In this document: positions 1 to 64,000 of the stretch, in pieces
How the letters are laid out: each line of letters begins with the position of its first letter
Numbering within the stretch: the first letter of the stretch is position 1
Assembly: GCA_038247415.1 (NCBI GenBank)
Contig: JBBRUX010000002.1
Coordinates: 32,001-96,000, forward strand
Direction of reading: 5' to 3'
DNA from: Chitinivibrionales bacterium
GTDB taxonomy: Bacteria; Fibrobacterota; Chitinivibrionia; Chitinivibrionales; WJKA01
DNA: 64,000 nt
Position numbers and translations under genes: made by a program
The notes under the pieces: generated by a model
The model's input: only the letters and a program-made list of their open reading frames with translations
What the model was told of the DNA's origin: nothing
Databases searched by the model: none

Positions 1-577
1 GCTGACAGGAGATGCCGGCAACAATTCATGTTCGGGAGGATTTGCCATTATTTCCTCGAATGCAGGAAGAGATACCCTCAACATGGTCTCCGGAATGGGC
101 ATAACCGAGTTTACCGATTTTTCCTTGACTAACGATGTGGTCACTTTTGCAGGCTATGGATTTGGATCCTTTGCCGATATTATGGCGGTATGTACACAGG
201 TGGGTCCGCATGCAGTATTTAACCTTACCGACAGTAGTTCCCTTTGGATCGACAATGTCAACAAGAGCCAATTTACTGCTACTAATTTTATCATTAAAAC
301 CACATCTCTTATCAAACGTTCGGGTTCATTAATCACGGAGCACCGTGAGCCAAGAGTAACCATCGGGAGAGAGGTTATAAAATTTACAGAGTGCAATAGT
401 TATATGTCAAGTATTAGAATATTCAATCTTCGCGGGATGCTTTTGGCTACGGTCCCAATAATCAGCAGTGCTGCACAATGGAACCCAAACGCTTCCGCTA
501 CACATTCGGGAGTCTATATAGCAGTATTTATGAGCAAAGACAAGAGAGAATATTCAGTGAGCCTAAGAATTCCATAG
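1..577 (+). CDS. 3' part of a secreted protein (5'-truncated by window edge): RTX/T1SS-like C-terminal module followed by a Fibrobacterota/T9SS-like C-terminal domain
   Basis: Frame is open from position 2 (LTGDAGNNSCSGG...). The segment TDFSLTNDVVTFAGYGFGSFADIMAVCTQVG...FTATNF resembles proteobacterial RTX-protein C-termini. The terminal IRIFNLRGMLLAT...SGVYIAV resembles T9SS-type sorting domains. Confidence 0.6.
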   Translation, partial: LTGDAGNNSCSGGFAIISSNAGRDTLNMVSGMGITEFTDFSLTNDVVTFAGYGFGSFADIMAVCTQVGPHAVFNLTDSSSLWIDNVNKSQFTATNFIIKTTSLIKRSGSLITEHREPRVTIGREVIKFTECNSYMSSIRIFNLRGMLLATVPIISSAAQWNPNASATHSGVYIAVFMSKDKREYSVSLRIP

Positions 578-1151
578 CATGCATCTGAAAGGCCAAAAAC
601 GAGATACGATAATACCATAAAAATACCAGAATAGAATCTCCGAGAAGGATTCCCCTTACCAGAAAGTAAAAGCGCCATTGTTTCACAATTGACTGCGGCA
701 GCCCCCAAAATTCAATACGGTAAGCTGTAATGTTATCTCTTTCGAAATTGCTTGATGGCCTTAAAAAAGCATTGTTCGATTTAATCGCTTAATCTTAATG
801 CTTCGCTTGATATCCTCGCACTATACCTTCTTTTAGAAATTATCTTAAAAAATTCTGAAACTATTTGTGCAGGTGTGAGAAATTTTGAGGGATATTTCCG
901 GCCGTGGTACTCCAAATCAACCCTCACGATCATTAAAACATACCGCACACCAAATATCCACCCTTCTATATCCGTAAAATTTGGGATCTCTAAAGATTTA
1001 TTTCTGATCCAATACTTCGCATGGTAGCAGAGATACGAAGAATTAAACCCAAGAGATTAACGTTTAACAATTTTATTGTTTATGCATATATCAAGTGCCC
1101 TTCTGTTTTGCAAGGAGAACGATCAATCATTTAAACAAAGGTATAGATAGT

Positions 1152-3104
1152 ATGACTCAGCCCAATTCATTGGTTTACCCACCCAAACAGGCTCTTTTTG
1201 GTTCATCCTTTATAGCGTCTTCGGATCACTACACCAAGCTTTACAAAGAAAGTATCGAAAACAATAGTGCTTTCTGGGAAAAGCAAGCACGCGAGCTCAT
1301 TTATTGGCAGCACGATTTTCAATGCGTAAGTGATTGCGATTTTAGAGAAGGCCTTTCGTCTTGGTTTTTGGGAGGCAAACTCAATGTCTGCGAAAATGCT
1401 GTTGACAGACATGTAACAACCAAGGGCGATCAGGTTGCGCTTATTTGGGAAGCCGATGAGCCCGGGACAGAAAAGCGGATTACCTATAAGGAGCTCTTGC
1501 GTGAAGTATCCCGGCTTGCCAATGTTTTGAGGAATAATGATATTCGTAAAGGAGACCGCGTTGCCATCTATATGCCTATGATACCCGAAGCTGTGTACGC
1601 AATGCTTGCGTGTGCACGCATTGGAGCAGTACATTCTGTTGTATTTGCAGGGTTTAGTGCAGAATCTCTGCGCGACCGCATCAACGATTCGCATTGTAAA
1701 GCTGTTATTACTGCCGACGAAGGCGTGAGAGGGCACAAAATTATTCCACTCAAGCGTATGACCGACGAAGCGGTGATCGGGTGTCCGAGCGTTAAAGTTG
1801 TATTTGTAGCAAAGCGAACGGGTAACAAGGTTCCGTTTTATCCTCATCGGGATATTTGGTTGCAAGAAGCAATGGCTGCAGAGCGCCCTTATTGCCCAGC
1901 CGAACACATGGATTCGGAAGACACCCTTTTTCTACTTTACACATCGGGAAGCACTGGCAAGCCAAAAGGCATCGCGCATACAACCGGAGGATATGCTGTA
2001 TTTGCTGCTCTTACGCATAAATATGTTTTCGATTATAAACCGGGTGATATTTATGCGTGCGTTGCAGATATCGGTTGGGTAACCGGACACTCATATGTTG
2101 TGTATGGCCCTTTACTTAACGGAGCGACAACGGTTTTGTTCGAAAGCATCCCAACTTATCCCGATCCTGGCAGGTACTGGGAAATGGTTGACAGACTTCA
2201 AGTTACGCAATTGTATACTGCTCCAACGGCAATTAGAGCCATTCAGCGAGAGGGCGATGAATGGGTTAAAAAATATAAGCGCACTTCTTTGCGAATTTTG
2301 GGTTCGGTTGGTGAACCTATTAGCCCGGAAACCTGGCGCTGGTATCATGACGTTGTGGGAAACTCTCAATGTTCAATTGTAGATACCTATTGGCAAACCG
2401 AAACAGGCGGGATTCTTATTAGCCCCTTACCGGGAGCCACAACAACCAAACCAGGATCAGCAACATTACCGTTTTTTGGTATAGAGCCCGTCCTCCTTAA
2501 CGAAGGTGGAGAGGAAATACAAGGCAACAATGTATCGGGTCTTTTGGCACTCAAGAAGCCGTGGCCAGGAATGGCACGTACTATACAAGGAGACCATCAA
2601 CGTTTTTTTGCAACGTATTTAGAGCCTTTTAAAGGATATTATCTCACCGGCGATGGGGCACGTCGTGATGAAGACGGCTATTATTGGATTACTGGTCGCG
2701 TTGACGATGTGATAAATGTTTCAGGGCATCGTATTGGCTCTGCAGAAGTTGAAGCGGCTTTGGTTACACACTCTTCCTGTTCAGAAGCTGCGGTGATTGG
2801 ATTTCCTCACGACATTAAAGGGGAGGGGCTCTTTGCATATGTTATTCTTAAAGCCGATTACAAAGAAACCGATGCCATTGTGGGGGAACTACGCAATGAA
2901 GTTCGTCATCATATTGGGGCCTTTGCAACTCCTGACCAAATTCTTATCGTTCCCGGTTTACCCAAAACACGATCAGGCAAAATCATGCGAAGAATTTTAA
3001 GAAAAATTGCAGCGGGCGATGTTTCGGATCTGGGAGATATCAGCACTCTTGCTGATCCTGGGATTGTAGAAAAGTTGGTTGAATTGAGATCGGCTTTAAA
3101 CTAG
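1152..3104 (+). CDS. acs: Acetyl-CoA synthetase (acetate--CoA ligase)
   Basis: YTSGSTGKPKG AMP-binding motif, DTYWQTETGG, GRVDDVINVSGHR and PKTRSGKIMRR (acetylatable Lys). Start is placed at ATG 1152 after AAAGG; the ORF track starts at 1095. Confidence 0.96.
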   Translation: MTQPNSLVYPPKQALFGSSFIASSDHYTKLYKESIENNSAFWEKQARELIYWQHDFQCVSDCDFREGLSSWFLGGKLNVCENAVDRHVTTKGDQVALIWEADEPGTEKRITYKELLREVSRLANVLRNNDIRKGDRVAIYMPMIPEAVYAMLACARIGAVHSVVFAGFSAESLRDRINDSHCKAVITADEGVRGHKIIPLKRMTDEAVIGCPSVKVVFVAKRTGNKVPFYPHRDIWLQEAMAAERPYCPAEHMDSEDTLFLLYTSGSTGKPKGIAHTTGGYAVFAALTHKYVFDYKPGDIYACVADIGWVTGHSYVVYGPLLNGATTVLFESIPTYPDPGRYWEMVDRLQVTQLYTAPTAIRAIQREGDEWVKKYKRTSLRILGSVGEPISPETWRWYHDVVGNSQCSIVDTYWQTETGGILISPLPGATTTKPGSATLPFFGIEPVLLNEGGEEIQGNNVSGLLALKKPWPGMARTIQGDHQRFFATYLEPFKGYYLTGDGARRDEDGYYWITGRVDDVINVSGHRIGSAEVEAALVTHSSCSEAAVIGFPHDIKGEGLFAYVILKADYKETDAIVGELRNEVRHHIGAFATPDQILIVPGLPKTRSGKIMRRILRKIAAGDVSDLGDISTLADPGIVEKLVELRSALN

Positions 3105-3125
3105 CTTTTATCAATATTTTATACA

Positions 3126-3157
3126 TACTATCCTGCAAGCCATCTTGTGGGATAGTA
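3126..3157 (+). terminator. Hairpin downstream of acs, probable terminator
   Basis: tactatcctgcaag-ccat-cttgtgggatagta stem about 20 nt after the acs stop; weak U-tract. Confidence 0.55.
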
Positions 3158-3264
3158 CTATAAAGCTTGGGATAATTTTCTAAACCTGCAACCAGTGTAT
3201 CTCAATTTGATATATCATTCTTAATAATTGCTCTTTTTTTACGAGCAATAATAATTCTCAATAA

Positions 3265-3438
3265 AGGTACCTGCAAAACTCCCGAAGGCACTTGGACCCT
3301 TCGACATGCTCAGGGACCAATACCTCAGTGCCCGCTTTCTAATACGCTGATTTTATAAAACAGCCCTACCCTGAGTTTGGGGCCCCTGAGCTTGCCCAAG
3401 GGTGGAAGAGTACTTTTAAATGAGTTTTGCAATTACCT
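3265..3438. mobile_element. Non-coding MITE-like element (174 bp) with 17-bp imperfect terminal inverted repeats and internal REP-like hairpins
   Basis: Left end aggtacctgcaaaactc (3265-3281) matches the reverse complement of the right end, aggtaattgcaaaactc (3422-3438), at 15/17. Inside are cccttcgacatgctcaggg (3297-3315) and an inverted degenerate copy cccctgagcttgcccaaggg (3383-3402). Confidence 0.6.
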
Positions 3439-3517
3439 CAGGAATACAATTATTTATTATTTCATCGTTCTTGCAAACTCCTGAACCGCAGAAGCTCCTT
3501 ATTTCTCAGATGTTTTA

Positions 3518-3533
3518 TGGCACAACTATTGCA
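3518..3533 (+). promoter_or_regulatory. Sigma54 (RpoN) -24/-12 promoter
   Basis: TGGCACaactaTTGCA is an exact TGGCAC-N5-TTGC consensus, about 50 nt upstream of the SD (GGAGG) and ATG of the next gene. Confidence 0.75.
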
Positions 3534-3584
3534 TCTTTACATTTATTATTATTCTACTATTAATCATTTAATTTGGAGGTTTAT

Positions 3585-4346
3585 ATGATGTCTCCTGTAA
3601 AAGTGTTTCTAACGTTTACTATTTGTCTCGCTGCCTTTGTACCGTCAGCTCGTGCAGGCGAAATAGATACCTGTTCAGCTATGAAAGCAGCCATGAAACC
3701 TGATCGCCAATATGGCTATCTGAGCGTTGGTACCACATGGTTTGCAAACGATGATCTAAATGCCAAACTTAAGAGTTCAGCTTACTCTTCTTTCAAGAGC
3801 AATGCTTTAACTTTTTCCATAAGCGACCACAAAGAGTACAAACGTCTTATTTTTGAAAGTCCTCTCTCTCTCCATTTTTGGAAAGACAATGTCGATTCCG
3901 GAATAAGAACGTCTCTTTTTAGCAGTGATTTACTCTGGAACACAGGATTTAATGTGCTTCCTTCTAACCTTCCTGCGATTCTTTTTCCAGAGCTTGGGTT
4001 GGGGCTTGGCTTTAACCTTATGCGAATTAGATCTGATTCAAAAACATTGGCTACAATTCTAACCACAACAGAACCAAATTCTCTCTTGTGGCAAGGATCA
4101 TTTCTTTTCAATGTTGGAATAGGTTCGGATCTTATTGTGGCCGCTGCTGATAGAAACGCGGGGTTAACCATCGGCATTCGCGCAGGATATACTCTCGATA
4201 TTTACACTGCAAAGCATTGGTACTCAGATGGTGTGACAATTTCAGATGTACCATCGTTGCCGCATAATGGGCCTTATGTACGAGTGATCCTAGGAGGATG
4301 GGGCGAGAAGAAACCTATGAAATGTGATATGAAACCAAGCACCTAA
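3585..4346 (+). CDS. Exported protein, probable outer-membrane beta-barrel
   Basis: Signal peptide (VFLTFTICLAAFVPSARA), amphipathic beta-strand segments (ELGLGLGFN, LTIGIRAGY, GPYVRVILGGW) and GGAGG SD before ATG 3585. Confidence 0.7.
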   Translation: MMSPVKVFLTFTICLAAFVPSARAGEIDTCSAMKAAMKPDRQYGYLSVGTTWFANDDLNAKLKSSAYSSFKSNALTFSISDHKEYKRLIFESPLSLHFWKDNVDSGIRTSLFSSDLLWNTGFNVLPSNLPAILFPELGLGLGFNLMRIRSDSKTLATILTTTEPNSLLWQGSFLFNVGIGSDLIVAAADRNAGLTIGIRAGYTLDIYTAKHWYSDGVTISDVPSLPHNGPYVRVILGGWGEKKPMKCDMKPST

Positions 4347-4378
4347 GAATCAGCTAAAGCGGTTCATTTGCAGTAAAG

Positions 4379-4412
4379 AACAGCTATTGCCTTGCTAAAG
4401 GCAGTAGCTGTT
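4379..4412. terminator. Hairpin between convergent genes
   Basis: aacagctattgcctt-gcta-aaggcagtagctgtt stem. Confidence 0.6.
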
Positions 4413-4478
4413 GGATGCTGATAAAAAATGTGCTCAAGTGAATCTCAATAAGGAAATTTTTATACCCTATATAAAGTA

Positions 4479-4550
4479 TCAACCAAGAAGAAATTCAACC
4501 TTGTTTTCGAGTAAGCTTGACAATATGTCTTTGTAATCTTGATTTAACAT
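4479..4550 (-). pseudogene. Truncated N-terminus of a nucleotidyltransferase-family gene (MLNQDYKDILSSLLENKVEFLLG*)
   Basis: Not in the ORF track. GGGAGA SD, then ATG 4550, overlapping the end of the upstream small gene. The peptide resembles the start of 'MLNxDFKExL...VEFLLVGxYA' nucleotidyltransferases but stops after 23 aa. Confidence 0.6.
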
Positions 4551-4692
4551 CGTATCTCCCTGATAGCGAAAAAACCTCTTGCGTTAGATCCCATACACAG
4601 GCAAATGCCTCTGATTTTGAAATCTTGACTGGTGCTTCTGTTTGCTTTGCATTATTTCTGAAAATGTGTATTTCTTTTTTATCCAGGTTCAA
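4495..4692 (-). CDS. Small protein typical of the upstream partner of MNT-like nucleotidyltransferase gene pairs
   Basis: MNLDKKEIHIFR...VWDLTQEVFSLSG...RLQRHIVKL. The likely TTG start at 4692 follows an AGAGGAG SD; the ORF track starts at 4776. Confidence 0.55.
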   Translation of the reverse strand: MNLDKKEIHIFRNNAKQTEAPVKISKSEAFACVWDLTQEVFSLSGRYDVKSRLQRHIVKLTRKQG

Positions 4693-4806
4693 AAGAGCGC
4701 TCCTCTGCCCAGCATATTTTTCAAATAGATTATCTTTTTGATAGTAAGGAGTAAAATTTGGAGAGTATTGAAACAATGGTCAAAAATGATCTCAAGCGGT
4801 CACGTC

Positions 4807-5286
4807 TTATTCTTTAACATGCGCCTTTTTGCTCTGATTCAAAAGCACTTGGTCGGTGCGGTAGAGGCGTCGGGCGAGTTCGCGGGCGATATTGAGGACG
4901 AGGATTGAAAAGAGTTCTTTATCGGTTTTAAAAGTATCCATGAGAATTTGTTTACTAATTACAAGAATTTCGGTGGGATCGATTGCAATGACGGATGCGC
5001 TATGATTAAGGATGCCGATCATTGACACTTCGCCAAGACAATTGCCAGGGCCAAATTCTGCAACTTCAAACGGTTCGGAATCAATCCCTAAAACAACTTT
5101 TACTTTACCTTGCAAAATAACAAGAAGTTCTTTACCGGGGGTGTTTTCGCGAATTATGGTTGCACCAGCAGCATATTCAAGAATTTCACATTCGTTCGTT
5201 ATTTGGCGAAGGTTTTCGTCGGATAACCCAGCAAAAATGGTAACATTTTTGAGAATCGGAAGAAGAATTTCATTATCTATTTTCAT
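4807..5286 (-). CDS. Stand-alone cyclic-nucleotide-binding domain protein
   Basis: LKNVTIFAGLS, IIRENTPG, GPGNCLGEVSM and HSASVIA fit the cNMP fold; no HTH. Confidence 0.85.
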   Translation of the reverse strand: MKIDNEILLPILKNVTIFAGLSDENLRQITNECEILEYAAGATIIRENTPGKELLVILQGKVKVVLGIDSEPFEVAEFGPGNCLGEVSMIGILNHSASVIAIDPTEILVISKQILMDTFKTDKELFSILVLNIARELARRLYRTDQVLLNQSKKAHVKE

Positions 5287-5408
5287 GCAATGGCATCCTT
5301 ATTAAAGCCAACCAGACGGAACAATACACAAAATCGTTGCCCGTTTTAGGATCCGATACTTATAAAATTACTGTGCTCCTGCGCACGATGCAAATAATAC
5401 CTATTCCG

Positions 5409-6740
5409 CTATCGGCGACGACGATCATTTACTCGCACAATATGCGCGCCAAGTGCATTAAGTCGTGAATCGATAGCATGATAACCCCGGTCGATTTGAC
5501 CAATATTCTGAATAATGCTTGTACCATCTGCTGCAAGAGCCGCAATGAGCAGCGCCATTCCAGCTCTGATATCCGGCGATGCCATAGTACACGCTCCAAG
5601 AGCTGTGGAGCCCGAAACAACCACCCTATGCGGATCGCACAGCACTATCTGTGCACCCATGTTGAGAAGCTTGTCAACAAAGAAAAGTCGCGCCTCGAAC
5701 ATCTTCTCGTGAATAAGGCACGTTCCCTGACATTGGGTAGCCACAACAACCATAATGGAAATGAGGTCGGCAGGAAAGCCGGGCCACGGAGCGTCATCGA
5801 TGCGAGGCATTGCATTGCCAAAATCTTTTTTAATACAAAGTTTTTGACTTGCAGGAACAAAAATGGTTTTCTGTTCGTGGTTTGTTTCTACTTCTACACC
5901 AAGTCGCTTAAATTGAAACAGGATCATGCGCATAACAGGAATGTCGATATCGGTAATGGTGAGCGCAGAACCCGTTGCGGCTGCCAAACCAATAAAGCTT
6001 CCAGCTTCGATATAATCGGAACCAATAGTATGCGTTGCTGCAACAAATGAGTTTCTGCCCTTTACACTAAGAAGATTTGAGCCAATCCCTTTAATGCTTG
6101 CACCTAGGGAAACCAAAAAATGACACAAACCTTGCACATGCGGTTCAGATGCAGCATTGGCGATCGTGGTTGTTCCCTTGGCACCGGCTGCCGCAATGAG
6201 CGCATTTTCGGTTGCGGTTACCGATGCTTCGTCAAGATATATATCGGTTCCAACAAGCCCTTTGGGTGCAGCAAGCGAAAATGAAGTTACGGGGGTTCCC
6301 TGGGTGCTTGTCGAACGACTAATTGTCAACTCTGCCCCAAGCGCACACAATGCATGAAAGTGCGTGTCGATTCTCCGTCTGCCAATAGCATCTCCACCCG
6401 GTTGATGAATGATAGCAGAACCCGTTCGGCATAAAAGCGCAGATGCAAATAATATTGATGCTCGAATTTCTGAGGCAAGCCCAACTGGTAGCACCGATGA
6501 CACGATATGTGTGGCTTGTATGGTAAGTTCGTTATTTACAATATCGGAAACCGTTGCCCCAAGCTCCGAGGCAATTAAGCACATGGCGCGCACATCCTGA
6601 ATGTCGGGAACGTTAGCAAAACAAACTGGTTCTTTAGATAGAAGTGCGGCAGCGACAAGGGGCAATGCTTCGTTTTTATTGCCCATAACACGTATTGAGC
6701 CCGATAATTTCGGTTTGCCTTCAACGGTAAAATAGCTCAT
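5409..6740 (-). CDS. murA: UDP-N-acetylglucosamine 1-carboxyvinyltransferase
   Basis: GNKNEALP, PGGDAIGRRRIDTH, SVTATEN, PWPGFPADL, DIRAG and IDRGY. Confidence 0.95.
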   Translation of the reverse strand: MSYFTVEGKPKLSGSIRVMGNKNEALPLVAAALLSKEPVCFANVPDIQDVRAMCLIASELGATVSDIVNNELTIQATHIVSSVLPVGLASEIRASILFASALLCRTGSAIIHQPGGDAIGRRRIDTHFHALCALGAELTISRSTSTQGTPVTSFSLAAPKGLVGTDIYLDEASVTATENALIAAAGAKGTTTIANAASEPHVQGLCHFLVSLGASIKGIGSNLLSVKGRNSFVAATHTIGSDYIEAGSFIGLAAATGSALTITDIDIPVMRMILFQFKRLGVEVETNHEQKTIFVPASQKLCIKKDFGNAMPRIDDAPWPGFPADLISIMVVVATQCQGTCLIHEKMFEARLFFVDKLLNMGAQIVLCDPHRVVVSGSTALGACTMASPDIRAGMALLIAALAADGTSIIQNIGQIDRGYHAIDSRLNALGAHIVRVNDRRRR

Positions 6741-6770
6741 GATTTTCCAAGGGGGTATACTGCATACAGA

Positions 6771-6799
6771 AATGGGAAGCGCACTATGCGCTTCCCATT
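6771..6799 (-). terminator. Hairpin after the enolase-family gene
   Basis: aatgggaagcgca-cta-tgcgcttcccatt, a perfect 13-bp stem. Confidence 0.7.
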
Positions 6800-6820
6800 A
6801 TAAAAATAACCAATCGAAAC

Positions 6821-8341
6821 TTATTTCTTGGCAACAGCAGGGATTTTTACACCCTTTGGTATTCCCTTGAAACCAGTAACAACAGTCTTGATTCCCGCAT
6901 CATTCATTTCCTCTTCGGCGCGAATGAGTGGGTTATAGTTCTGAAGGTTGCGTTCGCCATTAGGAGCGCCAGCCTTAAACCATACGCGAGGCGATACCAT
7001 ACCGTACATAAGAGGAAGATACGGCAAAAATTCCGATGATCCTTCTGTTGATCGATGCGAGAAGAAAGCAGAAAAGCCACCCTTGGCAATATTTTCGAGC
7101 GCAGCTTCTAACGAAGCAACGCCAATTGCTTTGCAATCTGCAACGACCTTAGCAAGATCACCACGAGCATCCAAAAATGATTTGACAACCTTAGCATCTG
7201 CAACACCAAGGGTAATTTCGGAAGCTAAACGAGTTTCGGTAAACGTTCCTGCCTGGTTAAGCTTAATAAGAACGGCATTTCCTGCACGATCCTTACGATC
7301 TTTACCGCACAAAAATGGAATAACATAGCGCATTTGAGTAACTGCTAAATCGTCGAGAACAATTTGAACGCGATCACCAAAACGAGCATTCATAAGCTTA
7401 TGTGCTTCTACGTCATTTTCGGAACCAGGATCTTCCATGGTAACGAAATTTGGTGCACTATTAACAACTTTTCCATCAAAATCGATAAGTTCTTCGCGGC
7501 TTTTTTCGCCAAGACCAGAAAAGCGCATATTGTAACGACCAGCTTTAATGAGCTCTTCGCCTTTTTGAACTTCGGAAAATGCATTATCGGTTCCGATTGC
7601 GTAATCTGTTTCTTTAAGTCCAAGCTGCTGTGCACATTCTTTAATGCGGTTAAGACCTTCGAAATTATCTTTAACAGGGAAAACAAATCCACGTTCTTTG
7701 GCTGTTCCTGTTGGTAAACCATCGCGTACCAGGTTCTTTTCGAACTGGCGGAAAAACTTTGTACCTGTGGTAAAAACACCCTTCACCGATTTTTCGTTCA
7801 TAGCAAAGAAAAACATTTCCTGAATATCTTGTTTTGTTCCAGGAACATGTTCGCCACCACATACCATATTAAACGCAATATTTGGCATGTTGAATGTTTT
7901 TTGACCCTTAGCAGCAAAAATTTCCCATGCTTTGTATCCCGACGCCTTAAGCAAGGTCTGAAAAAATACTGTTGAGGAAGCAAGAGTTGCATTGCCACCC
8001 CAGATTTTCTTATTAGGACCGGCACCCTTAACCATTGCAAGGTCAAATGCTTCACATGCACGAAGAATATCGGCAGGTGATTTAATTACAACCTTTTTTG
8101 GAAGAAGCGGGATAATGTTTTTTTCTATTGACTTAATGGCTTTATCGTTATCGATATAGATTGCTTCGTTTTCGCCATCGGAGGTTCCCTTTGCAATACC
8201 GTTGCGTTCTTCGATAGTATAGCTGTCTTTTCCTGCGTCAACGCGAGCGCTCATGACACCTTCGAGTGTGAAATTTGCATAGGACGAAAGAATTTCACGT
8301 CCTTTTAAGGTAAACTTGGAAACAACTACCTCTTTAGCCAT
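6821..8341 (-). CDS. eno: Highly divergent enolase-family protein (probable phosphopyruvate hydratase)
   Basis: Recognisable but altered enolase motifs: GREILSS, GTSDGENEA, GGEH, DIQEM, KERGF, GTDNAFSE, MEDP, VLDDL, LIKLNQAGT, SHRS, FKAG and YNPLIRAEE. Start ATG 8341 follows GGAGG. Confidence 0.75.
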   Translation of the reverse strand: MAKEVVVSKFTLKGREILSSYANFTLEGVMSARVDAGKDSYTIEERNGIAKGTSDGENEAIYIDNDKAIKSIEKNIIPLLPKKVVIKSPADILRACEAFDLAMVKGAGPNKKIWGGNATLASSTVFFQTLLKASGYKAWEIFAAKGQKTFNMPNIAFNMVCGGEHVPGTKQDIQEMFFFAMNEKSVKGVFTTGTKFFRQFEKNLVRDGLPTGTAKERGFVFPVKDNFEGLNRIKECAQQLGLKETDYAIGTDNAFSEVQKGEELIKAGRYNMRFSGLGEKSREELIDFDGKVVNSAPNFVTMEDPGSENDVEAHKLMNARFGDRVQIVLDDLAVTQMRYVIPFLCGKDRKDRAGNAVLIKLNQAGTFTETRLASEITLGVADAKVVKSFLDARGDLAKVVADCKAIGVASLEAALENIAKGGFSAFFSHRSTEGSSEFLPYLPLMYGMVSPRVWFKAGAPNGERNLQNYNPLIRAEEEMNDAGIKTVVTGFKGIPKGVKIPAVAKK

Positions 8342-8420
8342 GAGAACCTCCATTGTGTGTTATAAAAAGAAACCTTGAATTATAGCCAGTTTCAAAAAAT
8401 ACATTCCGTACGGCACCATT

Positions 8421-8448
8421 AAAAAAAGGGACTCCACTGCGGAGCCCC
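8421..8448 (-). terminator. Intrinsic terminator after the lipoyl-FabH gene
   Basis: On the minus strand: ggggctcc-gcagt-ggagtccc followed by a T-run. Confidence 0.75.
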
Positions 8449-8487
8449 TCGTTATAGTATCTAATCAGAATCGAATACATGCAAACG

Positions 8488-9816
8488 TTACCATTCGAGG
8501 GTTATTGCCGCCGAGGTTAATCCTGCGCCTACCGTGCAAAAAACAATTTTATCGTTACGGTGCAGAAACTTTTCTATTTCTGCAAGTGCGATAGGAATTG
8601 ACGCACAGGAAGTATTTCCTACATGATCGATATTAAGGAAAAAGCGTTCGAAAGGAACACCGGACTTTTGAGCCGCAGCCTTTAAAATTCGAGCATTTGC
8701 CTGATGCGGTACAACCCAGCGAACTTCGTCTGGTAGCCACCCACTTTGAGCTATTACATCGGCAACAAGCTTTGCAAAACCGCCTGTGGCATGGCGAAAA
8801 AGTGCTTTGCCATCTAAACGAACATATGGATCTGCGGCGGTGCTATTAGCTGGAATTTCGTATCCAGGGTATTCCCGTCTGGCAAGACGCAATCCCGAAG
8901 AATCGGCAAAGAGCATCTCTTTTTTAATACGGTGTCCCTCGCTTGTGCGGGCCAGAACCGTTGCGCCTGCGCCATCACCAAAGAGGAAATAGGTATCTTT
9001 GTCTTTTTTATCGAGTAACCGTGACTGCATATCAACACCAACGCACAAAATGTTATCGGCTATACCCGCAACGAGCATTCCCTTCGCCATAGTCAATGCA
9101 TACAGCCAACCCGAACAAGCAGCGTTCAAATCGAAGCACGGCACACTTGTTATACCAAGCATCCCCTGCAAAATACATGCAGTTGACGGCATAGAAAAAT
9201 CGGGCGTATCGGTAGCAAGTACAATAGCTCCAATGTCCGAAGGCTTTAGTCCAGATTTGGCAATAGCCTCAACTGCTGCATGATATGCGAGTGTTGATGG
9301 TTTTTCGTCAATGTCTGCCCAGCGACGTTCTTTGATGCCTGTTACGCCAAAGATATACTCTTCGGTAATATCGGGAAATTCTTTGAGAAGATCGGCATTC
9401 GTTACAACTCGTTTTGGCAAATACGAACCAATGCCAAGTAAACTAACTTCGGTATTAAAACCCAATGAGGCAGCAGCTGGTTTTGGTTGCGCTTTTGGCG
9501 CTACGGGCTCTTGCGGAGCTGCTTCTGGTTGAGTAGCTTTTGGAGCTGTTGCCAAAAATGCTGCGTCGCTCGTTTGAATTTCGATAACGGGCGTTTCAAA
9601 GGAAACCGTGGCACTTGCAGCTTCAAGAATGCGAACAACAACACCTGCAGCCGGAGCTTCAAATTGAAATGTTGATTTTGCGCTTTCTGCTTCTGCTAAA
9701 ACCGCACCCTTTACAAAGGTATCTCCCGGTTTAACGTTCCACGAAATAATTGTGGCTTCTGTTTCAGCTGCTGCTTGCGCTGGCAGTGATAGTGTTGTCG
9801 TAATCATGTGACTCAC
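8488..9816 (-). CDS. Fusion protein: N-terminal lipoyl/biotinyl carrier domain + Ala/Pro linker + beta-ketoacyl-ACP synthase III (FabH)
   Basis: Lipoyl domain: ATIISWNVKPGD...VLAEAESAKSTFQFEAPAAG. Linker: APKATQPEAAPQEPVAPKAQPKPAAA. KAS III: GIGSYLP, TGIKERR, DLNAACSGW (Cys), FGDGAGA, VPHQAN (His), GNTSCAS (Asn) and GAGLT. Confidence 0.9.
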   Translation of the reverse strand: MSHMITTTLSLPAQAAAETEATIISWNVKPGDTFVKGAVLAEAESAKSTFQFEAPAAGVVVRILEAASATVSFETPVIEIQTSDAAFLATAPKATQPEAAPQEPVAPKAQPKPAAASLGFNTEVSLLGIGSYLPKRVVTNADLLKEFPDITEEYIFGVTGIKERRWADIDEKPSTLAYHAAVEAIAKSGLKPSDIGAIVLATDTPDFSMPSTACILQGMLGITSVPCFDLNAACSGWLYALTMAKGMLVAGIADNILCVGVDMQSRLLDKKDKDTYFLFGDGAGATVLARTSEGHRIKKEMLFADSSGLRLARREYPGYEIPANSTAADPYVRLDGKALFRHATGGFAKLVADVIAQSGWLPDEVRWVVPHQANARILKAAAQKSGVPFERFFLNIDHVGNTSCASIPIALAEIEKFLHRNDKIVFCTVGAGLTSAAITLEW

Positions 9817-11774
9817 CGTAATTCTCCCATCATGGAGGTAATAGCTTCGCGAATAGTATCGATATTAGGCAAATATTGTTTTTCGAGTTCAGGTGCAAAA
9901 GGAACTGGAATATCGGGGGCGCCAATGAGACGTGGCGCTGTTTTAAGTGAAGAAAATGCCTCTTCAACAATTTTTGCAGAGAGCGTTGCCCCAATTCCCG
10001 CAGTTACCCCAGCTTCTTGAACAATTAAAAGGCGTCCTGTTTTGCGAACCGATGCAATGAGGGGTTCCAAATCAAAAGGATTTAAAATAAATGGGTTCCA
10101 GATATCCATCGAATATTTTAGCGTTGATGCCAAAGTTTGTACATGTTTAAGCATTGCGCCAAAACCAATAATGGTGATATCCGACCCCGTCGAGTACGAT
10201 CGAGATTTAAAAACATTTGAAACATCGCCATCAAAGGAGATATCACCCGTGCTTGAGCCATACAGCAATTTATGCTCGAACACCAAGCATGGGTTTGGAT
10301 CGTAAAATCCTGCCACAAGCGCTTCGAACGTTTCTTGTGGTGTAAATGGATACAAAAGTTTAAGACCAGGAAAACGAGACCAGAGCCCATCAAATTCTGC
10401 CGAATGAAAAGCACCAAGCGTTACGCCCCCACCACAGGGGAACCGGTATAATATTTGAGCTCCTTGATGGGCTCTAAAAAACCAGGTTCCCGCATTGAGA
10501 CCAATTTGTGTAACGGCCTCAGTTCCAAAATCGGCAAATTGAAATTCTATAATAGGCTTGGCACCACATTGCGATGCCCCAAGCGCAAAACCGGCAATTC
10601 CCGCTTCGGCAATGGGCATATCCATAACGCGATGTTCACCAAATTTCTCGAATAATCCCTTGCATGTTTTAAAAGCAGACCCATACGGCCCAATGTCTTC
10701 GCCAAGCAAGAGTGCCGACGGTTCGTTTGAGAGGATATATGAAAGTGCCTGAGTAACAGCGGTATTATTTTTAGCTTTTGTTTCGGCAAATGGCTTAAGC
10801 TTTGGTATTTCTGACGAGGCAAACACTTTAATTGACGACAGTGGAAAGGTTGGTCGTCCTAATTGAGTTGCCCGACCACACGCTTCGGTTACAAGATCAC
10901 GTGCAGAAGCTTCGAGAGCATCGATATCGGCAGCACTCATTGACAATTCGGTTTCGAGCACACTACGCGCCCGTGCAATTGGTTCACGCGTCATCCAAAT
11001 GGTTCGTTCGGCTTCGGTTACATATTCGGCATTATCGTATACTGCATGACCTGCAAGTCGAAGCGTTTGAGATTCGAGAATATAAGGTTTGGATGTTTCC
11101 TTCATGATGTCAAGAGCATCGCACACCGACAAATACACGGCCCATGGGTCACATCCGTCAACCGTTTTGCCCAAAATGCCATACCCTAGTGCCCTATCGG
11201 ATAAATTGGCACAATTATACTGGTATCGTGTTGGGGTTGAATAGGCATAATGGTTGTTTTCGATAAGAAAAAGAACGGGAATGTTGCGCACCGAAGCAAT
11301 ATTAACGGACTCGTGAAAATCCCCCGTTGATGTTCCACCATCACCAATAACGGCGCAACCATATACCTCTTCGTTTGCTTGACGAGCGGCATATACGCCA
11401 CCAACAACCAAGGCCAACATATCACCTAAATGGCTTATCATAGGAAAGCGGCGCATGGGCACATTTCCATGATGCACATTGCCTTCTCGCGCATGAGTTA
11501 TTGAACCCTCATTCGCCAAATACTGACAAAAGAGCGCAAAGAGATCGGCGCCTTGCATAACATGCGCACACAAATCGCGATGCAAAAAAGAGAGAACATC
11601 TTTACCAGGGCGAAACGGCAACCCCAGACCAATATTTGTTGCCTCGTTGCCCATACAGGGAATAACTGTACCGCGCGCTTTTCCCTGTCGATACAGCATA
11701 ATAGCTGCATCATCAAATGCACGTGACAAAAGCATATAATGATACGCTAAAGGATAAAACGCTTCGCGAGACAT
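9813..11774 (-). CDS. Fused E1 alpha/beta subunit of a 2-oxoacid (probably branched-chain) dehydrogenase
   Basis: TPP motif GDGGTSTGDFHE...ENNHYA, RLAGHA, LLGEDIG, DMPIAEAG, EFQFADF, GAFHS and FEHKLLY. It overlaps the next gene by 4 nt. The start is uncertain: ATG 11774, ATT 11831 or the ORF-track GTG 11888. Confidence 0.9.
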   Translation of the reverse strand: MSREAFYPLAYHYMLLSRAFDDAAIMLYRQGKARGTVIPCMGNEATNIGLGLPFRPGKDVLSFLHRDLCAHVMQGADLFALFCQYLANEGSITHAREGNVHHGNVPMRRFPMISHLGDMLALVVGGVYAARQANEEVYGCAVIGDGGTSTGDFHESVNIASVRNIPVLFLIENNHYAYSTPTRYQYNCANLSDRALGYGILGKTVDGCDPWAVYLSVCDALDIMKETSKPYILESQTLRLAGHAVYDNAEYVTEAERTIWMTREPIARARSVLETELSMSAADIDALEASARDLVTEACGRATQLGRPTFPLSSIKVFASSEIPKLKPFAETKAKNNTAVTQALSYILSNEPSALLLGEDIGPYGSAFKTCKGLFEKFGEHRVMDMPIAEAGIAGFALGASQCGAKPIIEFQFADFGTEAVTQIGLNAGTWFFRAHQGAQILYRFPCGGGVTLGAFHSAEFDGLWSRFPGLKLLYPFTPQETFEALVAGFYDPNPCLVFEHKLLYGSSTGDISFDGDVSNVFKSRSYSTGSDITIIGFGAMLKHVQTLASTLKYSMDIWNPFILNPFDLEPLIASVRKTGRLLIVQEAGVTAGIGATLSAKIVEEAFSSLKTAPRLIGAPDIPVPFAPELEKQYLPNIDTIREAITSMMGELR

Positions 11775-12152
11775 CCGATGAGGATACCGAATAAGCGTAT
11801 CTGGAGGATATAATCTCGATAATTCCGAAATAAGAGACCCCTTTACCAATAAAGTGCTTATTTGTTGAATGCGAAAATTGCGCAGCACTCAAGATCTGAT
11901 GCTTCCCCGTGGAACCGCATAAGCACAGGCTTTGAAAATAAGTCATTGCGATCGCTACGGAAAGGATGATTTAGGTTAAAAATGTGTTAGGAATCTAAAA
12001 CAGAGTAAGAATTTGGAAGAAGGGCTCTCTTTGGATTATTTTTAATTTCCTTTAAAGTGCCGATATTCTAATCTATATGTATTGGTCGAATGCCTCTCAA
12101 AAGAGCGTATCACCAAAAATATCGGAATTATCTTAATTGTGAGGAGGATAGC

Positions 12153-13361
12153 CTGCTACAGCTCTTACTTGGCCCAACACTTATCACCAAAGCTCTTTTT
12201 ATCGTTGCGGTTGGTTTAACCGGCGCATTGTTTGTTTTTTCTGCCTTTACCGTGCTCTATCACCGATTTATCTACACGAGATCTGTTGTCCGCCGCTATA
12301 AAGGTCCGTATACACCTCGTTGCACCATTGTATTGCCCTGCAAAGGAATACCAAAAAATCTCGATCGCAATCTTAATGCATTTCTTTCGCAAGATTATCC
12401 CAATTACGAATTCATTTTTACGGTTGAAAATGAAAATGATCCTGCATACGCAATCATAAAAGCTGCCATCGCCAATAAACCTCAGGCTAAGATCGTCGTG
12501 GCTGGTTTAGCAACAACGTGTTGCCAAAAAAACAAGAATATGCTCGCAGCACTCGAAATCGCTACGAATCCAGAAGTGTACGTTTTTGCCGACGCCGACA
12601 TAGGACCAACAGCATCATGGCTTAAAGACCTTGTACTGCCCCTTTCAGATCCTAAAACAACCATTGCCACCGGGTTTCGATGGCTTATGCCAGAAAAAGG
12701 AACGCTTGCCGAACTCGTTCACTTTTATATGAATGCATTTTTATATATACTGTATAGCCCAACCTCATACATGGGACAAGTACATGCCTGGGGTGGATCT
12801 ATGGCTATTCGTAAAGCCGATTTCGAACGATGTGGTATTGCCAAGCGTTGGGCAGAAACCGCCGTCGATGATAGCAGCATGTGTGAAGAAGTGCTCAAAC
12901 ACAAAGGCACTTCGGTGCTTGTTCCCCTTTGTATCACGCAGACAAATGATCTCATTCAAACCGTTGGTGGCGCCATAACATGGTTTGAGCGTCAAATGAT
13001 GTATTTGAAATTATACCAAACCCCTATCTGGATTGGTACCGTTCCCGTGATACTTTTTGGTATGGCCATGCAATTATGGCTCCCCATCGCGCTTATTCTC
13101 TCCTTTACCATGCATATTTCATTTTGGGATATCGGTGGAGGCGCAGCACTATCATTTTATATTTGTAAATTTGCCGGCGACATGCTTTTTCCCCTTATTG
13201 GAAAAACACCGCGATGGTTCCTGTTCTACTGCACCCAGCCAGTTTTATTATGGTGCTTTTTGGTGGCATGCTTTAGAACCATATTTACCAATACCATAAC
13301 CTGGAGCGGCGTAAAATATCGTTGTAAATTAAACGGCGTTGTCACAAGCGTGCGGAGATAA
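12153..13361 (+). CDS. Membrane glycosyltransferase, GT2/GT21 ceramide-glucosyltransferase-like (HpnI-like)
   Basis: N-terminal TM helix, LPCKG, QDYPNYE, QKNKN, FADAD, WGGSMAIR, VDDS, C-terminal TMs and ITWSGVKY. Start is probably CTG 12153 after GAGGAGG; the ORF track starts at 12090. Confidence 0.75.
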   Translation: MLQLLLGPTLITKALFIVAVGLTGALFVFSAFTVLYHRFIYTRSVVRRYKGPYTPRCTIVLPCKGIPKNLDRNLNAFLSQDYPNYEFIFTVENENDPAYAIIKAAIANKPQAKIVVAGLATTCCQKNKNMLAALEIATNPEVYVFADADIGPTASWLKDLVLPLSDPKTTIATGFRWLMPEKGTLAELVHFYMNAFLYILYSPTSYMGQVHAWGGSMAIRKADFERCGIAKRWAETAVDDSSMCEEVLKHKGTSVLVPLCITQTNDLIQTVGGAITWFERQMMYLKLYQTPIWIGTVPVILFGMAMQLWLPIALILSFTMHISFWDIGGGAALSFYICKFAGDMLFPLIGKTPRWFLFYCTQPVLLWCFLVACFRTIFTNTITWSGVKYRCKLNGVVTSVRR

Positions 13362-13366
13362 CGGTT

Positions 13367-13984
13367 ATGCGCGCAGCTGTTTTTGCATCGGGAGGTGGAT
13401 CTAATTTCGGTGCACTATTGGCCCGTAAAGCAGCGGGTGATTTACACATCGATTTCGCCTGTGTCATTAGTAATAACAGTGGCGCAGGGGCACTCGATCG
13501 TGCAAAAACAGCGGGCATTCCCACCTTTCACCTACCGCCTACAAAATGTGCAAGCGAAGCAGAGTATTGTTCAAAACTCTTTGCCATACTAAACGACCAT
13601 GCTGTTGACATATGCATTTTAGCCGGGTATATGAAAAAGTTTCCCGATGCTTTAATTGCTCACTACTTTGGTAAAATTATCAATATTCATCCCGCTTTGT
13701 TGCCAGCATTTGGCGGCAAAGGTCATTTTGGGCACCATGTACACGAAGCCGTCATTGCAACCGGTGCAAAAGTTTCGGGGATTACGGTGCATTTTGTGGA
13801 CAACGAATATGACCATGGTCCAATCATATTGCAGCAAACCATTCCCGTTCTTGATACCGATACTGCCCAATCGCTTGCCGATCGAGTGCTGAAACTCGAA
13901 CATCAGTTTTTTTATGTAGCTATCGAGGCTCTTGCCACAGGAAAATTGACAATCTCAGGACGACGGGTTTTATGGCATGACTGA
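13367..13984 (+). CDS. purN: Phosphoribosylglycinamide formyltransferase
   Basis: AVFASGGGSN, LAGYMK, INIHPALLPAFGG, GITVHFVD and YDHGPII. Confidence 0.95.
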   Translation: MRAAVFASGGGSNFGALLARKAAGDLHIDFACVISNNSGAGALDRAKTAGIPTFHLPPTKCASEAEYCSKLFAILNDHAVDICILAGYMKKFPDALIAHYFGKIINIHPALLPAFGGKGHFGHHVHEAVIATGAKVSGITVHFVDNEYDHGPIILQQTIPVLDTDTAQSLADRVLKLEHQFFYVAIEALATGKLTISGRRVLWHD

Positions 13985-14612
13985 TTCGAAAGAACTGTAC
14001 GCCTTTGATGTGCTTATCGCACGAGACCGTAACGCACGTGTGGTTGGCTTAGACGAAGCCGGCAGAGGGCCTCTTGCTGGCCCGGTTGTAGCAGCAGCGT
14101 GCATACTAGATTACGATAGCGAAATACTTGCTGTCAACGACTCGAAAAAACTAACCGCTGCCAAGCGAGACATTCTCTTTGATCAGATTATCGCTAAAGC
14201 AAAGGCCTATTCTATAGCAGAAGCCTCGTGGGAAGAGATAGATTCTCTTAACATTCTTAATGCATCACTTTTGGCCATGCATCGAGCGCTTATGGCGTTG
14301 CCAAAAATATGGTCGCTTGCGCTTGTGGATGGGAACACTCCAATAACAGCACTCCCTCAACAGCAACAGCTGTGTGTTGTCAAGGGAGATGCGCAAAGTG
14401 CGTGTATCGGAGCTGCATCTATTTTAGCCAAGGTAACACGCGATCGGATCATGATCGACATGCATAGTAAATACCCAGAATACGGGTTCGACATACACAA
14501 AGGATATCCAACACCAGCGCATATTAAAATTCTCAAAGAACGCGGAATGACACCCATTCATCGCAGGTCGTTTAGCATAAAGTTTGTAGCACAAACAACC
14601 TTAGAATTATAA
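13977..14612 (+). CDS. rnhB: Ribonuclease HII
   Basis: GLDEAGRGPLAGPV, NDSKKL, VDGN, VKGD, AASILAKVTRD, HKGYPT and HRRSF. Confidence 0.95.
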   Translation: MTDSKELYAFDVLIARDRNARVVGLDEAGRGPLAGPVVAAACILDYDSEILAVNDSKKLTAAKRDILFDQIIAKAKAYSIAEASWEEIDSLNILNASLLAMHRALMALPKIWSLALVDGNTPITALPQQQQLCVVKGDAQSACIGAASILAKVTRDRIMIDMHSKYPEYGFDIHKGYPTPAHIKILKERGMTPIHRRSFSIKFVAQTTLEL

Positions 14613-14673
14613 TTGTAGTGCAGCATCTGTAAGGTTGCTGCGAGACGCATTCATCAATAAGGAGTTCCCGATC

Positions 14674-15978
14674 ATGGCAGAGATTAAAGCTTTTAAAGGT
14701 TTTCGTTATGCGCTTTCTACGCCAACAGATCTTGGCCGCCTTGCGGCACCCCCCTACGATATGATTGATGATGATATGATCGATGCCCTGTATGCACAAG
14801 ATCCGAGCAACGTTGTTCGCCTTATTCAGAATCGTAAAGAGCCAACCGATACTGCAAATAAAGATCGACATGTGCGTGCAGCTTCTTTTCTTACGCAATG
14901 GATTAAAGACGGCACACTACACCGTGATGATGAAGCAGCAGTGTATGTGTATCGGCAAACATTCTCTACCGGTGAAGGCGCTCGAACAAAACAGCACGAA
15001 CGTACCGGTGTTGTTGTCCTCACAAAACTTACCGATTTTTCTGAAGGTGTTGTCAAACCACACGAAAACACGCTCTGGGCTCCCAAAGCAGACCGCTACG
15101 AAAATCTAACCCACCTAGAATGCAACGAGGGCATAATTTTTGGCATTGTGCCCGACACCGGAAGTTTTTATGCGGCAATTAAAGCTTGTGGCACAGGTAA
15201 TCCTGTTGGTGACTTTACCGATAAAGATGCTGTTCGGCATATGCTTTACAAATGCACAGATGCTGCTAGCATAAATACCCTTATCGAATTGGCCAAACCA
15301 AAAACAATCCTTATTGCCGATGGGCATCATCGGTACGAAACTGCGGTTCGCTACGGACGCGAAAAAGGTGATGCTTCACATAGTCATGTGATGATGACAC
15401 TTGTTTCTATGGCCGACCCCGGGCTTGTTATTCGTCCGTTTCATCGGTTGATTCGTACGCAAACGTCGTGCTCTCCAGAACAATTCCTTAACAAACTTTC
15501 TGATTATTTCTCGGTGACAAAAATAGGAACACCCAGTCAAAGTGCGATAGAAGATTTTGTTGCTTCATCGAGTGGCCCCGACCTCCTGTATTGCCATACC
15601 AGCACAAAAACACTCTTCGCCCTTACGCTTTTGGATGCCGGCACTGTGTTTTTACAAAGCAGGAATAACGGACAATCTGCAGCCTGGAACAAGCTCAATG
15701 TATCTATTGTTAATACTATTGCCGTAGGCTCAATTTTATTGCTTCCTTTAAATGGTGAAACCTTGCACGATGTGGTTCGCTACGAAAAAATTGTTTCTAC
15801 AGCCCTTGAGCCAGTCCTAACAACCCCCGATTATTATGGTGCCTTTTTCTTACGATCGATTTCTATCGAATCGATTGATACCATTGTTGACGGGGGTGAA
15901 CGTATGCCTCAAAAATCAACGAACTTTTTCCCAAAGTACTATTCTGGTTTGGTCTTTAATAAACTCGATATCGACTAG
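14674..15978 (+). CDS. DUF1015 family protein
   Basis: MAEIKAFKGFRY, APPYD, PHENT, IADGHHRYET and MPQKSTNFFPK. Start ATG 14674 follows AAGGAG. Confidence 0.85.
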   Translation: MAEIKAFKGFRYALSTPTDLGRLAAPPYDMIDDDMIDALYAQDPSNVVRLIQNRKEPTDTANKDRHVRAASFLTQWIKDGTLHRDDEAAVYVYRQTFSTGEGARTKQHERTGVVVLTKLTDFSEGVVKPHENTLWAPKADRYENLTHLECNEGIIFGIVPDTGSFYAAIKACGTGNPVGDFTDKDAVRHMLYKCTDAASINTLIELAKPKTILIADGHHRYETAVRYGREKGDASHSHVMMTLVSMADPGLVIRPFHRLIRTQTSCSPEQFLNKLSDYFSVTKIGTPSQSAIEDFVASSSGPDLLYCHTSTKTLFALTLLDAGTVFLQSRNNGQSAAWNKLNVSIVNTIAVGSILLLPLNGETLHDVVRYEKIVSTALEPVLTTPDYYGAFFLRSISIESIDTIVDGGERMPQKSTNFFPKYYSGLVFNKLDID

Positions 15979-15997
15979 TAAGGATGGGCACCGATAG

Positions 15998-16996
15998 GTG
16001 TCCACATCTATGAAAAAAATCATTCAGATTTTATTAGGCATGGCAATTGGTGGCGTGGGTCTTTATTTTTTCCTGCGTGGTTTTAATGTAAAGCTTTTGG
16101 GGCAGCAACTTTTGCACACGCCCCTTCTTACCATTGTTCTTGCATCTGCACTCGGTATTGGCAGCCTTTATTTTAGGGCCCTGCGATGGCATATCATGCT
16201 TCCTGTGCTCCCTGGCACCAATAAAACCAAACTTTTTCCTATTGTTGTGATAGCGTTCATGATTAATAATATTTTACCTGCTCGCATTGGTGAAGCAGCC
16301 AGGGTTGTTATATTATGGCGACACAACAAATATCCCGTATTTATTGGTATTGGGACTTTATTACTTGAACGATTTTTTGACACTGCTTTTATTGCCCTCT
16401 TTTTTATTATTCCTGTGTTTCTTATTCCCGGACTTTCAAATTTAGCATCTTCTGCTATTCCCATTGGTATTGGCATTGGCTCAATTTCGCTTGTTGGGAT
16501 CTTATATCTTTTTATTCCTAAACGCATTAAGGCCCCGTTTAAATGGCTGTGCTACAAATTTCCTGCTGGTTTACAAACCAAACTTCTTGCAACAGGACGA
16601 GATCTCTGCGCCAGCGCCGGATGGGCATCCTCGTTTTCTTCATTAGTAACGGTTATCATCCTTTCTTTCGTTGTTGAACTTTGTTACGCTGGTATTGTTC
16701 TTGTCGTGGTGCGAGATCATGCACTCTGCACATGGCTTATGGCCCTTTTTGTGCAGGCAGTTGCATCTCTTGGAGCAGCCATTCCCCTTGCTCCTGGATA
16801 TGTTGGTACCATGGACGCAATGATGTTCTTTGCACTTGAGAAAGTTGGTATTGCGGGTGATTCGGCTCGTGCCATTGCCATTATTTTTCATGCTGCAACA
16901 TGGTTGCCAGTTACGCTTTTAGGCTTATATTACTTTTTTGCCATGGATATTAAATTTAAGGATATAACCAAGGCTAAAGACGAAATTAAAAAATGA
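15998..16996 (+). CDS. Lysylphosphatidylglycerol-synthase TM / UPF0104 flippase-like membrane protein
   Basis: RALRW, NNILPARIGEAAR, LLERFFD and PLAPGYVGT, with multiple TM helices. Confidence 0.85.
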   Translation: MSTSMKKIIQILLGMAIGGVGLYFFLRGFNVKLLGQQLLHTPLLTIVLASALGIGSLYFRALRWHIMLPVLPGTNKTKLFPIVVIAFMINNILPARIGEAARVVILWRHNKYPVFIGIGTLLLERFFDTAFIALFFIIPVFLIPGLSNLASSAIPIGIGIGSISLVGILYLFIPKRIKAPFKWLCYKFPAGLQTKLLATGRDLCASAGWASSFSSLVTVIILSFVVELCYAGIVLVVVRDHALCTWLMALFVQAVASLGAAIPLAPGYVGTMDAMMFFALEKVGIAGDSARAIAIIFHAATWLPVTLLGLYYFFAMDIKFKDITKAKDEIKK

Positions 16997-18054
16997 ATCT
17001 AGCGTATTATATAACATCTCATGGATTTGGTCATGGAGTTAGATCTGCCCTTATTGCCGATTCTTTTGGACCCACTACCCATCTCTTTTTGCGCTCAGAC
17101 CTTCCTGCTGCATTTTTTCACGAAGAAATAAAGCGTCCTTTTGTTCTCTCTGGCGCAGAATTTGATTGCGGTTGCATTCAAACCGATGGCATTACCGTTG
17201 ACATACCCGCTACTATTAAAGAATATACGCGCATTGAGGCTCTTAATAAATCAAGACTTTCCGAAGAAGTTGCTTGGTGTAAAATCAATAACATCGACGC
17301 AATAATTGTTGATACAACACCCTTTGCGTGCGAAATTGCACACGCCGCTGGCATTGCTTCTTTTGTAATAACAAATTTTACCTGGCACGACATCTATGAA
17401 CCCTATGTATCAGATTATCCAGCCTTTAGCCCTTTTGTAGAAACTATAAAAAAACAATATGCCTCAGCAACTGAACTTATAGCGCTGGCTCCCGCAAATC
17501 CAATGACCTATTTTCAAAAACACGTTGACGGAGAAATAGTGGGGCGACGTGGATTTAATGTTCGCAAATCCCTTTTGGAACATTTTAAATGTGATCCCGA
17601 TGCGCATGTCGGATTAATTTACTTAGGGGGATTTGGCTTTGATCGTGCTGCCTGGAATACTCTGCGCGATTTTAGTGGCTGGGAATTTTTTGGATTGTAT
17701 CCTTTTTTTAGTGCGCCGCCAAATTATCATATTATCGATAAAGCATTTTTTCCCTACGAAAATCTTACCGCAACGGCAGATTGCGTTATTGGTAAAATAG
17801 GTTATTCTACCGTTGCCGAATGCATGTGCAACGGAACACCCCTAATTTATTTACCTCGCGAAAACTTTGCCGAATATCCGTATTTATCTGCCGGGGTAGA
17901 AGCCTGGGGAGGCGGGTATTGTTTCACCGAAGAAGCTTTTGACTCGCTTGCTATTGGCGATGCACTTGATAGTTGCGTATCAAAGCCAAAACCAAAAGCC
18001 TGTTATACCGCTGCGGAAAAGAAAATTGCAGCACACATAGAAGCCACGGTCTAA
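16993..18054 (+). CDS. GT-B fold glycosyltransferase-like protein (L-arabinokinase N-terminal-like)
   Basis: YYITSHGFGHGVRS, TNFTWHDIY, and ADCVIGKIGYSTVAEC...YLPRENFAE. Confidence 0.7.
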   Translation: MNLAYYITSHGFGHGVRSALIADSFGPTTHLFLRSDLPAAFFHEEIKRPFVLSGAEFDCGCIQTDGITVDIPATIKEYTRIEALNKSRLSEEVAWCKINNIDAIIVDTTPFACEIAHAAGIASFVITNFTWHDIYEPYVSDYPAFSPFVETIKKQYASATELIALAPANPMTYFQKHVDGEIVGRRGFNVRKSLLEHFKCDPDAHVGLIYLGGFGFDRAAWNTLRDFSGWEFFGLYPFFSAPPNYHIIDKAFFPYENLTATADCVIGKIGYSTVAECMCNGTPLIYLPRENFAEYPYLSAGVEAWGGGYCFTEEAFDSLAIGDALDSCVSKPKPKACYTAAEKKIAAHIEATV

Positions 18055-19274
18055 GGCAACCAGCCCCTCGGATTAAGGGCATCGGTTGATCTGCGCACTT
18101 CAAAATGCAGAATCCCACTCGCCGAAAGCGTTCCCATGCTCTGATGAGCCGTCACTTTGGCATCACGCTCTACCTCTATTTTGTCCAGATGCGCATAAAT
18201 GGTTATAACATCACTATGGTCAATCATAACAAAATTGCCAAGCCCGCGCATAGACCCAACATACGCAACAACACCCGCTCCCGCTGCGCCAACAATGGCA
18301 CCCGCCGACGCCTTGATATCAATGCCATTATTCATGGTTATGGTATTATAAACAGGGTGTACCTTTTTCCCAAACTCTTCTATAACCGTTCCGCTAACCG
18401 GCCAGGCCAATAAACGAGCGGGCGAAACCTTTTCGACCACTTCGGTTTTTTTCTTGACAGTTTGTATATTCTGCTTTACAGAGGCCCGTTTACGAAGCAG
18501 TTGTGTTACTAGCGCACCAATCTGCTTTTCGGCCATTTCGAGCTGGGCTATTGAAGCGAGATACGCATCTTTTTCTGCCCTAATGTTAACAATTAGTTTT
18601 TCTCTACCCTTTTTTTGCTCCACCAAAGATTGCTGATGCGCAACTTTTACTACTTTATATCCATCCAATGTTTTTTTGCGATGCGAAACGGAATCTTTAC
18701 GTGCTACGATATCGCGCCGAGAACTATCTATCGCAAAAAGCATAGCCTGATCATACGCCGCAAGATCATTAAAATAGCGAACACGATTAAACAAATCGGT
18801 AACCGACGTTGATCGCGTGAGAAGATCGAAAATGCTTTTTTCTTCGAAATGAGGATAGCCGCTATTCTGATACATTGTTCTTAAACGTACCTTCATAATT
18901 TCTTGACGTTTAGCTAGCCTTTGCTCTGCAGAATGTACCGAATCGGATAATATACCAATATGAACACCCAGCGTATCGATAGCATGGGACAATGCAAAAA
19001 CATAGTTTGTGGTGGTAGTAAGATTGATATCGATCTGACCAAGCTGAGCAACTGAACTGCCTTCTCGAATCTTAAGATCGGCCAGCTTAGATTTACCAAG
19101 CTCAAGCGCTGTTTTGATAGAATCTAATTGACGATTGCGATCTTTGATTTTTCCTTCATACTCATCGGAGACGGTTTTTGAGCGCCCCGATTGCTTTTCA
19201 GCAGCATTCACGCAAAAAACCACAAGAAGACTTAGGATAAAAATTTGCGCACAGCGCCAAGACTTCCAATGCAC
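18051..19274 (-). CDS. envC: EnvC-like murein hydrolase activator (coiled coil + degenerate M23/LytM domain)
   Basis: Long coiled coil, then LAWPVSG, FGKKVHP, NNGIDI, YAHLD and LHFEVR, with the Zn ligands partly lost. It lies directly downstream of ftsX. The start is uncertain: GTG 19274 is plausible, the ORF track gives 19400. Confidence 0.75.
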   Translation of the reverse strand: MHWKSWRCAQIFILSLLVVFCVNAAEKQSGRSKTVSDEYEGKIKDRNRQLDSIKTALELGKSKLADLKIREGSSVAQLGQIDINLTTTTNYVFALSHAIDTLGVHIGILSDSVHSAEQRLAKRQEIMKVRLRTMYQNSGYPHFEEKSIFDLLTRSTSVTDLFNRVRYFNDLAAYDQAMLFAIDSSRRDIVARKDSVSHRKKTLDGYKVVKVAHQQSLVEQKKGREKLIVNIRAEKDAYLASIAQLEMAEKQIGALVTQLLRKRASVKQNIQTVKKKTEVVEKVSPARLLAWPVSGTVIEEFGKKVHPVYNTITMNNGIDIKASAGAIVGAAGAGVVAYVGSMRGLGNFVMIDHSDVITIYAHLDKIEVERDAKVTAHQSMGTLSASGILHFEVRRSTDALNPRGWLP

Positions 19275-20086
19275 CCGGAAACGACCCCCACAGAAAGTAT
19301 GATTGTCGGAATTAAAAGACCACCCCACACCAGAGGAACACCCTGTAGTGCAAAGCGCACAATTACCAGAGCAATAAGAGCAACACAGGCCCCCAAGCAC
19401 CCTTGTACAATACCTTCCATTATAAAAGGGCCCCTAATAAAAAACCCCGTGGCCCCAACAAAGTGCATATTAATAACCAGTTCTTTGCGTCCATAAATAG
19501 TAAGTTTAATAGTATTAGCAATCATAAAAATGAGGATACAAAAAATGACTATTGCAATAATAATAATTGCTGAACCAAAGCTTTTATGCAATTTTTGTAG
19601 CCTATCGATGTAAGTTCGACTATACTGAACAGATTCGATATCAGGTGTTTCATTGAGGCTCTTGACAAGAGTATCGATAGCAGCAAGTGTTTTTCCCTGA
19701 GTGGTTACTACTACTTCCAAAGAGGCGGGAAAGGGGTTATTATCAACCGACGACAACATGCTTGTGCCATACATTGTAGCAAATCGATCCCATGCCATTT
19801 TTTTAGTGATTAATCGTACAGTGTCAACCCCTTGCAAAGTACGAACGTGCTTCAATGCTTGCTGGCTTAAAAGAGTATCGTCAGATGCTCGATCGTTGCA
19901 ATACAGCGTAATGGTGCCGGAATAGGATGCAATCGAAACCCATTTTTCTACCGTAAGATAGGCAGCACAACAGATCCCCAGAAAAAAAAGGGCAGAACCA
20001 ATAGTTCCAATTGACACAACCGTCAAAAGACGAGCACCAATAAGACCCCGAAAAGCTTCGGTAAGAAAGTAGATTACTGTTCGCAC
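19232..20086 (-). CDS. ftsX: Cell division permease-like protein FtsX
   Basis: YFLTEAFRG, NNPFPASLEV, IANTIKLTIYGRKEL...VGATGFFIRGPFIMEG. Confidence 0.9.
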   Translation of the reverse strand: MRTVIYFLTEAFRGLIGARLLTVVSIGTIGSALFFLGICCAAYLTVEKWVSIASYSGTITLYCNDRASDDTLLSQQALKHVRTLQGVDTVRLITKKMAWDRFATMYGTSMLSSVDNNPFPASLEVVVTTQGKTLAAIDTLVKSLNETPDIESVQYSRTYIDRLQKLHKSFGSAIIIIAIVIFCILIFMIANTIKLTIYGRKELVINMHFVGATGFFIRGPFIMEGIVQGCLGACVALIALVIVRFALQGVPLVWGGLLIPTIILSVGVVSGCIGSLGAVRKFLS

Positions 20087-20111
20087 GCGGAATTTCTTGT
20101 TAAGTACTTAT

Positions 20112-22250
20112 TTAAAATTCAGTATCGGTTCCTGTAAGTTGGCTTTGATTCCATAACTTAATAGAAAGAACCCCTGTTAGATTTGTCGAATACCCCACAT
20201 CTCCATCGTAAAGCCCCCCAAGTGTTGCACTACCCTTATATGCAGGGGAACATTGAAGGTCGATCGATGTTACTTCTATTACGCCAGTGGTGGTAGTAAA
20301 CGAACCAAAAAAGCCACCTTCTCGAGGAACTTTCAAATTTAATGTATAGGCCCTCTTCAAAGCTGTGTTTGCAAATGATATTTCCTTAATTCTGCTTACT
20401 GCCGGCCATGCAATACGGGATAACGTTGATCCCGATACGAGCGCAGGTGTGAAAATAATCGAATCTGCCCGTAGTATAATTTCCGCAGAATCCTGCACTT
20501 TACCATAGCCCCCAATCATCAAGGTCCCCAAACCTTTTGCATCAAAGGTACCTGTTGCTATTCGATACCCATTTTTTAATGTTGTAGAAAGCTCGAGTGA
20601 ATCGGATACAACACATCCACCATTGGTCTGTGGCGTTATGCTTCCATGATAATCAAACCCCAGCGCAAGGCGCGTTGGCGAAGAATAACGAATAGCTCCT
20701 GACACAAGATCTTTGATATAAATAATGCCTAAAGAGTCTTTGTTGGACCCAAGCCAAAAATAGCGTACGGTATCTCCTGCGGTACTTCTTGACCAAACGC
20801 TCGATTTTGAGCGAAAGAGTGGTTGAGCTCCACCATAAAAAAGGTTACACACAGAAGGCCCCGCATTAGGCGCTGTCATGTTCTGAAACTTTTGAGGAAT
20901 TGTTGGGGTATAATTCCACACCGCAGAATCCAGCGGAAGCGTATCTGCGGTGAGATATTTAAAATAGTCGGTACGCTTAAGTGAAGAACATACTATCTGA
21001 TTGGTATCCCACGTTGCATCATGCTTAACAGAAAAATAAATCCGGGAGCTGTCGTAGCCTTCTAAAAACTGATCTACCGCAGGATCTTTGGTACTATGCC
21101 GAACAAGGGTAGAAAGCAGCGCCGTCGAATCGGTTATCATCGAAACAACATATTCATTATAGTTTGTGCTCAGGCCATTTTCACGACGAGTGAGTGCTGT
21201 TAGCCGAGGTTTTGTAAGGCTTGTAATTTGTTGTGAATAATCGAGAAAAATAGGAACACTTATGCCCGATTGTGCAGAGCCAACTGTACCGTTTGTTAAT
21301 ACTCGAATAGTTTGCACACTATCGGTAAAAATATAAACAACCCCATCAATCTCAAGCGTACCATTTATTGTGCGAGCAGAATCTGCAAATACTACCGTCG
21401 ATACTGCGCTTCCTTTTTTGAGCGTATCGGCCATAGAAAATACGCGCGACCCTGCCAGTATAGTCCATGGTAATCCTGTTGTATCAATCTCGCGTGTCAC
21501 ATGTTGAACACGTTCTCCAAAACTTGGATCTACGCTTCGCACAACTTCTTGAGCTACATTTTTAAGTATACGCATGCTGCGTTGAGTAAACGATGTGGTC
21601 CCGCTTTTTTGTATGGTTTGCGTTTTAACAATAAGCGACAAAATACAGGCATTAACCGTAGTGTCGGATCCTGTATATATTTCGGTATCTGCAATAGCTG
21701 TGGATTGTGCCCCTAAAAGAGTTCTGATCCGCCACAGAGTATCGATGCGTACCCACGCGGATGCCAAGAGACCCGACTTTTTATAATGACCAACCATCGT
21801 ATCTTTTACGGTATTAAATACCGAATCGGCTTTTGTTATCGCATAGCGAAAACTAACGGTATCATCCGCATAGGCAGAATCTACCAGAGAATCTGTCAAG
21901 ATAGTGGAAAAGGGAGCATACCGATTCAGGCTCCCTTTTGATGAATCGACAAGAGCTTTATAAAAATTGATACATTCTGGTAGGGCCGGATTTAAAGGAA
22001 CAAGATTGGTACTTGGTAAATCGGAAACAACTCTATCAAAAGAAAATGTTTGAAGTGCATTCTTGATATCGCTTAAAACTTCTAAGGGTCGCAGAACCGA
22101 AAGTAGATCGGACACAACGGTAATACCGCGCTCTCCAAGTTGGGGCCGTAATGGTGGCTTTTCGGGATTTGCGCATGATACTAAAATTATGGCAGTAATA
22201 CTAACGGCACAGAGCTTTACGGCTCTGTAAGATCCCATTTTTTTTTGCAT
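20112..22250 (-). CDS. Large hypothetical lipoprotein, Ser/Thr/Asp-rich and beta-rich
   Basis: 712 aa ORF with a lipobox-like IILVSC, in an operon between the LppC-like gene and ftsX. Confidence 0.65.
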   Translation of the reverse strand: MQKKMGSYRAVKLCAVSITAIILVSCANPEKPPLRPQLGERGITVVSDLLSVLRPLEVLSDIKNALQTFSFDRVVSDLPSTNLVPLNPALPECINFYKALVDSSKGSLNRYAPFSTILTDSLVDSAYADDTVSFRYAITKADSVFNTVKDTMVGHYKKSGLLASAWVRIDTLWRIRTLLGAQSTAIADTEIYTGSDTTVNACILSLIVKTQTIQKSGTTSFTQRSMRILKNVAQEVVRSVDPSFGERVQHVTREIDTTGLPWTILAGSRVFSMADTLKKGSAVSTVVFADSARTINGTLEIDGVVYIFTDSVQTIRVLTNGTVGSAQSGISVPIFLDYSQQITSLTKPRLTALTRRENGLSTNYNEYVVSMITDSTALLSTLVRHSTKDPAVDQFLEGYDSSRIYFSVKHDATWDTNQIVCSSLKRTDYFKYLTADTLPLDSAVWNYTPTIPQKFQNMTAPNAGPSVCNLFYGGAQPLFRSKSSVWSRSTAGDTVRYFWLGSNKDSLGIIYIKDLVSGAIRYSSPTRLALGFDYHGSITPQTNGGCVVSDSLELSTTLKNGYRIATGTFDAKGLGTLMIGGYGKVQDSAEIILRADSIIFTPALVSGSTLSRIAWPAVSRIKEISFANTALKRAYTLNLKVPREGGFFGSFTTTTGVIEVTSIDLQCSPAYKGSATLGGLYDGDVGYSTNLTGVLSIKLWNQSQLTGTDTEF

Positions 22251-22274
22251 ACCTATCCTTATTATACCGGTTAT

Positions 22275-24050
22275 TTACTGTATCGGAACAAATTGTTTAT
22301 TTGCTATTTTTAAAATTGCGGCAGCCTGATTTGCGCCATTTTTTCCCGAAAAGGAGACCCGGCCGGCAACACCCTGATAATCTCGTAAGGAAAGCAATGC
22401 GCGTGAGAGCTTTGCAGGATCAACTTTGCCCCCACCGTTACCCAAGGCTTCGGAAACAATCATCACGGCATCATAGCCCAAGGCAGCAATACGATCGGGG
22501 TCTTGTTTATATTTCGTTTTGTAAGCAGATTTAAATTCTTGCGCAGCGGGCGTTGTGGGCACAGGATAATCCGATGCAATAAGTGCATTATTAACATAAT
22601 CACCACCATTAGCCAGTACTTTAGGAGAATGCCACCCATTGGCCCCCAGCATTTGCGTGCGAATTTTATAATAATATGCCTGCGCTGCAAGCATTACTGC
22701 ATCTTCGGCTTCGGATGGGATAAAAAGCCCTCCAAGAGACATGGTTGTATCTGCCAAGTAAAGACTATCGGCTCTCCGTAGTTTTCCCGAAGGGCTCTTG
22801 CTCGTGCGTACATAAAACATCTGCGATCGAAGCGATTCGAATTGTGCCCTAAAATCGGTTGTTCCTTCTATATATGTTTCGGTTGCGATAATGGTTGCTC
22901 CTAAACGAAGTGCCTCTGCTTTAAAAGAATTGGCAAGTTCGGTACCGTAAGCGGATGATGGTGCAATAATTGCAAATTCCCGGATAGTAAGATTCTGTAT
23001 CGCATACCGCGCCAGTGAAGACCCTAGCGCCCCAAGTGTAGTGTTTACTAAAAAGACCGACGACGAAAGCTCAGCAATGCCATCGTCGGTTGCTGTTGGC
23101 GAAAGCATTACTGCATTATTGCCACACGCAAGAATTGATGCAGAAATTACCGCATCGGATGATAGCATTGGGCCAATAAGAATTTTAATACGATCCTTAT
23201 TGACAACTGCCAATGTCTGATTTGCGCACTCAAGCGGGGAGCTTTTGGTATCCCGTTCAATAATACGAAGCGGTATCGATCGTGTTGCATTGGCTTTTTC
23301 TAATCCAATCATTGCACCTTGCATAATAGATCTTCCAATGTCGTTATCAGCTCCGGTAAGTGGCGCCAAAAGGGCAAGGGGAATACTGCGCGAGGTATCT
23401 TCTTCAATAGTTTCAGGCATCGCCACAGCAGGCAGCTGATATCTCGATCGCGGATACCGTTGCTTAAAAAGCACGATCAAATCGTTCATTTTTTCAGTTT
23501 TGCCATTTTTTTCCTGCTTTAAAATATCGAAATAATCGATAATTTCTCGCATTAAACCATTGAGCGAACCATTATTACGAATACCATCAAAAACTGGCTG
23601 CATATACACATCATTACAAATTCCAAAGGTGCTCTTAACACAGAGGGAATCGAGGGCTGCACTTGCATGAGTGCCAAGTGCAAGCGAAAACGTATTCATT
23701 GCAAGCCCAGGATTTTTTTGCTGATATGCGGCATATCCTGCGCAATAATACATTCTCCCCATAAATGGCGAGGCTGCATATTTTTTCTTGTATAAATCAT
23801 AAAGCTTAAGAGTTGTTGCTCCGTCACCTTTACGAATAAGAGATTCACATAACAAAGGAATAAGTTGCTCGTTTGCAGGATGCTTTCCATTCGCACGCAC
23901 GAACTCAAAAATGGTAGCGGCTGCATCATCATAGCGGCTATCCCGATACATCTGTTGGGCTTTATTTAAAACATCGGTTGCATCTTGCGCGTAAACGGTC
24001 GCAATACTGCAACAGAGCAGCGCAACTCCGGTAATAACCTTACGAATCAT
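22275..24050 (-). CDS. TPR-repeat + type I periplasmic-binding-fold protein (LppC/LpoA-like or ABC substrate-binding)
   Basis: Signal peptide, helical TPR-like N-terminal half, then IPLALLAPLTG, LIGPMLS, SPTAT, YGTELANSF, DFRAQ, ALGYDA and YQGVAGRVSF. Confidence 0.75.
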   Translation of the reverse strand: MIRKVITGVALLCCSIATVYAQDATDVLNKAQQMYRDSRYDDAAATIFEFVRANGKHPANEQLIPLLCESLIRKGDGATTLKLYDLYKKKYAASPFMGRMYYCAGYAAYQQKNPGLAMNTFSLALGTHASAALDSLCVKSTFGICNDVYMQPVFDGIRNNGSLNGLMREIIDYFDILKQEKNGKTEKMNDLIVLFKQRYPRSRYQLPAVAMPETIEEDTSRSIPLALLAPLTGADNDIGRSIMQGAMIGLEKANATRSIPLRIIERDTKSSPLECANQTLAVVNKDRIKILIGPMLSSDAVISASILACGNNAVMLSPTATDDGIAELSSSVFLVNTTLGALGSSLARYAIQNLTIREFAIIAPSSAYGTELANSFKAEALRLGATIIATETYIEGTTDFRAQFESLRSQMFYVRTSKSPSGKLRRADSLYLADTTMSLGGLFIPSEAEDAVMLAAQAYYYKIRTQMLGANGWHSPKVLANGGDYVNNALIASDYPVPTTPAAQEFKSAYKTKYKQDPDRIAALGYDAVMIVSEALGNGGGKVDPAKLSRALLSLRDYQGVAGRVSFSGKNGANQAAAILKIANKQFVPIQ

Positions 24051-24054
24051 ATGC

Positions 24055-24543
24055 TTACTCCTGATAATAGGTACCAAATTCGAGAGTATCTCGTGAAGAT
24101 ATAAAATTTTGCAGCTCTACTGCATCGGAACTTTGCAACAGATCTCGTACTTCATACAATAAAAAGAGCGCCTCAGAAATGTAGAGAGTCTTTTTAGTAC
24201 GAAGCGCTAAAGCAAAAGCATCGGGATAGCGGCATACAATCCACTGAGTTGCTCCGCTTGGTGCCATAACCTCGATACGCGCGCCACCAAGAGCAGAAGA
24301 ACAATCAACAATTATTATTCTTTTAATCTGGATATCGGCAAGCAAACACAAGGTTTTTGCAAGATCAACCGAGAGTGAACCCTCTGCACACGTTTCCGAA
24401 AGAGCCATTGCTATTGCATTGATATCCAAAGGACTACACGTTATTTTCGCTTGTCGCAGTCCAATAGTTTCTCTCATCAAAATTAAAGGCATGCCATTTT
24501 GAACATCTAAGGAAAATTGTAGAATTTCTATAGGAACAAGCAT
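24055..24543 (-). CDS. Divergent bifunctional-nuclease (DUF151) family protein
   Basis: Overall layout PLILMRE...AIAMAL...SVDL...DAFALALR...LYISEAL. The canonical RPLTHDL and DxRPSD motifs are degenerate. Confidence 0.55.
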   Translation of the reverse strand: MLVPIEILQFSLDVQNGMPLILMRETIGLRQAKITCSPLDINAIAMALSETCAEGSLSVDLAKTLCLLADIQIKRIIIVDCSSALGGARIEVMAPSGATQWIVCRYPDAFALALRTKKTLYISEALFLLYEVRDLLQSSDAVELQNFISSRDTLEFGTYYQE

Positions 24544-24797
24544 AGATGTTTCCTGGATATCTTAACTCTAGTGCACGCGTTCTTAATACATTATTATAAT
24601 GCACATAAAAATAATCAATGGCTCTATTTTTGCCTTTTCTAAATACTCGATTGAAAATGAGAGTTGCCACTATTTAGGATCGATACAGCCCCCAATTTAT
24701 TTTCTACTACCAAGAGAAATACCAGATCCTTTGCTAAAACTCTCAGATTTGGCTATATATCTCAAATTTTCCCGATTCTTTTTAAAGGAGCTTTGTA

Positions 24798-25913
24798 ATG
24801 GTACGGGTAGGATTTGTTGGCTGGCGGGGTATGGTTGGATCGGTTCTCATGGAACGCATGGTAGCCGAAAAAGATTTTACTGGGTTTGAACCCGTTTTTT
24901 TCTCAACCTCAAATAGCGGTGGCGATGCTCCAACGTTTGCCGCAACCACAGGAAAACTTGCCGACGCCTACGATATAGCTCTCCTCTGTAAACTTGACAT
25001 TGTTGTAACGTGCCAAGGTGGGGATTATACCAATGCGGTATACGAAAAAGTTATGGCCGCAGGATTTAAAGGATATTGGATTGATGCTGCAAGTGCCCTT
25101 CGCATGCGCGACAATGCCATTATCGTGCTCGATCCTGTCAATCGCGCGCTTATCGATAATGGTTTGCATAGTGGCATTAACACCTATGTTGGCGGAAACT
25201 GTACCGTAAGCTTGATGCTCATGGCGCTTCAGGGCCTCTTTCAAGCCAATCTTATTGAATGGCTTTCTAGTATGACGTATCAGGCAGCTTCTGGTGCTGG
25301 TGCTAAAAACATGATTGAACTAGTGCGACAAATGAGCGTGCTCGTTGATGCATCAAAACCTATCTTAAACGATCCTTCTCAAAATGCGCTTGCCTTAGAT
25401 GCCTGTGTAACGGCAACGCTGCGCGATAGTTCGTTTCCAACCCAAAACTTTGGTGCTCCCCTTGCAGCCAGCTTAATCCCCTGGATCGACAAGGCTCTTG
25501 ACAATGGACAAACAAAAGAAGAGTGGAAAGGCATTGCCGAAACCAATAAAATTCTTGGTACGAAACAAATCATTCCGGTTGATGGAGAATGTGTACGCGT
25601 CAGTGCCATGCGTTGTCATAGTCAAGGGCTTACCATAAAGCTTACTAAAGATGTGCCGCTCGATGAAATCAATAGCATTATTGCCTCGGCAAATAAGTGG
25701 GTATCCGTAGTACCCAACACAAAAGAGGCTACGCTTGCCAAGCTTTCTCCTGCAGCAGTATCGGGTACCCTTACCGTACCAATAGGTCGTATGCGCAAAA
25801 TGAATATTGGCCCGCAGTATCTTACTGCCTTTACTGTTGGTGATCAGCTTTTATGGGGAGCTGCGGAACCAATTCGCAGAATACTTAACATTGTTCTCGA
25901 GCACAAAGGGTAA
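24798..25913 (+). CDS. asd: Aspartate-semialdehyde dehydrogenase (E. coli-like long type)
   Basis: [53 protein letters not shown] and [11 protein letters not shown]. Confidence 0.96.
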
Positions 25914-25914
25914 T

Positions 25915-26361
25915 ATGAGCGCAATTGGCGTTAAGCGACTTCCTCACGGAGAAGGGATGCCACTTCCCCCCCGTGCAACGGCTCTTTCGGCAGGATTTGA
26001 TCTTGCAGCTGCAATCGAATCCGACATCACCATTGCGCCCAATCAAAGAACGATTGTTCCAACTGGCTTAACATTAGAAATACCAGCAGGATATGAAGTG
26101 CAAGTGAGATCTCGATCCGGGCTTGCCGCAAAGCACGGTGTTTTTGTGCTCAATTCCCCGGGAACTATCGATGCAGATTATCGAGGCGAAGTAAAAGTTA
26201 TTCTCTTTAATTCGGGCGATTGTCCTTTTGTTATTAAACGCGGCGACAGAATTGCTCAGGCCGTTCCTGCCACAGTTGCGATAGACATCATATTTAAGGA
26301 ATCATCCGAATTGACACAAACAGAACGCGGGATAGGGGGTTTCGGCTCCAGCGGGATTTAA
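25915..26361 (+). CDS. dut: dUTP diphosphatase
   Basis: [34 protein letters not shown] and [10 protein letters not shown]. Start ATG 25915. Confidence 0.95.
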
Positions 26362-26492
26362 ACTTCACTTTTATCAATGATCAAGGCTTTTCTCATGGAG
26401 ACCACATCTGCCGCAACACTTCCAGCTCTTTTTGTCGGCCATAGGTTCTTCTCTCTGCATTATGTTCAATTCGACTAACAAAGAAATACCTC

Positions 26493-27119
26493 ATGGAACT
26501 TAAAAAGCTTTTATCTTTTACAACCTTGTGGGGTGGCCTATCCGATACATCTCTGGACCAACTTACCACCATTGCCCTACCTAAAAACCTCAATCGTCAC
26601 GAAACACTTTTTCGCGAAAAAGACAAAGGCAGTGCTGTTTACATTCTCGGAAAAGGATCTATTGCTCTCACAAAAATTGGGGGCGAAGGAAAAGATGTTG
26701 CTATAAAAACAGTGGGCCCCGGAGAGGTTTTTGCCGAGGTAATTCTTTTTGAGCAAGATGTTTATCCTGTTACCGCAACAGCCCTTTGCGAATCGATTGT
26801 ATTTGTTTTACCAAAGAAGGATTTCCTCGCATTGCTTGCGAGCGAATCTTTTCGCAATGACTTCATTCGGTTTCTTATTCATAAACAACGCTACCTTACC
26901 GAGCGCTTGCGAAGTATCGCCTGTACCGATGTTCGCGAACGATTTTTATCCTACCTTAAAGACCATTACGCATCTCAAAAGCGTATTATTCCGGGATTAA
27001 CAAAAAAGGAATTCGCCGCAGCCATCCAAACCACCCCCGAAAGCCTATCTCGCCTTTTAACCAAACTAAAAGAAGAAAACGTTCTTGTTTGGAAAGGGAA
27101 TGGGATTAGTATTCTTTAG
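26493..27119 (+). CDS. Crp/Fnr-family transcriptional regulator
   Basis: cNMP domain (LFREKD, GPGEVFAE, YPVTATA) plus C-terminal HTH (LTKKEFAAAIQTTPESLSRLL). Confidence 0.9.
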   Translation: MELKKLLSFTTLWGGLSDTSLDQLTTIALPKNLNRHETLFREKDKGSAVYILGKGSIALTKIGGEGKDVAIKTVGPGEVFAEVILFEQDVYPVTATALCESIVFVLPKKDFLALLASESFRNDFIRFLIHKQRYLTERLRSIACTDVRERFLSYLKDHYASQKRIIPGLTKKEFAAAIQTTPESLSRLLTKLKEENVLVWKGNGISIL

Positions 27120-27250
27120 AAATTTGGTCGGGGGGCTTGCTAAGGAAAGCCATGGTTTTTGAATCGTTTATCATCCCATCGCAAAATGGGATTGATTTGT
27201 TTCTCTAGCCCAATGGTTGTGGGGATAGCGGGGGAATGGTTTACAAGCCC

Positions 27251-29608
27251 CTATTTCCCGTATTTCCATATTTTCTGCTTCGCACCAAACAACTGAATCG
27301 TTTTTTCTTGTTTTTTTAAAGAGGGCACTTCATTCCCATCCTTACATACGCTTACGTGCTCGAATAAATTCAATGTTAGGGGAAAAAAGCGAACCGGTTT
27401 ATATCCTTCAGATAGTGTTTTAATATCAATTGTTAATTCCGATGCATTAACGCTCATGACAATTTCATAGGTCGATTGTGTGCCATTTCGATATTCAAAC
27501 GATTCCCCATCGTCAGCTGTATATACATACCGCCACGTGCCGTTGGCGTTTGGTGCAACACAAAGAAGAAATTCGATATTTGTCAAATCAATTGCATTAT
27601 CCAATCGAATCCCTGGTTGCAGCGGAATAATTGCCCCTTCACGAATAAAAAGCGGCGTTGAATCTTTTTTCTTTTCTGCCTTTATAATCTGATTTCCACT
27701 AACCCATTCGAGGGTATCTGCACGATACCACGCACAATTCGGCAAAACTATTGTTCGAGATTTTTCTTTCTCTTTTACAAAGGGGGCCTGCATAATAGAG
27801 GGGCCAATCATACATTGATCATCGATGGTACCTAATGCGAGATTATCGGTATCTTCGAAATCATAAAAGAGCGGGCGCAAAATCGCTTCGCCCTGTATTG
27901 CTTGATTGATAAATAAATTATAGATATAGGGCATAAGGGTATAGCGCAATCTGACATAGCGCCGTAGGAGCTTGTGTACCGAATCTGAAAATTCCCAAGG
28001 CTCCTGTTGTTTGGTGCCCATACAGGTATGATTGCGTAAAAATGGAAACAAAAACCCAGCCTTCATCCAATCGAGCATGAGCTGTTCATTGGTATCACCG
28101 CCAAACCCACCTACATCGGGGCCATTAAAGGGCATTCCCGACAAAGCAAGATTAATAGACTTTCCAATACTCATAGACAAATGAGCATAATTAGAACAAT
28201 TATCACCTGTCCAGTTCCCAGAATATTTTTGAGATCCCGTAAACCCACTTCGTGCAATAAGAAAAGGTCTTTTGTTAGGAAACGCTTGCAACGCCCCCGC
28301 ATACGACGCCTTAGACATAAGCATTGCATACTGATTATGAAAAGCCGCATGTTCCACTGTGCCATTTTTAAAAAGCATTCCTCCACAATCCACAGGACCC
28401 GTAGACGGATCATTCATATCAAGCCATGCTCCAGAAAATCCTGCTTTTAAAAGTGATGCATACTTTTGAGCCCACCACGTTTGTGTTTGTTCTAAAGAAA
28501 AATCGGGAAAGGCTGTATACCCTGGCCACACCATACCTATAAAGTCTTTACCAGCGGCGTTTTTGCAAAAAACATCTAAGTGCGTTCCACTATCGTAAAC
28601 ACTATATCCAATTTCTTGCTTTACACCTGGATCAACAATCGGAATAACCTTATATCCACGATCTGTAATGGATTTAAGATTTGTCTCTATATCCGGAAAG
28701 TGCTTTGTGTCATGCGTAAATACCCGAAACCCATCCATGTAATCGATATCCAGCCATAACCCACTCACAGGAAACTGATGCAATTCAAATGAATCTGCCA
28801 AATATTCTAGATCTTTTATTCCTGCATAACCCCATCTGCACTGATGAAAGCCTAGCGCCCACACGGGAGGCAGCGCACTCTTGCCCGTAAGATTCTGCAT
28901 CTTCCGTGTTAACTCAGGAAGCGATGGCCCATACAATATATACAGCGATGGTTGCCCATTTTCTGCTCCAAGATACAGCGCATTATTCGAGACACCAATA
29001 GCTGTAGTTTGGTTTGCAATTGTTGCAGAAGGGGAAATAGAAATATATGACGGATAAGGATTATCTATCAGAATGGCACAATAGCGGTTTTTCTGCTTGA
29101 TTATCACATAGGGTATAGAAATATAATCGGGATCATACGCAGCCTGACTAATAGGGCTTTTATCAAAATCAGCCCATGCATCGGTGTTCCAAAATTTATG
29201 GACTCTGCCGGATTTTTCAAACGGAGTGCTTTTCTCGCCCATCCCGTAAAATTGCATATCAGCGTGCTGTTCAAATTGGAACATCCACGAATTGCCACAT
29301 ACTCCAAATGCCGCTGTAAGCGTAGACAAAAGCGAATCGTCGTTGTGCTGCAAACGAAAAGATCCATGCTCGCCAACACTCAACCGAGATTGCGCGGTTG
29401 TGCATGATGTATCTGGCTGTGCAAACGGGGTTAGTTCCGAACAGCAATAATTTTCTGGCCAAAGCTCTGCATTATTCACAGAAACATGGTATACCCCATT
29501 ACCATCGCCCACCGATTTAAAACTAAAACTTTTTAAAGATTCTGCATCTAGGCAATCTTCTCCCAAAAAATTAAAATTTTTGGGATGCTGATACTTATTG
29601 AAATACAT
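27251..29608 (-). CDS. Glycoside hydrolase family 31 (alpha-glucosidase-like)
   Basis: FYGMGEK, WALGFHQCRWGY, WLDIDYMDG, WLDMNDPS (nucleophile), WTGDN, GPDVGGF and FLRNH. Confidence 0.93.
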   Translation of the reverse strand: MYFNKYQHPKNFNFLGEDCLDAESLKSFSFKSVGDGNGVYHVSVNNAELWPENYCCSELTPFAQPDTSCTTAQSRLSVGEHGSFRLQHNDDSLLSTLTAAFGVCGNSWMFQFEQHADMQFYGMGEKSTPFEKSGRVHKFWNTDAWADFDKSPISQAAYDPDYISIPYVIIKQKNRYCAILIDNPYPSYISISPSATIANQTTAIGVSNNALYLGAENGQPSLYILYGPSLPELTRKMQNLTGKSALPPVWALGFHQCRWGYAGIKDLEYLADSFELHQFPVSGLWLDIDYMDGFRVFTHDTKHFPDIETNLKSITDRGYKVIPIVDPGVKQEIGYSVYDSGTHLDVFCKNAAGKDFIGMVWPGYTAFPDFSLEQTQTWWAQKYASLLKAGFSGAWLDMNDPSTGPVDCGGMLFKNGTVEHAAFHNQYAMLMSKASYAGALQAFPNKRPFLIARSGFTGSQKYSGNWTGDNCSNYAHLSMSIGKSINLALSGMPFNGPDVGGFGGDTNEQLMLDWMKAGFLFPFLRNHTCMGTKQQEPWEFSDSVHKLLRRYVRLRYTLMPYIYNLFINQAIQGEAILRPLFYDFEDTDNLALGTIDDQCMIGPSIMQAPFVKEKEKSRTIVLPNCAWYRADTLEWVSGNQIIKAEKKKDSTPLFIREGAIIPLQPGIRLDNAIDLTNIEFLLCVAPNANGTWRYVYTADDGESFEYRNGTQSTYEIVMSVNASELTIDIKTLSEGYKPVRFFPLTLNLFEHVSVCKDGNEVPSLKKQEKTIQLFGAKQKIWKYGK

Positions 29609-29632
29609 GCGACGTGCTCCTTACACTAAAAT

Positions 29633-29935
29633 TTAGATATTGTAATTAACAACCCTGCGTTCCAATCGAGCTTCCATAATATACGGCATTACTGCTTTAT
29701 GTAAAGGGTGCTCCTGGTAATCATCGAGTGCCTCGCGCGATTCAAACTCCGAATACAACACTACATCTGCACTCGTTTCGGAATTAGAAAAATCCAGACC
29801 TACTTCAATCGCAATCATCCCAGGGATTTTTCCGCACAAATCTTCGAGCTTGTCTTTAATTGCTGTAGCATTTTCTGCCTTCGTTTGCCCATGGGCAGTG
29901 TCTTTAAGTTTCCACATCACAATATGCTTAACCAT
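29633..29935 (-). CDS. Dabb family (stress-responsive A/B barrel) protein
   Basis: MVKHIVMWKLK, IPG, DVVLYSEFES and YQEHPLH. Confidence 0.9.
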   Translation of the reverse strand: MVKHIVMWKLKDTAHGQTKAENATAIKDKLEDLCGKIPGMIAIEVGLDFSNSETSADVVLYSEFESREALDDYQEHPLHKAVMPYIMEARLERRVVNYNI

Positions 29936-30328
29936 TATTATCCCTCTCTTTATGTTTATGTTTGTGCTTGTGCGCCTGCTTTTTCTATCTAGATAGAATT
30001 TAAAGCAGGTGGTGTTACTATCTCATCGATGGTGAATAACTTCTTAAAAACTGTCCTAAAGTATGACAGAATGTTCTATCTCTTTGCAAATCATTTTATT
30101 TATTAACAATTCAAAATAATGCAATGTTTATATCTTCATAAGATATTATGTTTTAATACTATACAACTTTTGTAATAATATTTTTTATTTTACTGATTCA
30201 AATTTCACTGACGATTTTCTTGCTTTTTTTTCCAATTATGGATATATTACTAACGCACCCTTAATTACGACAATTCATGTGAGCACGTATCTTTTACTTT
30301 AAAATAGATATGGGAGGGCTGTTCATCT

Positions 30329-30787
30329 ATGCAGTTACCCAAGTCCAGACGTCGCCAAAAGCTGCGGGAAAAAACATGTCAATATCCGGGCTGTGGAAAA
30401 ATTTTCTTTGGTATTCATATTTCAAAGTATTGTCCCGAACATCGTCAAGATAGATACCGAATTCGCAAGCGCACTAAGCCCGAAGACGTTAACATCAAGA
30501 ATCAGACCTATAAGCATGCTTATACTGAAGTTGTAACAATGGTCATGACGTGCTCACTTGAAGGGTGCGATAATCAATTTGAAGTTAAGATTTATCCGCG
30601 GCAATATGTTTATCCAAAATATTGCCCCACGCATCGAAATGAGTATAAGCGTATTCGACACCTGCAGCAGATCGGACGCGAAGATCTGATCGAACAAATG
30701 AAACAGGAAAGCGAAATGGCCGAGCTAGAAATCGGCGATAAAGAAATAGAAGCTGACCTGCCAGAAGCAATTACCGATGTAGCATAA
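30329..30787 (+). CDS. Hypothetical protein with two C-x4-C...C-x2-H putative zinc fingers
   Basis: CQYPGC...KYCPEHR and CSLEGC...KYCPTHR, a basic N-terminus and an acidic tail. GGGAGG SD and its own terminator. Confidence 0.8.
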   Translation: MQLPKSRRRQKLREKTCQYPGCGKIFFGIHISKYCPEHRQDRYRIRKRTKPEDVNIKNQTYKHAYTEVVTMVMTCSLEGCDNQFEVKIYPRQYVYPKYCPTHRNEYKRIRHLQQIGREDLIEQMKQESEMAELEIGDKEIEADLPEAITDVA

Positions 30788-30810
30788 TTACATTCTGATT
30801 TGTTTTTTTT

Positions 30811-30839
30811 AAAGGGAAAGCATATGCTTTCCCTTTTTT
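30811..30839 (+). terminator. Intrinsic terminator
   Basis: aaagggaaagcat/atgctttccc inverted repeat followed by a T-run. Confidence 0.75.
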
Positions 30840-30907
30840 ATTTGTGCAGAGAATATTTTTATTCATAACGCCATACTCATTTAATCACCTGGAGACTCGC
30901 CATACCA

Positions 30908-32047
30908 ATGAAGACTACAGACTATGAAAGCATAATGAGCAAAACGGTTCCTGGTGTTGATCGTTTTATGAAAAAGACTTTTTCTAAAGTAGAAATTTCC
31001 ATCGAAGACGAGGAATTGCTTAAGAAAGTGTCTTCAGGGGCCTCGCTTATTACCTGCACCCATCGCAGCCATTGTGATTATTTTTTGCTGGGTGAGCTTT
31101 TATGGAAAGAAAAATATTTTTCTAATATCCGCTTTGCCGCTGGTGATAACCTAACCACGCTTCCTATTTTAGGCCAAAAATTTCTTAATTGGGGTGCCTT
31201 TCCCGTTTCACGCGATAGAGCTAACGATCGAAATTACATCCTTGAATTATGCAACCAATCCGTTGAAATGCTCGAACAAAAGCAAAATATCATTGTTTTT
31301 CCCGAAGGCGGGCGAAGTTACAAAGGAGAAATGCTCGAAATCAAGCAAACCCTTTTGGGCTCTGGTGTATTGGCTCAATCTCGTAATCCAGACAAAGATT
31401 TTTATTTTGTTCCCGTTGCTATATCGTATGAACAATTACCAGAATTACTTTATTTTAAAACCGTAGAAGACGGTAAAAAACTTCGCAAAGACGGCAAAGG
31501 TTGGTGGGATGCATTAAAAGGCAACGCTCTCTATTTTGGAGGTGATCTTTATGCCTTTGGTAAATTTCTTTTCGCCCATCGATTTCATAAAAACTATGGA
31601 CGCGTGTATGTAGATATTGGTAAACCAATTCTTATTCGCGAAGCGGCCGATCTTATAACCCTTTTTAATCCAAAAGCCCCCAACGAATTTTGGGGACACA
31701 GAACTGCCCTTAAACAGATTGCCGCTCAACTGAGAACGACGCTCCTTTCTCTGTATCGAATCCTTCCTCACCATGTGGTAGCGTACCTTATTATCAAAAA
31801 AGGGTGCTCATCAAAACACTCCTGCTTTGTTGCAGCCGAAGGCATTGTCGACCAGATCATAACTGCTGGGCTTAATACAAAAACGCTTTCATCACTTACC
31901 ACACGCGAGATTATTACTCAAGGACTATCCCTGCTCTCTATCATGAAAGGCATTCGCCTTCACAATGATGCTCTTGAAACACTAAACCCCGATGTAATTT
32001 CGTATTACTCTCAAACTCTTATTCCTCATCTTGTGGAGCAACAATAA
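30908..32047 (+). CDS. Glycerolipid acyltransferase (PlsB/PlsC family)
   Basis: THRSHCD (HX4D), FAAGDNL, GAFPVSR, FPEGGRS and VPVAISYE. Confidence 0.85.
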   Translation: MKTTDYESIMSKTVPGVDRFMKKTFSKVEISIEDEELLKKVSSGASLITCTHRSHCDYFLLGELLWKEKYFSNIRFAAGDNLTTLPILGQKFLNWGAFPVSRDRANDRNYILELCNQSVEMLEQKQNIIVFPEGGRSYKGEMLEIKQTLLGSGVLAQSRNPDKDFYFVPVAISYEQLPELLYFKTVEDGKKLRKDGKGWWDALKGNALYFGGDLYAFGKFLFAHRFHKNYGRVYVDIGKPILIREAADLITLFNPKAPNEFWGHRTALKQIAAQLRTTLLSLYRILPHHVVAYLIIKKGCSSKHSCFVAAEGIVDQIITAGLNTKTLSSLTTREIITQGLSLLSIMKGIRLHNDALETLNPDVISYYSQTLIPHLVEQQ

Positions 32048-33447
32048 TGCCGTTTCACCAATACCTCTCTCTTCCTACGGCAGTTGAACTCGAGAGCACC
32101 GATAAAATTTCTGCCATTAGTGAACTTATCTCAATCCTTTGCAAAGCAGAGGGCATCAAACGCCCAAAATCTATTGTTGCAGAGGTTCTTAAACGTGAAG
32201 AATCATCGTCTACCTTTATAGGAATGGGCATTGCAATTCCACATACGCGCGGTGCAATTAAAGATGATTTTGCCATTCTCATTGGGCGAAGTATCGAGGG
32301 CGTTAATTTCGATGCAGCTCGGGGAGCATTAGCTCATATCATTGTTCTGGTAATAGGCAACCAAGACGAAACAGATTATAGCAAACAAATTCTTTTGCTC
32401 TCCGAAATTGCCTCATGTTTTAAATCCGAAATTGTGCGCGATCAAATATTAAGCCATAAAGTTCCCGCAGATGTTAAGGCGATTATATCATCCTTCATGC
32501 TTTCGAGTAGTACATTCGATCTGCGTGGCATAAGTAAATCTACTTCAAAGATATCCGATCCTGTTCTTTCGGCCGCATCGGGACTTGCAAAAGATATCAA
32601 AGCTGCTGCAATTTTTATTTTTGCCGATGCTGTTTTAGAAAACGATTTTATCGATAAGCTTCGCGTTAAGCAAAATATTGTTGTAGTCTCTAGTGTTAAA
32701 ACGCGATTCGATCCAGAAGACAAACGAATAAAAGCATGCATACAGGCCCCGCCATTTCTTTCTTCTCGCACCGGGCAATTAAAAATTGGTGTCCTTTTAG
32801 CACTCTCACGCAATCTGATTTCCAAAGAAGATCGTATAGTTTGCATCAGTGGTAACTCTAAAAGTGGTGAACTCGATACAATTGTTGCCATCGATATTGC
32901 GCGTGAATACGAATTCTACTTTACAACACCACAAACGGTTTTGCCTCCCGATGTAGAACCTGGTGTTCTAGAACGCATTCTTGGACTTGCAGGTGAAATA
33001 GCAGTGGAAGGCCGTGAAGGTAGACCTACAGGGACAATTTTTGTGGTGGGTGATACCAACACGGTTAATTCTCATGTACGGCAGCTCATTATTAATCCTT
33101 TTAGAGGCTATTCAGAGGCCGAGCGCAATATTATGGATCCCGGCCTCGACGAAACCATCAAAGAATTCGCCTCTATAGATGGTGCCTTTATTATCACCGG
33201 AGATGGTATTGTTCTCTCTGCTGGCAGCTATCTACGCCCTCTGGCCGACATTGACAACCTCCCGAGTGGTTTGGGCACACGGCACACCGCTGCCGCTGGA
33301 ATAACCGCCTGCAGCAATGCTTTGGCCATAGCAGTTTCGGAATCTACCGGTGCCATTACCCTCTTTAAAAATGGGGCGGTTTTATTATCTCTTTCTAAGC
33401 CTGTTATGTATGGCAAAGGAGTTCTTCCTCGAATAAACATGCAATAG
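32047..33447 (+). CDS. PTS EIIA (Ntr/Fru-type) domain fused to a DacZ-type diadenylate cyclase
   Basis: EIIA: REESSSTFIGMGIAIPH. Middle DacZ-like domain. DAC: EGREGRPTGTIFVVGD, NPFRG, EFASIDGAF, GTRHTAAAGIT and VSESTG. Confidence 0.88.
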   Translation: MPFHQYLSLPTAVELESTDKISAISELISILCKAEGIKRPKSIVAEVLKREESSSTFIGMGIAIPHTRGAIKDDFAILIGRSIEGVNFDAARGALAHIIVLVIGNQDETDYSKQILLLSEIASCFKSEIVRDQILSHKVPADVKAIISSFMLSSSTFDLRGISKSTSKISDPVLSAASGLAKDIKAAAIFIFADAVLENDFIDKLRVKQNIVVVSSVKTRFDPEDKRIKACIQAPPFLSSRTGQLKIGVLLALSRNLISKEDRIVCISGNSKSGELDTIVAIDIAREYEFYFTTPQTVLPPDVEPGVLERILGLAGEIAVEGREGRPTGTIFVVGDTNTVNSHVRQLIINPFRGYSEAERNIMDPGLDETIKEFASIDGAFIITGDGIVLSAGSYLRPLADIDNLPSGLGTRHTAAAGITACSNALAIAVSESTGAITLFKNGAVLLSLSKPVMYGKGVLPRINMQ

Positions 33448-33513
33448 ATTGATTTTTAAAAAGTTACAATCCTATTTTACTAAATTTTACTACAATTATC
33501 AAAGGAATAGTTC

Positions 33514-34863
33514 ATGGCACAGGCTCGTATTACCTTCGACGACAAAACCCTCTCCTCTGTCATTCAACCTTCTGAAATTGCTGCATTTGCCGAATCTATT
33601 GCAGCCGCAGAAAAAATGCTTGCAGATAAAACGGGCCTTGGTTCAGATTTTCTTGGCTGGCTTAATCTTCCTCGAGAAACAACCGACGCTACACTCGAGG
33701 CAATCTCTGCCAAGGCTGCCGACCTTCGCGCAAAAGGCGATATCATGATTTGTATTGGGATTGGTGGTTCGTATCTTGGATCTAAAGCTGCGCTGGAATT
33801 TCTTGGATCTACTTTCGACGACCAACGTAAACCTCGGGTTATCTTTGCTGGTCACAATCTCAATTCCGATTATCTTGCCGATTTATCAGATCTTATTGCA
33901 ACCCGCGATGTTGTTGTAAACGTTATTTCAAAATCGGGAACAACCACCGAACCGGGTGTTGTATTTCGTATTATTCGCTCGTGGATGGAAAAAAAATATG
34001 GGCGCAAAGGTGCTGCAGAACGAATTGTTGCAACAACCGACCCTGCAAAAGGCGCTCTTCGTAAACTTGCAACCGAAGAAAGTTATGCCACGTTTCCTAT
34101 TCCTTCTGATGTGGGGGGAAGATTTTCGGTTCTAACTGCAGTTGGTTTGCTTCCTATCGCCTATGCGGGAATCGACATTAAAAAACTCATTAAAGGTGCA
34201 CAAGAAGCACAATCTTTTTGTAGCGGATCCGACCTTACTAAAAATATTGCTGCACGCTATGCAGTAACGCGTAATATTCTTTTGCGTCGGGGTAAAGTTA
34301 TCGAAATGATGGCAACCTTTCAACCTCAGCTTCATTTTATTGGCGAATGGTACAAGCAGCTCGCTGGCGAATCCGAAGGTAAAAACGAAACAGGTATTTT
34401 TCCTTCAGTTCTCGATTATACTACCGACCTCCATTCTCTTGGACAATGGATGCAGCAAGGTATTCGTAATGTTTTCGAAACCTTTATTCGCATTAAGAAA
34501 ACTCGTTCTACTCTTGTTGTTCCTCGCTTCGACCAAGATGATGATGGACTTAACTATCTTCACAACGTAAGCATCGAGGAAATTAACGAAAACGCTTACA
34601 AAGGAACACTGCTTGCGCATATGGATGGTGGCGTTCCTGCTGCAACCATTATTTGCGACGACAGAAGCGAAGAAACACTGGGTCAGCTGTTTTACTTTTT
34701 CGAAAAAACCATCGCTCTTTCTGGTTATATTCTTCGAGTCAATCCATTCGACCAACCTGGGGTAGAAGCATACAAAGAAAACATGTTTGCATTGCTGTCT
34801 AAAAAAGGTTTCGAAGCACAAGGTGAAATTCTTAAAGGCCGCCTCGCTAAATTAGGACAATAA
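33514..34863 (+). CDS. pgi: Glucose-6-phosphate isomerase
   Basis: [47 protein letters not shown] and [12 protein letters not shown]. Confidence 0.96.
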
Positions 34864-34868
34864 TACCT

Positions 34869-35285
34869 ATGAAGTCATTTCGGGAAACACTCGAATTTAC
34901 TATTTCTACCCGGCGCGATTATATCAATATCACGCCGCGTGTAGAAGAAATACTTGCTAAAAGCGGTATTCAAGAAGGTTTATGCCTTGTCAATGCCATG
35001 CACATTACTGCAAGCGTCTACATTAATGATGATGAACCTGGTTTACTCAAAGACTACGACGATTGGCTCGAACACTTGGCTCCACATGCCCCGGTAAGCC
35101 ACTATCGCCACAATGGCTTCGAAGATAATGGCGACGCTCATTTAAAACGTCAAATTATGGGCAGAGAGGTTGTTGTAGCTGTTACAAAAGGGAACCTTGA
35201 TCTGGGCCCCTGGGAACAGATTTTTTACGGGGAGTTCGATGGTCGCAGGCCGAAACGCGTTTTAGTAAAAATTATCGGCGAATAA
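34869..35285 (+). CDS. yjbQ: YjbQ/UPF0047 family protein
   Basis: [20 protein letters not shown] and [16 protein letters not shown]. Confidence 0.9.
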
Positions 35286-35297
35286 AGGAGTTGCTCG

Positions 35298-36077
35298 ATG
35301 TCTCCTACGCTACGATTTATTCTCGAAGAGAGCAATTCTCCTGCATTCAATATGGCTGCCGATTCTTGGCTCTTTACCACGGCACACAAGCGAGAAGAAA
35401 TTGTTATCCGTTTTTATGGCTGGGATCCCGCTTCTATTTCTTTGGGGTATATGCAAAACCCAACACTGGATCTTGACCTTTCTGCACTGCGCACGCAAAA
35501 AATTGGTTTTGTCAAGCGCATTACCGGGGGAAGAGCCATATACCACGATACCGATCTCACCTATTCGGTGTCATTTTCCACGGCCCATGCAATGCTAGGA
35601 TCCACTATTCGCCAAACATACAAACTCATTGCGCAATGCCTTTGCAACGGACTTGCTCTTGGGGGATTAGAAACTAATTTTCATACCAAAGAAATCGATC
35701 CACGCGCAGTACGATCCAATACAAAATTGCCCTGTTTTTTGGCTCCTAACCGTGATGAAGTAATGGTTGACAATAAAAAGCTTATCGGTTCAGCTCAAAA
35801 ACGAGGAAGTCCTGGTGTTTTGCAGCACGGGTCTATTCCCCTTTCAATGGCTTTCGCGCAACTTCCCGATTTTCTTTCGATATCAAACGAAGAGCGCACT
35901 GCGCAAAAAAAACTTCTAATTTCATCCTGTACCTGCATTCACGCGTCTGCACCATCTTTAACAAAAGATAAACTCGTTTCACTGCTGTGTACGGGATTTG
36001 CAGAAACTCTTGCGTTGCCTGCAGAATATGTCGGCTGGACTCAACAAGAAAAAGATGCCATTAATGCCTGCGGGTAA
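35298..36077 (+). CDS. Lipoate-protein ligase / octanoyltransferase (LplA/LipM-like, catalytic domain only)
   Basis: FNMAAD, RFYGW, SLGYMQ, KRITGGRAIYHD, KKLIGSAQKR and LQHGSI. Confidence 0.85.
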   Translation: MSPTLRFILEESNSPAFNMAADSWLFTTAHKREEIVIRFYGWDPASISLGYMQNPTLDLDLSALRTQKIGFVKRITGGRAIYHDTDLTYSVSFSTAHAMLGSTIRQTYKLIAQCLCNGLALGGLETNFHTKEIDPRAVRSNTKLPCFLAPNRDEVMVDNKKLIGSAQKRGSPGVLQHGSIPLSMAFAQLPDFLSISNEERTAQKKLLISSCTCIHASAPSLTKDKLVSLLCTGFAETLALPAEYVGWTQQEKDAINACG

Positions 36078-37236
36078 TTTCAATATTTTATCGGCAGTTC
36101 CATCCTACTCTCTCTATCTTCATATTCCTTTTTGCTCCTCGTTTTGTACCTATTGTGATTTTTACTCCATATCCTATAATGAAACTCTTATTGACACCTT
36201 TATACAGTCACTGATAACCGAATTTTCTTATTATGAAAATCTTTATGATCTTAGTGCCATTCCGGTTTCAAGCATTTTTATAGGCGGGGGGACTCCCACA
36301 ACTTTATCGCCAAAAGCTTTTAAACAATTAGATGCCGCTCTCTTTTCAAAGCTTAACCGCGGGCCAGGTTTCGAATGGACCATAGAATGCAATCCCGAAA
36401 GCTTTACCAACGAGCATGCAGAATGTTTTTTGGAAATGGGTGTAACCCGTTTAACGTTTGGCATGCAAACACTTATTCCCCAAGAACAAAAACATATTGG
36501 GCGAATATATAATGAATCACTGATTGCAATTCTTATGCATAATCCTATCCTCCAAAAATTTACATCGATTGGGGTGGATATCATTTTTGGATTACCTACT
36601 CAAACACTATCGACGCTAGAGTATACCCTTGACAGATTGCTTTCTTTTCCACGCATTAATCATCTCAGCGCATACGAACTAGATCTTCATCCTTCTACTC
36701 CCCTCTTTGATCAAAAAGACCGCCTCCCTTTTCCCGATGAAGACACGATTTCGAATATGTACGATCTTATTGTAACAAAAACATCAGCACAAAAACTTCA
36801 TCGTTATGAGATATCAAATTATGCACTGCAAGGGTTTGAATCTATCCACAATAATGCCTACTGGAATCATCTTCCCTACATAGGACTTGGTCCATCTGCG
36901 CACTCCTTTTTTAATGGCAACCGCTACGCAAATTATTCTGATATCTCTTTATATATCAATGCATTAAAGGATTTGAAGAGCGCTACAGAATTCCGCGAAG
37001 TTTTAACGCCCACAATGATTTCGGATGAAATGATTTTTTTAAATTTGAGAACAACCAAAGGTCTGAATGAAAATGATTTTTTCTTAAAAACTGGATGTGT
37101 TTTTTATGAGGGAAAAAGAATAAAGAGCCTTGATCGTTTCATCACCCAACGGCTCGTGCTTCATGAAAATGAATACTTTAAGCTGTCAGACCGAGGAATG
37201 AAAATTGCGGATGCTATTATTAGAGAGTTGGTATAA
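36064..37236 (+). CDS. hemW: Radical SAM heme chaperone HemW (HemN-like)
   Basis: LYLHIPFCSSFCTYCDF, FIGGGTPT, ECNPE, YEISNYA, HNNAYW and GLGPSAHS. Confidence 0.85.
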   Translation: MPAGNFNILSAVPSYSLYLHIPFCSSFCTYCDFYSISYNETLIDTFIQSLITEFSYYENLYDLSAIPVSSIFIGGGTPTTLSPKAFKQLDAALFSKLNRGPGFEWTIECNPESFTNEHAECFLEMGVTRLTFGMQTLIPQEQKHIGRIYNESLIAILMHNPILQKFTSIGVDIIFGLPTQTLSTLEYTLDRLLSFPRINHLSAYELDLHPSTPLFDQKDRLPFPDEDTISNMYDLIVTKTSAQKLHRYEISNYALQGFESIHNNAYWNHLPYIGLGPSAHSFFNGNRYANYSDISLYINALKDLKSATEFREVLTPTMISDEMIFLNLRTTKGLNENDFFLKTGCVFYEGKRIKSLDRFITQRLVLHENEYFKLSDRGMKIADAIIRELV

Positions 37237-37250
37237 TTCCAATTTTACAA

Positions 37251-37608
37251 TTATTTGACTATCTCATTAAACAAGGCATTTAAGTACTTCCTCTCTGTTT
37301 TTTGTTCTATTCCTTGTTCCCGCCCCATTTGAATCAGGGATTCTTCATGTTTTTTTACTGCAGTTTCCCACATTGTAGATACCTCCATTAAGTCTTGTAT
37401 ATTCTTTATAGGTTTTGCTTTGAGCTTTATCTTTTGGGCAAGATTGCATCCATCGAACAATTGAGTCTACGAGTTCCAAGGTCGATCGCCGTTGTAGAGA
37501 AGAATCGGAAATACCGGCTGTAGCAATTCGCAAGGCCATGAAACGATCAACCGTTGATTGAAATTCAATCAATAAATAAATATAGGTAGCCCTTCCATCC
37601 AAACACAC
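37251..37608 (-). pseudogene. Internally deleted Rpn/YhgA-like (transposase_31, PD-(D/E)XK) gene remnant
   Basis: Fragment TYIYLLIEFQSTVDRFMALR and, in another frame, the C-terminal EVSTMWETAV...GREQGIEQ. Most of the gene is missing. Confidence 0.7.
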
Positions 37609-37706
37609 CCTCGTTACACGGTACTAATTTCGATGTACACATTTTTTTCCTCCTCTTCTCTTTTCTCGCCCTCCATTGTATACTCTATTTAATATCAACC
37701 ATTTAC

Positions 37707-39242
37707 ATGGAGTCGCTCATGCTTGATGCCCTCATCCTCGTTCTTATTTGTATACTTTCTTACTATTTAAAACGTTCCTATTTTAATCTTCCTCTCGATA
37801 GAGATTATGGCGGCCATGGTTATGTTGCTTATTCGTGGTTGCACAAGCGCGGGCTCATGTATCGGGATATCTACGAGAGTAAAACGCCCTTACTTAAAAT
37901 TATTTACATCATAATCTTTAAGATATACGGAATTACCCGCATTGGATTTAGAAAATTTTTAGCACAGTACACAACCCTTTCTATACTAACGCTTTATTGC
38001 GTTGGGCTCTTGCTTGACTCTTCGCATACGGGGCTCATTATGGCTGGCCTCTTTGGTCTCGCATCTTGTATTCCGTCATTATGGTGGCATTTTTCCAATA
38101 CCGAAAGCTACTACATTCTTCCAACCTCTCTAAGCTTTCTCTTTCTCGTACTCATGCTTACGCATCCACATAGCTCAATCACTCATTTGTATACTTTTTT
38201 AGCGGGGCTTTTTTGTGCCATTGCGTTTATGTTCAAACAGCCCGCTCTCATAAATACAGGGCTGCCTCAATTTATTTTTCTTTCCCTTCCCCCGGTTTTT
38301 TCTATTATTACAGTATCTATGTATCTTGCAGGATTTGCAATCCCCTTTGCACTTTTTTTTATATACTTTGTAATCATACACAAAACACCAATTACCGATA
38401 CTCCGTTTGGCATAAAGCTTCTTAAAATCATTCGTCAATATCATGCCTCCCCTCTTTTCAAAAAAAATCCAGCAACAACCCATTATCACAGAATCCGACT
38501 CAAAGGCATTTTTACCGATTGTATGTTACTCATCGTTTTTGGCATTATTGGATCATGGTGCGCATTTAATACAGGCACCCCGCAACACGCACTCATGCTC
38601 ATGTGGCTGGGCTGTGCAATCGTAAGTATCATCATTAGCCGAACATATCTTCCCTATCATTTCATTCCCCTCATTGCCCCCCTTTCGATATTAAGTGGAA
38701 TTGCTATTGCAAACCTTTTTGCGCATGCTTCTCACGTTCCCTTTTCGCAACTAAATTTTTATGGCATTGGAGCTCTTCTCGTACTCAGTTGCTTTTTTCT
38801 CTATCAGCTCATTAACGATCTCCTTGTAATGCCTCATGTACTTATCGGAAATTTTTATTCTGGCGAAGATGGCCTCTACACTTCCTGCGAAGATGCTGGC
38901 AACTATATAAAGGCACATAGCACCCCTGATGATTATGTCTATTCCTGGGGGCATGAAGCAACCATCTATCTCTGGTCCCAGCGACGATGCCCCTCGCGAA
39001 TGATATTCCCTCCTGTCATGAATCCAAGCATGTTTTCTAAAGATCAGGTCGCAGCAGAATATTCTTCACTCATACGTAATATGCCAAAATTTTTTGTAAT
39101 CACATCAACCTTCGATGGTTTTAAAGAATTCGAAATGCTCGTTTCGTATAATTATGTTTTAGATAAAAAATTTGAACCCGGCGTGTATGTTTTCAAACGA
39201 CGAGAACAAGCACAACCCATCGCACCAACGGTAGCTCCATGA
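37707..39242 (+). CDS. Polytopic membrane glycosyltransferase (GT-C, ArnT/PMT-like)
   Basis: LDRDYGGHGY, YRDIYESKTP, NTESY, FMFKQ, YLPYHFIPL and a periplasmic C-terminal YVYSWG...IYLWSQR. Confidence 0.75.
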   Translation: MESLMLDALILVLICILSYYLKRSYFNLPLDRDYGGHGYVAYSWLHKRGLMYRDIYESKTPLLKIIYIIIFKIYGITRIGFRKFLAQYTTLSILTLYCVGLLLDSSHTGLIMAGLFGLASCIPSLWWHFSNTESYYILPTSLSFLFLVLMLTHPHSSITHLYTFLAGLFCAIAFMFKQPALINTGLPQFIFLSLPPVFSIITVSMYLAGFAIPFALFFIYFVIIHKTPITDTPFGIKLLKIIRQYHASPLFKKNPATTHYHRIRLKGIFTDCMLLIVFGIIGSWCAFNTGTPQHALMLMWLGCAIVSIIISRTYLPYHFIPLIAPLSILSGIAIANLFAHASHVPFSQLNFYGIGALLVLSCFFLYQLINDLLVMPHVLIGNFYSGEDGLYTSCEDAGNYIKAHSTPDDYVYSWGHEATIYLWSQRRCPSRMIFPPVMNPSMFSKDQVAAEYSSLIRNMPKFFVITSTFDGFKEFEMLVSYNYVLDKKFEPGVYVFKRREQAQPIAPTVAP

Positions 39243-40141
39243 TCACCGATTTCCACAAACGCAAAGAAGAAATTTGCGAGTTGGTTATGAAGCACTATCA
39301 GACCACCTTCTCTAAAATTTTCCCTCAAGGAACCGATTTTACTGCCTTAGCCCAGGAACTTCTTAGCGAGCAAAAGGCTTCCGATGAATTATTTCGCTTA
39401 GAAAAAACCATTGGTACCTCGTTAGCGCACAAAAAGGTTCTTGAAATTGGCAGCGGATATGGGATGGTTGTGTGTACAGGAATTAAAAACTTTCAGGCAG
39501 AAATGCACGGCATTGAACCGGGAGAACAATTTAGCGGAAGCTTTTCTTTATCTCAGGAAATATGTACTGCATACTCAATAGATCCCGCATGTATACAACG
39601 CGGCGTTGGTGAAGCCCTCCCTTATGCACCTAATACCTTTGATGTTGTGTATTCCTCAAACGTTCTCGAACACGTAAATGATCCTCAAAAGGTTCTTGCG
39701 GAGTCTATTCGTGTTTGTAAAGAAGATGGTTTTGTCGTATGCGTAGTACCAAATTATGGCTCTTTTTGGGAAGGGCACTACGGATTTTTCTTTTTGCCCC
39801 ACTCACCAAAATGGGCTCTTAAACTAATTGCCCGATTTTTAGGTCGAGACCCTTCTTTTATTGATACCTTGCAACTCGTAACATTTGGTAAACTTACAAA
39901 GTGGCTCGCATCAATACAAGAACCTTTTGAAATTATAGGATGGGGAGAAGATTTGTTTGCTCATAGATTACGCACTCTTGATATTGCTGCGTGGGCACTG
40001 CTATCTCGTGTTGTCGTTCTTGCAAAACTTCTTAAGAATTTAAAGATTACTGAACTTGCACTCTGGTTTTCTCGGATATTTCATTGGGAAACCCCTTTTG
40101 TTGTGGTTCTTAAAAAGGGCCGATCTAAAGGCTCCACATAA
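39239..40141 (+). CDS. Class I SAM-dependent methyltransferase
   Basis: VLEIGSGYG, GEALPY, FDVVYSSNVLEHV and PNYGSFWEGHY. Confidence 0.88.
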   Translation: MITDFHKRKEEICELVMKHYQTTFSKIFPQGTDFTALAQELLSEQKASDELFRLEKTIGTSLAHKKVLEIGSGYGMVVCTGIKNFQAEMHGIEPGEQFSGSFSLSQEICTAYSIDPACIQRGVGEALPYAPNTFDVVYSSNVLEHVNDPQKVLAESIRVCKEDGFVVCVVPNYGSFWEGHYGFFFLPHSPKWALKLIARFLGRDPSFIDTLQLVTFGKLTKWLASIQEPFEIIGWGEDLFAHRLRTLDIAAWALLSRVVVLAKLLKNLKITELALWFSRIFHWETPFVVVLKKGRSKGST

Positions 40142-40311
40142 CCAAGAACTGTTCTCGCTTAAAGTAATACATCGTGCAGGAACGCTGTTGGGGTGAAAAA
40201 TGGAATCATCAAAAAATACAATCTGTTGTTTCTTTTGAAAAGGTAAGCTGGTAAGATGATTTTCACAAAAGATATGAAAGATATCATTGAGCTTTTTGAA
40301 AAGCATACCGT

Positions 40312-41142
40312 TCAATACACCCGCCCCCCAAATTTCCACGAATTCCCGTTTCGTTTAATTATGTAGGTGCTTTTTAGATCAATCGCGGCTATACTTCCAA
40401 GCCATTTTTCAATGGCAGCCTTAGGAATATAGCGTGTTTGCGGTGTTACTAATTGATCAAAGGCAACATGATGAAAAAACGAAAACTCCCTTTGCACAAT
40501 CCACACAGCATATTCAAAGAGCGGCAATTTTTTAACAATCGGATTATTCTTAAATCGAGATACTATGTGAGCATATATAAAGAAGGGAATTACCAAAGGC
40601 AATGCTAGGCAATATTTTGAAATAAACCACGGAAGCCTGCTTGCAATCATTCTGACCGGGTCAACAAACATCCTGATCGTTGCGTTTCCTTCTTGAGCAT
40701 ATACCCAGCAATGAAATGCTCCACCAGCGGAAACATTGCGAACTACCGATTGAAATCCTTTAAAAGGGTCTTTGAGGTGATGTAATACTCCTATACAATA
40801 GACCACATCAAACCCTTTGCTTATATACTCTGTTAAGTCGGTTTGATAAATAGCATATTTTTGATCGACGTAATGAGACATGTTTTTATACGCAGATAAA
40901 ACCGAATCACCAAGATCAACACCTTCCAAATAGCGCGGTTTCCAACTCGCCATGTGTACCATAAGCGATGCATTTCCACAGCCTAATTCAAGTACCCGTT
41001 TATTTTCAACGTATTCTTTTGTCAAAGGGTACATCCACTCTTCAAACTGTGCAGCGGTATATACCGATCCCTGCGGCAAATTGTTCCAGGACGATGCAAA
41101 CCGATTGGCTGTTTCGTGATCGGTGGACTTTTGTTGCATCAT
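40312..41142 (-). CDS. Class I SAM-dependent methyltransferase
   Basis: VLELGCGNA, GVDLG and FDVVYCIGVLHHL. Start ATG 41142 overlaps the upstream stop. Confidence 0.88.
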   Translation of the reverse strand: MMQQKSTDHETANRFASSWNNLPQGSVYTAAQFEEWMYPLTKEYVENKRVLELGCGNASLMVHMASWKPRYLEGVDLGDSVLSAYKNMSHYVDQKYAIYQTDLTEYISKGFDVVYCIGVLHHLKDPFKGFQSVVRNVSAGGAFHCWVYAQEGNATIRMFVDPVRMIASRLPWFISKYCLALPLVIPFFIYAHIVSRFKNNPIVKKLPLFEYAVWIVQREFSFFHHVAFDQLVTPQTRYIPKAAIEKWLGSIAAIDLKSTYIIKRNGNSWKFGGRVY

Positions 41143-41852
41143 ACTTCTGCCCTTGGTTTTATTTTGCCAACTACAATAATAATGTCCCCAATACCAGGAA
41201 CACCACACCCAAGAATCCAATACGCTACATACCCTAAAAATTTTCTGAGGCCTGTCATAGGTTTAGAATCGGCTGCAATACCAGCCGAAAGGTTTCTATA
41301 CAAAGGCGAATAAATCGGCCACCCCCAATGCTTATATAGTACAATATCAAACCCCGATCCTTTGAGTTTATCGCAGAGCTCATTCTTTTTGTAGTTTCGC
41401 ACATGTCCTACATTTTTTTCAAATTCTCGCATTCGTCCTTCAAGGGTGGCTATTACTATGTATCCCGAACATGCTTTAGCCAAATTAGTAAATGCCTGTT
41501 GGTCTTCTTCGATGTGCTCTGCAACATCTACAAGGGTGATACAATCATAGGTTCCCTCTGGTGGTTTCGACACAACATCCGCAGCCCACAAAGTTGCAGC
41601 TGGGATGTTTTTTTTAGCCAGTTCTATTGCAGTATCCGAAATATCAACACCAAAGAATGAGCACGCAGGATACTTGGCTGCCGCTTGTCGTAAAAAGATT
41701 CCAGGCCCGCAACCTACATCTAAAAGCGTTTTAAATGAAAAACGAGAACATGCATTAAGCACAAGCCTACGAACATGGCGTGACATTGGACCATGAATTT
41801 TCATGTCTTCCCATTCACGCCAATGAGCATCGTATATTTTTTTTTCGTCCAT
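41139..41852 (-). CDS. Class I SAM-dependent methyltransferase
   Basis: LLDVGCGPG, GVDIS, DVAEHIEED and GHVRNY. Likely start ATG 41852. Confidence 0.88.
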   Translation of the reverse strand: MDEKKIYDAHWREWEDMKIHGPMSRHVRRLVLNACSRFSFKTLLDVGCGPGIFLRQAAAKYPACSFFGVDISDTAIELAKKNIPAATLWAADVVSKPPEGTYDCITLVDVAEHIEEDQQAFTNLAKACSGYIVIATLEGRMREFEKNVGHVRNYKKNELCDKLKGSGFDIVLYKHWGWPIYSPLYRNLSAGIAADSKPMTGLRKFLGYVAYWILGCGVPGIGDIIIVVGKIKPRAEV

Positions 41853-41856
41853 TTTA

Positions 41857-42645
41857 TCAACTCTTTCGTTTAAAAACAAATTGATTACAACCCGTCGGAA
41901 CTGTTGCTTCAATAACCCTGATACATTCAAAATTGGCTTTTTTAAAAACAGCTTTACATTCATCGACAGTCATATATTCATACGGATACCCACCAACCCA
42001 ATCGACAACATCAAAATAAAAATCCATCCCGCGTGATTGCTTAAAAGGATCCTGTCGGGTAACAATAGCTTTTGCAATCATAATAACGGGGTATAAAAGT
42101 GCTACCAAAAACTTTTGTATACATTTTGGGCTTTTGCAATACGTCCATTTGATAATTCTCCATATCCAGCTTGTCCAGTGCGTATTATACAATGCAAGAA
42201 CACAATATCCTTCTTGTGTTACCAGAGACATTGCTGTCTCCAGCGCTTTTTTTAAATTTCCAGTATGATGCAGCACACCCCACGAATGCACAATATCAAA
42301 GCCCCGTTCATCGGGAGATTCTTTACGTACCAAATCGCACACCGAAGTATCTAAAATCGATCCCATACAAATGCGAATATCGGTCGTTGTTTTTAGAGCC
42401 TTAGCTGTTAATGCCAAAGCGTCTCTGCACGTTGGGTTAATATCATTTCCTACTACCTTAGCGCCATAATAACGCGCCAATAAAATACTAAGACCTTGAC
42501 CAAACCCTATGTCTAAAAATGTTTTACCCTTGAGAGGAACACCATCCAACAAATGCATAAAATCAGCTTTAGCCTGATCTATTTTAACCGATGTTAATGC
42601 TTCACGCGAAAAGGCTTTCCAGTTTTTTCCAAAATCAAATTGCAT
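41857..42645 (-). CDS. Class I SAM-dependent methyltransferase
   Basis: FDFGKNW, FLDIGFGQG, FDIVHSWGVLHHTG and DWVGGYPYE. Confidence 0.88.
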   Translation of the reverse strand: MQFDFGKNWKAFSREALTSVKIDQAKADFMHLLDGVPLKGKTFLDIGFGQGLSILLARYYGAKVVGNDINPTCRDALALTAKALKTTTDIRICMGSILDTSVCDLVRKESPDERGFDIVHSWGVLHHTGNLKKALETAMSLVTQEGYCVLALYNTHWTSWIWRIIKWTYCKSPKCIQKFLVALLYPVIMIAKAIVTRQDPFKQSRGMDFYFDVVDWVGGYPYEYMTVDECKAVFKKANFECIRVIEATVPTGCNQFVFKRKS

Positions 42646-42669
42646 GGTATCCTGTATCCTTTACGTACT

Positions 42670-43797
42670 TTAAGAAATTATGCGCTTTGCAGATGCGCTC
42701 CACGAAAACTCGGTTTCTGCAATACTTCGGGATTGTTTTCCCATTGTTTGCCAATCTGCATCAAACCACATATACCGAAACGCTTCTTGAAGCGCACTAG
42801 AATTAAGTAGTTCACTATATATTCCATTGACATTTTGAGTACACACTTCATTATTTCCAGAAACGTTACTAGTAATAAGCGGTAACCCACACGCCATGGC
42901 TTCGAGCATCGTGTTAGACATCCCTTCTTCTGAGGAGGGATTCACAAAACAAAAAGCTTGCTGATATAACTGTTTTAAAGTTTCCTTATCCTGCCATCCC
43001 ATAATCTTTACATACTGTTCTTGCGGGTCCAAAGCACGTGCTTCGTGCTGCAATTTTTTACCAAGAGGGCCATCGCCCACAAAAAGCATAAGTGCCTCTG
43101 CAGAGTTGTTCTTAGTAAAATGCATAAATGCGTTTAAAATTGCGCTGCAGTTTTTTTGAGGAACAAATCTTCCCACAAAGAGAAATGTTTTTTTGAAGCG
43201 CGAAATACTAGAGGGCATAAAAAATTGAGTGTCTACACCATTAGGAATTTTTTCCACTAAAACATTGTGTTGCGTAGCTGTTTTTTGAGCAAGATCTTTT
43301 AAACCAGTACTATTCGCAATAACACGACTCGCCTTTTTCCATATATATTTTGTAATTGGCGCAGTAAGCGTATGATACAGGTGTAATTCTTTGTTTAAAA
43401 ATCCTGGAACATCGCCACCACGTAAGAGAATGATATACGGTATTTTTCTGCAAACCTTCAACATACTGGCCACAATACCTGTAGGAAGTGCAAAAAAGGA
43501 AATGCACTGATCATACGATTCTCGTTTTTTTTGTATGTAAATGTATGCAAATGCGCAAAGCACATATTTTAACATTTCAAACAAGGTAGAAGATTCTTTG
43601 CGTTTACGACCTAGTGACAGCCTATAAATAATTTCACCATGTAAACCTTTTTCTTTGCAAGGATATCCTTTAAACCCTGTGGTAATTATCGATACCGTAT
43701 GACCTGCTTTCGCCCATTCTCGTGCCAAAAAGTACGTAGCATTACCAGCCCCGCCCCCCAAAGGAGGATATTCATAATTGAGAACCAATAAATTCAT
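42670..43797 (-). CDS. Glycosyltransferase family 4
   Basis: NYEYPPLGGGAG, IPNGVD, FVGRFVPQKN and EGMSNTMLEAMACGLP (EX7E). Confidence 0.9.
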   Translation of the reverse strand: MNLLVLNYEYPPLGGGAGNATYFLAREWAKAGHTVSIITTGFKGYPCKEKGLHGEIIYRLSLGRKRKESSTLFEMLKYVLCAFAYIYIQKKRESYDQCISFFALPTGIVASMLKVCRKIPYIILLRGGDVPGFLNKELHLYHTLTAPITKYIWKKASRVIANSTGLKDLAQKTATQHNVLVEKIPNGVDTQFFMPSSISRFKKTFLFVGRFVPQKNCSAILNAFMHFTKNNSAEALMLFVGDGPLGKKLQHEARALDPQEQYVKIMGWQDKETLKQLYQQAFCFVNPSSEEGMSNTMLEAMACGLPLITSNVSGNNEVCTQNVNGIYSELLNSSALQEAFRYMWFDADWQTMGKQSRSIAETEFSWSASAKRIIS

Positions 43798-43986
43798 AGC
43801 ATACTTTTTAAGAAAAGATTTTTTAAAGGGCCACAGCTCGTCGTAACTCTAATAAATTCATTCTATAATAGCGCAATAAATTCTGCACGATAAATTTAAG
43901 TCCCTGCTTTTTGGGCAATGATTAAATAACAGTCAAATGTGCAGCAATGTATTTTTGATTCTCACCTGGGACTAAGGAGCAATGGT

Positions 43987-45420
43987 ATGGAACTCGAATC
44001 ACTTCATGAAGAATGCGGTGTATTTGGCGTATATAATAACCCCGACGCTGCTCGTTTAACCTATCTCGGGTTATATGCGCTTCAACATCGTGGACAAGAA
44101 AGCTCGGGGATCGTTGTATCCGATGGTTCTAACCTTACCCGCCATGTTGGTATGGGGCTTGTTAATCAAGTATTTAGGCACAAAGAAATCTTTCATAAAT
44201 TGCCTGGTATGCATGCCATTGGACACAATCGGTATTCTACCACCGGTTCTTCTACTATTGCAAACGCCCAACCAATTCTTATCGATTTTAAAGCAGGTCA
44301 ATTAGCAGGCGGCCATAACGGCAATCTTATTAATGCCGCTAGCCTTCGTAAAAAAATGGAATACGATGGTTCTATTTTTGTTTCAACAACCGATTCTGAA
44401 GTTATAATGCATTTAATTGCTCGTTCACGTCACGAATTAATAGATTCGATGATTCTCGATGCCCTATCCCGCGTAAAAGGTGCCTTTTCTATAGTTTTTC
44501 TCTCTAAGGATTGTTTGTATGGTGCACGTGATCCCCGTGGTGTAAGACCATTATTACTCGGAAAATTAAAAGATAGCTATTTTCTTTCCTCCGAAACATG
44601 TGCATTTGATCTTGTGGGTGCAGAAACTATTCGTGAAATTGAACCCGGAGAAATGGTTCGCATTAAGGATGGACAAGTACAAAGTTTTACCATTCCTGTT
44701 TTTGAAAAAGTAGAACGACCAGCGCATTGCGTTTTTGAATTCGTTTATTTTTCTCGCCCCGATAGCTTTGTTTTTGGTGCCAATGTCGACAAAGTTCGTA
44801 GACGCTTGGGGCGCCAACTTGCTAAAGAACATCCGGTTCCCGATGCTGATCTTGTTATGGGTGTACCCGATTCTGCAACAACCGCCGCTTTGGGCTTTGC
44901 ACAGGAATCTGGCGTGCGATTTGATATAGGTCTTATACGCAATCATTATGTTGGAAGAACCTTTATTCAACCTGCTCAGTCCGGACGCGATTTTGGCGTT
45001 AGAGTAAAATTTAATCCTGTCAAGGGTGTTCTTAAAGGTAAAAAAATTATTTTGGTCGACGACTCAATTGTGCGTGGCACCACAATGCGCAAAATTGTAC
45101 GCCTTATAAAAACAGCCGAGCCTGCAGAAATTCATTTACGTATTTCGTCGCCTCCTATTCTGTGTCCTTGCTTTTATGGAATCGATATGCCCACTAAAGA
45201 TGAGCTTGTAGCCTCGGCAAATACCACAGAACAAATTCGTCAATATCTCGAAGTCGATTCTCTAGGGTATCTCTCAATCGAGGGAATGCTTTCGGTTGTT
45301 CCACAACCAGCAGAGAATTACTGTGCAGCATGCTTCAATGGCAAATATCCTATGGATCCCGGAGACGAGCCAAAAGCCGAAATTGTTAAAAAAAATCCAA
45401 TTGAGGTAGAACTTTTTTAA
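43987..45420 (+). CDS. purF: Amidophosphoribosyltransferase
   Basis: HEECGVFG, LQHRGQES, GHNRYST, CVFEFVYFSRPDS, VDDSIVRGTT, CFYGID and CAACF. Confidence 0.96.
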   Translation: MELESLHEECGVFGVYNNPDAARLTYLGLYALQHRGQESSGIVVSDGSNLTRHVGMGLVNQVFRHKEIFHKLPGMHAIGHNRYSTTGSSTIANAQPILIDFKAGQLAGGHNGNLINAASLRKKMEYDGSIFVSTTDSEVIMHLIARSRHELIDSMILDALSRVKGAFSIVFLSKDCLYGARDPRGVRPLLLGKLKDSYFLSSETCAFDLVGAETIREIEPGEMVRIKDGQVQSFTIPVFEKVERPAHCVFEFVYFSRPDSFVFGANVDKVRRRLGRQLAKEHPVPDADLVMGVPDSATTAALGFAQESGVRFDIGLIRNHYVGRTFIQPAQSGRDFGVRVKFNPVKGVLKGKKIILVDDSIVRGTTMRKIVRLIKTAEPAEIHLRISSPPILCPCFYGIDMPTKDELVASANTTEQIRQYLEVDSLGYLSIEGMLSVVPQPAENYCAACFNGKYPMDPGDEPKAEIVKKNPIEVELF

Positions 45421-45426
45421 ATAGCT

Positions 45427-46236
45427 GTGCGCAGTGCTATGAACATTACTTTTCTAGGAACTGGTACATCGCACGGCGTTCCCACCATCGATTGTACGAT
45501 TGCCTCAAAACGTCACCACGCAGCCTGCGTTTGTGCAAAAGCACATTCGAATCCTCGCTATAAACGCACTCGCTGTTCTCTTTTAATTTCTTTAGATTCA
45601 CATACGATACTTATCGACGTATCCCTAGATTTTAGAGAACAAATGCTAGCGCATACGGTTCGATCCATTGATACGGTACTCATAACACATGCACATGCAG
45701 ATCATATTGGGGGCATGCCCGATATACGCTCGTATACTCACGATGCCACACATCCTCTCCCCGTTTATGGTTCATTCGAAACCCTCACGCGCGTTAAGGA
45801 AACCTTTGGATATATTTTCGATCCCGCAACCTTTGTTGGAGGCGGTATTCCTTATTTGTCACTTAATCCTATACATGCACCTTTTTTAATAAACTCATTC
45901 AAAATTACACCAATTCCCGTAACTCACGGAAATTTATTAGGCTGCTATGGCTTTCGCATCAATGGTCTTGTGTATATCCCCGACCTTAAATCCATGACCG
46001 AAGAATCCTATCTACTTTGTAAAGGTGCAGATGTTCTCATTATAAATTGTATGCGCATAGAGCGTGAGCATGTTTCACATTTAATTGTTTCCGAAAGCCT
46101 TGCGCTTGCTCGTAAAATTGGTGCCAAGCAAACGTTTTTTACGCACATGAGCCACGAGGTCGATTTTAGCATTCATTCTGCTCTGCTGGATCAATCTATG
46201 GCATTTGCATATGATGGTTTAACTTTTTCTTTATAA
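45427..46236 (+). CDS. Metallo-beta-lactamase-fold hydrolase (PhnP-like)
   Basis: FLGTGTSHGVP, THAHADHIGG and THMSH. Confidence 0.88.
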   Translation: MRSAMNITFLGTGTSHGVPTIDCTIASKRHHAACVCAKAHSNPRYKRTRCSLLISLDSHTILIDVSLDFREQMLAHTVRSIDTVLITHAHADHIGGMPDIRSYTHDATHPLPVYGSFETLTRVKETFGYIFDPATFVGGGIPYLSLNPIHAPFLINSFKITPIPVTHGNLLGCYGFRINGLVYIPDLKSMTEESYLLCKGADVLIINCMRIEREHVSHLIVSESLALARKIGAKQTFFTHMSHEVDFSIHSALLDQSMAFAYDGLTFSL

Positions 46237-46252
46237 TATATCTGGGAGTAGT

Positions 46253-46930
46253 ATGGAAAAATACAAAGAGGAATTTATCGAATTTATGGTGTCTGCAGGG
46301 GTTCTTACCTTTGGCGACTTTACAACAAAAAGCGGAAGAAAAACACCCTTTTTTATTAATACCGGTAATTATAAAACCGGTAAGCAGCTCTCCCTCTTGG
46401 GTGATTTTTACGCCGCAGCAATAGAGCATAATTTTCCAGAACCTCTCAATGCATTGTTTGGGCCTGCATATAAAGGAATTCCTTTGGCTACGGCTGCATC
46501 AATTTCTCTCTTTACAAAATTTAACAGAAACGTTGGGTCTTGTTTTAATCGTAAAGAAGCAAAAGATCATGGTGAAGGCGGTGTAATTGTGGGCTATAAA
46601 CCAACCGATAACGATCGTATTCTAATTATAGAAGATGTTACAACTGCAGGAACCTCCATTCGCGAAACAATTCCATTGCTTGCTAATTGTGGAAAAATTA
46701 CTATTGCAGGTCTTATTGTTTCGGTAGATCGTATGGAACGGGGAACGGGAATTAAAAGTGCCCTCACCGAAATTCAAAACTCGTTTGGCATTAAAACAGC
46801 CGCTATTGTAAACCTCGAAGAAATTGTTTCACATCTTTATAATAAGCCAATCAATGGCACTATTATTCTCACCGAAGAAATCTTTAGCCGTATTCTAGAC
46901 TATAAAAAACTATATGGTGCCCAAGTATGA
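46253..46930 (+). CDS. pyrE: Orotate phosphoribosyltransferase
   Basis: FGDFTTKSGRKTPFF, FGPAYKGIP, NRKEAKDHGEGG and IEDVTTAGTS. Confidence 0.96.
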   Translation: MEKYKEEFIEFMVSAGVLTFGDFTTKSGRKTPFFINTGNYKTGKQLSLLGDFYAAAIEHNFPEPLNALFGPAYKGIPLATAASISLFTKFNRNVGSCFNRKEAKDHGEGGVIVGYKPTDNDRILIIEDVTTAGTSIRETIPLLANCGKITIAGLIVSVDRMERGTGIKSALTEIQNSFGIKTAAIVNLEEIVSHLYNKPINGTIILTEEIFSRILDYKKLYGAQV

Positions 46931-47481
46931 AACGTGTAGACGAAAATCCACCCGATAGGTTTCCGCTACGGCCAATAGCAGAGCATGACAATCCCTGGTG
47001 GATCGCTAAAGTAAAGCCCCGCCAGGAAAAGGCGCTTGCTATCGATTTTATTGAAAAAAATGTCGAATACTATTTGCCTATGTTTACAAAAGTCACACGC
47101 CGTGCCGACAATAATAAGCCGCGCAAATCTGTTTTACCGCTCTTTCCAGGATATATTTGTTTTTGTGCTGAAAGAGGAACACAACGATCGATTTTTACAA
47201 CAGGAAGAGTAGTTTCAGTTCTTGAGGTTCGTCATCAAGCAAAACTAATTCGGGAACTCGATCAGATATATCGTGGGTTTTTAGCAGGATCGGAGCTTGA
47301 ACCACTCGATTATGGCATTCAGCCCGGCATGTCTGTTATGGTGCAATCGGGTTCTTTAAAAGGAATTACAGGAATTGTTTCACGTATCCATAATACCGAT
47401 AAACTTGTTTTGTCGGTGGAAGGGCTTGGATTAGCCGCCATGATTATAGATCTTGCTTTAGTAAAGCCAATACAAGTTTAA
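46927..47481 (+). CDS. Specialised NusG paralogue (UpxY/RfaH/LoaP-like antiterminator)
   Basis: NGN domain WWIAKVKPRQEK...YYLPM...PLFPGYICF and KOW-like PGMSVMVQSGSLKGITG. Confidence 0.85.
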   Translation: MKRVDENPPDRFPLRPIAEHDNPWWIAKVKPRQEKALAIDFIEKNVEYYLPMFTKVTRRADNNKPRKSVLPLFPGYICFCAERGTQRSIFTTGRVVSVLEVRHQAKLIRELDQIYRGFLAGSELEPLDYGIQPGMSVMVQSGSLKGITGIVSRIHNTDKLVLSVEGLGLAAMIIDLALVKPIQV

Positions 47482-47536
47482 GGTTTAATACCAATCGGCC
47501 CAGAAGCCTTTGGCCCCTTGTCGATGGGTGCCCTTG

Positions 47537-47555
47537 CGTTTCGAGGTGCTCAACG
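47537..47555. repeat. REP-like hairpin with TTCGA-nnn-GCTCA core between convergent genes
   Basis: cgtttcgaggtgctcaacg shares the TTCGAnnnGCTCA core with the hairpin at 3297-3315. Confidence 0.45.
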
Positions 47556-47587
47556 ATCGGCACAGGGGGTTTTCGGTCAAGCACTAT

Positions 47588-49840
47588 TTACTTAACATGA
47601 GCAATTTTTTGTGAAGCGAGAAGATTCCCCGATTTCGAGGTGATCGTTATAAAACTACACCCTCCTTCTGCTTTTTTTATTGCTGTATTTCCATCAAACA
47701 ATTGTAGTGTTGCTTGTGCAATGCATTGCCCTTTGCTTGTGTAAATGGCTATTTTATTGCCATCATGCCAGAGCGTTGCTGGCAGCAGCACCGCGCTTTT
47801 TCCTATTTCCAATTTACGCATCTGTGCTCTTTGAGTAGGAAGCATATGTGTAACGGGGCTTGTTTGAACTATAGAAAAAGCGACTGGAGACTGGTCATAA
47901 ATATCTGCATTTCCATACATGTAAACTTTAATCAGTGCGCTATTAGAGAGATACGATACATCTGATGGGATTATGAAAAAGGTATCTCTTTGCTCGGCAA
48001 CCTGCGCAAATGGAGCGCTAAATGGTTCTATCGAAAATGATTTGCCATTGTTTAGCGATAATGCAACTACCGCCGCTAAACCATTTCCATTAAGCAATTT
48101 CCAGCATACTTTTACCGTATCACCAAATGCATATTGGTTTGCTGTAATAGGATTAAGAAGCACTACCGATGGCCGGGCAATCCCGCTAAAGAGCACCGAC
48201 TTTGGTATACCTTTTTTAACAAATGCTGCCGATGAATACATAACATCGAGCTGTTCTGGACCCGTGGCATCAAAATATACTACTCTTATATCATGGTACC
48301 CGCTTGAGAGTCCTATCGAACCGCTTTTTTCTTGAAGCGTATGAATACCGTCATTATTAACAACAAGAGAATCATCGATATAGAGCATCGATCCTTCATC
48401 GGAATTAAGATAAAATTTATAATTATCATCAGCCGGAATAGAAATATATCCATTGAAACAAAAAGCGAAATAGTTTCCACCATTACGGCTCGAAATATCA
48501 AAAGAATCTATAGCACCAGAATCGAGTACCGTCGTGTTAGTATATTCTTTTGTTGTAGCATATTGGCCCTCATAATATGTATACGTTAATCCTTGTTGTA
48601 CATTTGTCACACTTGATGCTGGTTTCAATTTTCCAAAAATGTACCTTTTTTCGGATATATTTGATGAGAGCATTCCTTGCTTGAATCCCCGAGTTCGAAC
48701 GAGCGTTGATGCGACTATATTGAGTGGTTGCGTATAGAGTGCAGAAGTTGACAATGGGTCGGAGCCATCGAGTGTATATCGAATTGATGCTGCACTTGTC
48801 GTGCATGCAAGAGTCACCGAGAGCGTTCCTGTAAAAGCGGTAACATCGGGTGAAATTTTTGGCAGATCAACATTTCCGTGTACCGTTTTTCCAACCCACA
48901 AATCTGGCCAATACATACTATCGCCTAAAAAGATATTTTCTTTTGTGGATACTTTTCTAATCCATGCATAAGCCACCGTTGTTCCACCCGTTGTTGGTAC
49001 GGTTACTATCCTATCTCCATTATGCACAAGAAATTGTGTTGTATTAGACCATCGCATTCCGCACATGCCCGAGTTATTGACAGGCGCGATTTTATCGAGT
49101 TGTGTTAGATTAAAATCCATTATTGGTGCTGGTTGTGTGTGGCTTCCATAATTAAAAATTACCACGCCGGTGCTATCAGGTCTCAATCGCACCGTACACC
49201 CATCTCCTGATCGTGGAACGAGATCACGAACCACGCCCGTAGCAAGATTCTTTACACAAGGACGATGATACCCTCCTGTGGCGGTATTTCCCCCGATATC
49301 AACATACCCAAGATAATTTCCACATTTTTCTACTGAGGCATAGCCTTTTTGCACAGGAGTTGAAATAAGGGTTGTTGTTAGCCCCGCCGAATTATCTGCA
49401 TGAATTTGCGTTTTTACAATTGTTGCATATGTACTATATACCACGGCACTATCGCCATCCCAACTGTGTGCTATAAGATCCCAATTAATAGATCCTTGCC
49501 AAATCACCTTTTGAGCCGATCCATCGGCATTCATTACAATAAGCTGCTGATTATTTTGTACCGCAATTCGGGTTCCATCGGGAGAAAATTTATACGAGGC
49601 AATTAAGCCCCACTGGGTGTTTGCAAGTGCGAATGCAGCAAGAGCTATTTTAAGTCCAGTTTCAAGGTCTAGCACCCAAACTTTATTTGCATTACCGTAT
49701 ACAACCTTGCCGCCTTGATTTTCAGAAAGGAAAGACCACGCACTTACAATTTGGGATGGTGTTTGAGCGGAAAGCATTACACTGAAGGATAAAAGAGAGA
49801 TCAAAGCCAACTTATTTAAGCGCTTAAACTCAGCCACCAT
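47588..49840 (-). CDS. Secreted multidomain protein: beta-propeller-like + chitobiase/beta-hexosaminidase C-terminal (Fn3-associated) + PA14 + C-terminal sorting-like domain
   Basis: Signal peptide, FSPDGTRIA, SIRYTLDGSDP...YTQPL, GLTYTYYEG...FYLNSDEGSMLYID...NDGIH (PA14) and IAIYTSKGQCI tail. Start ATG 49840 follows GAGGA. Confidence 0.8.
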   Translation of the reverse strand: MVAEFKRLNKLALISLLSFSVMLSAQTPSQIVSAWSFLSENQGGKVVYGNANKVWVLDLETGLKIALAAFALANTQWGLIASYKFSPDGTRIAVQNNQQLIVMNADGSAQKVIWQGSINWDLIAHSWDGDSAVVYSTYATIVKTQIHADNSAGLTTTLISTPVQKGYASVEKCGNYLGYVDIGGNTATGGYHRPCVKNLATGVVRDLVPRSGDGCTVRLRPDSTGVVIFNYGSHTQPAPIMDFNLTQLDKIAPVNNSGMCGMRWSNTTQFLVHNGDRIVTVPTTGGTTVAYAWIRKVSTKENIFLGDSMYWPDLWVGKTVHGNVDLPKISPDVTAFTGTLSVTLACTTSAASIRYTLDGSDPLSTSALYTQPLNIVASTLVRTRGFKQGMLSSNISEKRYIFGKLKPASSVTNVQQGLTYTYYEGQYATTKEYTNTTVLDSGAIDSFDISSRNGGNYFAFCFNGYISIPADDNYKFYLNSDEGSMLYIDDSLVVNNDGIHTLQEKSGSIGLSSGYHDIRVVYFDATGPEQLDVMYSSAAFVKKGIPKSVLFSGIARPSVVLLNPITANQYAFGDTVKVCWKLLNGNGLAAVVALSLNNGKSFSIEPFSAPFAQVAEQRDTFFIIPSDVSYLSNSALIKVYMYGNADIYDQSPVAFSIVQTSPVTHMLPTQRAQMRKLEIGKSAVLLPATLWHDGNKIAIYTSKGQCIAQATLQLFDGNTAIKKAEGGCSFITITSKSGNLLASQKIAHVK

Positions 49841-50140
49841 CTTAATCCTCCATACCATTGCAGCAAAAATGAGGTATCGTCCGAAAGCGTTATTCTGTAA
49901 TAGAAGCCCTGTTTCGTCATGCGCCGCGCATTTTTGAGCCATTTTTCAGATATTCTGGTAATTCCCTTGAGTAGTTCGTGAATCCGCTTGCGCAGCTCGC
50001 CGGGCTATCCAAAGAAGAAATGCCTGAAATTGGTCGATTGGTCAAAAACACACGTTTGTTCGCATGAGAAACAGAGCCATTATTAATATAACAACAATTT
50101 CATGTTTTTCGTAGTGTTTTTATCAAAATTGAAATTTTAT

Positions 50141-50488
50141 TTAGCTTTCTTTAGATCGGGCTGCCATGGTGCAATTTCCGCTAAAATATGCGCCTTCACT
50201 AATAATGAGTTCTTTGGCTTTCAAATCTCCCTCAAGAGATGCATGTGATTCAAGTTCAACGCGATCTTCTACACTTAAATTGCCAACAATTCTCCCACCA
50301 ACCATAGCGCTCTTAGCGGTAATCTCGGCCTCAACATACCCTGTTGCCCCAATGGTTAGCATTTCCACTGTTTTAAGTATGCCTTTAAGCGTTCCATCGA
50401 TACGAATAGGGTGGGGTACTGCGATAGTACCTTCAATCACGGTTCCTTCACCAATGAGAGTATATGCGCCTTTGCCGTGCTTATCCAT
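50141..50488 (-). CDS. Bactofilin (polymer-forming cytoskeletal protein)
   Basis: TLIGEGTVIEG...IRIDG...G repeats and LIISEGAYFSGNC. Confidence 0.9.
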   Translation of the reverse strand: MDKHGKGAYTLIGEGTVIEGTIAVPHPIRIDGTLKGILKTVEMLTIGATGYVEAEITAKSAMVGGRIVGNLSVEDRVELESHASLEGDLKAKELIISEGAYFSGNCTMAARSKES

Positions 50489-50500
50489 AAGAGCCTCCGG

Positions 50501-51349
50501 TTATTCTTTAGATCCTACAAGTATATATATCATTGGATCAACATTTTTACCATCTTTTACTACTTCATAATGAACATGTGGTGCTGTGGATCGCCCTGAG
50601 TTTCCACACAGTGCAATTGTTTGCCCACGTTTGATGTCGTCGCCTTTTTTAACAAGAATTTGCGAACAATGACCATATCGAGTGACAAAACCAAATTTAT
50701 GCTTAATAATCACAAGCATTCCCAAAAATTGATCATTGACAACATCCAACACATATCCCGGTGCAGTTGCCCGAATAGGCGTTCCAATAGAAGCTGCAAT
50801 ATCAATACCACAATGCGTTTCGTCAGATGCTTTATTAGATATCTGGAATAATCGAGTTGTCCATCCGTCAATTGGTCGAATATTGGGGGTTGTTGCCCAA
50901 TAAGAATTAAATGATTCGTCTTGATGTGCCGAAACCGTTTTTGTGTTTTGTTTGGATCCTTGCACCGGCTGTTGAGCATTTTCGGCAAGGGTATCGCTGA
51001 TATTGGCTGCAATTACTGCAGGTTTATACATTGCGCGGGGATTTGTTTCGGTAGCAATTTTTTCCAGATAGCGCGAGAGCTCTTCAAGTTTCGTACTATT
51101 TTGAAGCCCTGCAATAAGTCGGGCTTTTTCCTGCGTTAATCGCTCTTTATCTTTTCGTAAAGCATCAACGAGTTGCAGGCGTAATCCAATATGGCCAAAA
51201 TAAAGGACAAAAACAACAACAGCAAGTGATACTGACGCAGCAAATAAAATAAGTGTATGAATAATATTCTTATGTAATCGTATCGAGAACGGCTTAGAAT
51301 TGTCGTCCGATACGAACATAATCGTATAATATCGTTTCACTCGACGCAT
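50501..51349 (-). CDS. Membrane-anchored M23 family metallopeptidase
   Basis: N-terminal TM and coiled coil, HCGID (HxxxD), TRYGH and GNSGRSTAPHVHYE (HxH). Confidence 0.9.
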   Translation of the reverse strand: MRRVKRYYTIMFVSDDNSKPFSIRLHKNIIHTLILFAASVSLAVVVFVLYFGHIGLRLQLVDALRKDKERLTQEKARLIAGLQNSTKLEELSRYLEKIATETNPRAMYKPAVIAANISDTLAENAQQPVQGSKQNTKTVSAHQDESFNSYWATTPNIRPIDGWTTRLFQISNKASDETHCGIDIAASIGTPIRATAPGYVLDVVNDQFLGMLVIIKHKFGFVTRYGHCSQILVKKGDDIKRGQTIALCGNSGRSTAPHVHYEVVKDGKNVDPMIYILVGSKE

Positions 51350-51367
51350 AAAAGCCTTTTTATTACC

Positions 51368-52261
51368 TTATCGAGATATATGATTCATAAGCAGATCGTA
51401 TATGCGATTAAAATCATCTTTACTGAAATAATTAATTTCTATTTTTCCTTTATCTTTTGCTGCTGGCTTAATTACAATAGGGGAACCAAATCGATATTGC
51501 AATTGCTCAATAACTGCGGCTAAATCTGGGTCTCGTGGTGCAATTGTTTCATGAGCTTTTTTATGGGATTCTTTTGGCTTTTTATCTTTACCTACCGTTG
51601 CCAAAGCTTCTACATCGCGCACGGTTAAACCATCTGCAATAATGCGCTCTGCGAGAGCTAATTGTTTTTGTTCATCGTCAAGCGCCACAAGGCTTCGTGC
51701 ATGCCCCGCGGTAAGCTTGTTTTGAGAAAGCATATCTTGAATTACCTGCGGTAATTTTAATAAGCGCAAAGCATTAGTAATAACACTTCGACTTTTGCCA
51801 ACTCTTAAAGAAAGCTCTTCGTGAGACAATCCACATTCAAGCAAAAGCTTTTGATACGCATACGCCTTTTCAAGCTCATTGAGGTCTTCGCGCTGGATAT
51901 TTTCTACAAGCGCCATCTCCATCATTTCACGATCGGTAATAGATGGTTTCACAATGGCAGGAACTTGATCATTACCTAAAAAGCCCATTGCCCGAAACCG
52001 TCGTTCACCCGATATTATTTCATATCCATCGTGCTTTTTACGTAGAACTATTGGCTGTAATAATCCTTGATTTTTAATACTTTCTGCAAGACCATGAATT
52101 TCTTCTTCGTTAAAAACAGTTCGAGGCTGAAATGGGTTAGGCCGAATTGCATTGATATCAACAAAGACTACTTCGTTGCCACTGCCCAATTCTTCGGTAT
52201 CTTGTGGAATTAAATTTGTAAGGCCACGCCCGAGAGCGCGACGAGCTAAGGGCTTAGCCAT
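51368..52261 (-). CDS. parB: Chromosome partitioning protein ParB
   Basis: ALGRGL, PNPFQPR, GLLQPI, ISGERRFRA, ENIQREDLN and HTH. Confidence 0.96.
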   Translation of the reverse strand: MAKPLARRALGRGLTNLIPQDTEELGSGNEVVFVDINAIRPNPFQPRTVFNEEEIHGLAESIKNQGLLQPIVLRKKHDGYEIISGERRFRAMGFLGNDQVPAIVKPSITDREMMEMALVENIQREDLNELEKAYAYQKLLLECGLSHEELSLRVGKSRSVITNALRLLKLPQVIQDMLSQNKLTAGHARSLVALDDEQKQLALAERIIADGLTVRDVEALATVGKDKKPKESHKKAHETIAPRDPDLAAVIEQLQYRFGSPIVIKPAAKDKGKIEINYFSKDDFNRIYDLLMNHISR

Positions 52262-53036
52262 GATTAACAATTTCCTTTGCAAGCTTCAAATAATTTTCTG
52301 AGCCACTCGACATAATATCGTACAAAATAATTGGTTTACCAAATGAGGGAGATTCCGACAATTTAACATTACGCGTAATAACAGCATCAAAAACTTTGCC
52401 CGAAAAATAGGAACGAACTTCTTCCGACACCTGGCGGCATAAATTTAATCGTCCGTCGTACATGGTAAGCAATGCGCCTTCGATGGTAAGTTTAGTATTA
52501 AGCGTTTTTTGCACCAAGCGAATAGTATTGAGCAATTCTGCCAAACCTTCAAGCGCGTAATATTCACACTGAATTGGAATAAGTACCGAATCTGCCGCAG
52601 TTAAAATATTAATCGTTAACAATCCAAGGGATGGGGGAGAATCGATAATAATATATTCGTATTCATCTCGAATGCTCTCCAGCGCCATTGATAGTTGTTT
52701 TTCACGAGCAAGAACATTTACCAGCTCAATTTCTGCAGCTGCTAAATCGGGTGTTGCTGGAACAATTGATAAAAAGGCAATATCTTGGCTCTTAATAACA
52801 ACATCAGCAATGGCGGTTTGCAGAGCACCATGACGACGATGTGTTAACACATCATAAATAGATTGTTGTATCGTGCTTTTATCAACACCAATTCCTGTTG
52901 TTGCATTTGCTTGGGGATCCATATCAATTAAAAGTGTTTTATGTTCTGCAGCAGCCAAACAAGAAGCAAGATTAACTGAGGTTGTTGTTTTACCAACCCC
53001 ACCTTTTTGATTACAAACTGCTATTACTTTACCCAC
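52254..53036 (-). CDS. parA: Chromosome partitioning ATPase ParA/Soj
   Basis: NQKGGVGKTT, DMDPQANAT, DSPPSLG, PIQCEYYALEG and LSESPSFG. Confidence 0.96.
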   Translation of the reverse strand: MGKVIAVCNQKGGVGKTTTSVNLASCLAAAEHKTLLIDMDPQANATTGIGVDKSTIQQSIYDVLTHRRHGALQTAIADVVIKSQDIAFLSIVPATPDLAAAEIELVNVLAREKQLSMALESIRDEYEYIIIDSPPSLGLLTINILTAADSVLIPIQCEYYALEGLAELLNTIRLVQKTLNTKLTIEGALLTMYDGRLNLCRQVSEEVRSYFSGKVFDAVITRNVKLSESPSFGKPIILYDIMSSGSENYLKLAKEIVNHG

Positions 53037-53051
53037 AAGCTACCCACCCAT

Positions 53052-53203
53052 TGTTCATATGTTATCAACATTATACTAACACACTCATTAAACTGTTACT
53101 CTTTGGTAATATCCTAAATATTTCCTATATATATCATACTCTTATGATACTTTTTGTTTGTTGATAATCTTATTTCATATCCAGATATATAAAGTTTTCC
53201 ACA
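53052..53203. promoter_or_regulatory. Cluster of DnaA-box-like sequences in the rsmG-parA intergenic region
   Basis: TTATCAACA at 53062-53070, its reverse complement TGTTGATAA at 53159-53167, and TTTTCCACA at 53195-53203, with an AT-rich core between them. Confidence 0.6.
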
Positions 53204-53249
53204 TCAATTTCGCTTAAAGAAACACACACATCATGCACGTTACATTTCA

Positions 53250-53936
53250 TTATATGGGCAGCAATTCTAAGGAAACCAATTTTAATCCAAAAATCTGTTT
53301 TCCAAGATCGTATTCTGCAATTTCTGAAATGCGAGCATGTGATGCTTTAGTAGATGTGATGTTTTCTAATTCTGTGGCAAAATCTTTTCCTTTAAAAGTA
53401 TAAATCCTACCATCGGGTTGCGAAAGAAATGGTTTGGCCATATCTGCTATTTCTGCAAATGTACCAACACCCCGGCTTACTACATAATCAAACGGCTTAG
53501 TTTCTGGATCAAGCGCTTCCACTCGCCCCGGAAAAACAAATACATTTTCTAACACTAATTCTTCAACAATTTCACTTAAAAACTTTGCCTTCTTTTTATT
53601 TGATTCGGCTAAAACGATATCCAGGTCAGGGCGAAAAATCCGTGTAGGTATTGATGGAAAACCACCTCCAGCGCCAACATCCAAAATTCGGGCATTCTTT
53701 TTAAATCCAAATAAAAGTAGCGGTTGTAACGAATCGCAAAAGTGACGAATAAATAAATTTCCTTCATCCTTTTTTGAAACCAAAGATGCTAAATCATTCC
53801 ACTTAAGCAAAAGTGCCATGAAGCGCAAAATATAATCTCGCTGAACCAAGTCGGGTGTTAAACCAAGTCGTTCAAGCTCTTTCAACTCATACAATTCTTT
53901 GGCCTTTTCCATAAACTGAGCGGGAATCTTATTCAT
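53250..53936 (-). CDS. rsmG: 16S rRNA m7G527 methyltransferase
   Basis: LLKWN, RHFCDSL, LDVGAGGGFP, ESNKKK, GRVE and VSRG; located between mnmG and parA. Confidence 0.93.
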   Translation of the reverse strand: MNKIPAQFMEKAKELYELKELERLGLTPDLVQRDYILRFMALLLKWNDLASLVSKKDEGNLFIRHFCDSLQPLLLFGFKKNARILDVGAGGGFPSIPTRIFRPDLDIVLAESNKKKAKFLSEIVEELVLENVFVFPGRVEALDPETKPFDYVVSRGVGTFAEIADMAKPFLSQPDGRIYTFKGKDFATELENITSTKASHARISEIAEYDLGKQIFGLKLVSLELLPI

Positions 53937-53955
53937 AGATGAACATCTCCACTAT

Positions 53956-53971
53956 TGTTTCACGTGAAACA
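53956..53971. other. parS centromere-like site
   Basis: Perfect palindrome TGTTTCACGTGAAACA. Confidence 0.95.
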
Positions 53972-53974
53972 TAT

Positions 53975-55810
53975 TTATTGTTGCGCTACATACACCATGA
54001 GGATAGAAACATCAGCGGGGGTAACCCCAGAAATCCGGGCAGCCTGCCCGAGGGTGGCTGGTTTTATTGCAGAAAGCTTTATACGAGACTCTGTTAATAA
54101 ACCTGGAATTGTTTGATAATTGATTGATTGTGGAATTGCGATAGTATCAATTTTTGCCATACGCTCAACATTTTGATTCTCACGAGCAACAAAGCCACTA
54201 TACTTAACATCAGCTTCTACTCCACAAATAAGCTCTCTATCAATAACATTTAAATTTAAAAATGAAAGAATATTTGTGAGAGAAACTTCCGGACGTTTAA
54301 GCACTTCGTAAGCCTTTGCTTGGGATGTAATTAAAGTATTACTAAAACGGTCGTTCCAAGAATTATGATTAATCGTTGTAATTTTCAACGCACCAACCAG
54401 CTCTTTTTTTCCTTCCCAAAACTTTCTGCGCGCCCCAATTGTGTTTGCATCAACAAGATTAAGTGAATGAGCAATTTCCATAAGACGAAAATCTGCTGTA
54501 TCTTGTCGCAATAATAATCGATGCTCAGCTCGAGAAGTAAACATACGATAGGGTTCTTGTGTACCCCTAGAAACCAGATCATCTATTAACACACCAATAT
54601 ATGCTGCATCTCGCTTAAGAACTAATGGTGGAAGCCCAAGGACCTTCTGCGCTGCATTAACACCAGCAATTAAACCCTGGCCGCCAGCCTCTTCATATCC
54701 GGATGTTCCATTTATCTGCCCGGCAAAAAACAAACCCTCAACAACACGCGATTCTAGCGATGGATGCAATTGCGTTGGGTGAAAAAAATCGTATTCAATC
54801 CCATACCCTGGTCGAATTATTTTGGCCGATTTTAAACCAGGAATACTTTGTACTAATTGAACTTGAACTTGAAATGGCAAACTCGTTGATAAACCATTCA
54901 AATACATTTCATGAGTATGTAAACCCTCAGGTTCTAAAAATAATGCATGGCCATCCCTCTCTCCAAACCTAACCACTTTATCTTCAATAGATGGACAATA
55001 ACGAGGACCAACGCTTTGAATTTTACCAGTATAGAGGGGTGAGAAATTCAGATTATTTAAGATGATCGAATGAGTATCCGCGCATGTTCGGGTTGCATAA
55101 CAAACTACCTTATTGGTTGGTATTTCTTGCGTGCTAAACGAAAATGCCCAAGGAAAATCATCCCCGGGTTGCTTTTCCATTTTAGAAAAATCTACAGAAC
55201 GACCATCTATTCGGGGAGAGGTGCCTGTTTTTAACCGACCACTTTTTATACCTAATTCTGCCAACGACTCTGTAAGTCCACACGATGCCGGCTCGCCGGT
55301 GCGCCCCCCAGGAAAAGAAGTGAGCCCCATATGAATAGTGCCTGATAAAAATGTTCCGTTAGCCAAAACAATTGCTGTACATTCTATTACTTCGCTAGAA
55401 TCCATAAGCACTGAAAAGGCCTTATTACTAACAGGATTTATTTTTTTAACCATCCCCTGCAAAAAAGAAATCCCCATAACGGATTCAAGAAGCTCTCGAC
55501 AATATGATCGATATGCATGCTTATCTGCTTGGGCCCTGTTACCCCAAACAGCCATACCTTTTGCGGTATTTAACATCTTAAAATGAATACCGGTTTTATC
55601 AATTATTTTCCCCATGAGCCCACCCATGGCATCGATCTCCCGGACAATGTTCCCCTTGGCAATCCCACCAATAGCGGGATTGCACGACATGTGACCAATA
55701 AGATCGATGTGTGAAGTAATCATAAGCACACTAACACCGCGGTTTGCTGCAGCGTTTGCTGCTTCAACACCGGCGTGTCCCCCTCCAATTACTACAACAT
55801 CAAATTTCAT
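53975..55810 (-). CDS. mnmG: tRNA uridine-5-carboxymethylaminomethyl(34) synthesis enzyme MnmG (GidA)
   Basis: VIGGGHAG, MSCNPAIGG, RLKTGT, GPRYCPSIEDK, AGQINGTSGYEEA and EPYRMFTSRAE. Confidence 0.97.
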   Translation of the reverse strand: MKFDVVVIGGGHAGVEAANAAANRGVSVLMITSHIDLIGHMSCNPAIGGIAKGNIVREIDAMGGLMGKIIDKTGIHFKMLNTAKGMAVWGNRAQADKHAYRSYCRELLESVMGISFLQGMVKKINPVSNKAFSVLMDSSEVIECTAIVLANGTFLSGTIHMGLTSFPGGRTGEPASCGLTESLAELGIKSGRLKTGTSPRIDGRSVDFSKMEKQPGDDFPWAFSFSTQEIPTNKVVCYATRTCADTHSIILNNLNFSPLYTGKIQSVGPRYCPSIEDKVVRFGERDGHALFLEPEGLHTHEMYLNGLSTSLPFQVQVQLVQSIPGLKSAKIIRPGYGIEYDFFHPTQLHPSLESRVVEGLFFAGQINGTSGYEEAGGQGLIAGVNAAQKVLGLPPLVLKRDAAYIGVLIDDLVSRGTQEPYRMFTSRAEHRLLLRQDTADFRLMEIAHSLNLVDANTIGARRKFWEGKKELVGALKITTINHNSWNDRFSNTLITSQAKAYEVLKRPEVSLTNILSFLNLNVIDRELICGVEADVKYSGFVARENQNVERMAKIDTIAIPQSINYQTIPGLLTESRIKLSAIKPATLGQAARISGVTPADVSILMVYVAQQ

Positions 55811-55821
55811 ACTTTTTCCAA

Positions 55822-55837
55822 TGTTTCACGTGAAACA
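55822..55837. other. parS site
   Basis: Perfect TGTTTCACGTGAAACA. Confidence 0.95.
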
Positions 55838-55871
55838 TCTTATGTTAAAATTGAGGCCATCAAAAGGGCTG

Positions 55872-55887
55872 TGTTTCACGTGAAACA
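55872..55887. other. parS site
   Basis: Perfect TGTTTCACGTGAAACA. Confidence 0.95.
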
Positions 55888-55888
55888 T

Positions 55889-57262
55889 TTATTTTCCAAT
55901 ACAAAATTTAGAGAATATCTCATTAATAACCTCTTCGCTGGTTGTTCTGCCAAAAAACTCATCAAACAGCAAAAGTGCCTTGGTAATACTTTGTGCATAA
56001 ACGTCTTCGCCAAATTGTGCAACAGAATCTGCATAGGTAAGCGATTCAACCAACCTAGTTCCCAGATCTTCGTGACGTGAATTTAACATAACGGAGTGAT
56101 CCATACAATCTAAATAATTTTCTTTTACCCAGCTTCCAACATAGCAAATGAGTTGCTCTCGAGATTCTGAATCAAACGAAGATATAGATAGAATTGGAAT
56201 ATTATTGTTTTTAAAAAACAATTCCTTGTTCGAATCTGTTGATAAGTCTATTTTGTTGATAACAGACCAAATCTTGCCCGCTACACCCTTATTCAAAATA
56301 TCTGTTTCGTTGGCAATAAAGGGTTGGTTAGCTGGAGTTATCCACAACACTAGGTGTGCATGTGAACAAACATCCCAACTCCTATCAATTCCAATTTGCT
56401 CAACGGGGTTATCAGAATTGCCAATACCTGCAGTATCAATAAGACATACTAAACTATTTTCAATTTCTAACGATTCTGATACTAAATCTCGGGTGGTTCC
56501 TTCTGTTTCATGAACGATAGATCGATCACCACCTACAAGTATATTAAAAATAGTAGACTTACCTGCATTTTTAGGACCAAATAAAACAATTGTTAGCCCT
56601 TTTTCTAGGGTTTTTAATCGATCTCTGATGCATAATTCAGCTTCTATATCAGTCTTCAGTACGGATAACTTCTCCAATATAGAGTTAAATTGTTCTGGAT
56701 TTGGGGTTTCTTCTGGAAACTCTAGGCCAGATTCTAATAAAGAAAGCGCTGAAACGATTTCTTGTTTCCACTGCATAATTTTTTTTGCAGATCCACCATG
56801 ATACATTTCTAACGCTATTTTATGTTGAAGCGGGGTGTGTGCTTCGATCAATCCATGAATCGATTCTGCTTTTAAAATATCTAATTTTCCATTTAAAAAT
56901 GCCCTGCGTGTAAACTCGCCTTTTCCAGCAAATCGCATACCCACAAAAACCAAGGTTTCAAGTATTGCTAATGGAACGAGTTTTCCCCCATGGCAGATAA
57001 CTTCAACCATATCCTCACCAGAAAAGGATCTTGGGGAACAATATTTTATTGCTGTAATTTCATCAATACAATTTTTAGTTGTGGGATGATAAATAGAATA
57101 AAGATGTATTGTGTTTGTGGTAGCTTTGAGAAAAAGGCTCCCCTTGGAGCCAAGACAAATAGCAAAAAGAACATGCGCATCTTTTCCGCTTATTCGCAGA
57201 ATTGCTAGAGCGCCAACGCCCGGTGGGGTAGCGAGGGCAACTATGGTTTTTTGATCGTCCAT
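55889..57262 (-). CDS. mnmE: tRNA modification GTPase MnmE (TrmE)
   Basis: TIVALATPPG, SFSGED, GEFTRRAFLNGK, GPKNAGKS, GTTRD, DTAG, NKID and FCIGK. Likely start ATG 57262. Confidence 0.96.
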   Translation of the reverse strand: MDDQKTIVALATPPGVGALAILRISGKDAHVLFAICLGSKGSLFLKATTNTIHLYSIYHPTTKNCIDEITAIKYCSPRSFSGEDMVEVICHGGKLVPLAILETLVFVGMRFAGKGEFTRRAFLNGKLDILKAESIHGLIEAHTPLQHKIALEMYHGGSAKKIMQWKQEIVSALSLLESGLEFPEETPNPEQFNSILEKLSVLKTDIEAELCIRDRLKTLEKGLTIVLFGPKNAGKSTIFNILVGGDRSIVHETEGTTRDLVSESLEIENSLVCLIDTAGIGNSDNPVEQIGIDRSWDVCSHAHLVLWITPANQPFIANETDILNKGVAGKIWSVINKIDLSTDSNKELFFKNNNIPILSISSFDSESREQLICYVGSWVKENYLDCMDHSVMLNSRHEDLGTRLVESLTYADSVAQFGEDVYAQSITKALLLFDEFFGRTTSEEVINEIFSKFCIGK

Positions 57263-57278
57263 ATGCCCCGCCTTTGTT

Positions 57279-59162
57279 TTAGCGCTTATGTGGTGCTGTT
57301 TTTGAAATGGTTCCAACCGTTACCGCAGATGCCCTAGCTGCTGTTTGTTTATCAATAATAAATTGCTGTAAAATTCCTAATGCGCTTTGAAATGTCCAAT
57401 ATATGACCAATCCCGACGAAAAACTATTAAACATAAAAAGGAAAAGAAGCGGCATTAAATAGATCATCATTTTTTGATTTGGATCTTTAATGGTCATCTT
57501 ATTTTGAAAATAAGTAAGAATAGCCATGACAATAGGAAGTAGCCCAATGGTAGTACCATACATTGGAATACCACCGGGAAGAATTTTTTGAAACAGCGGT
57601 GTAATAACCGGCAACGCCTCTGCTTGAGCTAAGTCGGTAATCCAGGGTACAACAGAGGTTGTTGCGCCCCTAATCTCTATTGATTTTTTTAGCACTACAA
57701 ACAAGGCAAAAAACACGGGGATCTGTAAAAACATGGGCAAACAACCCGGATTGAAAGGATTAACACCCTCTATTTTATAAAGAGCCATTATTTCTTCGTT
57801 CATCTTTTTGGGATTAGCAGAATAGCGTTTCCTAAGATCTGTAATTTTTGGCTGCAAATCTTTCATTCTGCTCATCGATTTCATACTGCTTTGTGTCAGC
57901 GGATAGGTTGCAATCTTTAAAATTATGGTTATAAAAATGATGGCGATACCATAATCTTTAACAATATGCTGTAATTGAATTAAGAGCCATAAAACAAACT
58001 CTGCTACATAAGGAAACCACAAATCGGCTCTTAAAAGCCACTTCCATCCACTAAATAAGACCTTTTCGAATTTTAAAGAATATGGTGTTAAATAGTCTAA
58101 TTTTGTTGGACCAGCATAAATCCAATATGACTCAGTTGGACTTTCGGAATATCGCTTTATTGAAATTCCGTAATTAATTATTGGTGCACCTCTATTTTCA
58201 GGTGGTGCATAAGGATTTATTTCAGTAAAAGAAGAAACTGTGATTTCTGCATCTTTTACGGTATCAGCAACAAGCGCAATTAAAAAATATTTGGACGAAA
58301 TACCAGTCCAAGAATAGAACCCCGTATATTGTTCCTTCTCAACTTTTTTAGCAATAAAATGCTCCACGTTTTTTCCATCATAAACATGGGCTTTTTTAGG
58401 ATCAAAATTGGCGCTTCCAACTGGTCCCAAATCTTCAGATTCATTAATTCCACATTCCCAACCTACTGCTACGTTTTTCCCTGAAAGTGCGCCAGATATC
58501 ACAGAATAACCAATTTTGTACGTAGACCCATTAAACAAGAATTGCTTTTGAATGCCATTTTGAGCAGTAAACTTGACTCTTGCGGTATCTTTTTTAGAAA
58601 GAATTATTTGTTTCTTTTTATAGTGCGCATCTACAAAAAACAGTTGACTATCGTAGTTTACACCATTAATGGAAAGGTTTGCCCCACCTTTTCCGTTTTG
58701 AGGCAACAGTTCAATAAAATTTTTAGAATCATGTGTGTAAACAACCTTTTTACCCTTCACTATATATTCATATTCTTTCGTCTTAATCGAAGCAATCAAC
58801 CCACCTTTTTCGGCTATTTTACATATATATTTATCTGTTTCAATAGTAATTGTATCAGCATTTGAATACGTAGAATCGGTGGAGGTAAAAGCACTAATGG
58901 CTGACACTGGGACTGTTTGCGGTGGCACATTTGCTATATTTGTTATACCCTTTTCAGGCGCTTCGGATAATGATGCGGGTTTATTAGGAGAAACCATTGC
59001 TGGTTTTGTATCTTGTGTTTGTTGCCGCGTAACCTTAAGTTTTTCCTCGGCAATTTCCTGAGGGGATCTCTTGCCCCATATAGTATGATAATAAAAAGGA
59101 CTTTGAAAAAACCAAATAGCGCCTATAATAACTAAAAATCCGAAAATACTATTACGGTTCAC
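57279..59162 (-). CDS. yidC: Membrane protein insertase YidC
   Basis: N-terminal TM, large periplasmic domain, YGIAII, MKDLQPKI, NPFNPGCLPM...QIP, WITDL and GLVIYW. Confidence 0.95.
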   Translation of the reverse strand: MNRNSIFGFLVIIGAIWFFQSPFYYHTIWGKRSPQEIAEEKLKVTRQQTQDTKPAMVSPNKPASLSEAPEKGITNIANVPPQTVPVSAISAFTSTDSTYSNADTITIETDKYICKIAEKGGLIASIKTKEYEYIVKGKKVVYTHDSKNFIELLPQNGKGGANLSINGVNYDSQLFFVDAHYKKKQIILSKKDTARVKFTAQNGIQKQFLFNGSTYKIGYSVISGALSGKNVAVGWECGINESEDLGPVGSANFDPKKAHVYDGKNVEHFIAKKVEKEQYTGFYSWTGISSKYFLIALVADTVKDAEITVSSFTEINPYAPPENRGAPIINYGISIKRYSESPTESYWIYAGPTKLDYLTPYSLKFEKVLFSGWKWLLRADLWFPYVAEFVLWLLIQLQHIVKDYGIAIIFITIILKIATYPLTQSSMKSMSRMKDLQPKITDLRKRYSANPKKMNEEIMALYKIEGVNPFNPGCLPMFLQIPVFFALFVVLKKSIEIRGATTSVVPWITDLAQAEALPVITPLFQKILPGGIPMYGTTIGLLPIVMAILTYFQNKMTIKDPNQKMMIYLMPLLFLFMFNSFSSGLVIYWTFQSALGILQQFIIDKQTAARASAVTVGTISKTAPHKR

Positions 59163-59407
59163 AATACTGTCCTTTCAGGTTTTACAGGATCATACCCACC
59201 ACGAGAGAGTGGATTACACTTAAGAAAACGATATACAATTTTTGGTAAGGCAACATGCAACGGTAGTACTTTAATAGCTTCTATTGCATATGCGCTACAA
59301 GACGGCTCATATTTGCATACGCCATCTGAGAACGGCACAACCAATTTAAAAAATCTAATAAAGATAGAAAAAATTATGGTTTTGATCTTTGAATACATTT
59401 CTGCCAT
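59159..59407 (-). CDS. yidD: Membrane protein insertion efficiency factor YidD
   Basis: CKYEPSCSAYA and RFLKCNPLSRGGYDPV. Confidence 0.92.
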   Translation of the reverse strand: MAEMYSKIKTIIFSIFIRFFKLVVPFSDGVCKYEPSCSAYAIEAIKVLPLHVALPKIVYRFLKCNPLSRGGYDPVKPERTVL

Positions 59408-59727
59408 GAATCAAATGATCCTACCTGTTTTTCGAATGAAAAATTCTGATGTGAAAGAGGCTTAATGAGAAGATTATAAAAAGGAGGACCGCTTCTTATA
59501 CGTGATCTAAAAATCTCCCGACAAACACGTTTTATATAATTTCTTTCGACTGAACTACCAAGTTTTCTAGAAACTAAAACAGCCAGTCTATCAAATTTTT
59601 GGTTGTTTATACAAGAAATATAAACAACTCCATTACTACAAACCCATTGTTTTCCAGAACGCACAAGAACAGATATTTCGCTTTTTCTATATATCCGTTC
59701 TTGTTTGGAAAAAGAATTGTTTTTCAA
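59374..59727 (-). CDS. rnpA: Ribonuclease P protein component
   Basis: FSKQERI and VSRKLGSSVERNYIKR; located between rpmH and yidD. Confidence 0.88.
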   Translation of the reverse strand: MKNNSFSKQERIYRKSEISVLVRSGKQWVCSNGVVYISCINNQKFDRLAVLVSRKLGSSVERNYIKRVCREIFRSRIRSGPPFYNLLIKPLSHQNFSFEKQVGSFDSWQKCIQRSKP

Positions 59728-59886
59728 TTAAAGCCTGATTGAACGCTCTTCCGAAACAGTAAGCTTTTTGCGTCCTTTAGCACGACGTCTCTTTAAAACA
59801 ATTTGTCCGTTTTTTGTTGCCATACGTGCACGAAAACCATGTTTATTAACACGTTTACGCTTAGATGGCTGAAATGTAGGCCCCAT
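59728..59886 (-). CDS. rpmH: 50S ribosomal protein L34 (52 aa; not in ORF track)
   Basis: Translated by hand: [60 protein letters not shown]. Confidence 0.95.
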
Positions 59887-60216
59887 GAAAAACTCCTTTA
59901 ACTCAAATTAGTGTTGACTCAAACCGAATAAAAATGCTTTATCTTAAAAGGTATGTCAATTTTTTCTCTTTAAAATATGAACTAAAATCAACAACTACAT
60001 TATTTAGTATTTAAATAGACAAATTTAACTACATATAGAGATCATTTGCTATTCCATGCGGGAAAAGAACAAACGTTAATAGAATTAGTAAAAATAATAA
60101 ATTTGCTAGAGTATTTATTAATAAAAATTGCTCGATTTCAAAACTTCTATAATAAGGCCAGATAGTATATTAATCGTAGTTAAATTATTACCCGCTTATA
60201 AAAAAGATTAGATTAC

Positions 60217-61557
60217 ATGCATGAAATACTTTGGAAATCTATTCGTGACGATTTAGAAAAAAATATAGATCGTTCTCGTTTTGAAACATGGGTTGCTCCA
60301 TTATCGGTATCTTCCAACTCCGATGCTACAAAACTAATATTATGTGCTCCTAATCAATTTATTTGTGATTTTTTATCAACAAACTACAAAGATAGTTTTT
60401 TATCGATATCAAAAAAATTATCTCTTTCTGTTAATGAAGTAGATTTTAAAGTAGAAAATAATCTTGTTGCCCAAATCCACGAACAAGAAATTCAAGTTGC
60501 AACCAATACTAGTTCATCTCCACAAAAAAATCTTTATCCACTCTTAAATAAGCGATTTTCTTTTGATTCCTTTATTGTTGGTTCTGGTAATGAATTTGCC
60601 AAAAGCGCAGCTTTAGCTGTTGCAGAAGCACCAGGAAAAACAAAATTTAATCCATTGCTCTTTTATGGTGGCGTAGGCTTAGGAAAAACGCATCTTTTGC
60701 AAGCTATAGGAAATTTTATACTCTCTCTTGGTAAAAACTATAAAGTTTCATATGTAACCTCAGAAGAGTTTTATTTAGAATTTATAGATGCAATTAAAAC
60801 TAATACAACAAAAAAATTCACTGAGAAATATCGTACATCTGATATCCTCCTTGTAGATGATCTTCAGTTTTTTGCCGGTAAAGAATCTACTCAAGAAGAA
60901 TTCTTTTACGTTTTTAATACGTTATATCAAAATGGCAAACAACTCGTATTAACATCAGATTTGCCTCCAAGCGCTCTACAAGGTCTGCAAGATAGACTTG
61001 TATCACGATTTCAATGGGGTTTATGCATTGATATACAACCACCTAATTTAGAAACTCGTGTAGCTATTCTAAAAAAGAAAGCTGAAGAAGATAGCTTAAA
61101 TATACCAGAAACTGTTCTCTACTACATAGCTGAACATGTCTCTTCTAATATTAGAGAGCTAGAAGGTGTAGTAATAAGACTGCTTGCATATGCGTCTATC
61201 ACGAAAACAGATATAACTATAGATCTCGTAACAAGTGTTCTAAAAAAATCTTATGATAAGGGAAATTCAAGAATTAGTATTGAAGAAGTCATTGAAAAAG
61301 TTGCAAATTATTATAAGGTTCCAATAAATAATATTAGAGAAAAGAATCGCAGAAAAGAAGTAGCAATTTGTCGACAAATAGCAATGTATATTACTAAATC
61401 AATAACAAATCATTCACTTAAAACAATAGGTCTCAATTTTGGTGGTAGAGACCATAGTACTGTAATTCATGCTGTTCAAACCACCGAAAAATTAAAGAAA
61501 ACAGATGAAACATTATTACGTGATATCAATTACATTATATCTATGCTTAAAAATTAA
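60217..61557 (+). CDS. dnaA: Chromosomal replication initiator DnaA
   Basis: FNPLLFYGGVGLGKTHL, LVDDLQF, RLVSRF, NIRELEG and FGGRDHSTVIHA. Confidence 0.98.
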   Translation: MHEILWKSIRDDLEKNIDRSRFETWVAPLSVSSNSDATKLILCAPNQFICDFLSTNYKDSFLSISKKLSLSVNEVDFKVENNLVAQIHEQEIQVATNTSSSPQKNLYPLLNKRFSFDSFIVGSGNEFAKSAALAVAEAPGKTKFNPLLFYGGVGLGKTHLLQAIGNFILSLGKNYKVSYVTSEEFYLEFIDAIKTNTTKKFTEKYRTSDILLVDDLQFFAGKESTQEEFFYVFNTLYQNGKQLVLTSDLPPSALQGLQDRLVSRFQWGLCIDIQPPNLETRVAILKKKAEEDSLNIPETVLYYIAEHVSSNIRELEGVVIRLLAYASITKTDITIDLVTSVLKKSYDKGNSRISIEEVIEKVANYYKVPINNIREKNRRKEVAICRQIAMYITKSITNHSLKTIGLNFGGRDHSTVIHAVQTTEKLKKTDETLLRDINYIISMLKN

Positions 61558-61800
61558 CAATTACATGCTCATAACCTGTTAATAAGTTATTAATATATTA
61601 TTTTTAAAAGTAATAATAGCTTATCAACACAATCATAGTACGAGATATCAACAATTAAAAATTATATAAATCAATAGGTTATAACAAATTAATACTTATC
61701 AACACCTCTTATATTATATCTAATTTTAATATAAAGGTAAGAATAAGAAGATACTATGTTAATAATAAACAGTTGTGATCGTTATAAGTTTTTTAAACGG
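61558..61800. other. Probable replication origin oriC (dnaA-dnaN intergenic)
   Basis: Very AT-rich. Boxes TGTTAATAA at 61577 and 61757, TTATCAACA at 61621 and 61696, and ATATCAACA at 61645. The last TTATCAACA is followed by CCTC and an AT-rich tract. By eye the + strand goes from C-rich to G-rich across this point. Confidence 0.75.
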
Positions 61801-61808
61801 AGTTAGCT

Positions 61809-62954
61809 ATGAAAATTTTGACCTCAAAAAAAGACCTTCTTGGAATAATGCAAAAAGCATTTCCTGTGATACCATCAAAAAGTACTATGCAGGCCCTTTC
61901 TAATTTCAAGATGTCATATTCGGGAAATTATTTAGAAATAACCGCTACCGATCTAGACCATTCTATAAAAGTAAAGCAAGCAGCATCTGGTGCTGGAGAA
62001 TTTGATATTCTTGTAAATGCAAAAAAAATATTCGAAATAGTTCGAGAATTGCCAGAGGGGAATGAAACGATTGCGGTTGATGAGAATATTTTTATTATTG
62101 AAAGCGAAAAAGGATTTTCTTGTCGCATAGCAGGAACAGACACTTCAGATTTTCCTTCTTTTCCTGTGATAGAAGAAAAAACATCATTTGATATTAGAAT
62201 ATCGCAATTGTCAAGTATGATTGCAAAGTCCAGTTTTGCCGTTTCAAAAGATGAATCTCGCATGTGCTTATGCGGCATATTGTGGGAAATAGAAGAAAAC
62301 AGAATGGGAATGGTTGCAACAGACGGTCACCGTTTGGGTAATAGTGTTATTATTGGAAATTTTAATGTTTCTAGTAAAATATCCGTTATTGTTTCACCAA
62401 AAAGTCTCCTTCACATTGTAAGAATAATGGGTGCCGATGCTGCTCCCGATGCAGTGATACATGTATCTGTTGGTGATAAATATGTTTTATTTAGTAATGA
62501 TTCGGTGCAGATATGTTCTAAATTAATAGACGGACCTTATCCTGATTATAAAAAAGTTATACCGGTAGAAAATCCCAAAAAAGCGCTCTTACAAAGAACT
62601 GTATTAGCTGATGCCGTTAGACGTGTTGGCGTGTTATCGAATCAAAAGACTAATTTAATTAAATGCATTTTTAGGGAACAAGAGCTTGAGCTTGTTGTGC
62701 TTAATAGAGATATTGGTGGTGAAGCACGTGAATTAATTCCGGTCGATTATAATGGCGAAGAACATGCTATTGGATTTAATGGACAATATTTATCTGAAAT
62801 ATTAAATATTCTTTCTTTTGTTCCAACAGTTCGTATTGAAATGTCAACACAAATTGGAGCGTGCTTAATATTTCCAGAATTCGAAGATCCATCGAAAAAA
62901 GAGAGTGATGATTTATTTCTTATTATGCCTTTGAAAATCATGGAAGAAATGTAA
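61809..62954 (+). CDS. dnaN: DNA polymerase III beta sliding clamp
   Basis: ITATDLD, MVATDGHRL, SKLIDGPYPDYKKVIP, IGFNGQYL and LIMPL. Confidence 0.97.
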   Translation: MKILTSKKDLLGIMQKAFPVIPSKSTMQALSNFKMSYSGNYLEITATDLDHSIKVKQAASGAGEFDILVNAKKIFEIVRELPEGNETIAVDENIFIIESEKGFSCRIAGTDTSDFPSFPVIEEKTSFDIRISQLSSMIAKSSFAVSKDESRMCLCGILWEIEENRMGMVATDGHRLGNSVIIGNFNVSSKISVIVSPKSLLHIVRIMGADAAPDAVIHVSVGDKYVLFSNDSVQICSKLIDGPYPDYKKVIPVENPKKALLQRTVLADAVRRVGVLSNQKTNLIKCIFREQELELVVLNRDIGGEARELIPVDYNGEEHAIGFNGQYLSEILNILSFVPTVRIEMSTQIGACLIFPEFEDPSKKESDDLFLIMPLKIMEEM

Positions 62955-63021
62955 TTTTAAAAAGTAAACAAATACATTTTAGGATTAATAAACCAATAAT
63001 TTTTTAAACCAAGGAGTACAT

Positions 63022-63663
63022 ATGAAAAAAGTACGAAATGCAGTATTAGCTGTATGTGCAGTATGTTTGTGTGCTGTTCCTGTTTTTGCTTTAAGAGGAT
63101 TACTCGAAAAACCACTCTTTTTTGTTAATGCAAATGGGAAAATAGAAAAACAGGGTTACTGGATGATTAACCTTGGTAAATATGATGTAACGCTCAATAG
63201 AAAATTTGCTGGAGAGGAAATGAAAGCAATTGAAACATCAATTGACCTCTTTATGACATCATCTGGCTATATCCAGGCAAGTGGATATTCGGAAAAAGGT
63301 AAAATTGAATGTAGTGCTCTGATGATGGTAAAAACACCGAGTGGTGATCGAAAAATTGAGGTTGGAGAAATTGATTGTTTAACGGATAATGGAACAAAAG
63401 TGAAATTGACAGATTCTACAACGGGTGATTTAGTGTTGGATATTGAAAAAAATCAGATGCTTATTAAAAAAATGCAAGTTAGAGTATATAAGTTTCAAGC
63501 AGATGAATATGGCGAAAATGTATTAAAAGAACAAACATCTAATACAGACATTCCGATAACCGCATGGGCATTTTCTGCTGCAAGTTTAAAAACCGCATTA
63601 AATTTACCTGCAAATACGACAGTTATAGATACCGATCCTCCTGCTAAAAAAGGAAAAAAATAA
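63022..63663 (+). CDS. Hypothetical exported protein
   Basis: Strong AAGGAG SD, signal peptide (AVLAVCAVCLCAVPVFA) and a basic C-terminal tail. Confidence 0.75.
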   Translation: MKKVRNAVLAVCAVCLCAVPVFALRGLLEKPLFFVNANGKIEKQGYWMINLGKYDVTLNRKFAGEEMKAIETSIDLFMTSSGYIQASGYSEKGKIECSALMMVKTPSGDRKIEVGEIDCLTDNGTKVKLTDSTTGDLVLDIEKNQMLIKKMQVRVYKFQADEYGENVLKEQTSNTDIPITAWAFSAASLKTALNLPANTTVIDTDPPAKKGKK

Positions 63664-63686
63664 GAGCTGGATAAAAGGATAGTAGC

Positions 63687-64000
63687 ATGCTTTTTAGGCC
63701 TATTATTTATAGTTTATCGATAATAGTGAGTCTAATTGGATTAATTGAGGCGTTGCCTTTATATGGGAGTTCAAGTAAACGTGGGCTCCCATTTTTATTG
63801 TACCAAAATGCAGCATTACTAGCGAATCAAAATGGCACAACAGGTGGATTGTCTTTACTTCTTAATAATACCGAAGTAGAAAAAATGCAGATAGGAATAT
63901 CTTCACAACAAGGAACTAATGGTTTTGGGTTAGGTTATATATTTTCTGATTCTACAAAACATTGTATATCAACGGGATTTGGAAAACAACTAGTAGCGTT
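63687..64000 (+). CDS. 5' part of a hypothetical exported, possibly beta-barrel, protein (runs off window)
   Basis: AAGGA SD, ATG 63687, and an open frame MLFRPIIYSLSIIVSLIGLIEA...GFGLGYIFS... to the window end. Confidence 0.55.
   Translation, partial: MLFRPIIYSLSIIVSLIGLIEALPLYGSSSKRGLPFLLYQNAALLANQNGTTGGLSLLLNNTEVEKMQIGISSQQGTNGFGLGYIFSDSTKHCISTGFGKQLVA

Follow-up and report, generated by a model that had tools for sequence, protein, structure and literature searches.

A lipoyl–KAS III fusion paired with a fused 2-oxoacid dehydrogenase E1: a probable coenzyme A-free start to fatty-acid synthesis in Chitinivibrionales

In the stretch of Chitinivibrionales DNA analysed here (64,000 nucleotides, hereafter the window), a two-gene operon appears to encode a 2-oxoacid dehydrogenase module whose E2 core has given way to a KAS III condensing enzyme. 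Its domain anatomy and conserved residues make it rather likely, in our judgement, that the two proteins work in a CoA-free cycle; such a module would probably initiate fatty acids directly from a 2-oxoacid and dispense with coenzyme A. The CoA-adenine site of the KAS III domain has gone, and the acyl-CoA step is therefore apparently skipped.

Results

Organization of the locus

The two genes described in an earlier, sequence-only reading of this DNA were both found on the minus strand. Gene 1 (9813..11888) encodes a fused E1 alpha/beta, identified by Pfam domains and PDB sequence matches, and gene 2 (8488..9816) encodes a protein of 442 aa made of a lipoyl domain, a linker and a KAS III (FabH) domain, as assigned from Pfam, NCBIfam, homologues, an AF2 model and fold matches. 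The 4-nt overlap that had been claimed between them is present as a GTGA (9813..9816, minus strand), in which the start codon of gene 2 lies over the stop codon of gene 1, with GGGAG 7 nt upstream of the GTG; we read this arrangement as translational coupling. Gene 2 has an alternative start, an ATG three codons past the GTG, and the database copy of the protein (P0001) is 439 aa long; the GTG is favoured by the N-terminus of the family, in which residue 2 is Ser in 88 of 120 fusions. The operon is closed by an intrinsic-terminator-like hairpin (11 pairs, then a T-run; 8450..8426, minus strand), 38 nt past the gene 2 stop, again as previously proposed. Over the whole scan there were 7 terminator-like sites, where shuffled sequences would give 5.5, and therefore only the position and the strength of this hairpin count.

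The window was said to hold no E3 or ACP gene, and this was borne out on contig C2: the sole lipoamide_DH match was one of 19.5 bits (C2:87712-87807), and the PP-binding search gave none. An LplA-like gene lies at 35298..36077 of the window.

Gene 1 encodes a complete fused E1

Counted from GTG 11888, the gene 1 product has 691 aa; ATG 11774 (residue 39) is the other start candidate, and the longest ORFs of relatives begin at window positions 1 to 52. Pfam assigns E1_dh to residues 52-344, Transket_pyr to 374-544 and Transketolase_C to 566-679, and all the motifs listed for a complete fused E1 (GDG...NN, EFQF and FHS) were located. On the minus strand, the ThDP-binding motif GDG(182-184)...NN(211-212) spans 11253..11345, and it is kept in 21-22 of 22 family members; EFQF at 448 provides the cofactor-activating Glu448. 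His281 in the alpha part (11046..11048, minus strand) aligns with His291 of human BCKDH alpha (1dtw_A), and His495, within the FHS motif (494-496) of the beta part (10404..10406, minus strand), aligns with His128 of Geobacillus E1 beta (1w85_B); each is present in 22/22 members. Taken together, 21-22 of the 22 keep the ThDP motif as well as the cofactor Glu and the two catalytic His. We presume that His281 acts in reductive acylation and that His495 has the catalytic role of the Geobacillus His128 position.

The best NCBIfam matches of gene 1 are PDH E1 models, far under cut-off (195 vs 411; 202 vs 321). Similarity to PDB entries is split: Geobacillus PDH is nearest to the beta part, and the BCKDHs of Thermus and human are nearest to the alpha part. 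Such E1 similarity does not separate pyruvate from a branched-chain substrate.

Gene 2 joins a lipoyl arm to a FabH lacking the CoA-adenine site

The lipoyl domain of gene 2 covers residues 5-85 (9562..9804, minus strand). It is matched by Pfam Biotin_lipoyl (8-80) and, at the N-terminus, by NCBIfam E2 models, and the AF2 model shows a beta-barrel at 5-82. Lys47 of the E-S-A-K motif (9676..9678, minus strand) is the predicted lipoylation site; its equivalent is found in 120/120 fusions, in the variants as well, and in 113/116 single-chain E1-lipoyl-FabH forms. The residue before it is Ala, where the common DKA motif would have Asp. An Ala/Pro-rich, probably flexible linker without PSBD follows at residues 86-122 (9451..9561, minus strand; pLDDT <50 at 91-119), and its length and sequence vary across the fusion family. 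The Pfam search of gene 2 found neither an E3_binding (PF02817) nor a 2-oxoacid_dh (PF00198) domain, in keeping with the earlier view that a FabH follows the lipoyl domain and Ala/Pro linker and that the E3-binding and acyltransferase domains are absent. Since PF00198 is absent, the gene 2 protein is not an E2.

Residues 123-442 (8491..9450, minus strand) form the KAS III domain, which is predicted as a confident KAS III fold, is about 40% identical to solved FabHs and contains ACP_syn_III (228-305) and ACP_syn_III_C (356-442). Gene 2 passes TIGR00747 narrowly (296.3 bits, cut-off 292.1) and scores 318.5 bits against NF006829 (cut-off 249). The top fold matches of its AF2 model are the FabHs of S. 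aureus, Aquifex and E. coli, with target-normalised TM values of 0.90-0.93. The triad, which had been called intact, is indeed so: on the minus strand, Cys234 (9115..9117), His371 (8704-8706) and Asn401 (8614-8616) match E. coli C112, H244 and N274. Arg376 (8689-8691, minus strand) corresponds to E. coli Arg249, which we take to be the ACP-docking position. All four residues are present in 120/120 fusions.

In E. coli FabH, the CoA adenine is described as gripped by Thr28 and by Trp32/Arg151 stacking, with Arg36 contacting the phosphopantetheine (available text of PMC4606726). The window protein has Ile150, Tyr154 and Val158 in place of Thr28, Trp32 and Arg36 (9343..9369, minus strand), and Lys273 (8998-9000, minus strand) where E. 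coli FabH has Arg151. Across the fusions, Tyr at 32 and Val at 36 occur in 120/120 and Ile or Val at 28 in 110/120; position 151 is unconstrained (R50, K34, M33; n=120). In contrast, the 112 FabH-length relatives, a comparison set that included at least three proteins (P0131, P0132, P0135) placed with the fusion clade by the tree, mostly have W32 (108), R36 (96), T28 (95) and R151 (102). The canonical FabH of the same genome keeps all four CoA-site residues. Judged by these alignments, the FabH domain of the fusions has lost its CoA-adenine site and kept the triad and the ACP-docking Arg.

Distribution and related architectures

The best 120 homologues are all about 440 aa long, with Biotin_lipoyl and both FabH domains. 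The fusion is conserved in 58/81 genomes of the same order (Fibrobacterota), with one further genome of the phylum, and is not an assembly artefact. Its co-occurrence with the fused E1 is strict as far as the loci extend: the E1 gene lies directly upstream in 28/29 relatives' loci, the remaining one ending at a contig edge, and in 20/20 wider loci. Neighbours in relatives include RadC, an AMP-binding-like protein, a TonB receptor and a glycosyltransferase; across the fusion loci compared, there was no conserved neighbour hinting at a pathway.

Two related architectures were found, in other phyla. P0123 and P0128 (MDX2185493.1, Opitutaceae MAG) carry lipoyl, E3_binding (PSBD) and FabH domains, and P0123 has Ile28, Tyr32 and Val36 in common with the window fusion. 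A single-chain E1-lipoyl-FabH form accounts for 167 clusters and is exemplified by P0182 (WP_218080544.1, Anthocerotibacter panamensis), encoded on a 4.19-Mb contig. Among 116 single-chain proteins the triad is kept in 116/116, with W32 in 2/116 and neither R151 nor T28 in any (0/116 each); D, G or E stands at 32 and F, P or Y at 151. Arg36 is retained in 87/116, and a cyanobacterial single-chain protein retains both Trp32 and Arg36. In a quick tree, the FabH domains of the single chains group apart as a clade of their own (SH-aLRT 94), and the lipoyl/PSBD/FabH proteins fall inside the same FabH clade as the window protein (SH-aLRT 96). Our literature search found no publication on the fusion architecture and no study of the single-chain proteins (about 1100-1150 aa), whose annotations are generic only; the arrangement of E1 with lipoyl-FabH is apparently unstudied. 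Wherever they could be computed, the findings that might have told against the sequence-only reading, including a prior characterization of the architecture in the literature searched, came out in its favour.

The genomic context of the module

The description of the system as E2-less holds for the module, which has no E2 core, but not for the host genome, which encodes an OGDH complex and a second, classical operon of E2, E3 and fused E1 (on C45). The genome also encodes BirA, and it has helpers for the module in two E3 genes, LipA, an LplA-like gene, and acpP within a canonical plsX-fabH-fabD-fabG-acpP-fabF cluster (FabH copy at G000:C4:100733-101701). Because of this cluster, the fusion is not the housekeeping starter, and the suggestion of a housekeeping context was not upheld. 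A canonical FabH accompanies the fusion in 51/58 fusion-bearing genomes.

By contrast with the host, 18/58 fusion-bearing genomes are without any 2-oxoacid_dh catalytic domain, and 15 of these 18 are at least 90% complete. In two genomes (G016 and G038), the partner of the fusion is the sole strong E1_dh gene. In one of the 18 (G030), a contig edge carries a classical E1 alpha together with a lipoyl fragment, and the lack of E2 there is probably an assembly gap. Five of the 18 have no E3 above cut-off. GcvH was found in 5/5 E2-less genomes probed, so that E3 and LipA do not speak specifically for the module.

Discussion

In the cycle that we propose, the fused E1 would decarboxylate a 2-oxoacid on ThDP and reductively acylate the lipoyl-Lys47 arm of the second protein. 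The flexible linker, of about 35 residues, would allow the lipoyl domain to reach the entrance of the FabH tunnel, where the S-acyl-dihydrolipoyl group would trans-thioesterify onto Cys234. Malonyl-ACP would then dock at Arg376, and decarboxylative condensation would give a 3-oxoacyl-ACP that could enter ordinary type II fatty-acid synthesis. The arm would be re-oxidised by a dihydrolipoyl dehydrogenase (E3) encoded elsewhere, and acyl-CoA would be neither formed nor consumed. Direct transfer from lipoyl arm to FabH, already put forward in the sequence-only reading, is supported by the replaced CoA-adenine clamp beside a conserved triad and ACP-docking Arg, and by the 18 E2-less relatives. Weighing against it are the absence of a PSBD from the module and the E2 on C45, which could act in trans.

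The 2-oxoacid is, tentatively, best taken to be branched-chain, giving 2-methylbutyryl or isobutyryl primers, a guess that we would place slightly below evens. It is made because the fusion-bearing Chitinispirillum alkaliphilum (homologue P0004, named from its source) has, according to the available text of PMC4814513, anteiso-C15:0 as its main membrane fatty acid, with iso-C16:0 also present; this link between fatty acids and fusion concerns one cultured species.

Three other explanations have to be weighed. The FabH domain could be an acyltransferase that relays the acyl group of the arm, with no condensation, to ACP or some other acceptor, or could prime a specialised polyketide or lipid. 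KAS III-like acyltransferases occur in natural-product pathways, and several pocket residues of gene 2 are unlike those of canonical FabH (L142Q, M207L, F304V, F87M), Gln at primer-pocket position 142 being found in 119/120 fusions. On C23 there is a type III PKS-like gene, which has a KAS and a carrier protein of its own, and, canonical FabH being so often present, bulk initiation does not require the fusion. We nevertheless regard this explanation as unlikely: neither the Cys-His-Asn triad nor the ACP-docking Arg varies, the NCBIfam FabH cut-off is passed, and no biosynthetic genes are conserved beside the operon.

It is distinctly unlikely, in our view, that CoA still intervenes, whether the acyl group moves to an E2 elsewhere (C45) or CoA acts at the FabH site, the fusion then only holding the parts together. 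The E2-free genomes and the replacement of the adenine-stacking Trp32 in 120/120 fusions and 114/116 single-chain forms speak against such a route, and it would be hard to see why three architectures should all link E1, a lipoyl domain and FabH. What favours it is the classical E2 of the host, with its PDH/BCKDH-type fused E1 and E3, together with the persistence of Arg151 in 50/120 fusions and of Arg36 in most single-chain forms. Finally, the N-terminal barrel might not be a working lipoyl carrier at all, but biotinylated, unmodified, or a docking or regulatory element, with E1 and FabH independent of each other. Pfam does not tell lipoyl domains apart from biotinyl ones, the Lys stands in SAK and not DKA, and BirA is encoded in the genome. 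However, the Lys is invariant, there is no MKM biotin motif, and NCBIfam E2 models match the N-terminus; sister forms have an E3-binding domain directly after the barrel, single-chain forms have a canonical E-A-D-K-A motif, and the fusion gene invariably accompanies that of a lipoyl-dependent E1 in which the catalytic His residues are retained. A non-lipoyl barrel is thus very improbable.

Returning to the CoA-free module, we give an even chance to the wider proposition that at least seven phyla start fatty-acid chains by this undescribed route, with KAS III replacing the E2 core, and that in Chitinispirillum-type anaerobes anteiso and iso primers come mainly from the two-gene form. If so, the three architectures (two genes, PSBD and single chain) would be the record of a multienzyme scaffold that once produced acyl-CoA and was rewired to form carbon-carbon bonds.

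In Bacillus, Staphylococcus and Listeria, a branched-chain 2-oxoacid dehydrogenase complex (E1 alpha/beta, E2 and E3) supplies FabH with branched acyl-CoA primers. The module resembles that route in its ThDP-dependent alpha/beta E1, its predicted lipoyl-lysine arm and its Cys-His-Asn KAS III, and it probably has the same start (2-oxoacid) and end (3-oxoacyl-ACP). It differs in that E1 alpha and beta are fused, the E2 catalytic core and PSBD are missing, and the arm is tethered to the KAS III itself, whose CoA-adenine site has gone. Like canonical FabH (E. coli, PDB 1HN9/1HND), to which it is 35-40% identical, the fusion has the FabH fold, retains the triad and Arg249 and passes TIGR00747, but it adds an N-terminal lipoyl domain and linker, and has Ile, Tyr and Val for Thr28, Trp32 and Arg36. 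The single-chain proteins have the same three parts in the same order, the triad, the lipoyl Lys and a lost adenine clamp, whereas the window system consists of two coupled genes; the single chains also keep DKA, have other replacement residues and belong to a separate FabH clade. Where P0123 and P0128 keep E3_binding, the window family has a disordered linker. A more distant parallel is found in tetrahydroisoquinoline pathways, in which quinocarcin QncN, QncL and QncM (E1-like, lipoyl-E2-like and ACP) load a two-carbon unit on a carrier protein. There too, a ThDP E1 and a lipoyl arm feed a carrier-protein pathway without an acyl-CoA intermediate, but an E2-type acyltransferase accepts the unit, in a natural-product cluster and with no KAS III.

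Organization of the operon

The operon consists of two minus-strand genes. Gene 1 (9813..11888, -) is a 691-aa ORF that encodes a fused E1 alpha/beta, since the Pfam domains E1_dh, Transket_pyr and Transketolase_C all lie on this one ORF. Gene 2 (8488..9816, -), a 442-aa ORF downstream of gene 1, carries Biotin_lipoyl at residues 8-80 and FabH domains at 228-305 and 356-442; neither E3_binding nor 2-oxoacid_dh was detected in it with Pfam, and it passes the NCBIfam FabH model narrowly (296.3 bits, cut-off 292.1). In the sequence read the two genes share GTGA as their overlap, and a strong hairpin with a T-run follows 38 nt past the gene 2 stop. The AlphaFold2 model of gene 2, built on 56 family members, shows a beta-barrel at 5-82, a stretch with pLDDT below 50 at 91-119 and a confident KAS III fold, which matches solved FabHs with a target-normalised TM of up to 0.93; the linker is variable in length and sequence and lacks a PSBD. 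The fused E1 plus lipoyl-FabH operon described in the sequence-only reading is thus borne out by domains, overlap, hairpin and model alike. The start codons of both genes are uncertain, and this is the sole loose end in the description.

Gene 1 retains GDG182-184...NN211-212 and Glu448, its His281 aligns to His291 of human BCKDH alpha and its His495 to His128 of the Geobacillus beta subunit. These motifs (GDG, NN, Glu448, His281, His495) are kept in 21-22 of 22 family members, and we take His281, His495 and the other motif residues to have roles in reductive acylation. In gene 2, the predicted lipoyl-Lys47 lies within an invariant E-S-A-K motif. The lipoyl domain has a further peculiarity: a Cys is found nine residues past the lipoyl Lys in 119 of 120 family members (motif E-A-P-C), as well as in the homologous proteins P0123, P0128 and P0121, and the window's gene 2 alone has Ala at residue 56 (9649..9651, -) instead.

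Conservation and gene neighbourhood

The best 120 homologues of gene 2 each measure about 440 aa, share 57-64% identity with it and all possess the lipoyl and FabH domains; where named, their sources are Chitinispirillum alkaliphilum, Chitinivibrionales, Chitinispirillales and one "Fibrobacter sp." MAG. Among the 296 genomes of the phylum searched, the fusion occurs in 59, namely in 58 of the 81 from the window's order (a count that includes one genome, G040, where the fusion is a fragment only) and in one elsewhere, while the largest family of the phylum has it in none of its 151 genomes. With so many homologues and genomes the fusion is real, and the assembly artefact considered in the sequence-only reading can be set aside. 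The co-occurrence with a fused E1 also holds: this gene lies immediately upstream of the fusion in 28 of 29 relatives' loci, the remaining locus ending at a contig edge, and in 20/20 wider loci.

None of the window's other genes was found near the operon in 20 relatives' loci. Many relatives have RadC, an AMP-binding-like protein, a TonB receptor and a GT2-DUF2062 protein downstream, which suggests synteny rather than function, and conserved neighbours were accordingly rejected as a clue to the pathway. Directly downstream of the operon in the window, a 510-aa enolase-like protein (6821..8353, -) matches the Enolase_C barrel only and scores 131 bits on TIGR01060 (cut-off 300); these matches mark it as a divergent enolase-superfamily protein, and its adjacency to the operon is not kept in relatives. 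In G040 (matches at C3:427773-428222 and C17:28668-29516) the fusion survives as no more than a 150-residue piece, the one FabH-like match has 13 stop codons and an E2 match has two; these genes may have decayed, or the assembly may be poor.

Genome context and helper functions

The window's own genome (G000; 3.84 Mb, 96% complete) encodes an OGDH complex with sucCD and citrate synthase, and a second operon (contig C45, 10612-15867; locus L134) encodes an E2 of 446 aa, an E3 of 470 aa and another fused E1 of 822 aa, for which pyruvate and a branched-chain 2-oxoacid are the candidate substrates; the E1 alpha/beta fusion is therefore also found in a classical complex of this genome. The canonical cluster plsX-fabH-fabD-fabG-acpP-fabF is present, as are LipA, BirA and an LplA-like gene. 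The last is the only BPL_LplA_LipB-family gene besides BirA, so its product is a candidate for the enzyme that modifies Lys47; this 259-aa protein (window 35298..36077, +) scores 68 bits against a cut-off of 280 and is encoded about 25 kb from the operon. E3, lipoylation and ACP functions are thus predicted from gene content to be available in trans. The check for other E2, E3 and fabH genes proposed in the sequence-only reading found all of them, so that the label "E2-less" fits the module but not the genome. As E2 and the canonical fab cluster lie elsewhere, the fusion would be an extra, specialised KAS III beside the canonical FabH. Contig C23 of the same genome (20918-25009; locus L137) has a DpgA-like gene of the type III PKS kind (362 aa) adjoining genes for a FabF-like KAS of 454 aa and a small carrier protein, by its looks a small polyketide or lipid cluster in its own right.

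Across the order, a canonical FabH accompanies the fusion in 51 of 58 fusion-bearing genomes. The query used did not find it in three genomes at 91-94% completeness (G003, G075 and G076) and three at 68-77% (G023, G063 and G078), and the sole FabH-like match to the canonical query in G040 (81% complete) carries 13 stop codons. No E2 catalytic domain was detected in 18 of the 58, of which 15 are at least 90% complete; in two genomes, G016 and G038, the fusion's partner is the only strong E1_dh gene. One of the E2-less cases, G030, is probably false: a contig edge there holds a classical E1 alpha and a lipoyl fragment. E3 scores above cut-off in 13 of the 18 E2-less fusion-bearing genomes, and also occurs in 7 of 18 genomes that lack both the fusion and E2. 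All five E2-less genomes probed contain GcvH, so neither E3 nor LipA is usable as specific evidence, and both were rejected as markers. In one family of the order (8 genomes), the fusion, the E2 core and any E3 above cut-off were all missing.

Two further regions of the window deserve mention. A 466-aa protein (32047..33447, +) combines PTS EIIA_2, DacZ_P sensor and diadenylate cyclase (DAC) domains, an architecture that could link sugar-phosphotransferase signalling to c-di-AMP synthesis. The gene run at 50141..62954 is of the kind usually seen around a chromosome origin: the minus strand carries bactofilin, M23 peptidase, parB, parA, rsmG, mnmG, mnmE, yidC and rnpA, and dnaA and dnaN follow on the plus strand; the G+C content drops to 0.29 at 60-62 kb of the window and the GC skew switches sign.

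The CoA site of the FabH domain

Residues were numbered on E. coli FabH (annotated K-12 record), and 120 fusions were compared with 112 FabH-length relatives, including the window genome's own canonical FabH. The triad C112, H244 and N274 is retained in 120/120 fusions, as is Arg249, which we take to be the ACP-docking residue. The CoA site has a different fate. According to PMC4606726, Thr28 forms a hydrogen bond with the CoA adenine, which stacks between Trp32 and Arg151, and the phosphopantetheine is bound by Arg36. Trp32, present in 108 of the 112 FabH-length relatives, is Tyr in 120/120 fusions; Arg36 (96/112) is Val in every fusion; Thr28 (95/112) is Ile or Val in 110 of 120; and Arg151 (102/112) is Arg in 50, Lys in 34 and Met in 33 of the 120. 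This contrast is conservative, because at least three of the relatives compared belong to the fusion clade. The primer pocket (window 8998..9393, -) also has a signature of its own, with Gln at position 142 in 119/120 fusions (Leu, Met or Ile in canonical FabHs), together with Tyr 154, Leu 207 and Val 304; the polar Gln142 may influence which substrate is used or how the dihydrolipoyl group is contacted.

Other architectures

A scan of 1.84 billion representative proteins, followed by inspection of Pfam domains and cluster names, unraveled two related architectures. P0123 and P0128, the latter from an Opitutaceae MAG, possess lipoyl, E3_binding (PSBD) and FabH domains, and on this domain order would be an E2 in which the catalytic core alone has been swapped for a KAS III. 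The other architecture is a single chain of 1124 aa with E1_dh, Transket_pyr, Transketolase_C, lipoyl and FabH (WP_218080544.1 from Anthocerotibacter panamensis), whose gene is carried by a 4.19-Mb contig. A search seeded with this form gave 167 clusters, with generic annotation only, from sources named as Verrucomicrobiota, Planctomycetota, Sumerlaeota, Hydrogenedentota, Spirochaetia, Cyanobacteria and Pseudomonadota. P0129 and P0163 were rejected as longer fusions, their N-terminal parts reading as out-of-frame sequence. In a quick tree of the FabH domains, with SH-aLRT supports only, the two-gene family joins the PSBD forms (96), the single-chain forms are a clade of their own (94) and ordinary FabHs constitute a third group (97).

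The CoA site is altered in these forms as well. At positions 28, 32 and 36, P0123 has Ile, Tyr and Val, as in the fusions, and in P0128 positions 28, 32, 36 and 151 are Arg, Glu, Leu and Tyr. Among 116 single-chain proteins, Trp32 is found in two and Arg151 and Thr28 in none, with the triad intact in 116/116 and the lipoyl Lys present in 113/116, in the canonical E-A-D-K-A motif. Two observations run counter to this trend: Arg36 is retained in 87 of the 116, and the cyanobacterial single-chain protein retains both Trp32 and Arg36.

Proposed mechanism and significance

The adenine clamp appears to have been lost through different substitutions in separate clades, as expected if the donor is no longer a CoA thioester, and the preservation of the condensing and ACP-docking residues is consistent with a non-CoA donor. 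We infer that the replaced residues line the tunnel mouth, where the lipoyl domain would need to dock. Direct passage of the acyl group from the lipoyl arm to the FabH Cys234 by trans-thioesterification, as put forward in the sequence-only reading, is the best-supported reading and, with the CoA clamp replaced and the triad and Arg249 kept, seems to us moderately probable.

The evidence on the substrate is mixed. The NCBIfam matches of gene 1 are to PDH E1 models, far under their cut-offs; its beta part is nearest to Geobacillus PDH E1 beta and its alpha part to Thermus and human BCKDH alpha. The source of one fusion homologue, P0004, is named as Chitinispirillum alkaliphilum, whose membrane is dominated by anteiso-C15:0, with iso-C16:0 also present, according to PMC4814513; the same paper gives 16:0 and 16:1 for its relative Chitinivibrio alkaliphilus. 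Chitinispirillum alkaliphilum, a single species, agrees with branched-chain primers without proving them.

Members of this large family are annotated only as "beta-ketoacyl-ACP synthase III" or "2-oxoisovalerate dehydrogenase E1", and such generic names hide the family. A text search, with most subscription-journal papers outside its reach, found no publication on a lipoyl-tethered KAS III. To our knowledge, few routes are known for starting bacterial fatty-acid synthesis, and we know of no earlier case of a 2-oxoacid dehydrogenase whose swinging arm supplies a condensing enzyme rather than an acyltransferase. Some FabY variants also start bacterial fatty-acid synthesis. The initiation routes named in the abstract of PMC10869286 are FabH with acyl-CoA, malonyl-ACP decarboxylation and FabB; if direct transfer is true, the conversion of a 2-oxoacid into a 3-oxoacyl-ACP without acyl-CoA would add a new one. 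It would also offer a way, open to test, of explaining the branched-chain fatty acids of anaerobes without any E2, and a small two-gene device with which branched or odd-chain fatty acids could be engineered without drawing on the CoA pool. The fusion is best seen as a variant that draws on known kinds of system, namely 2-oxoacid dehydrogenase complexes and FabH initiation.
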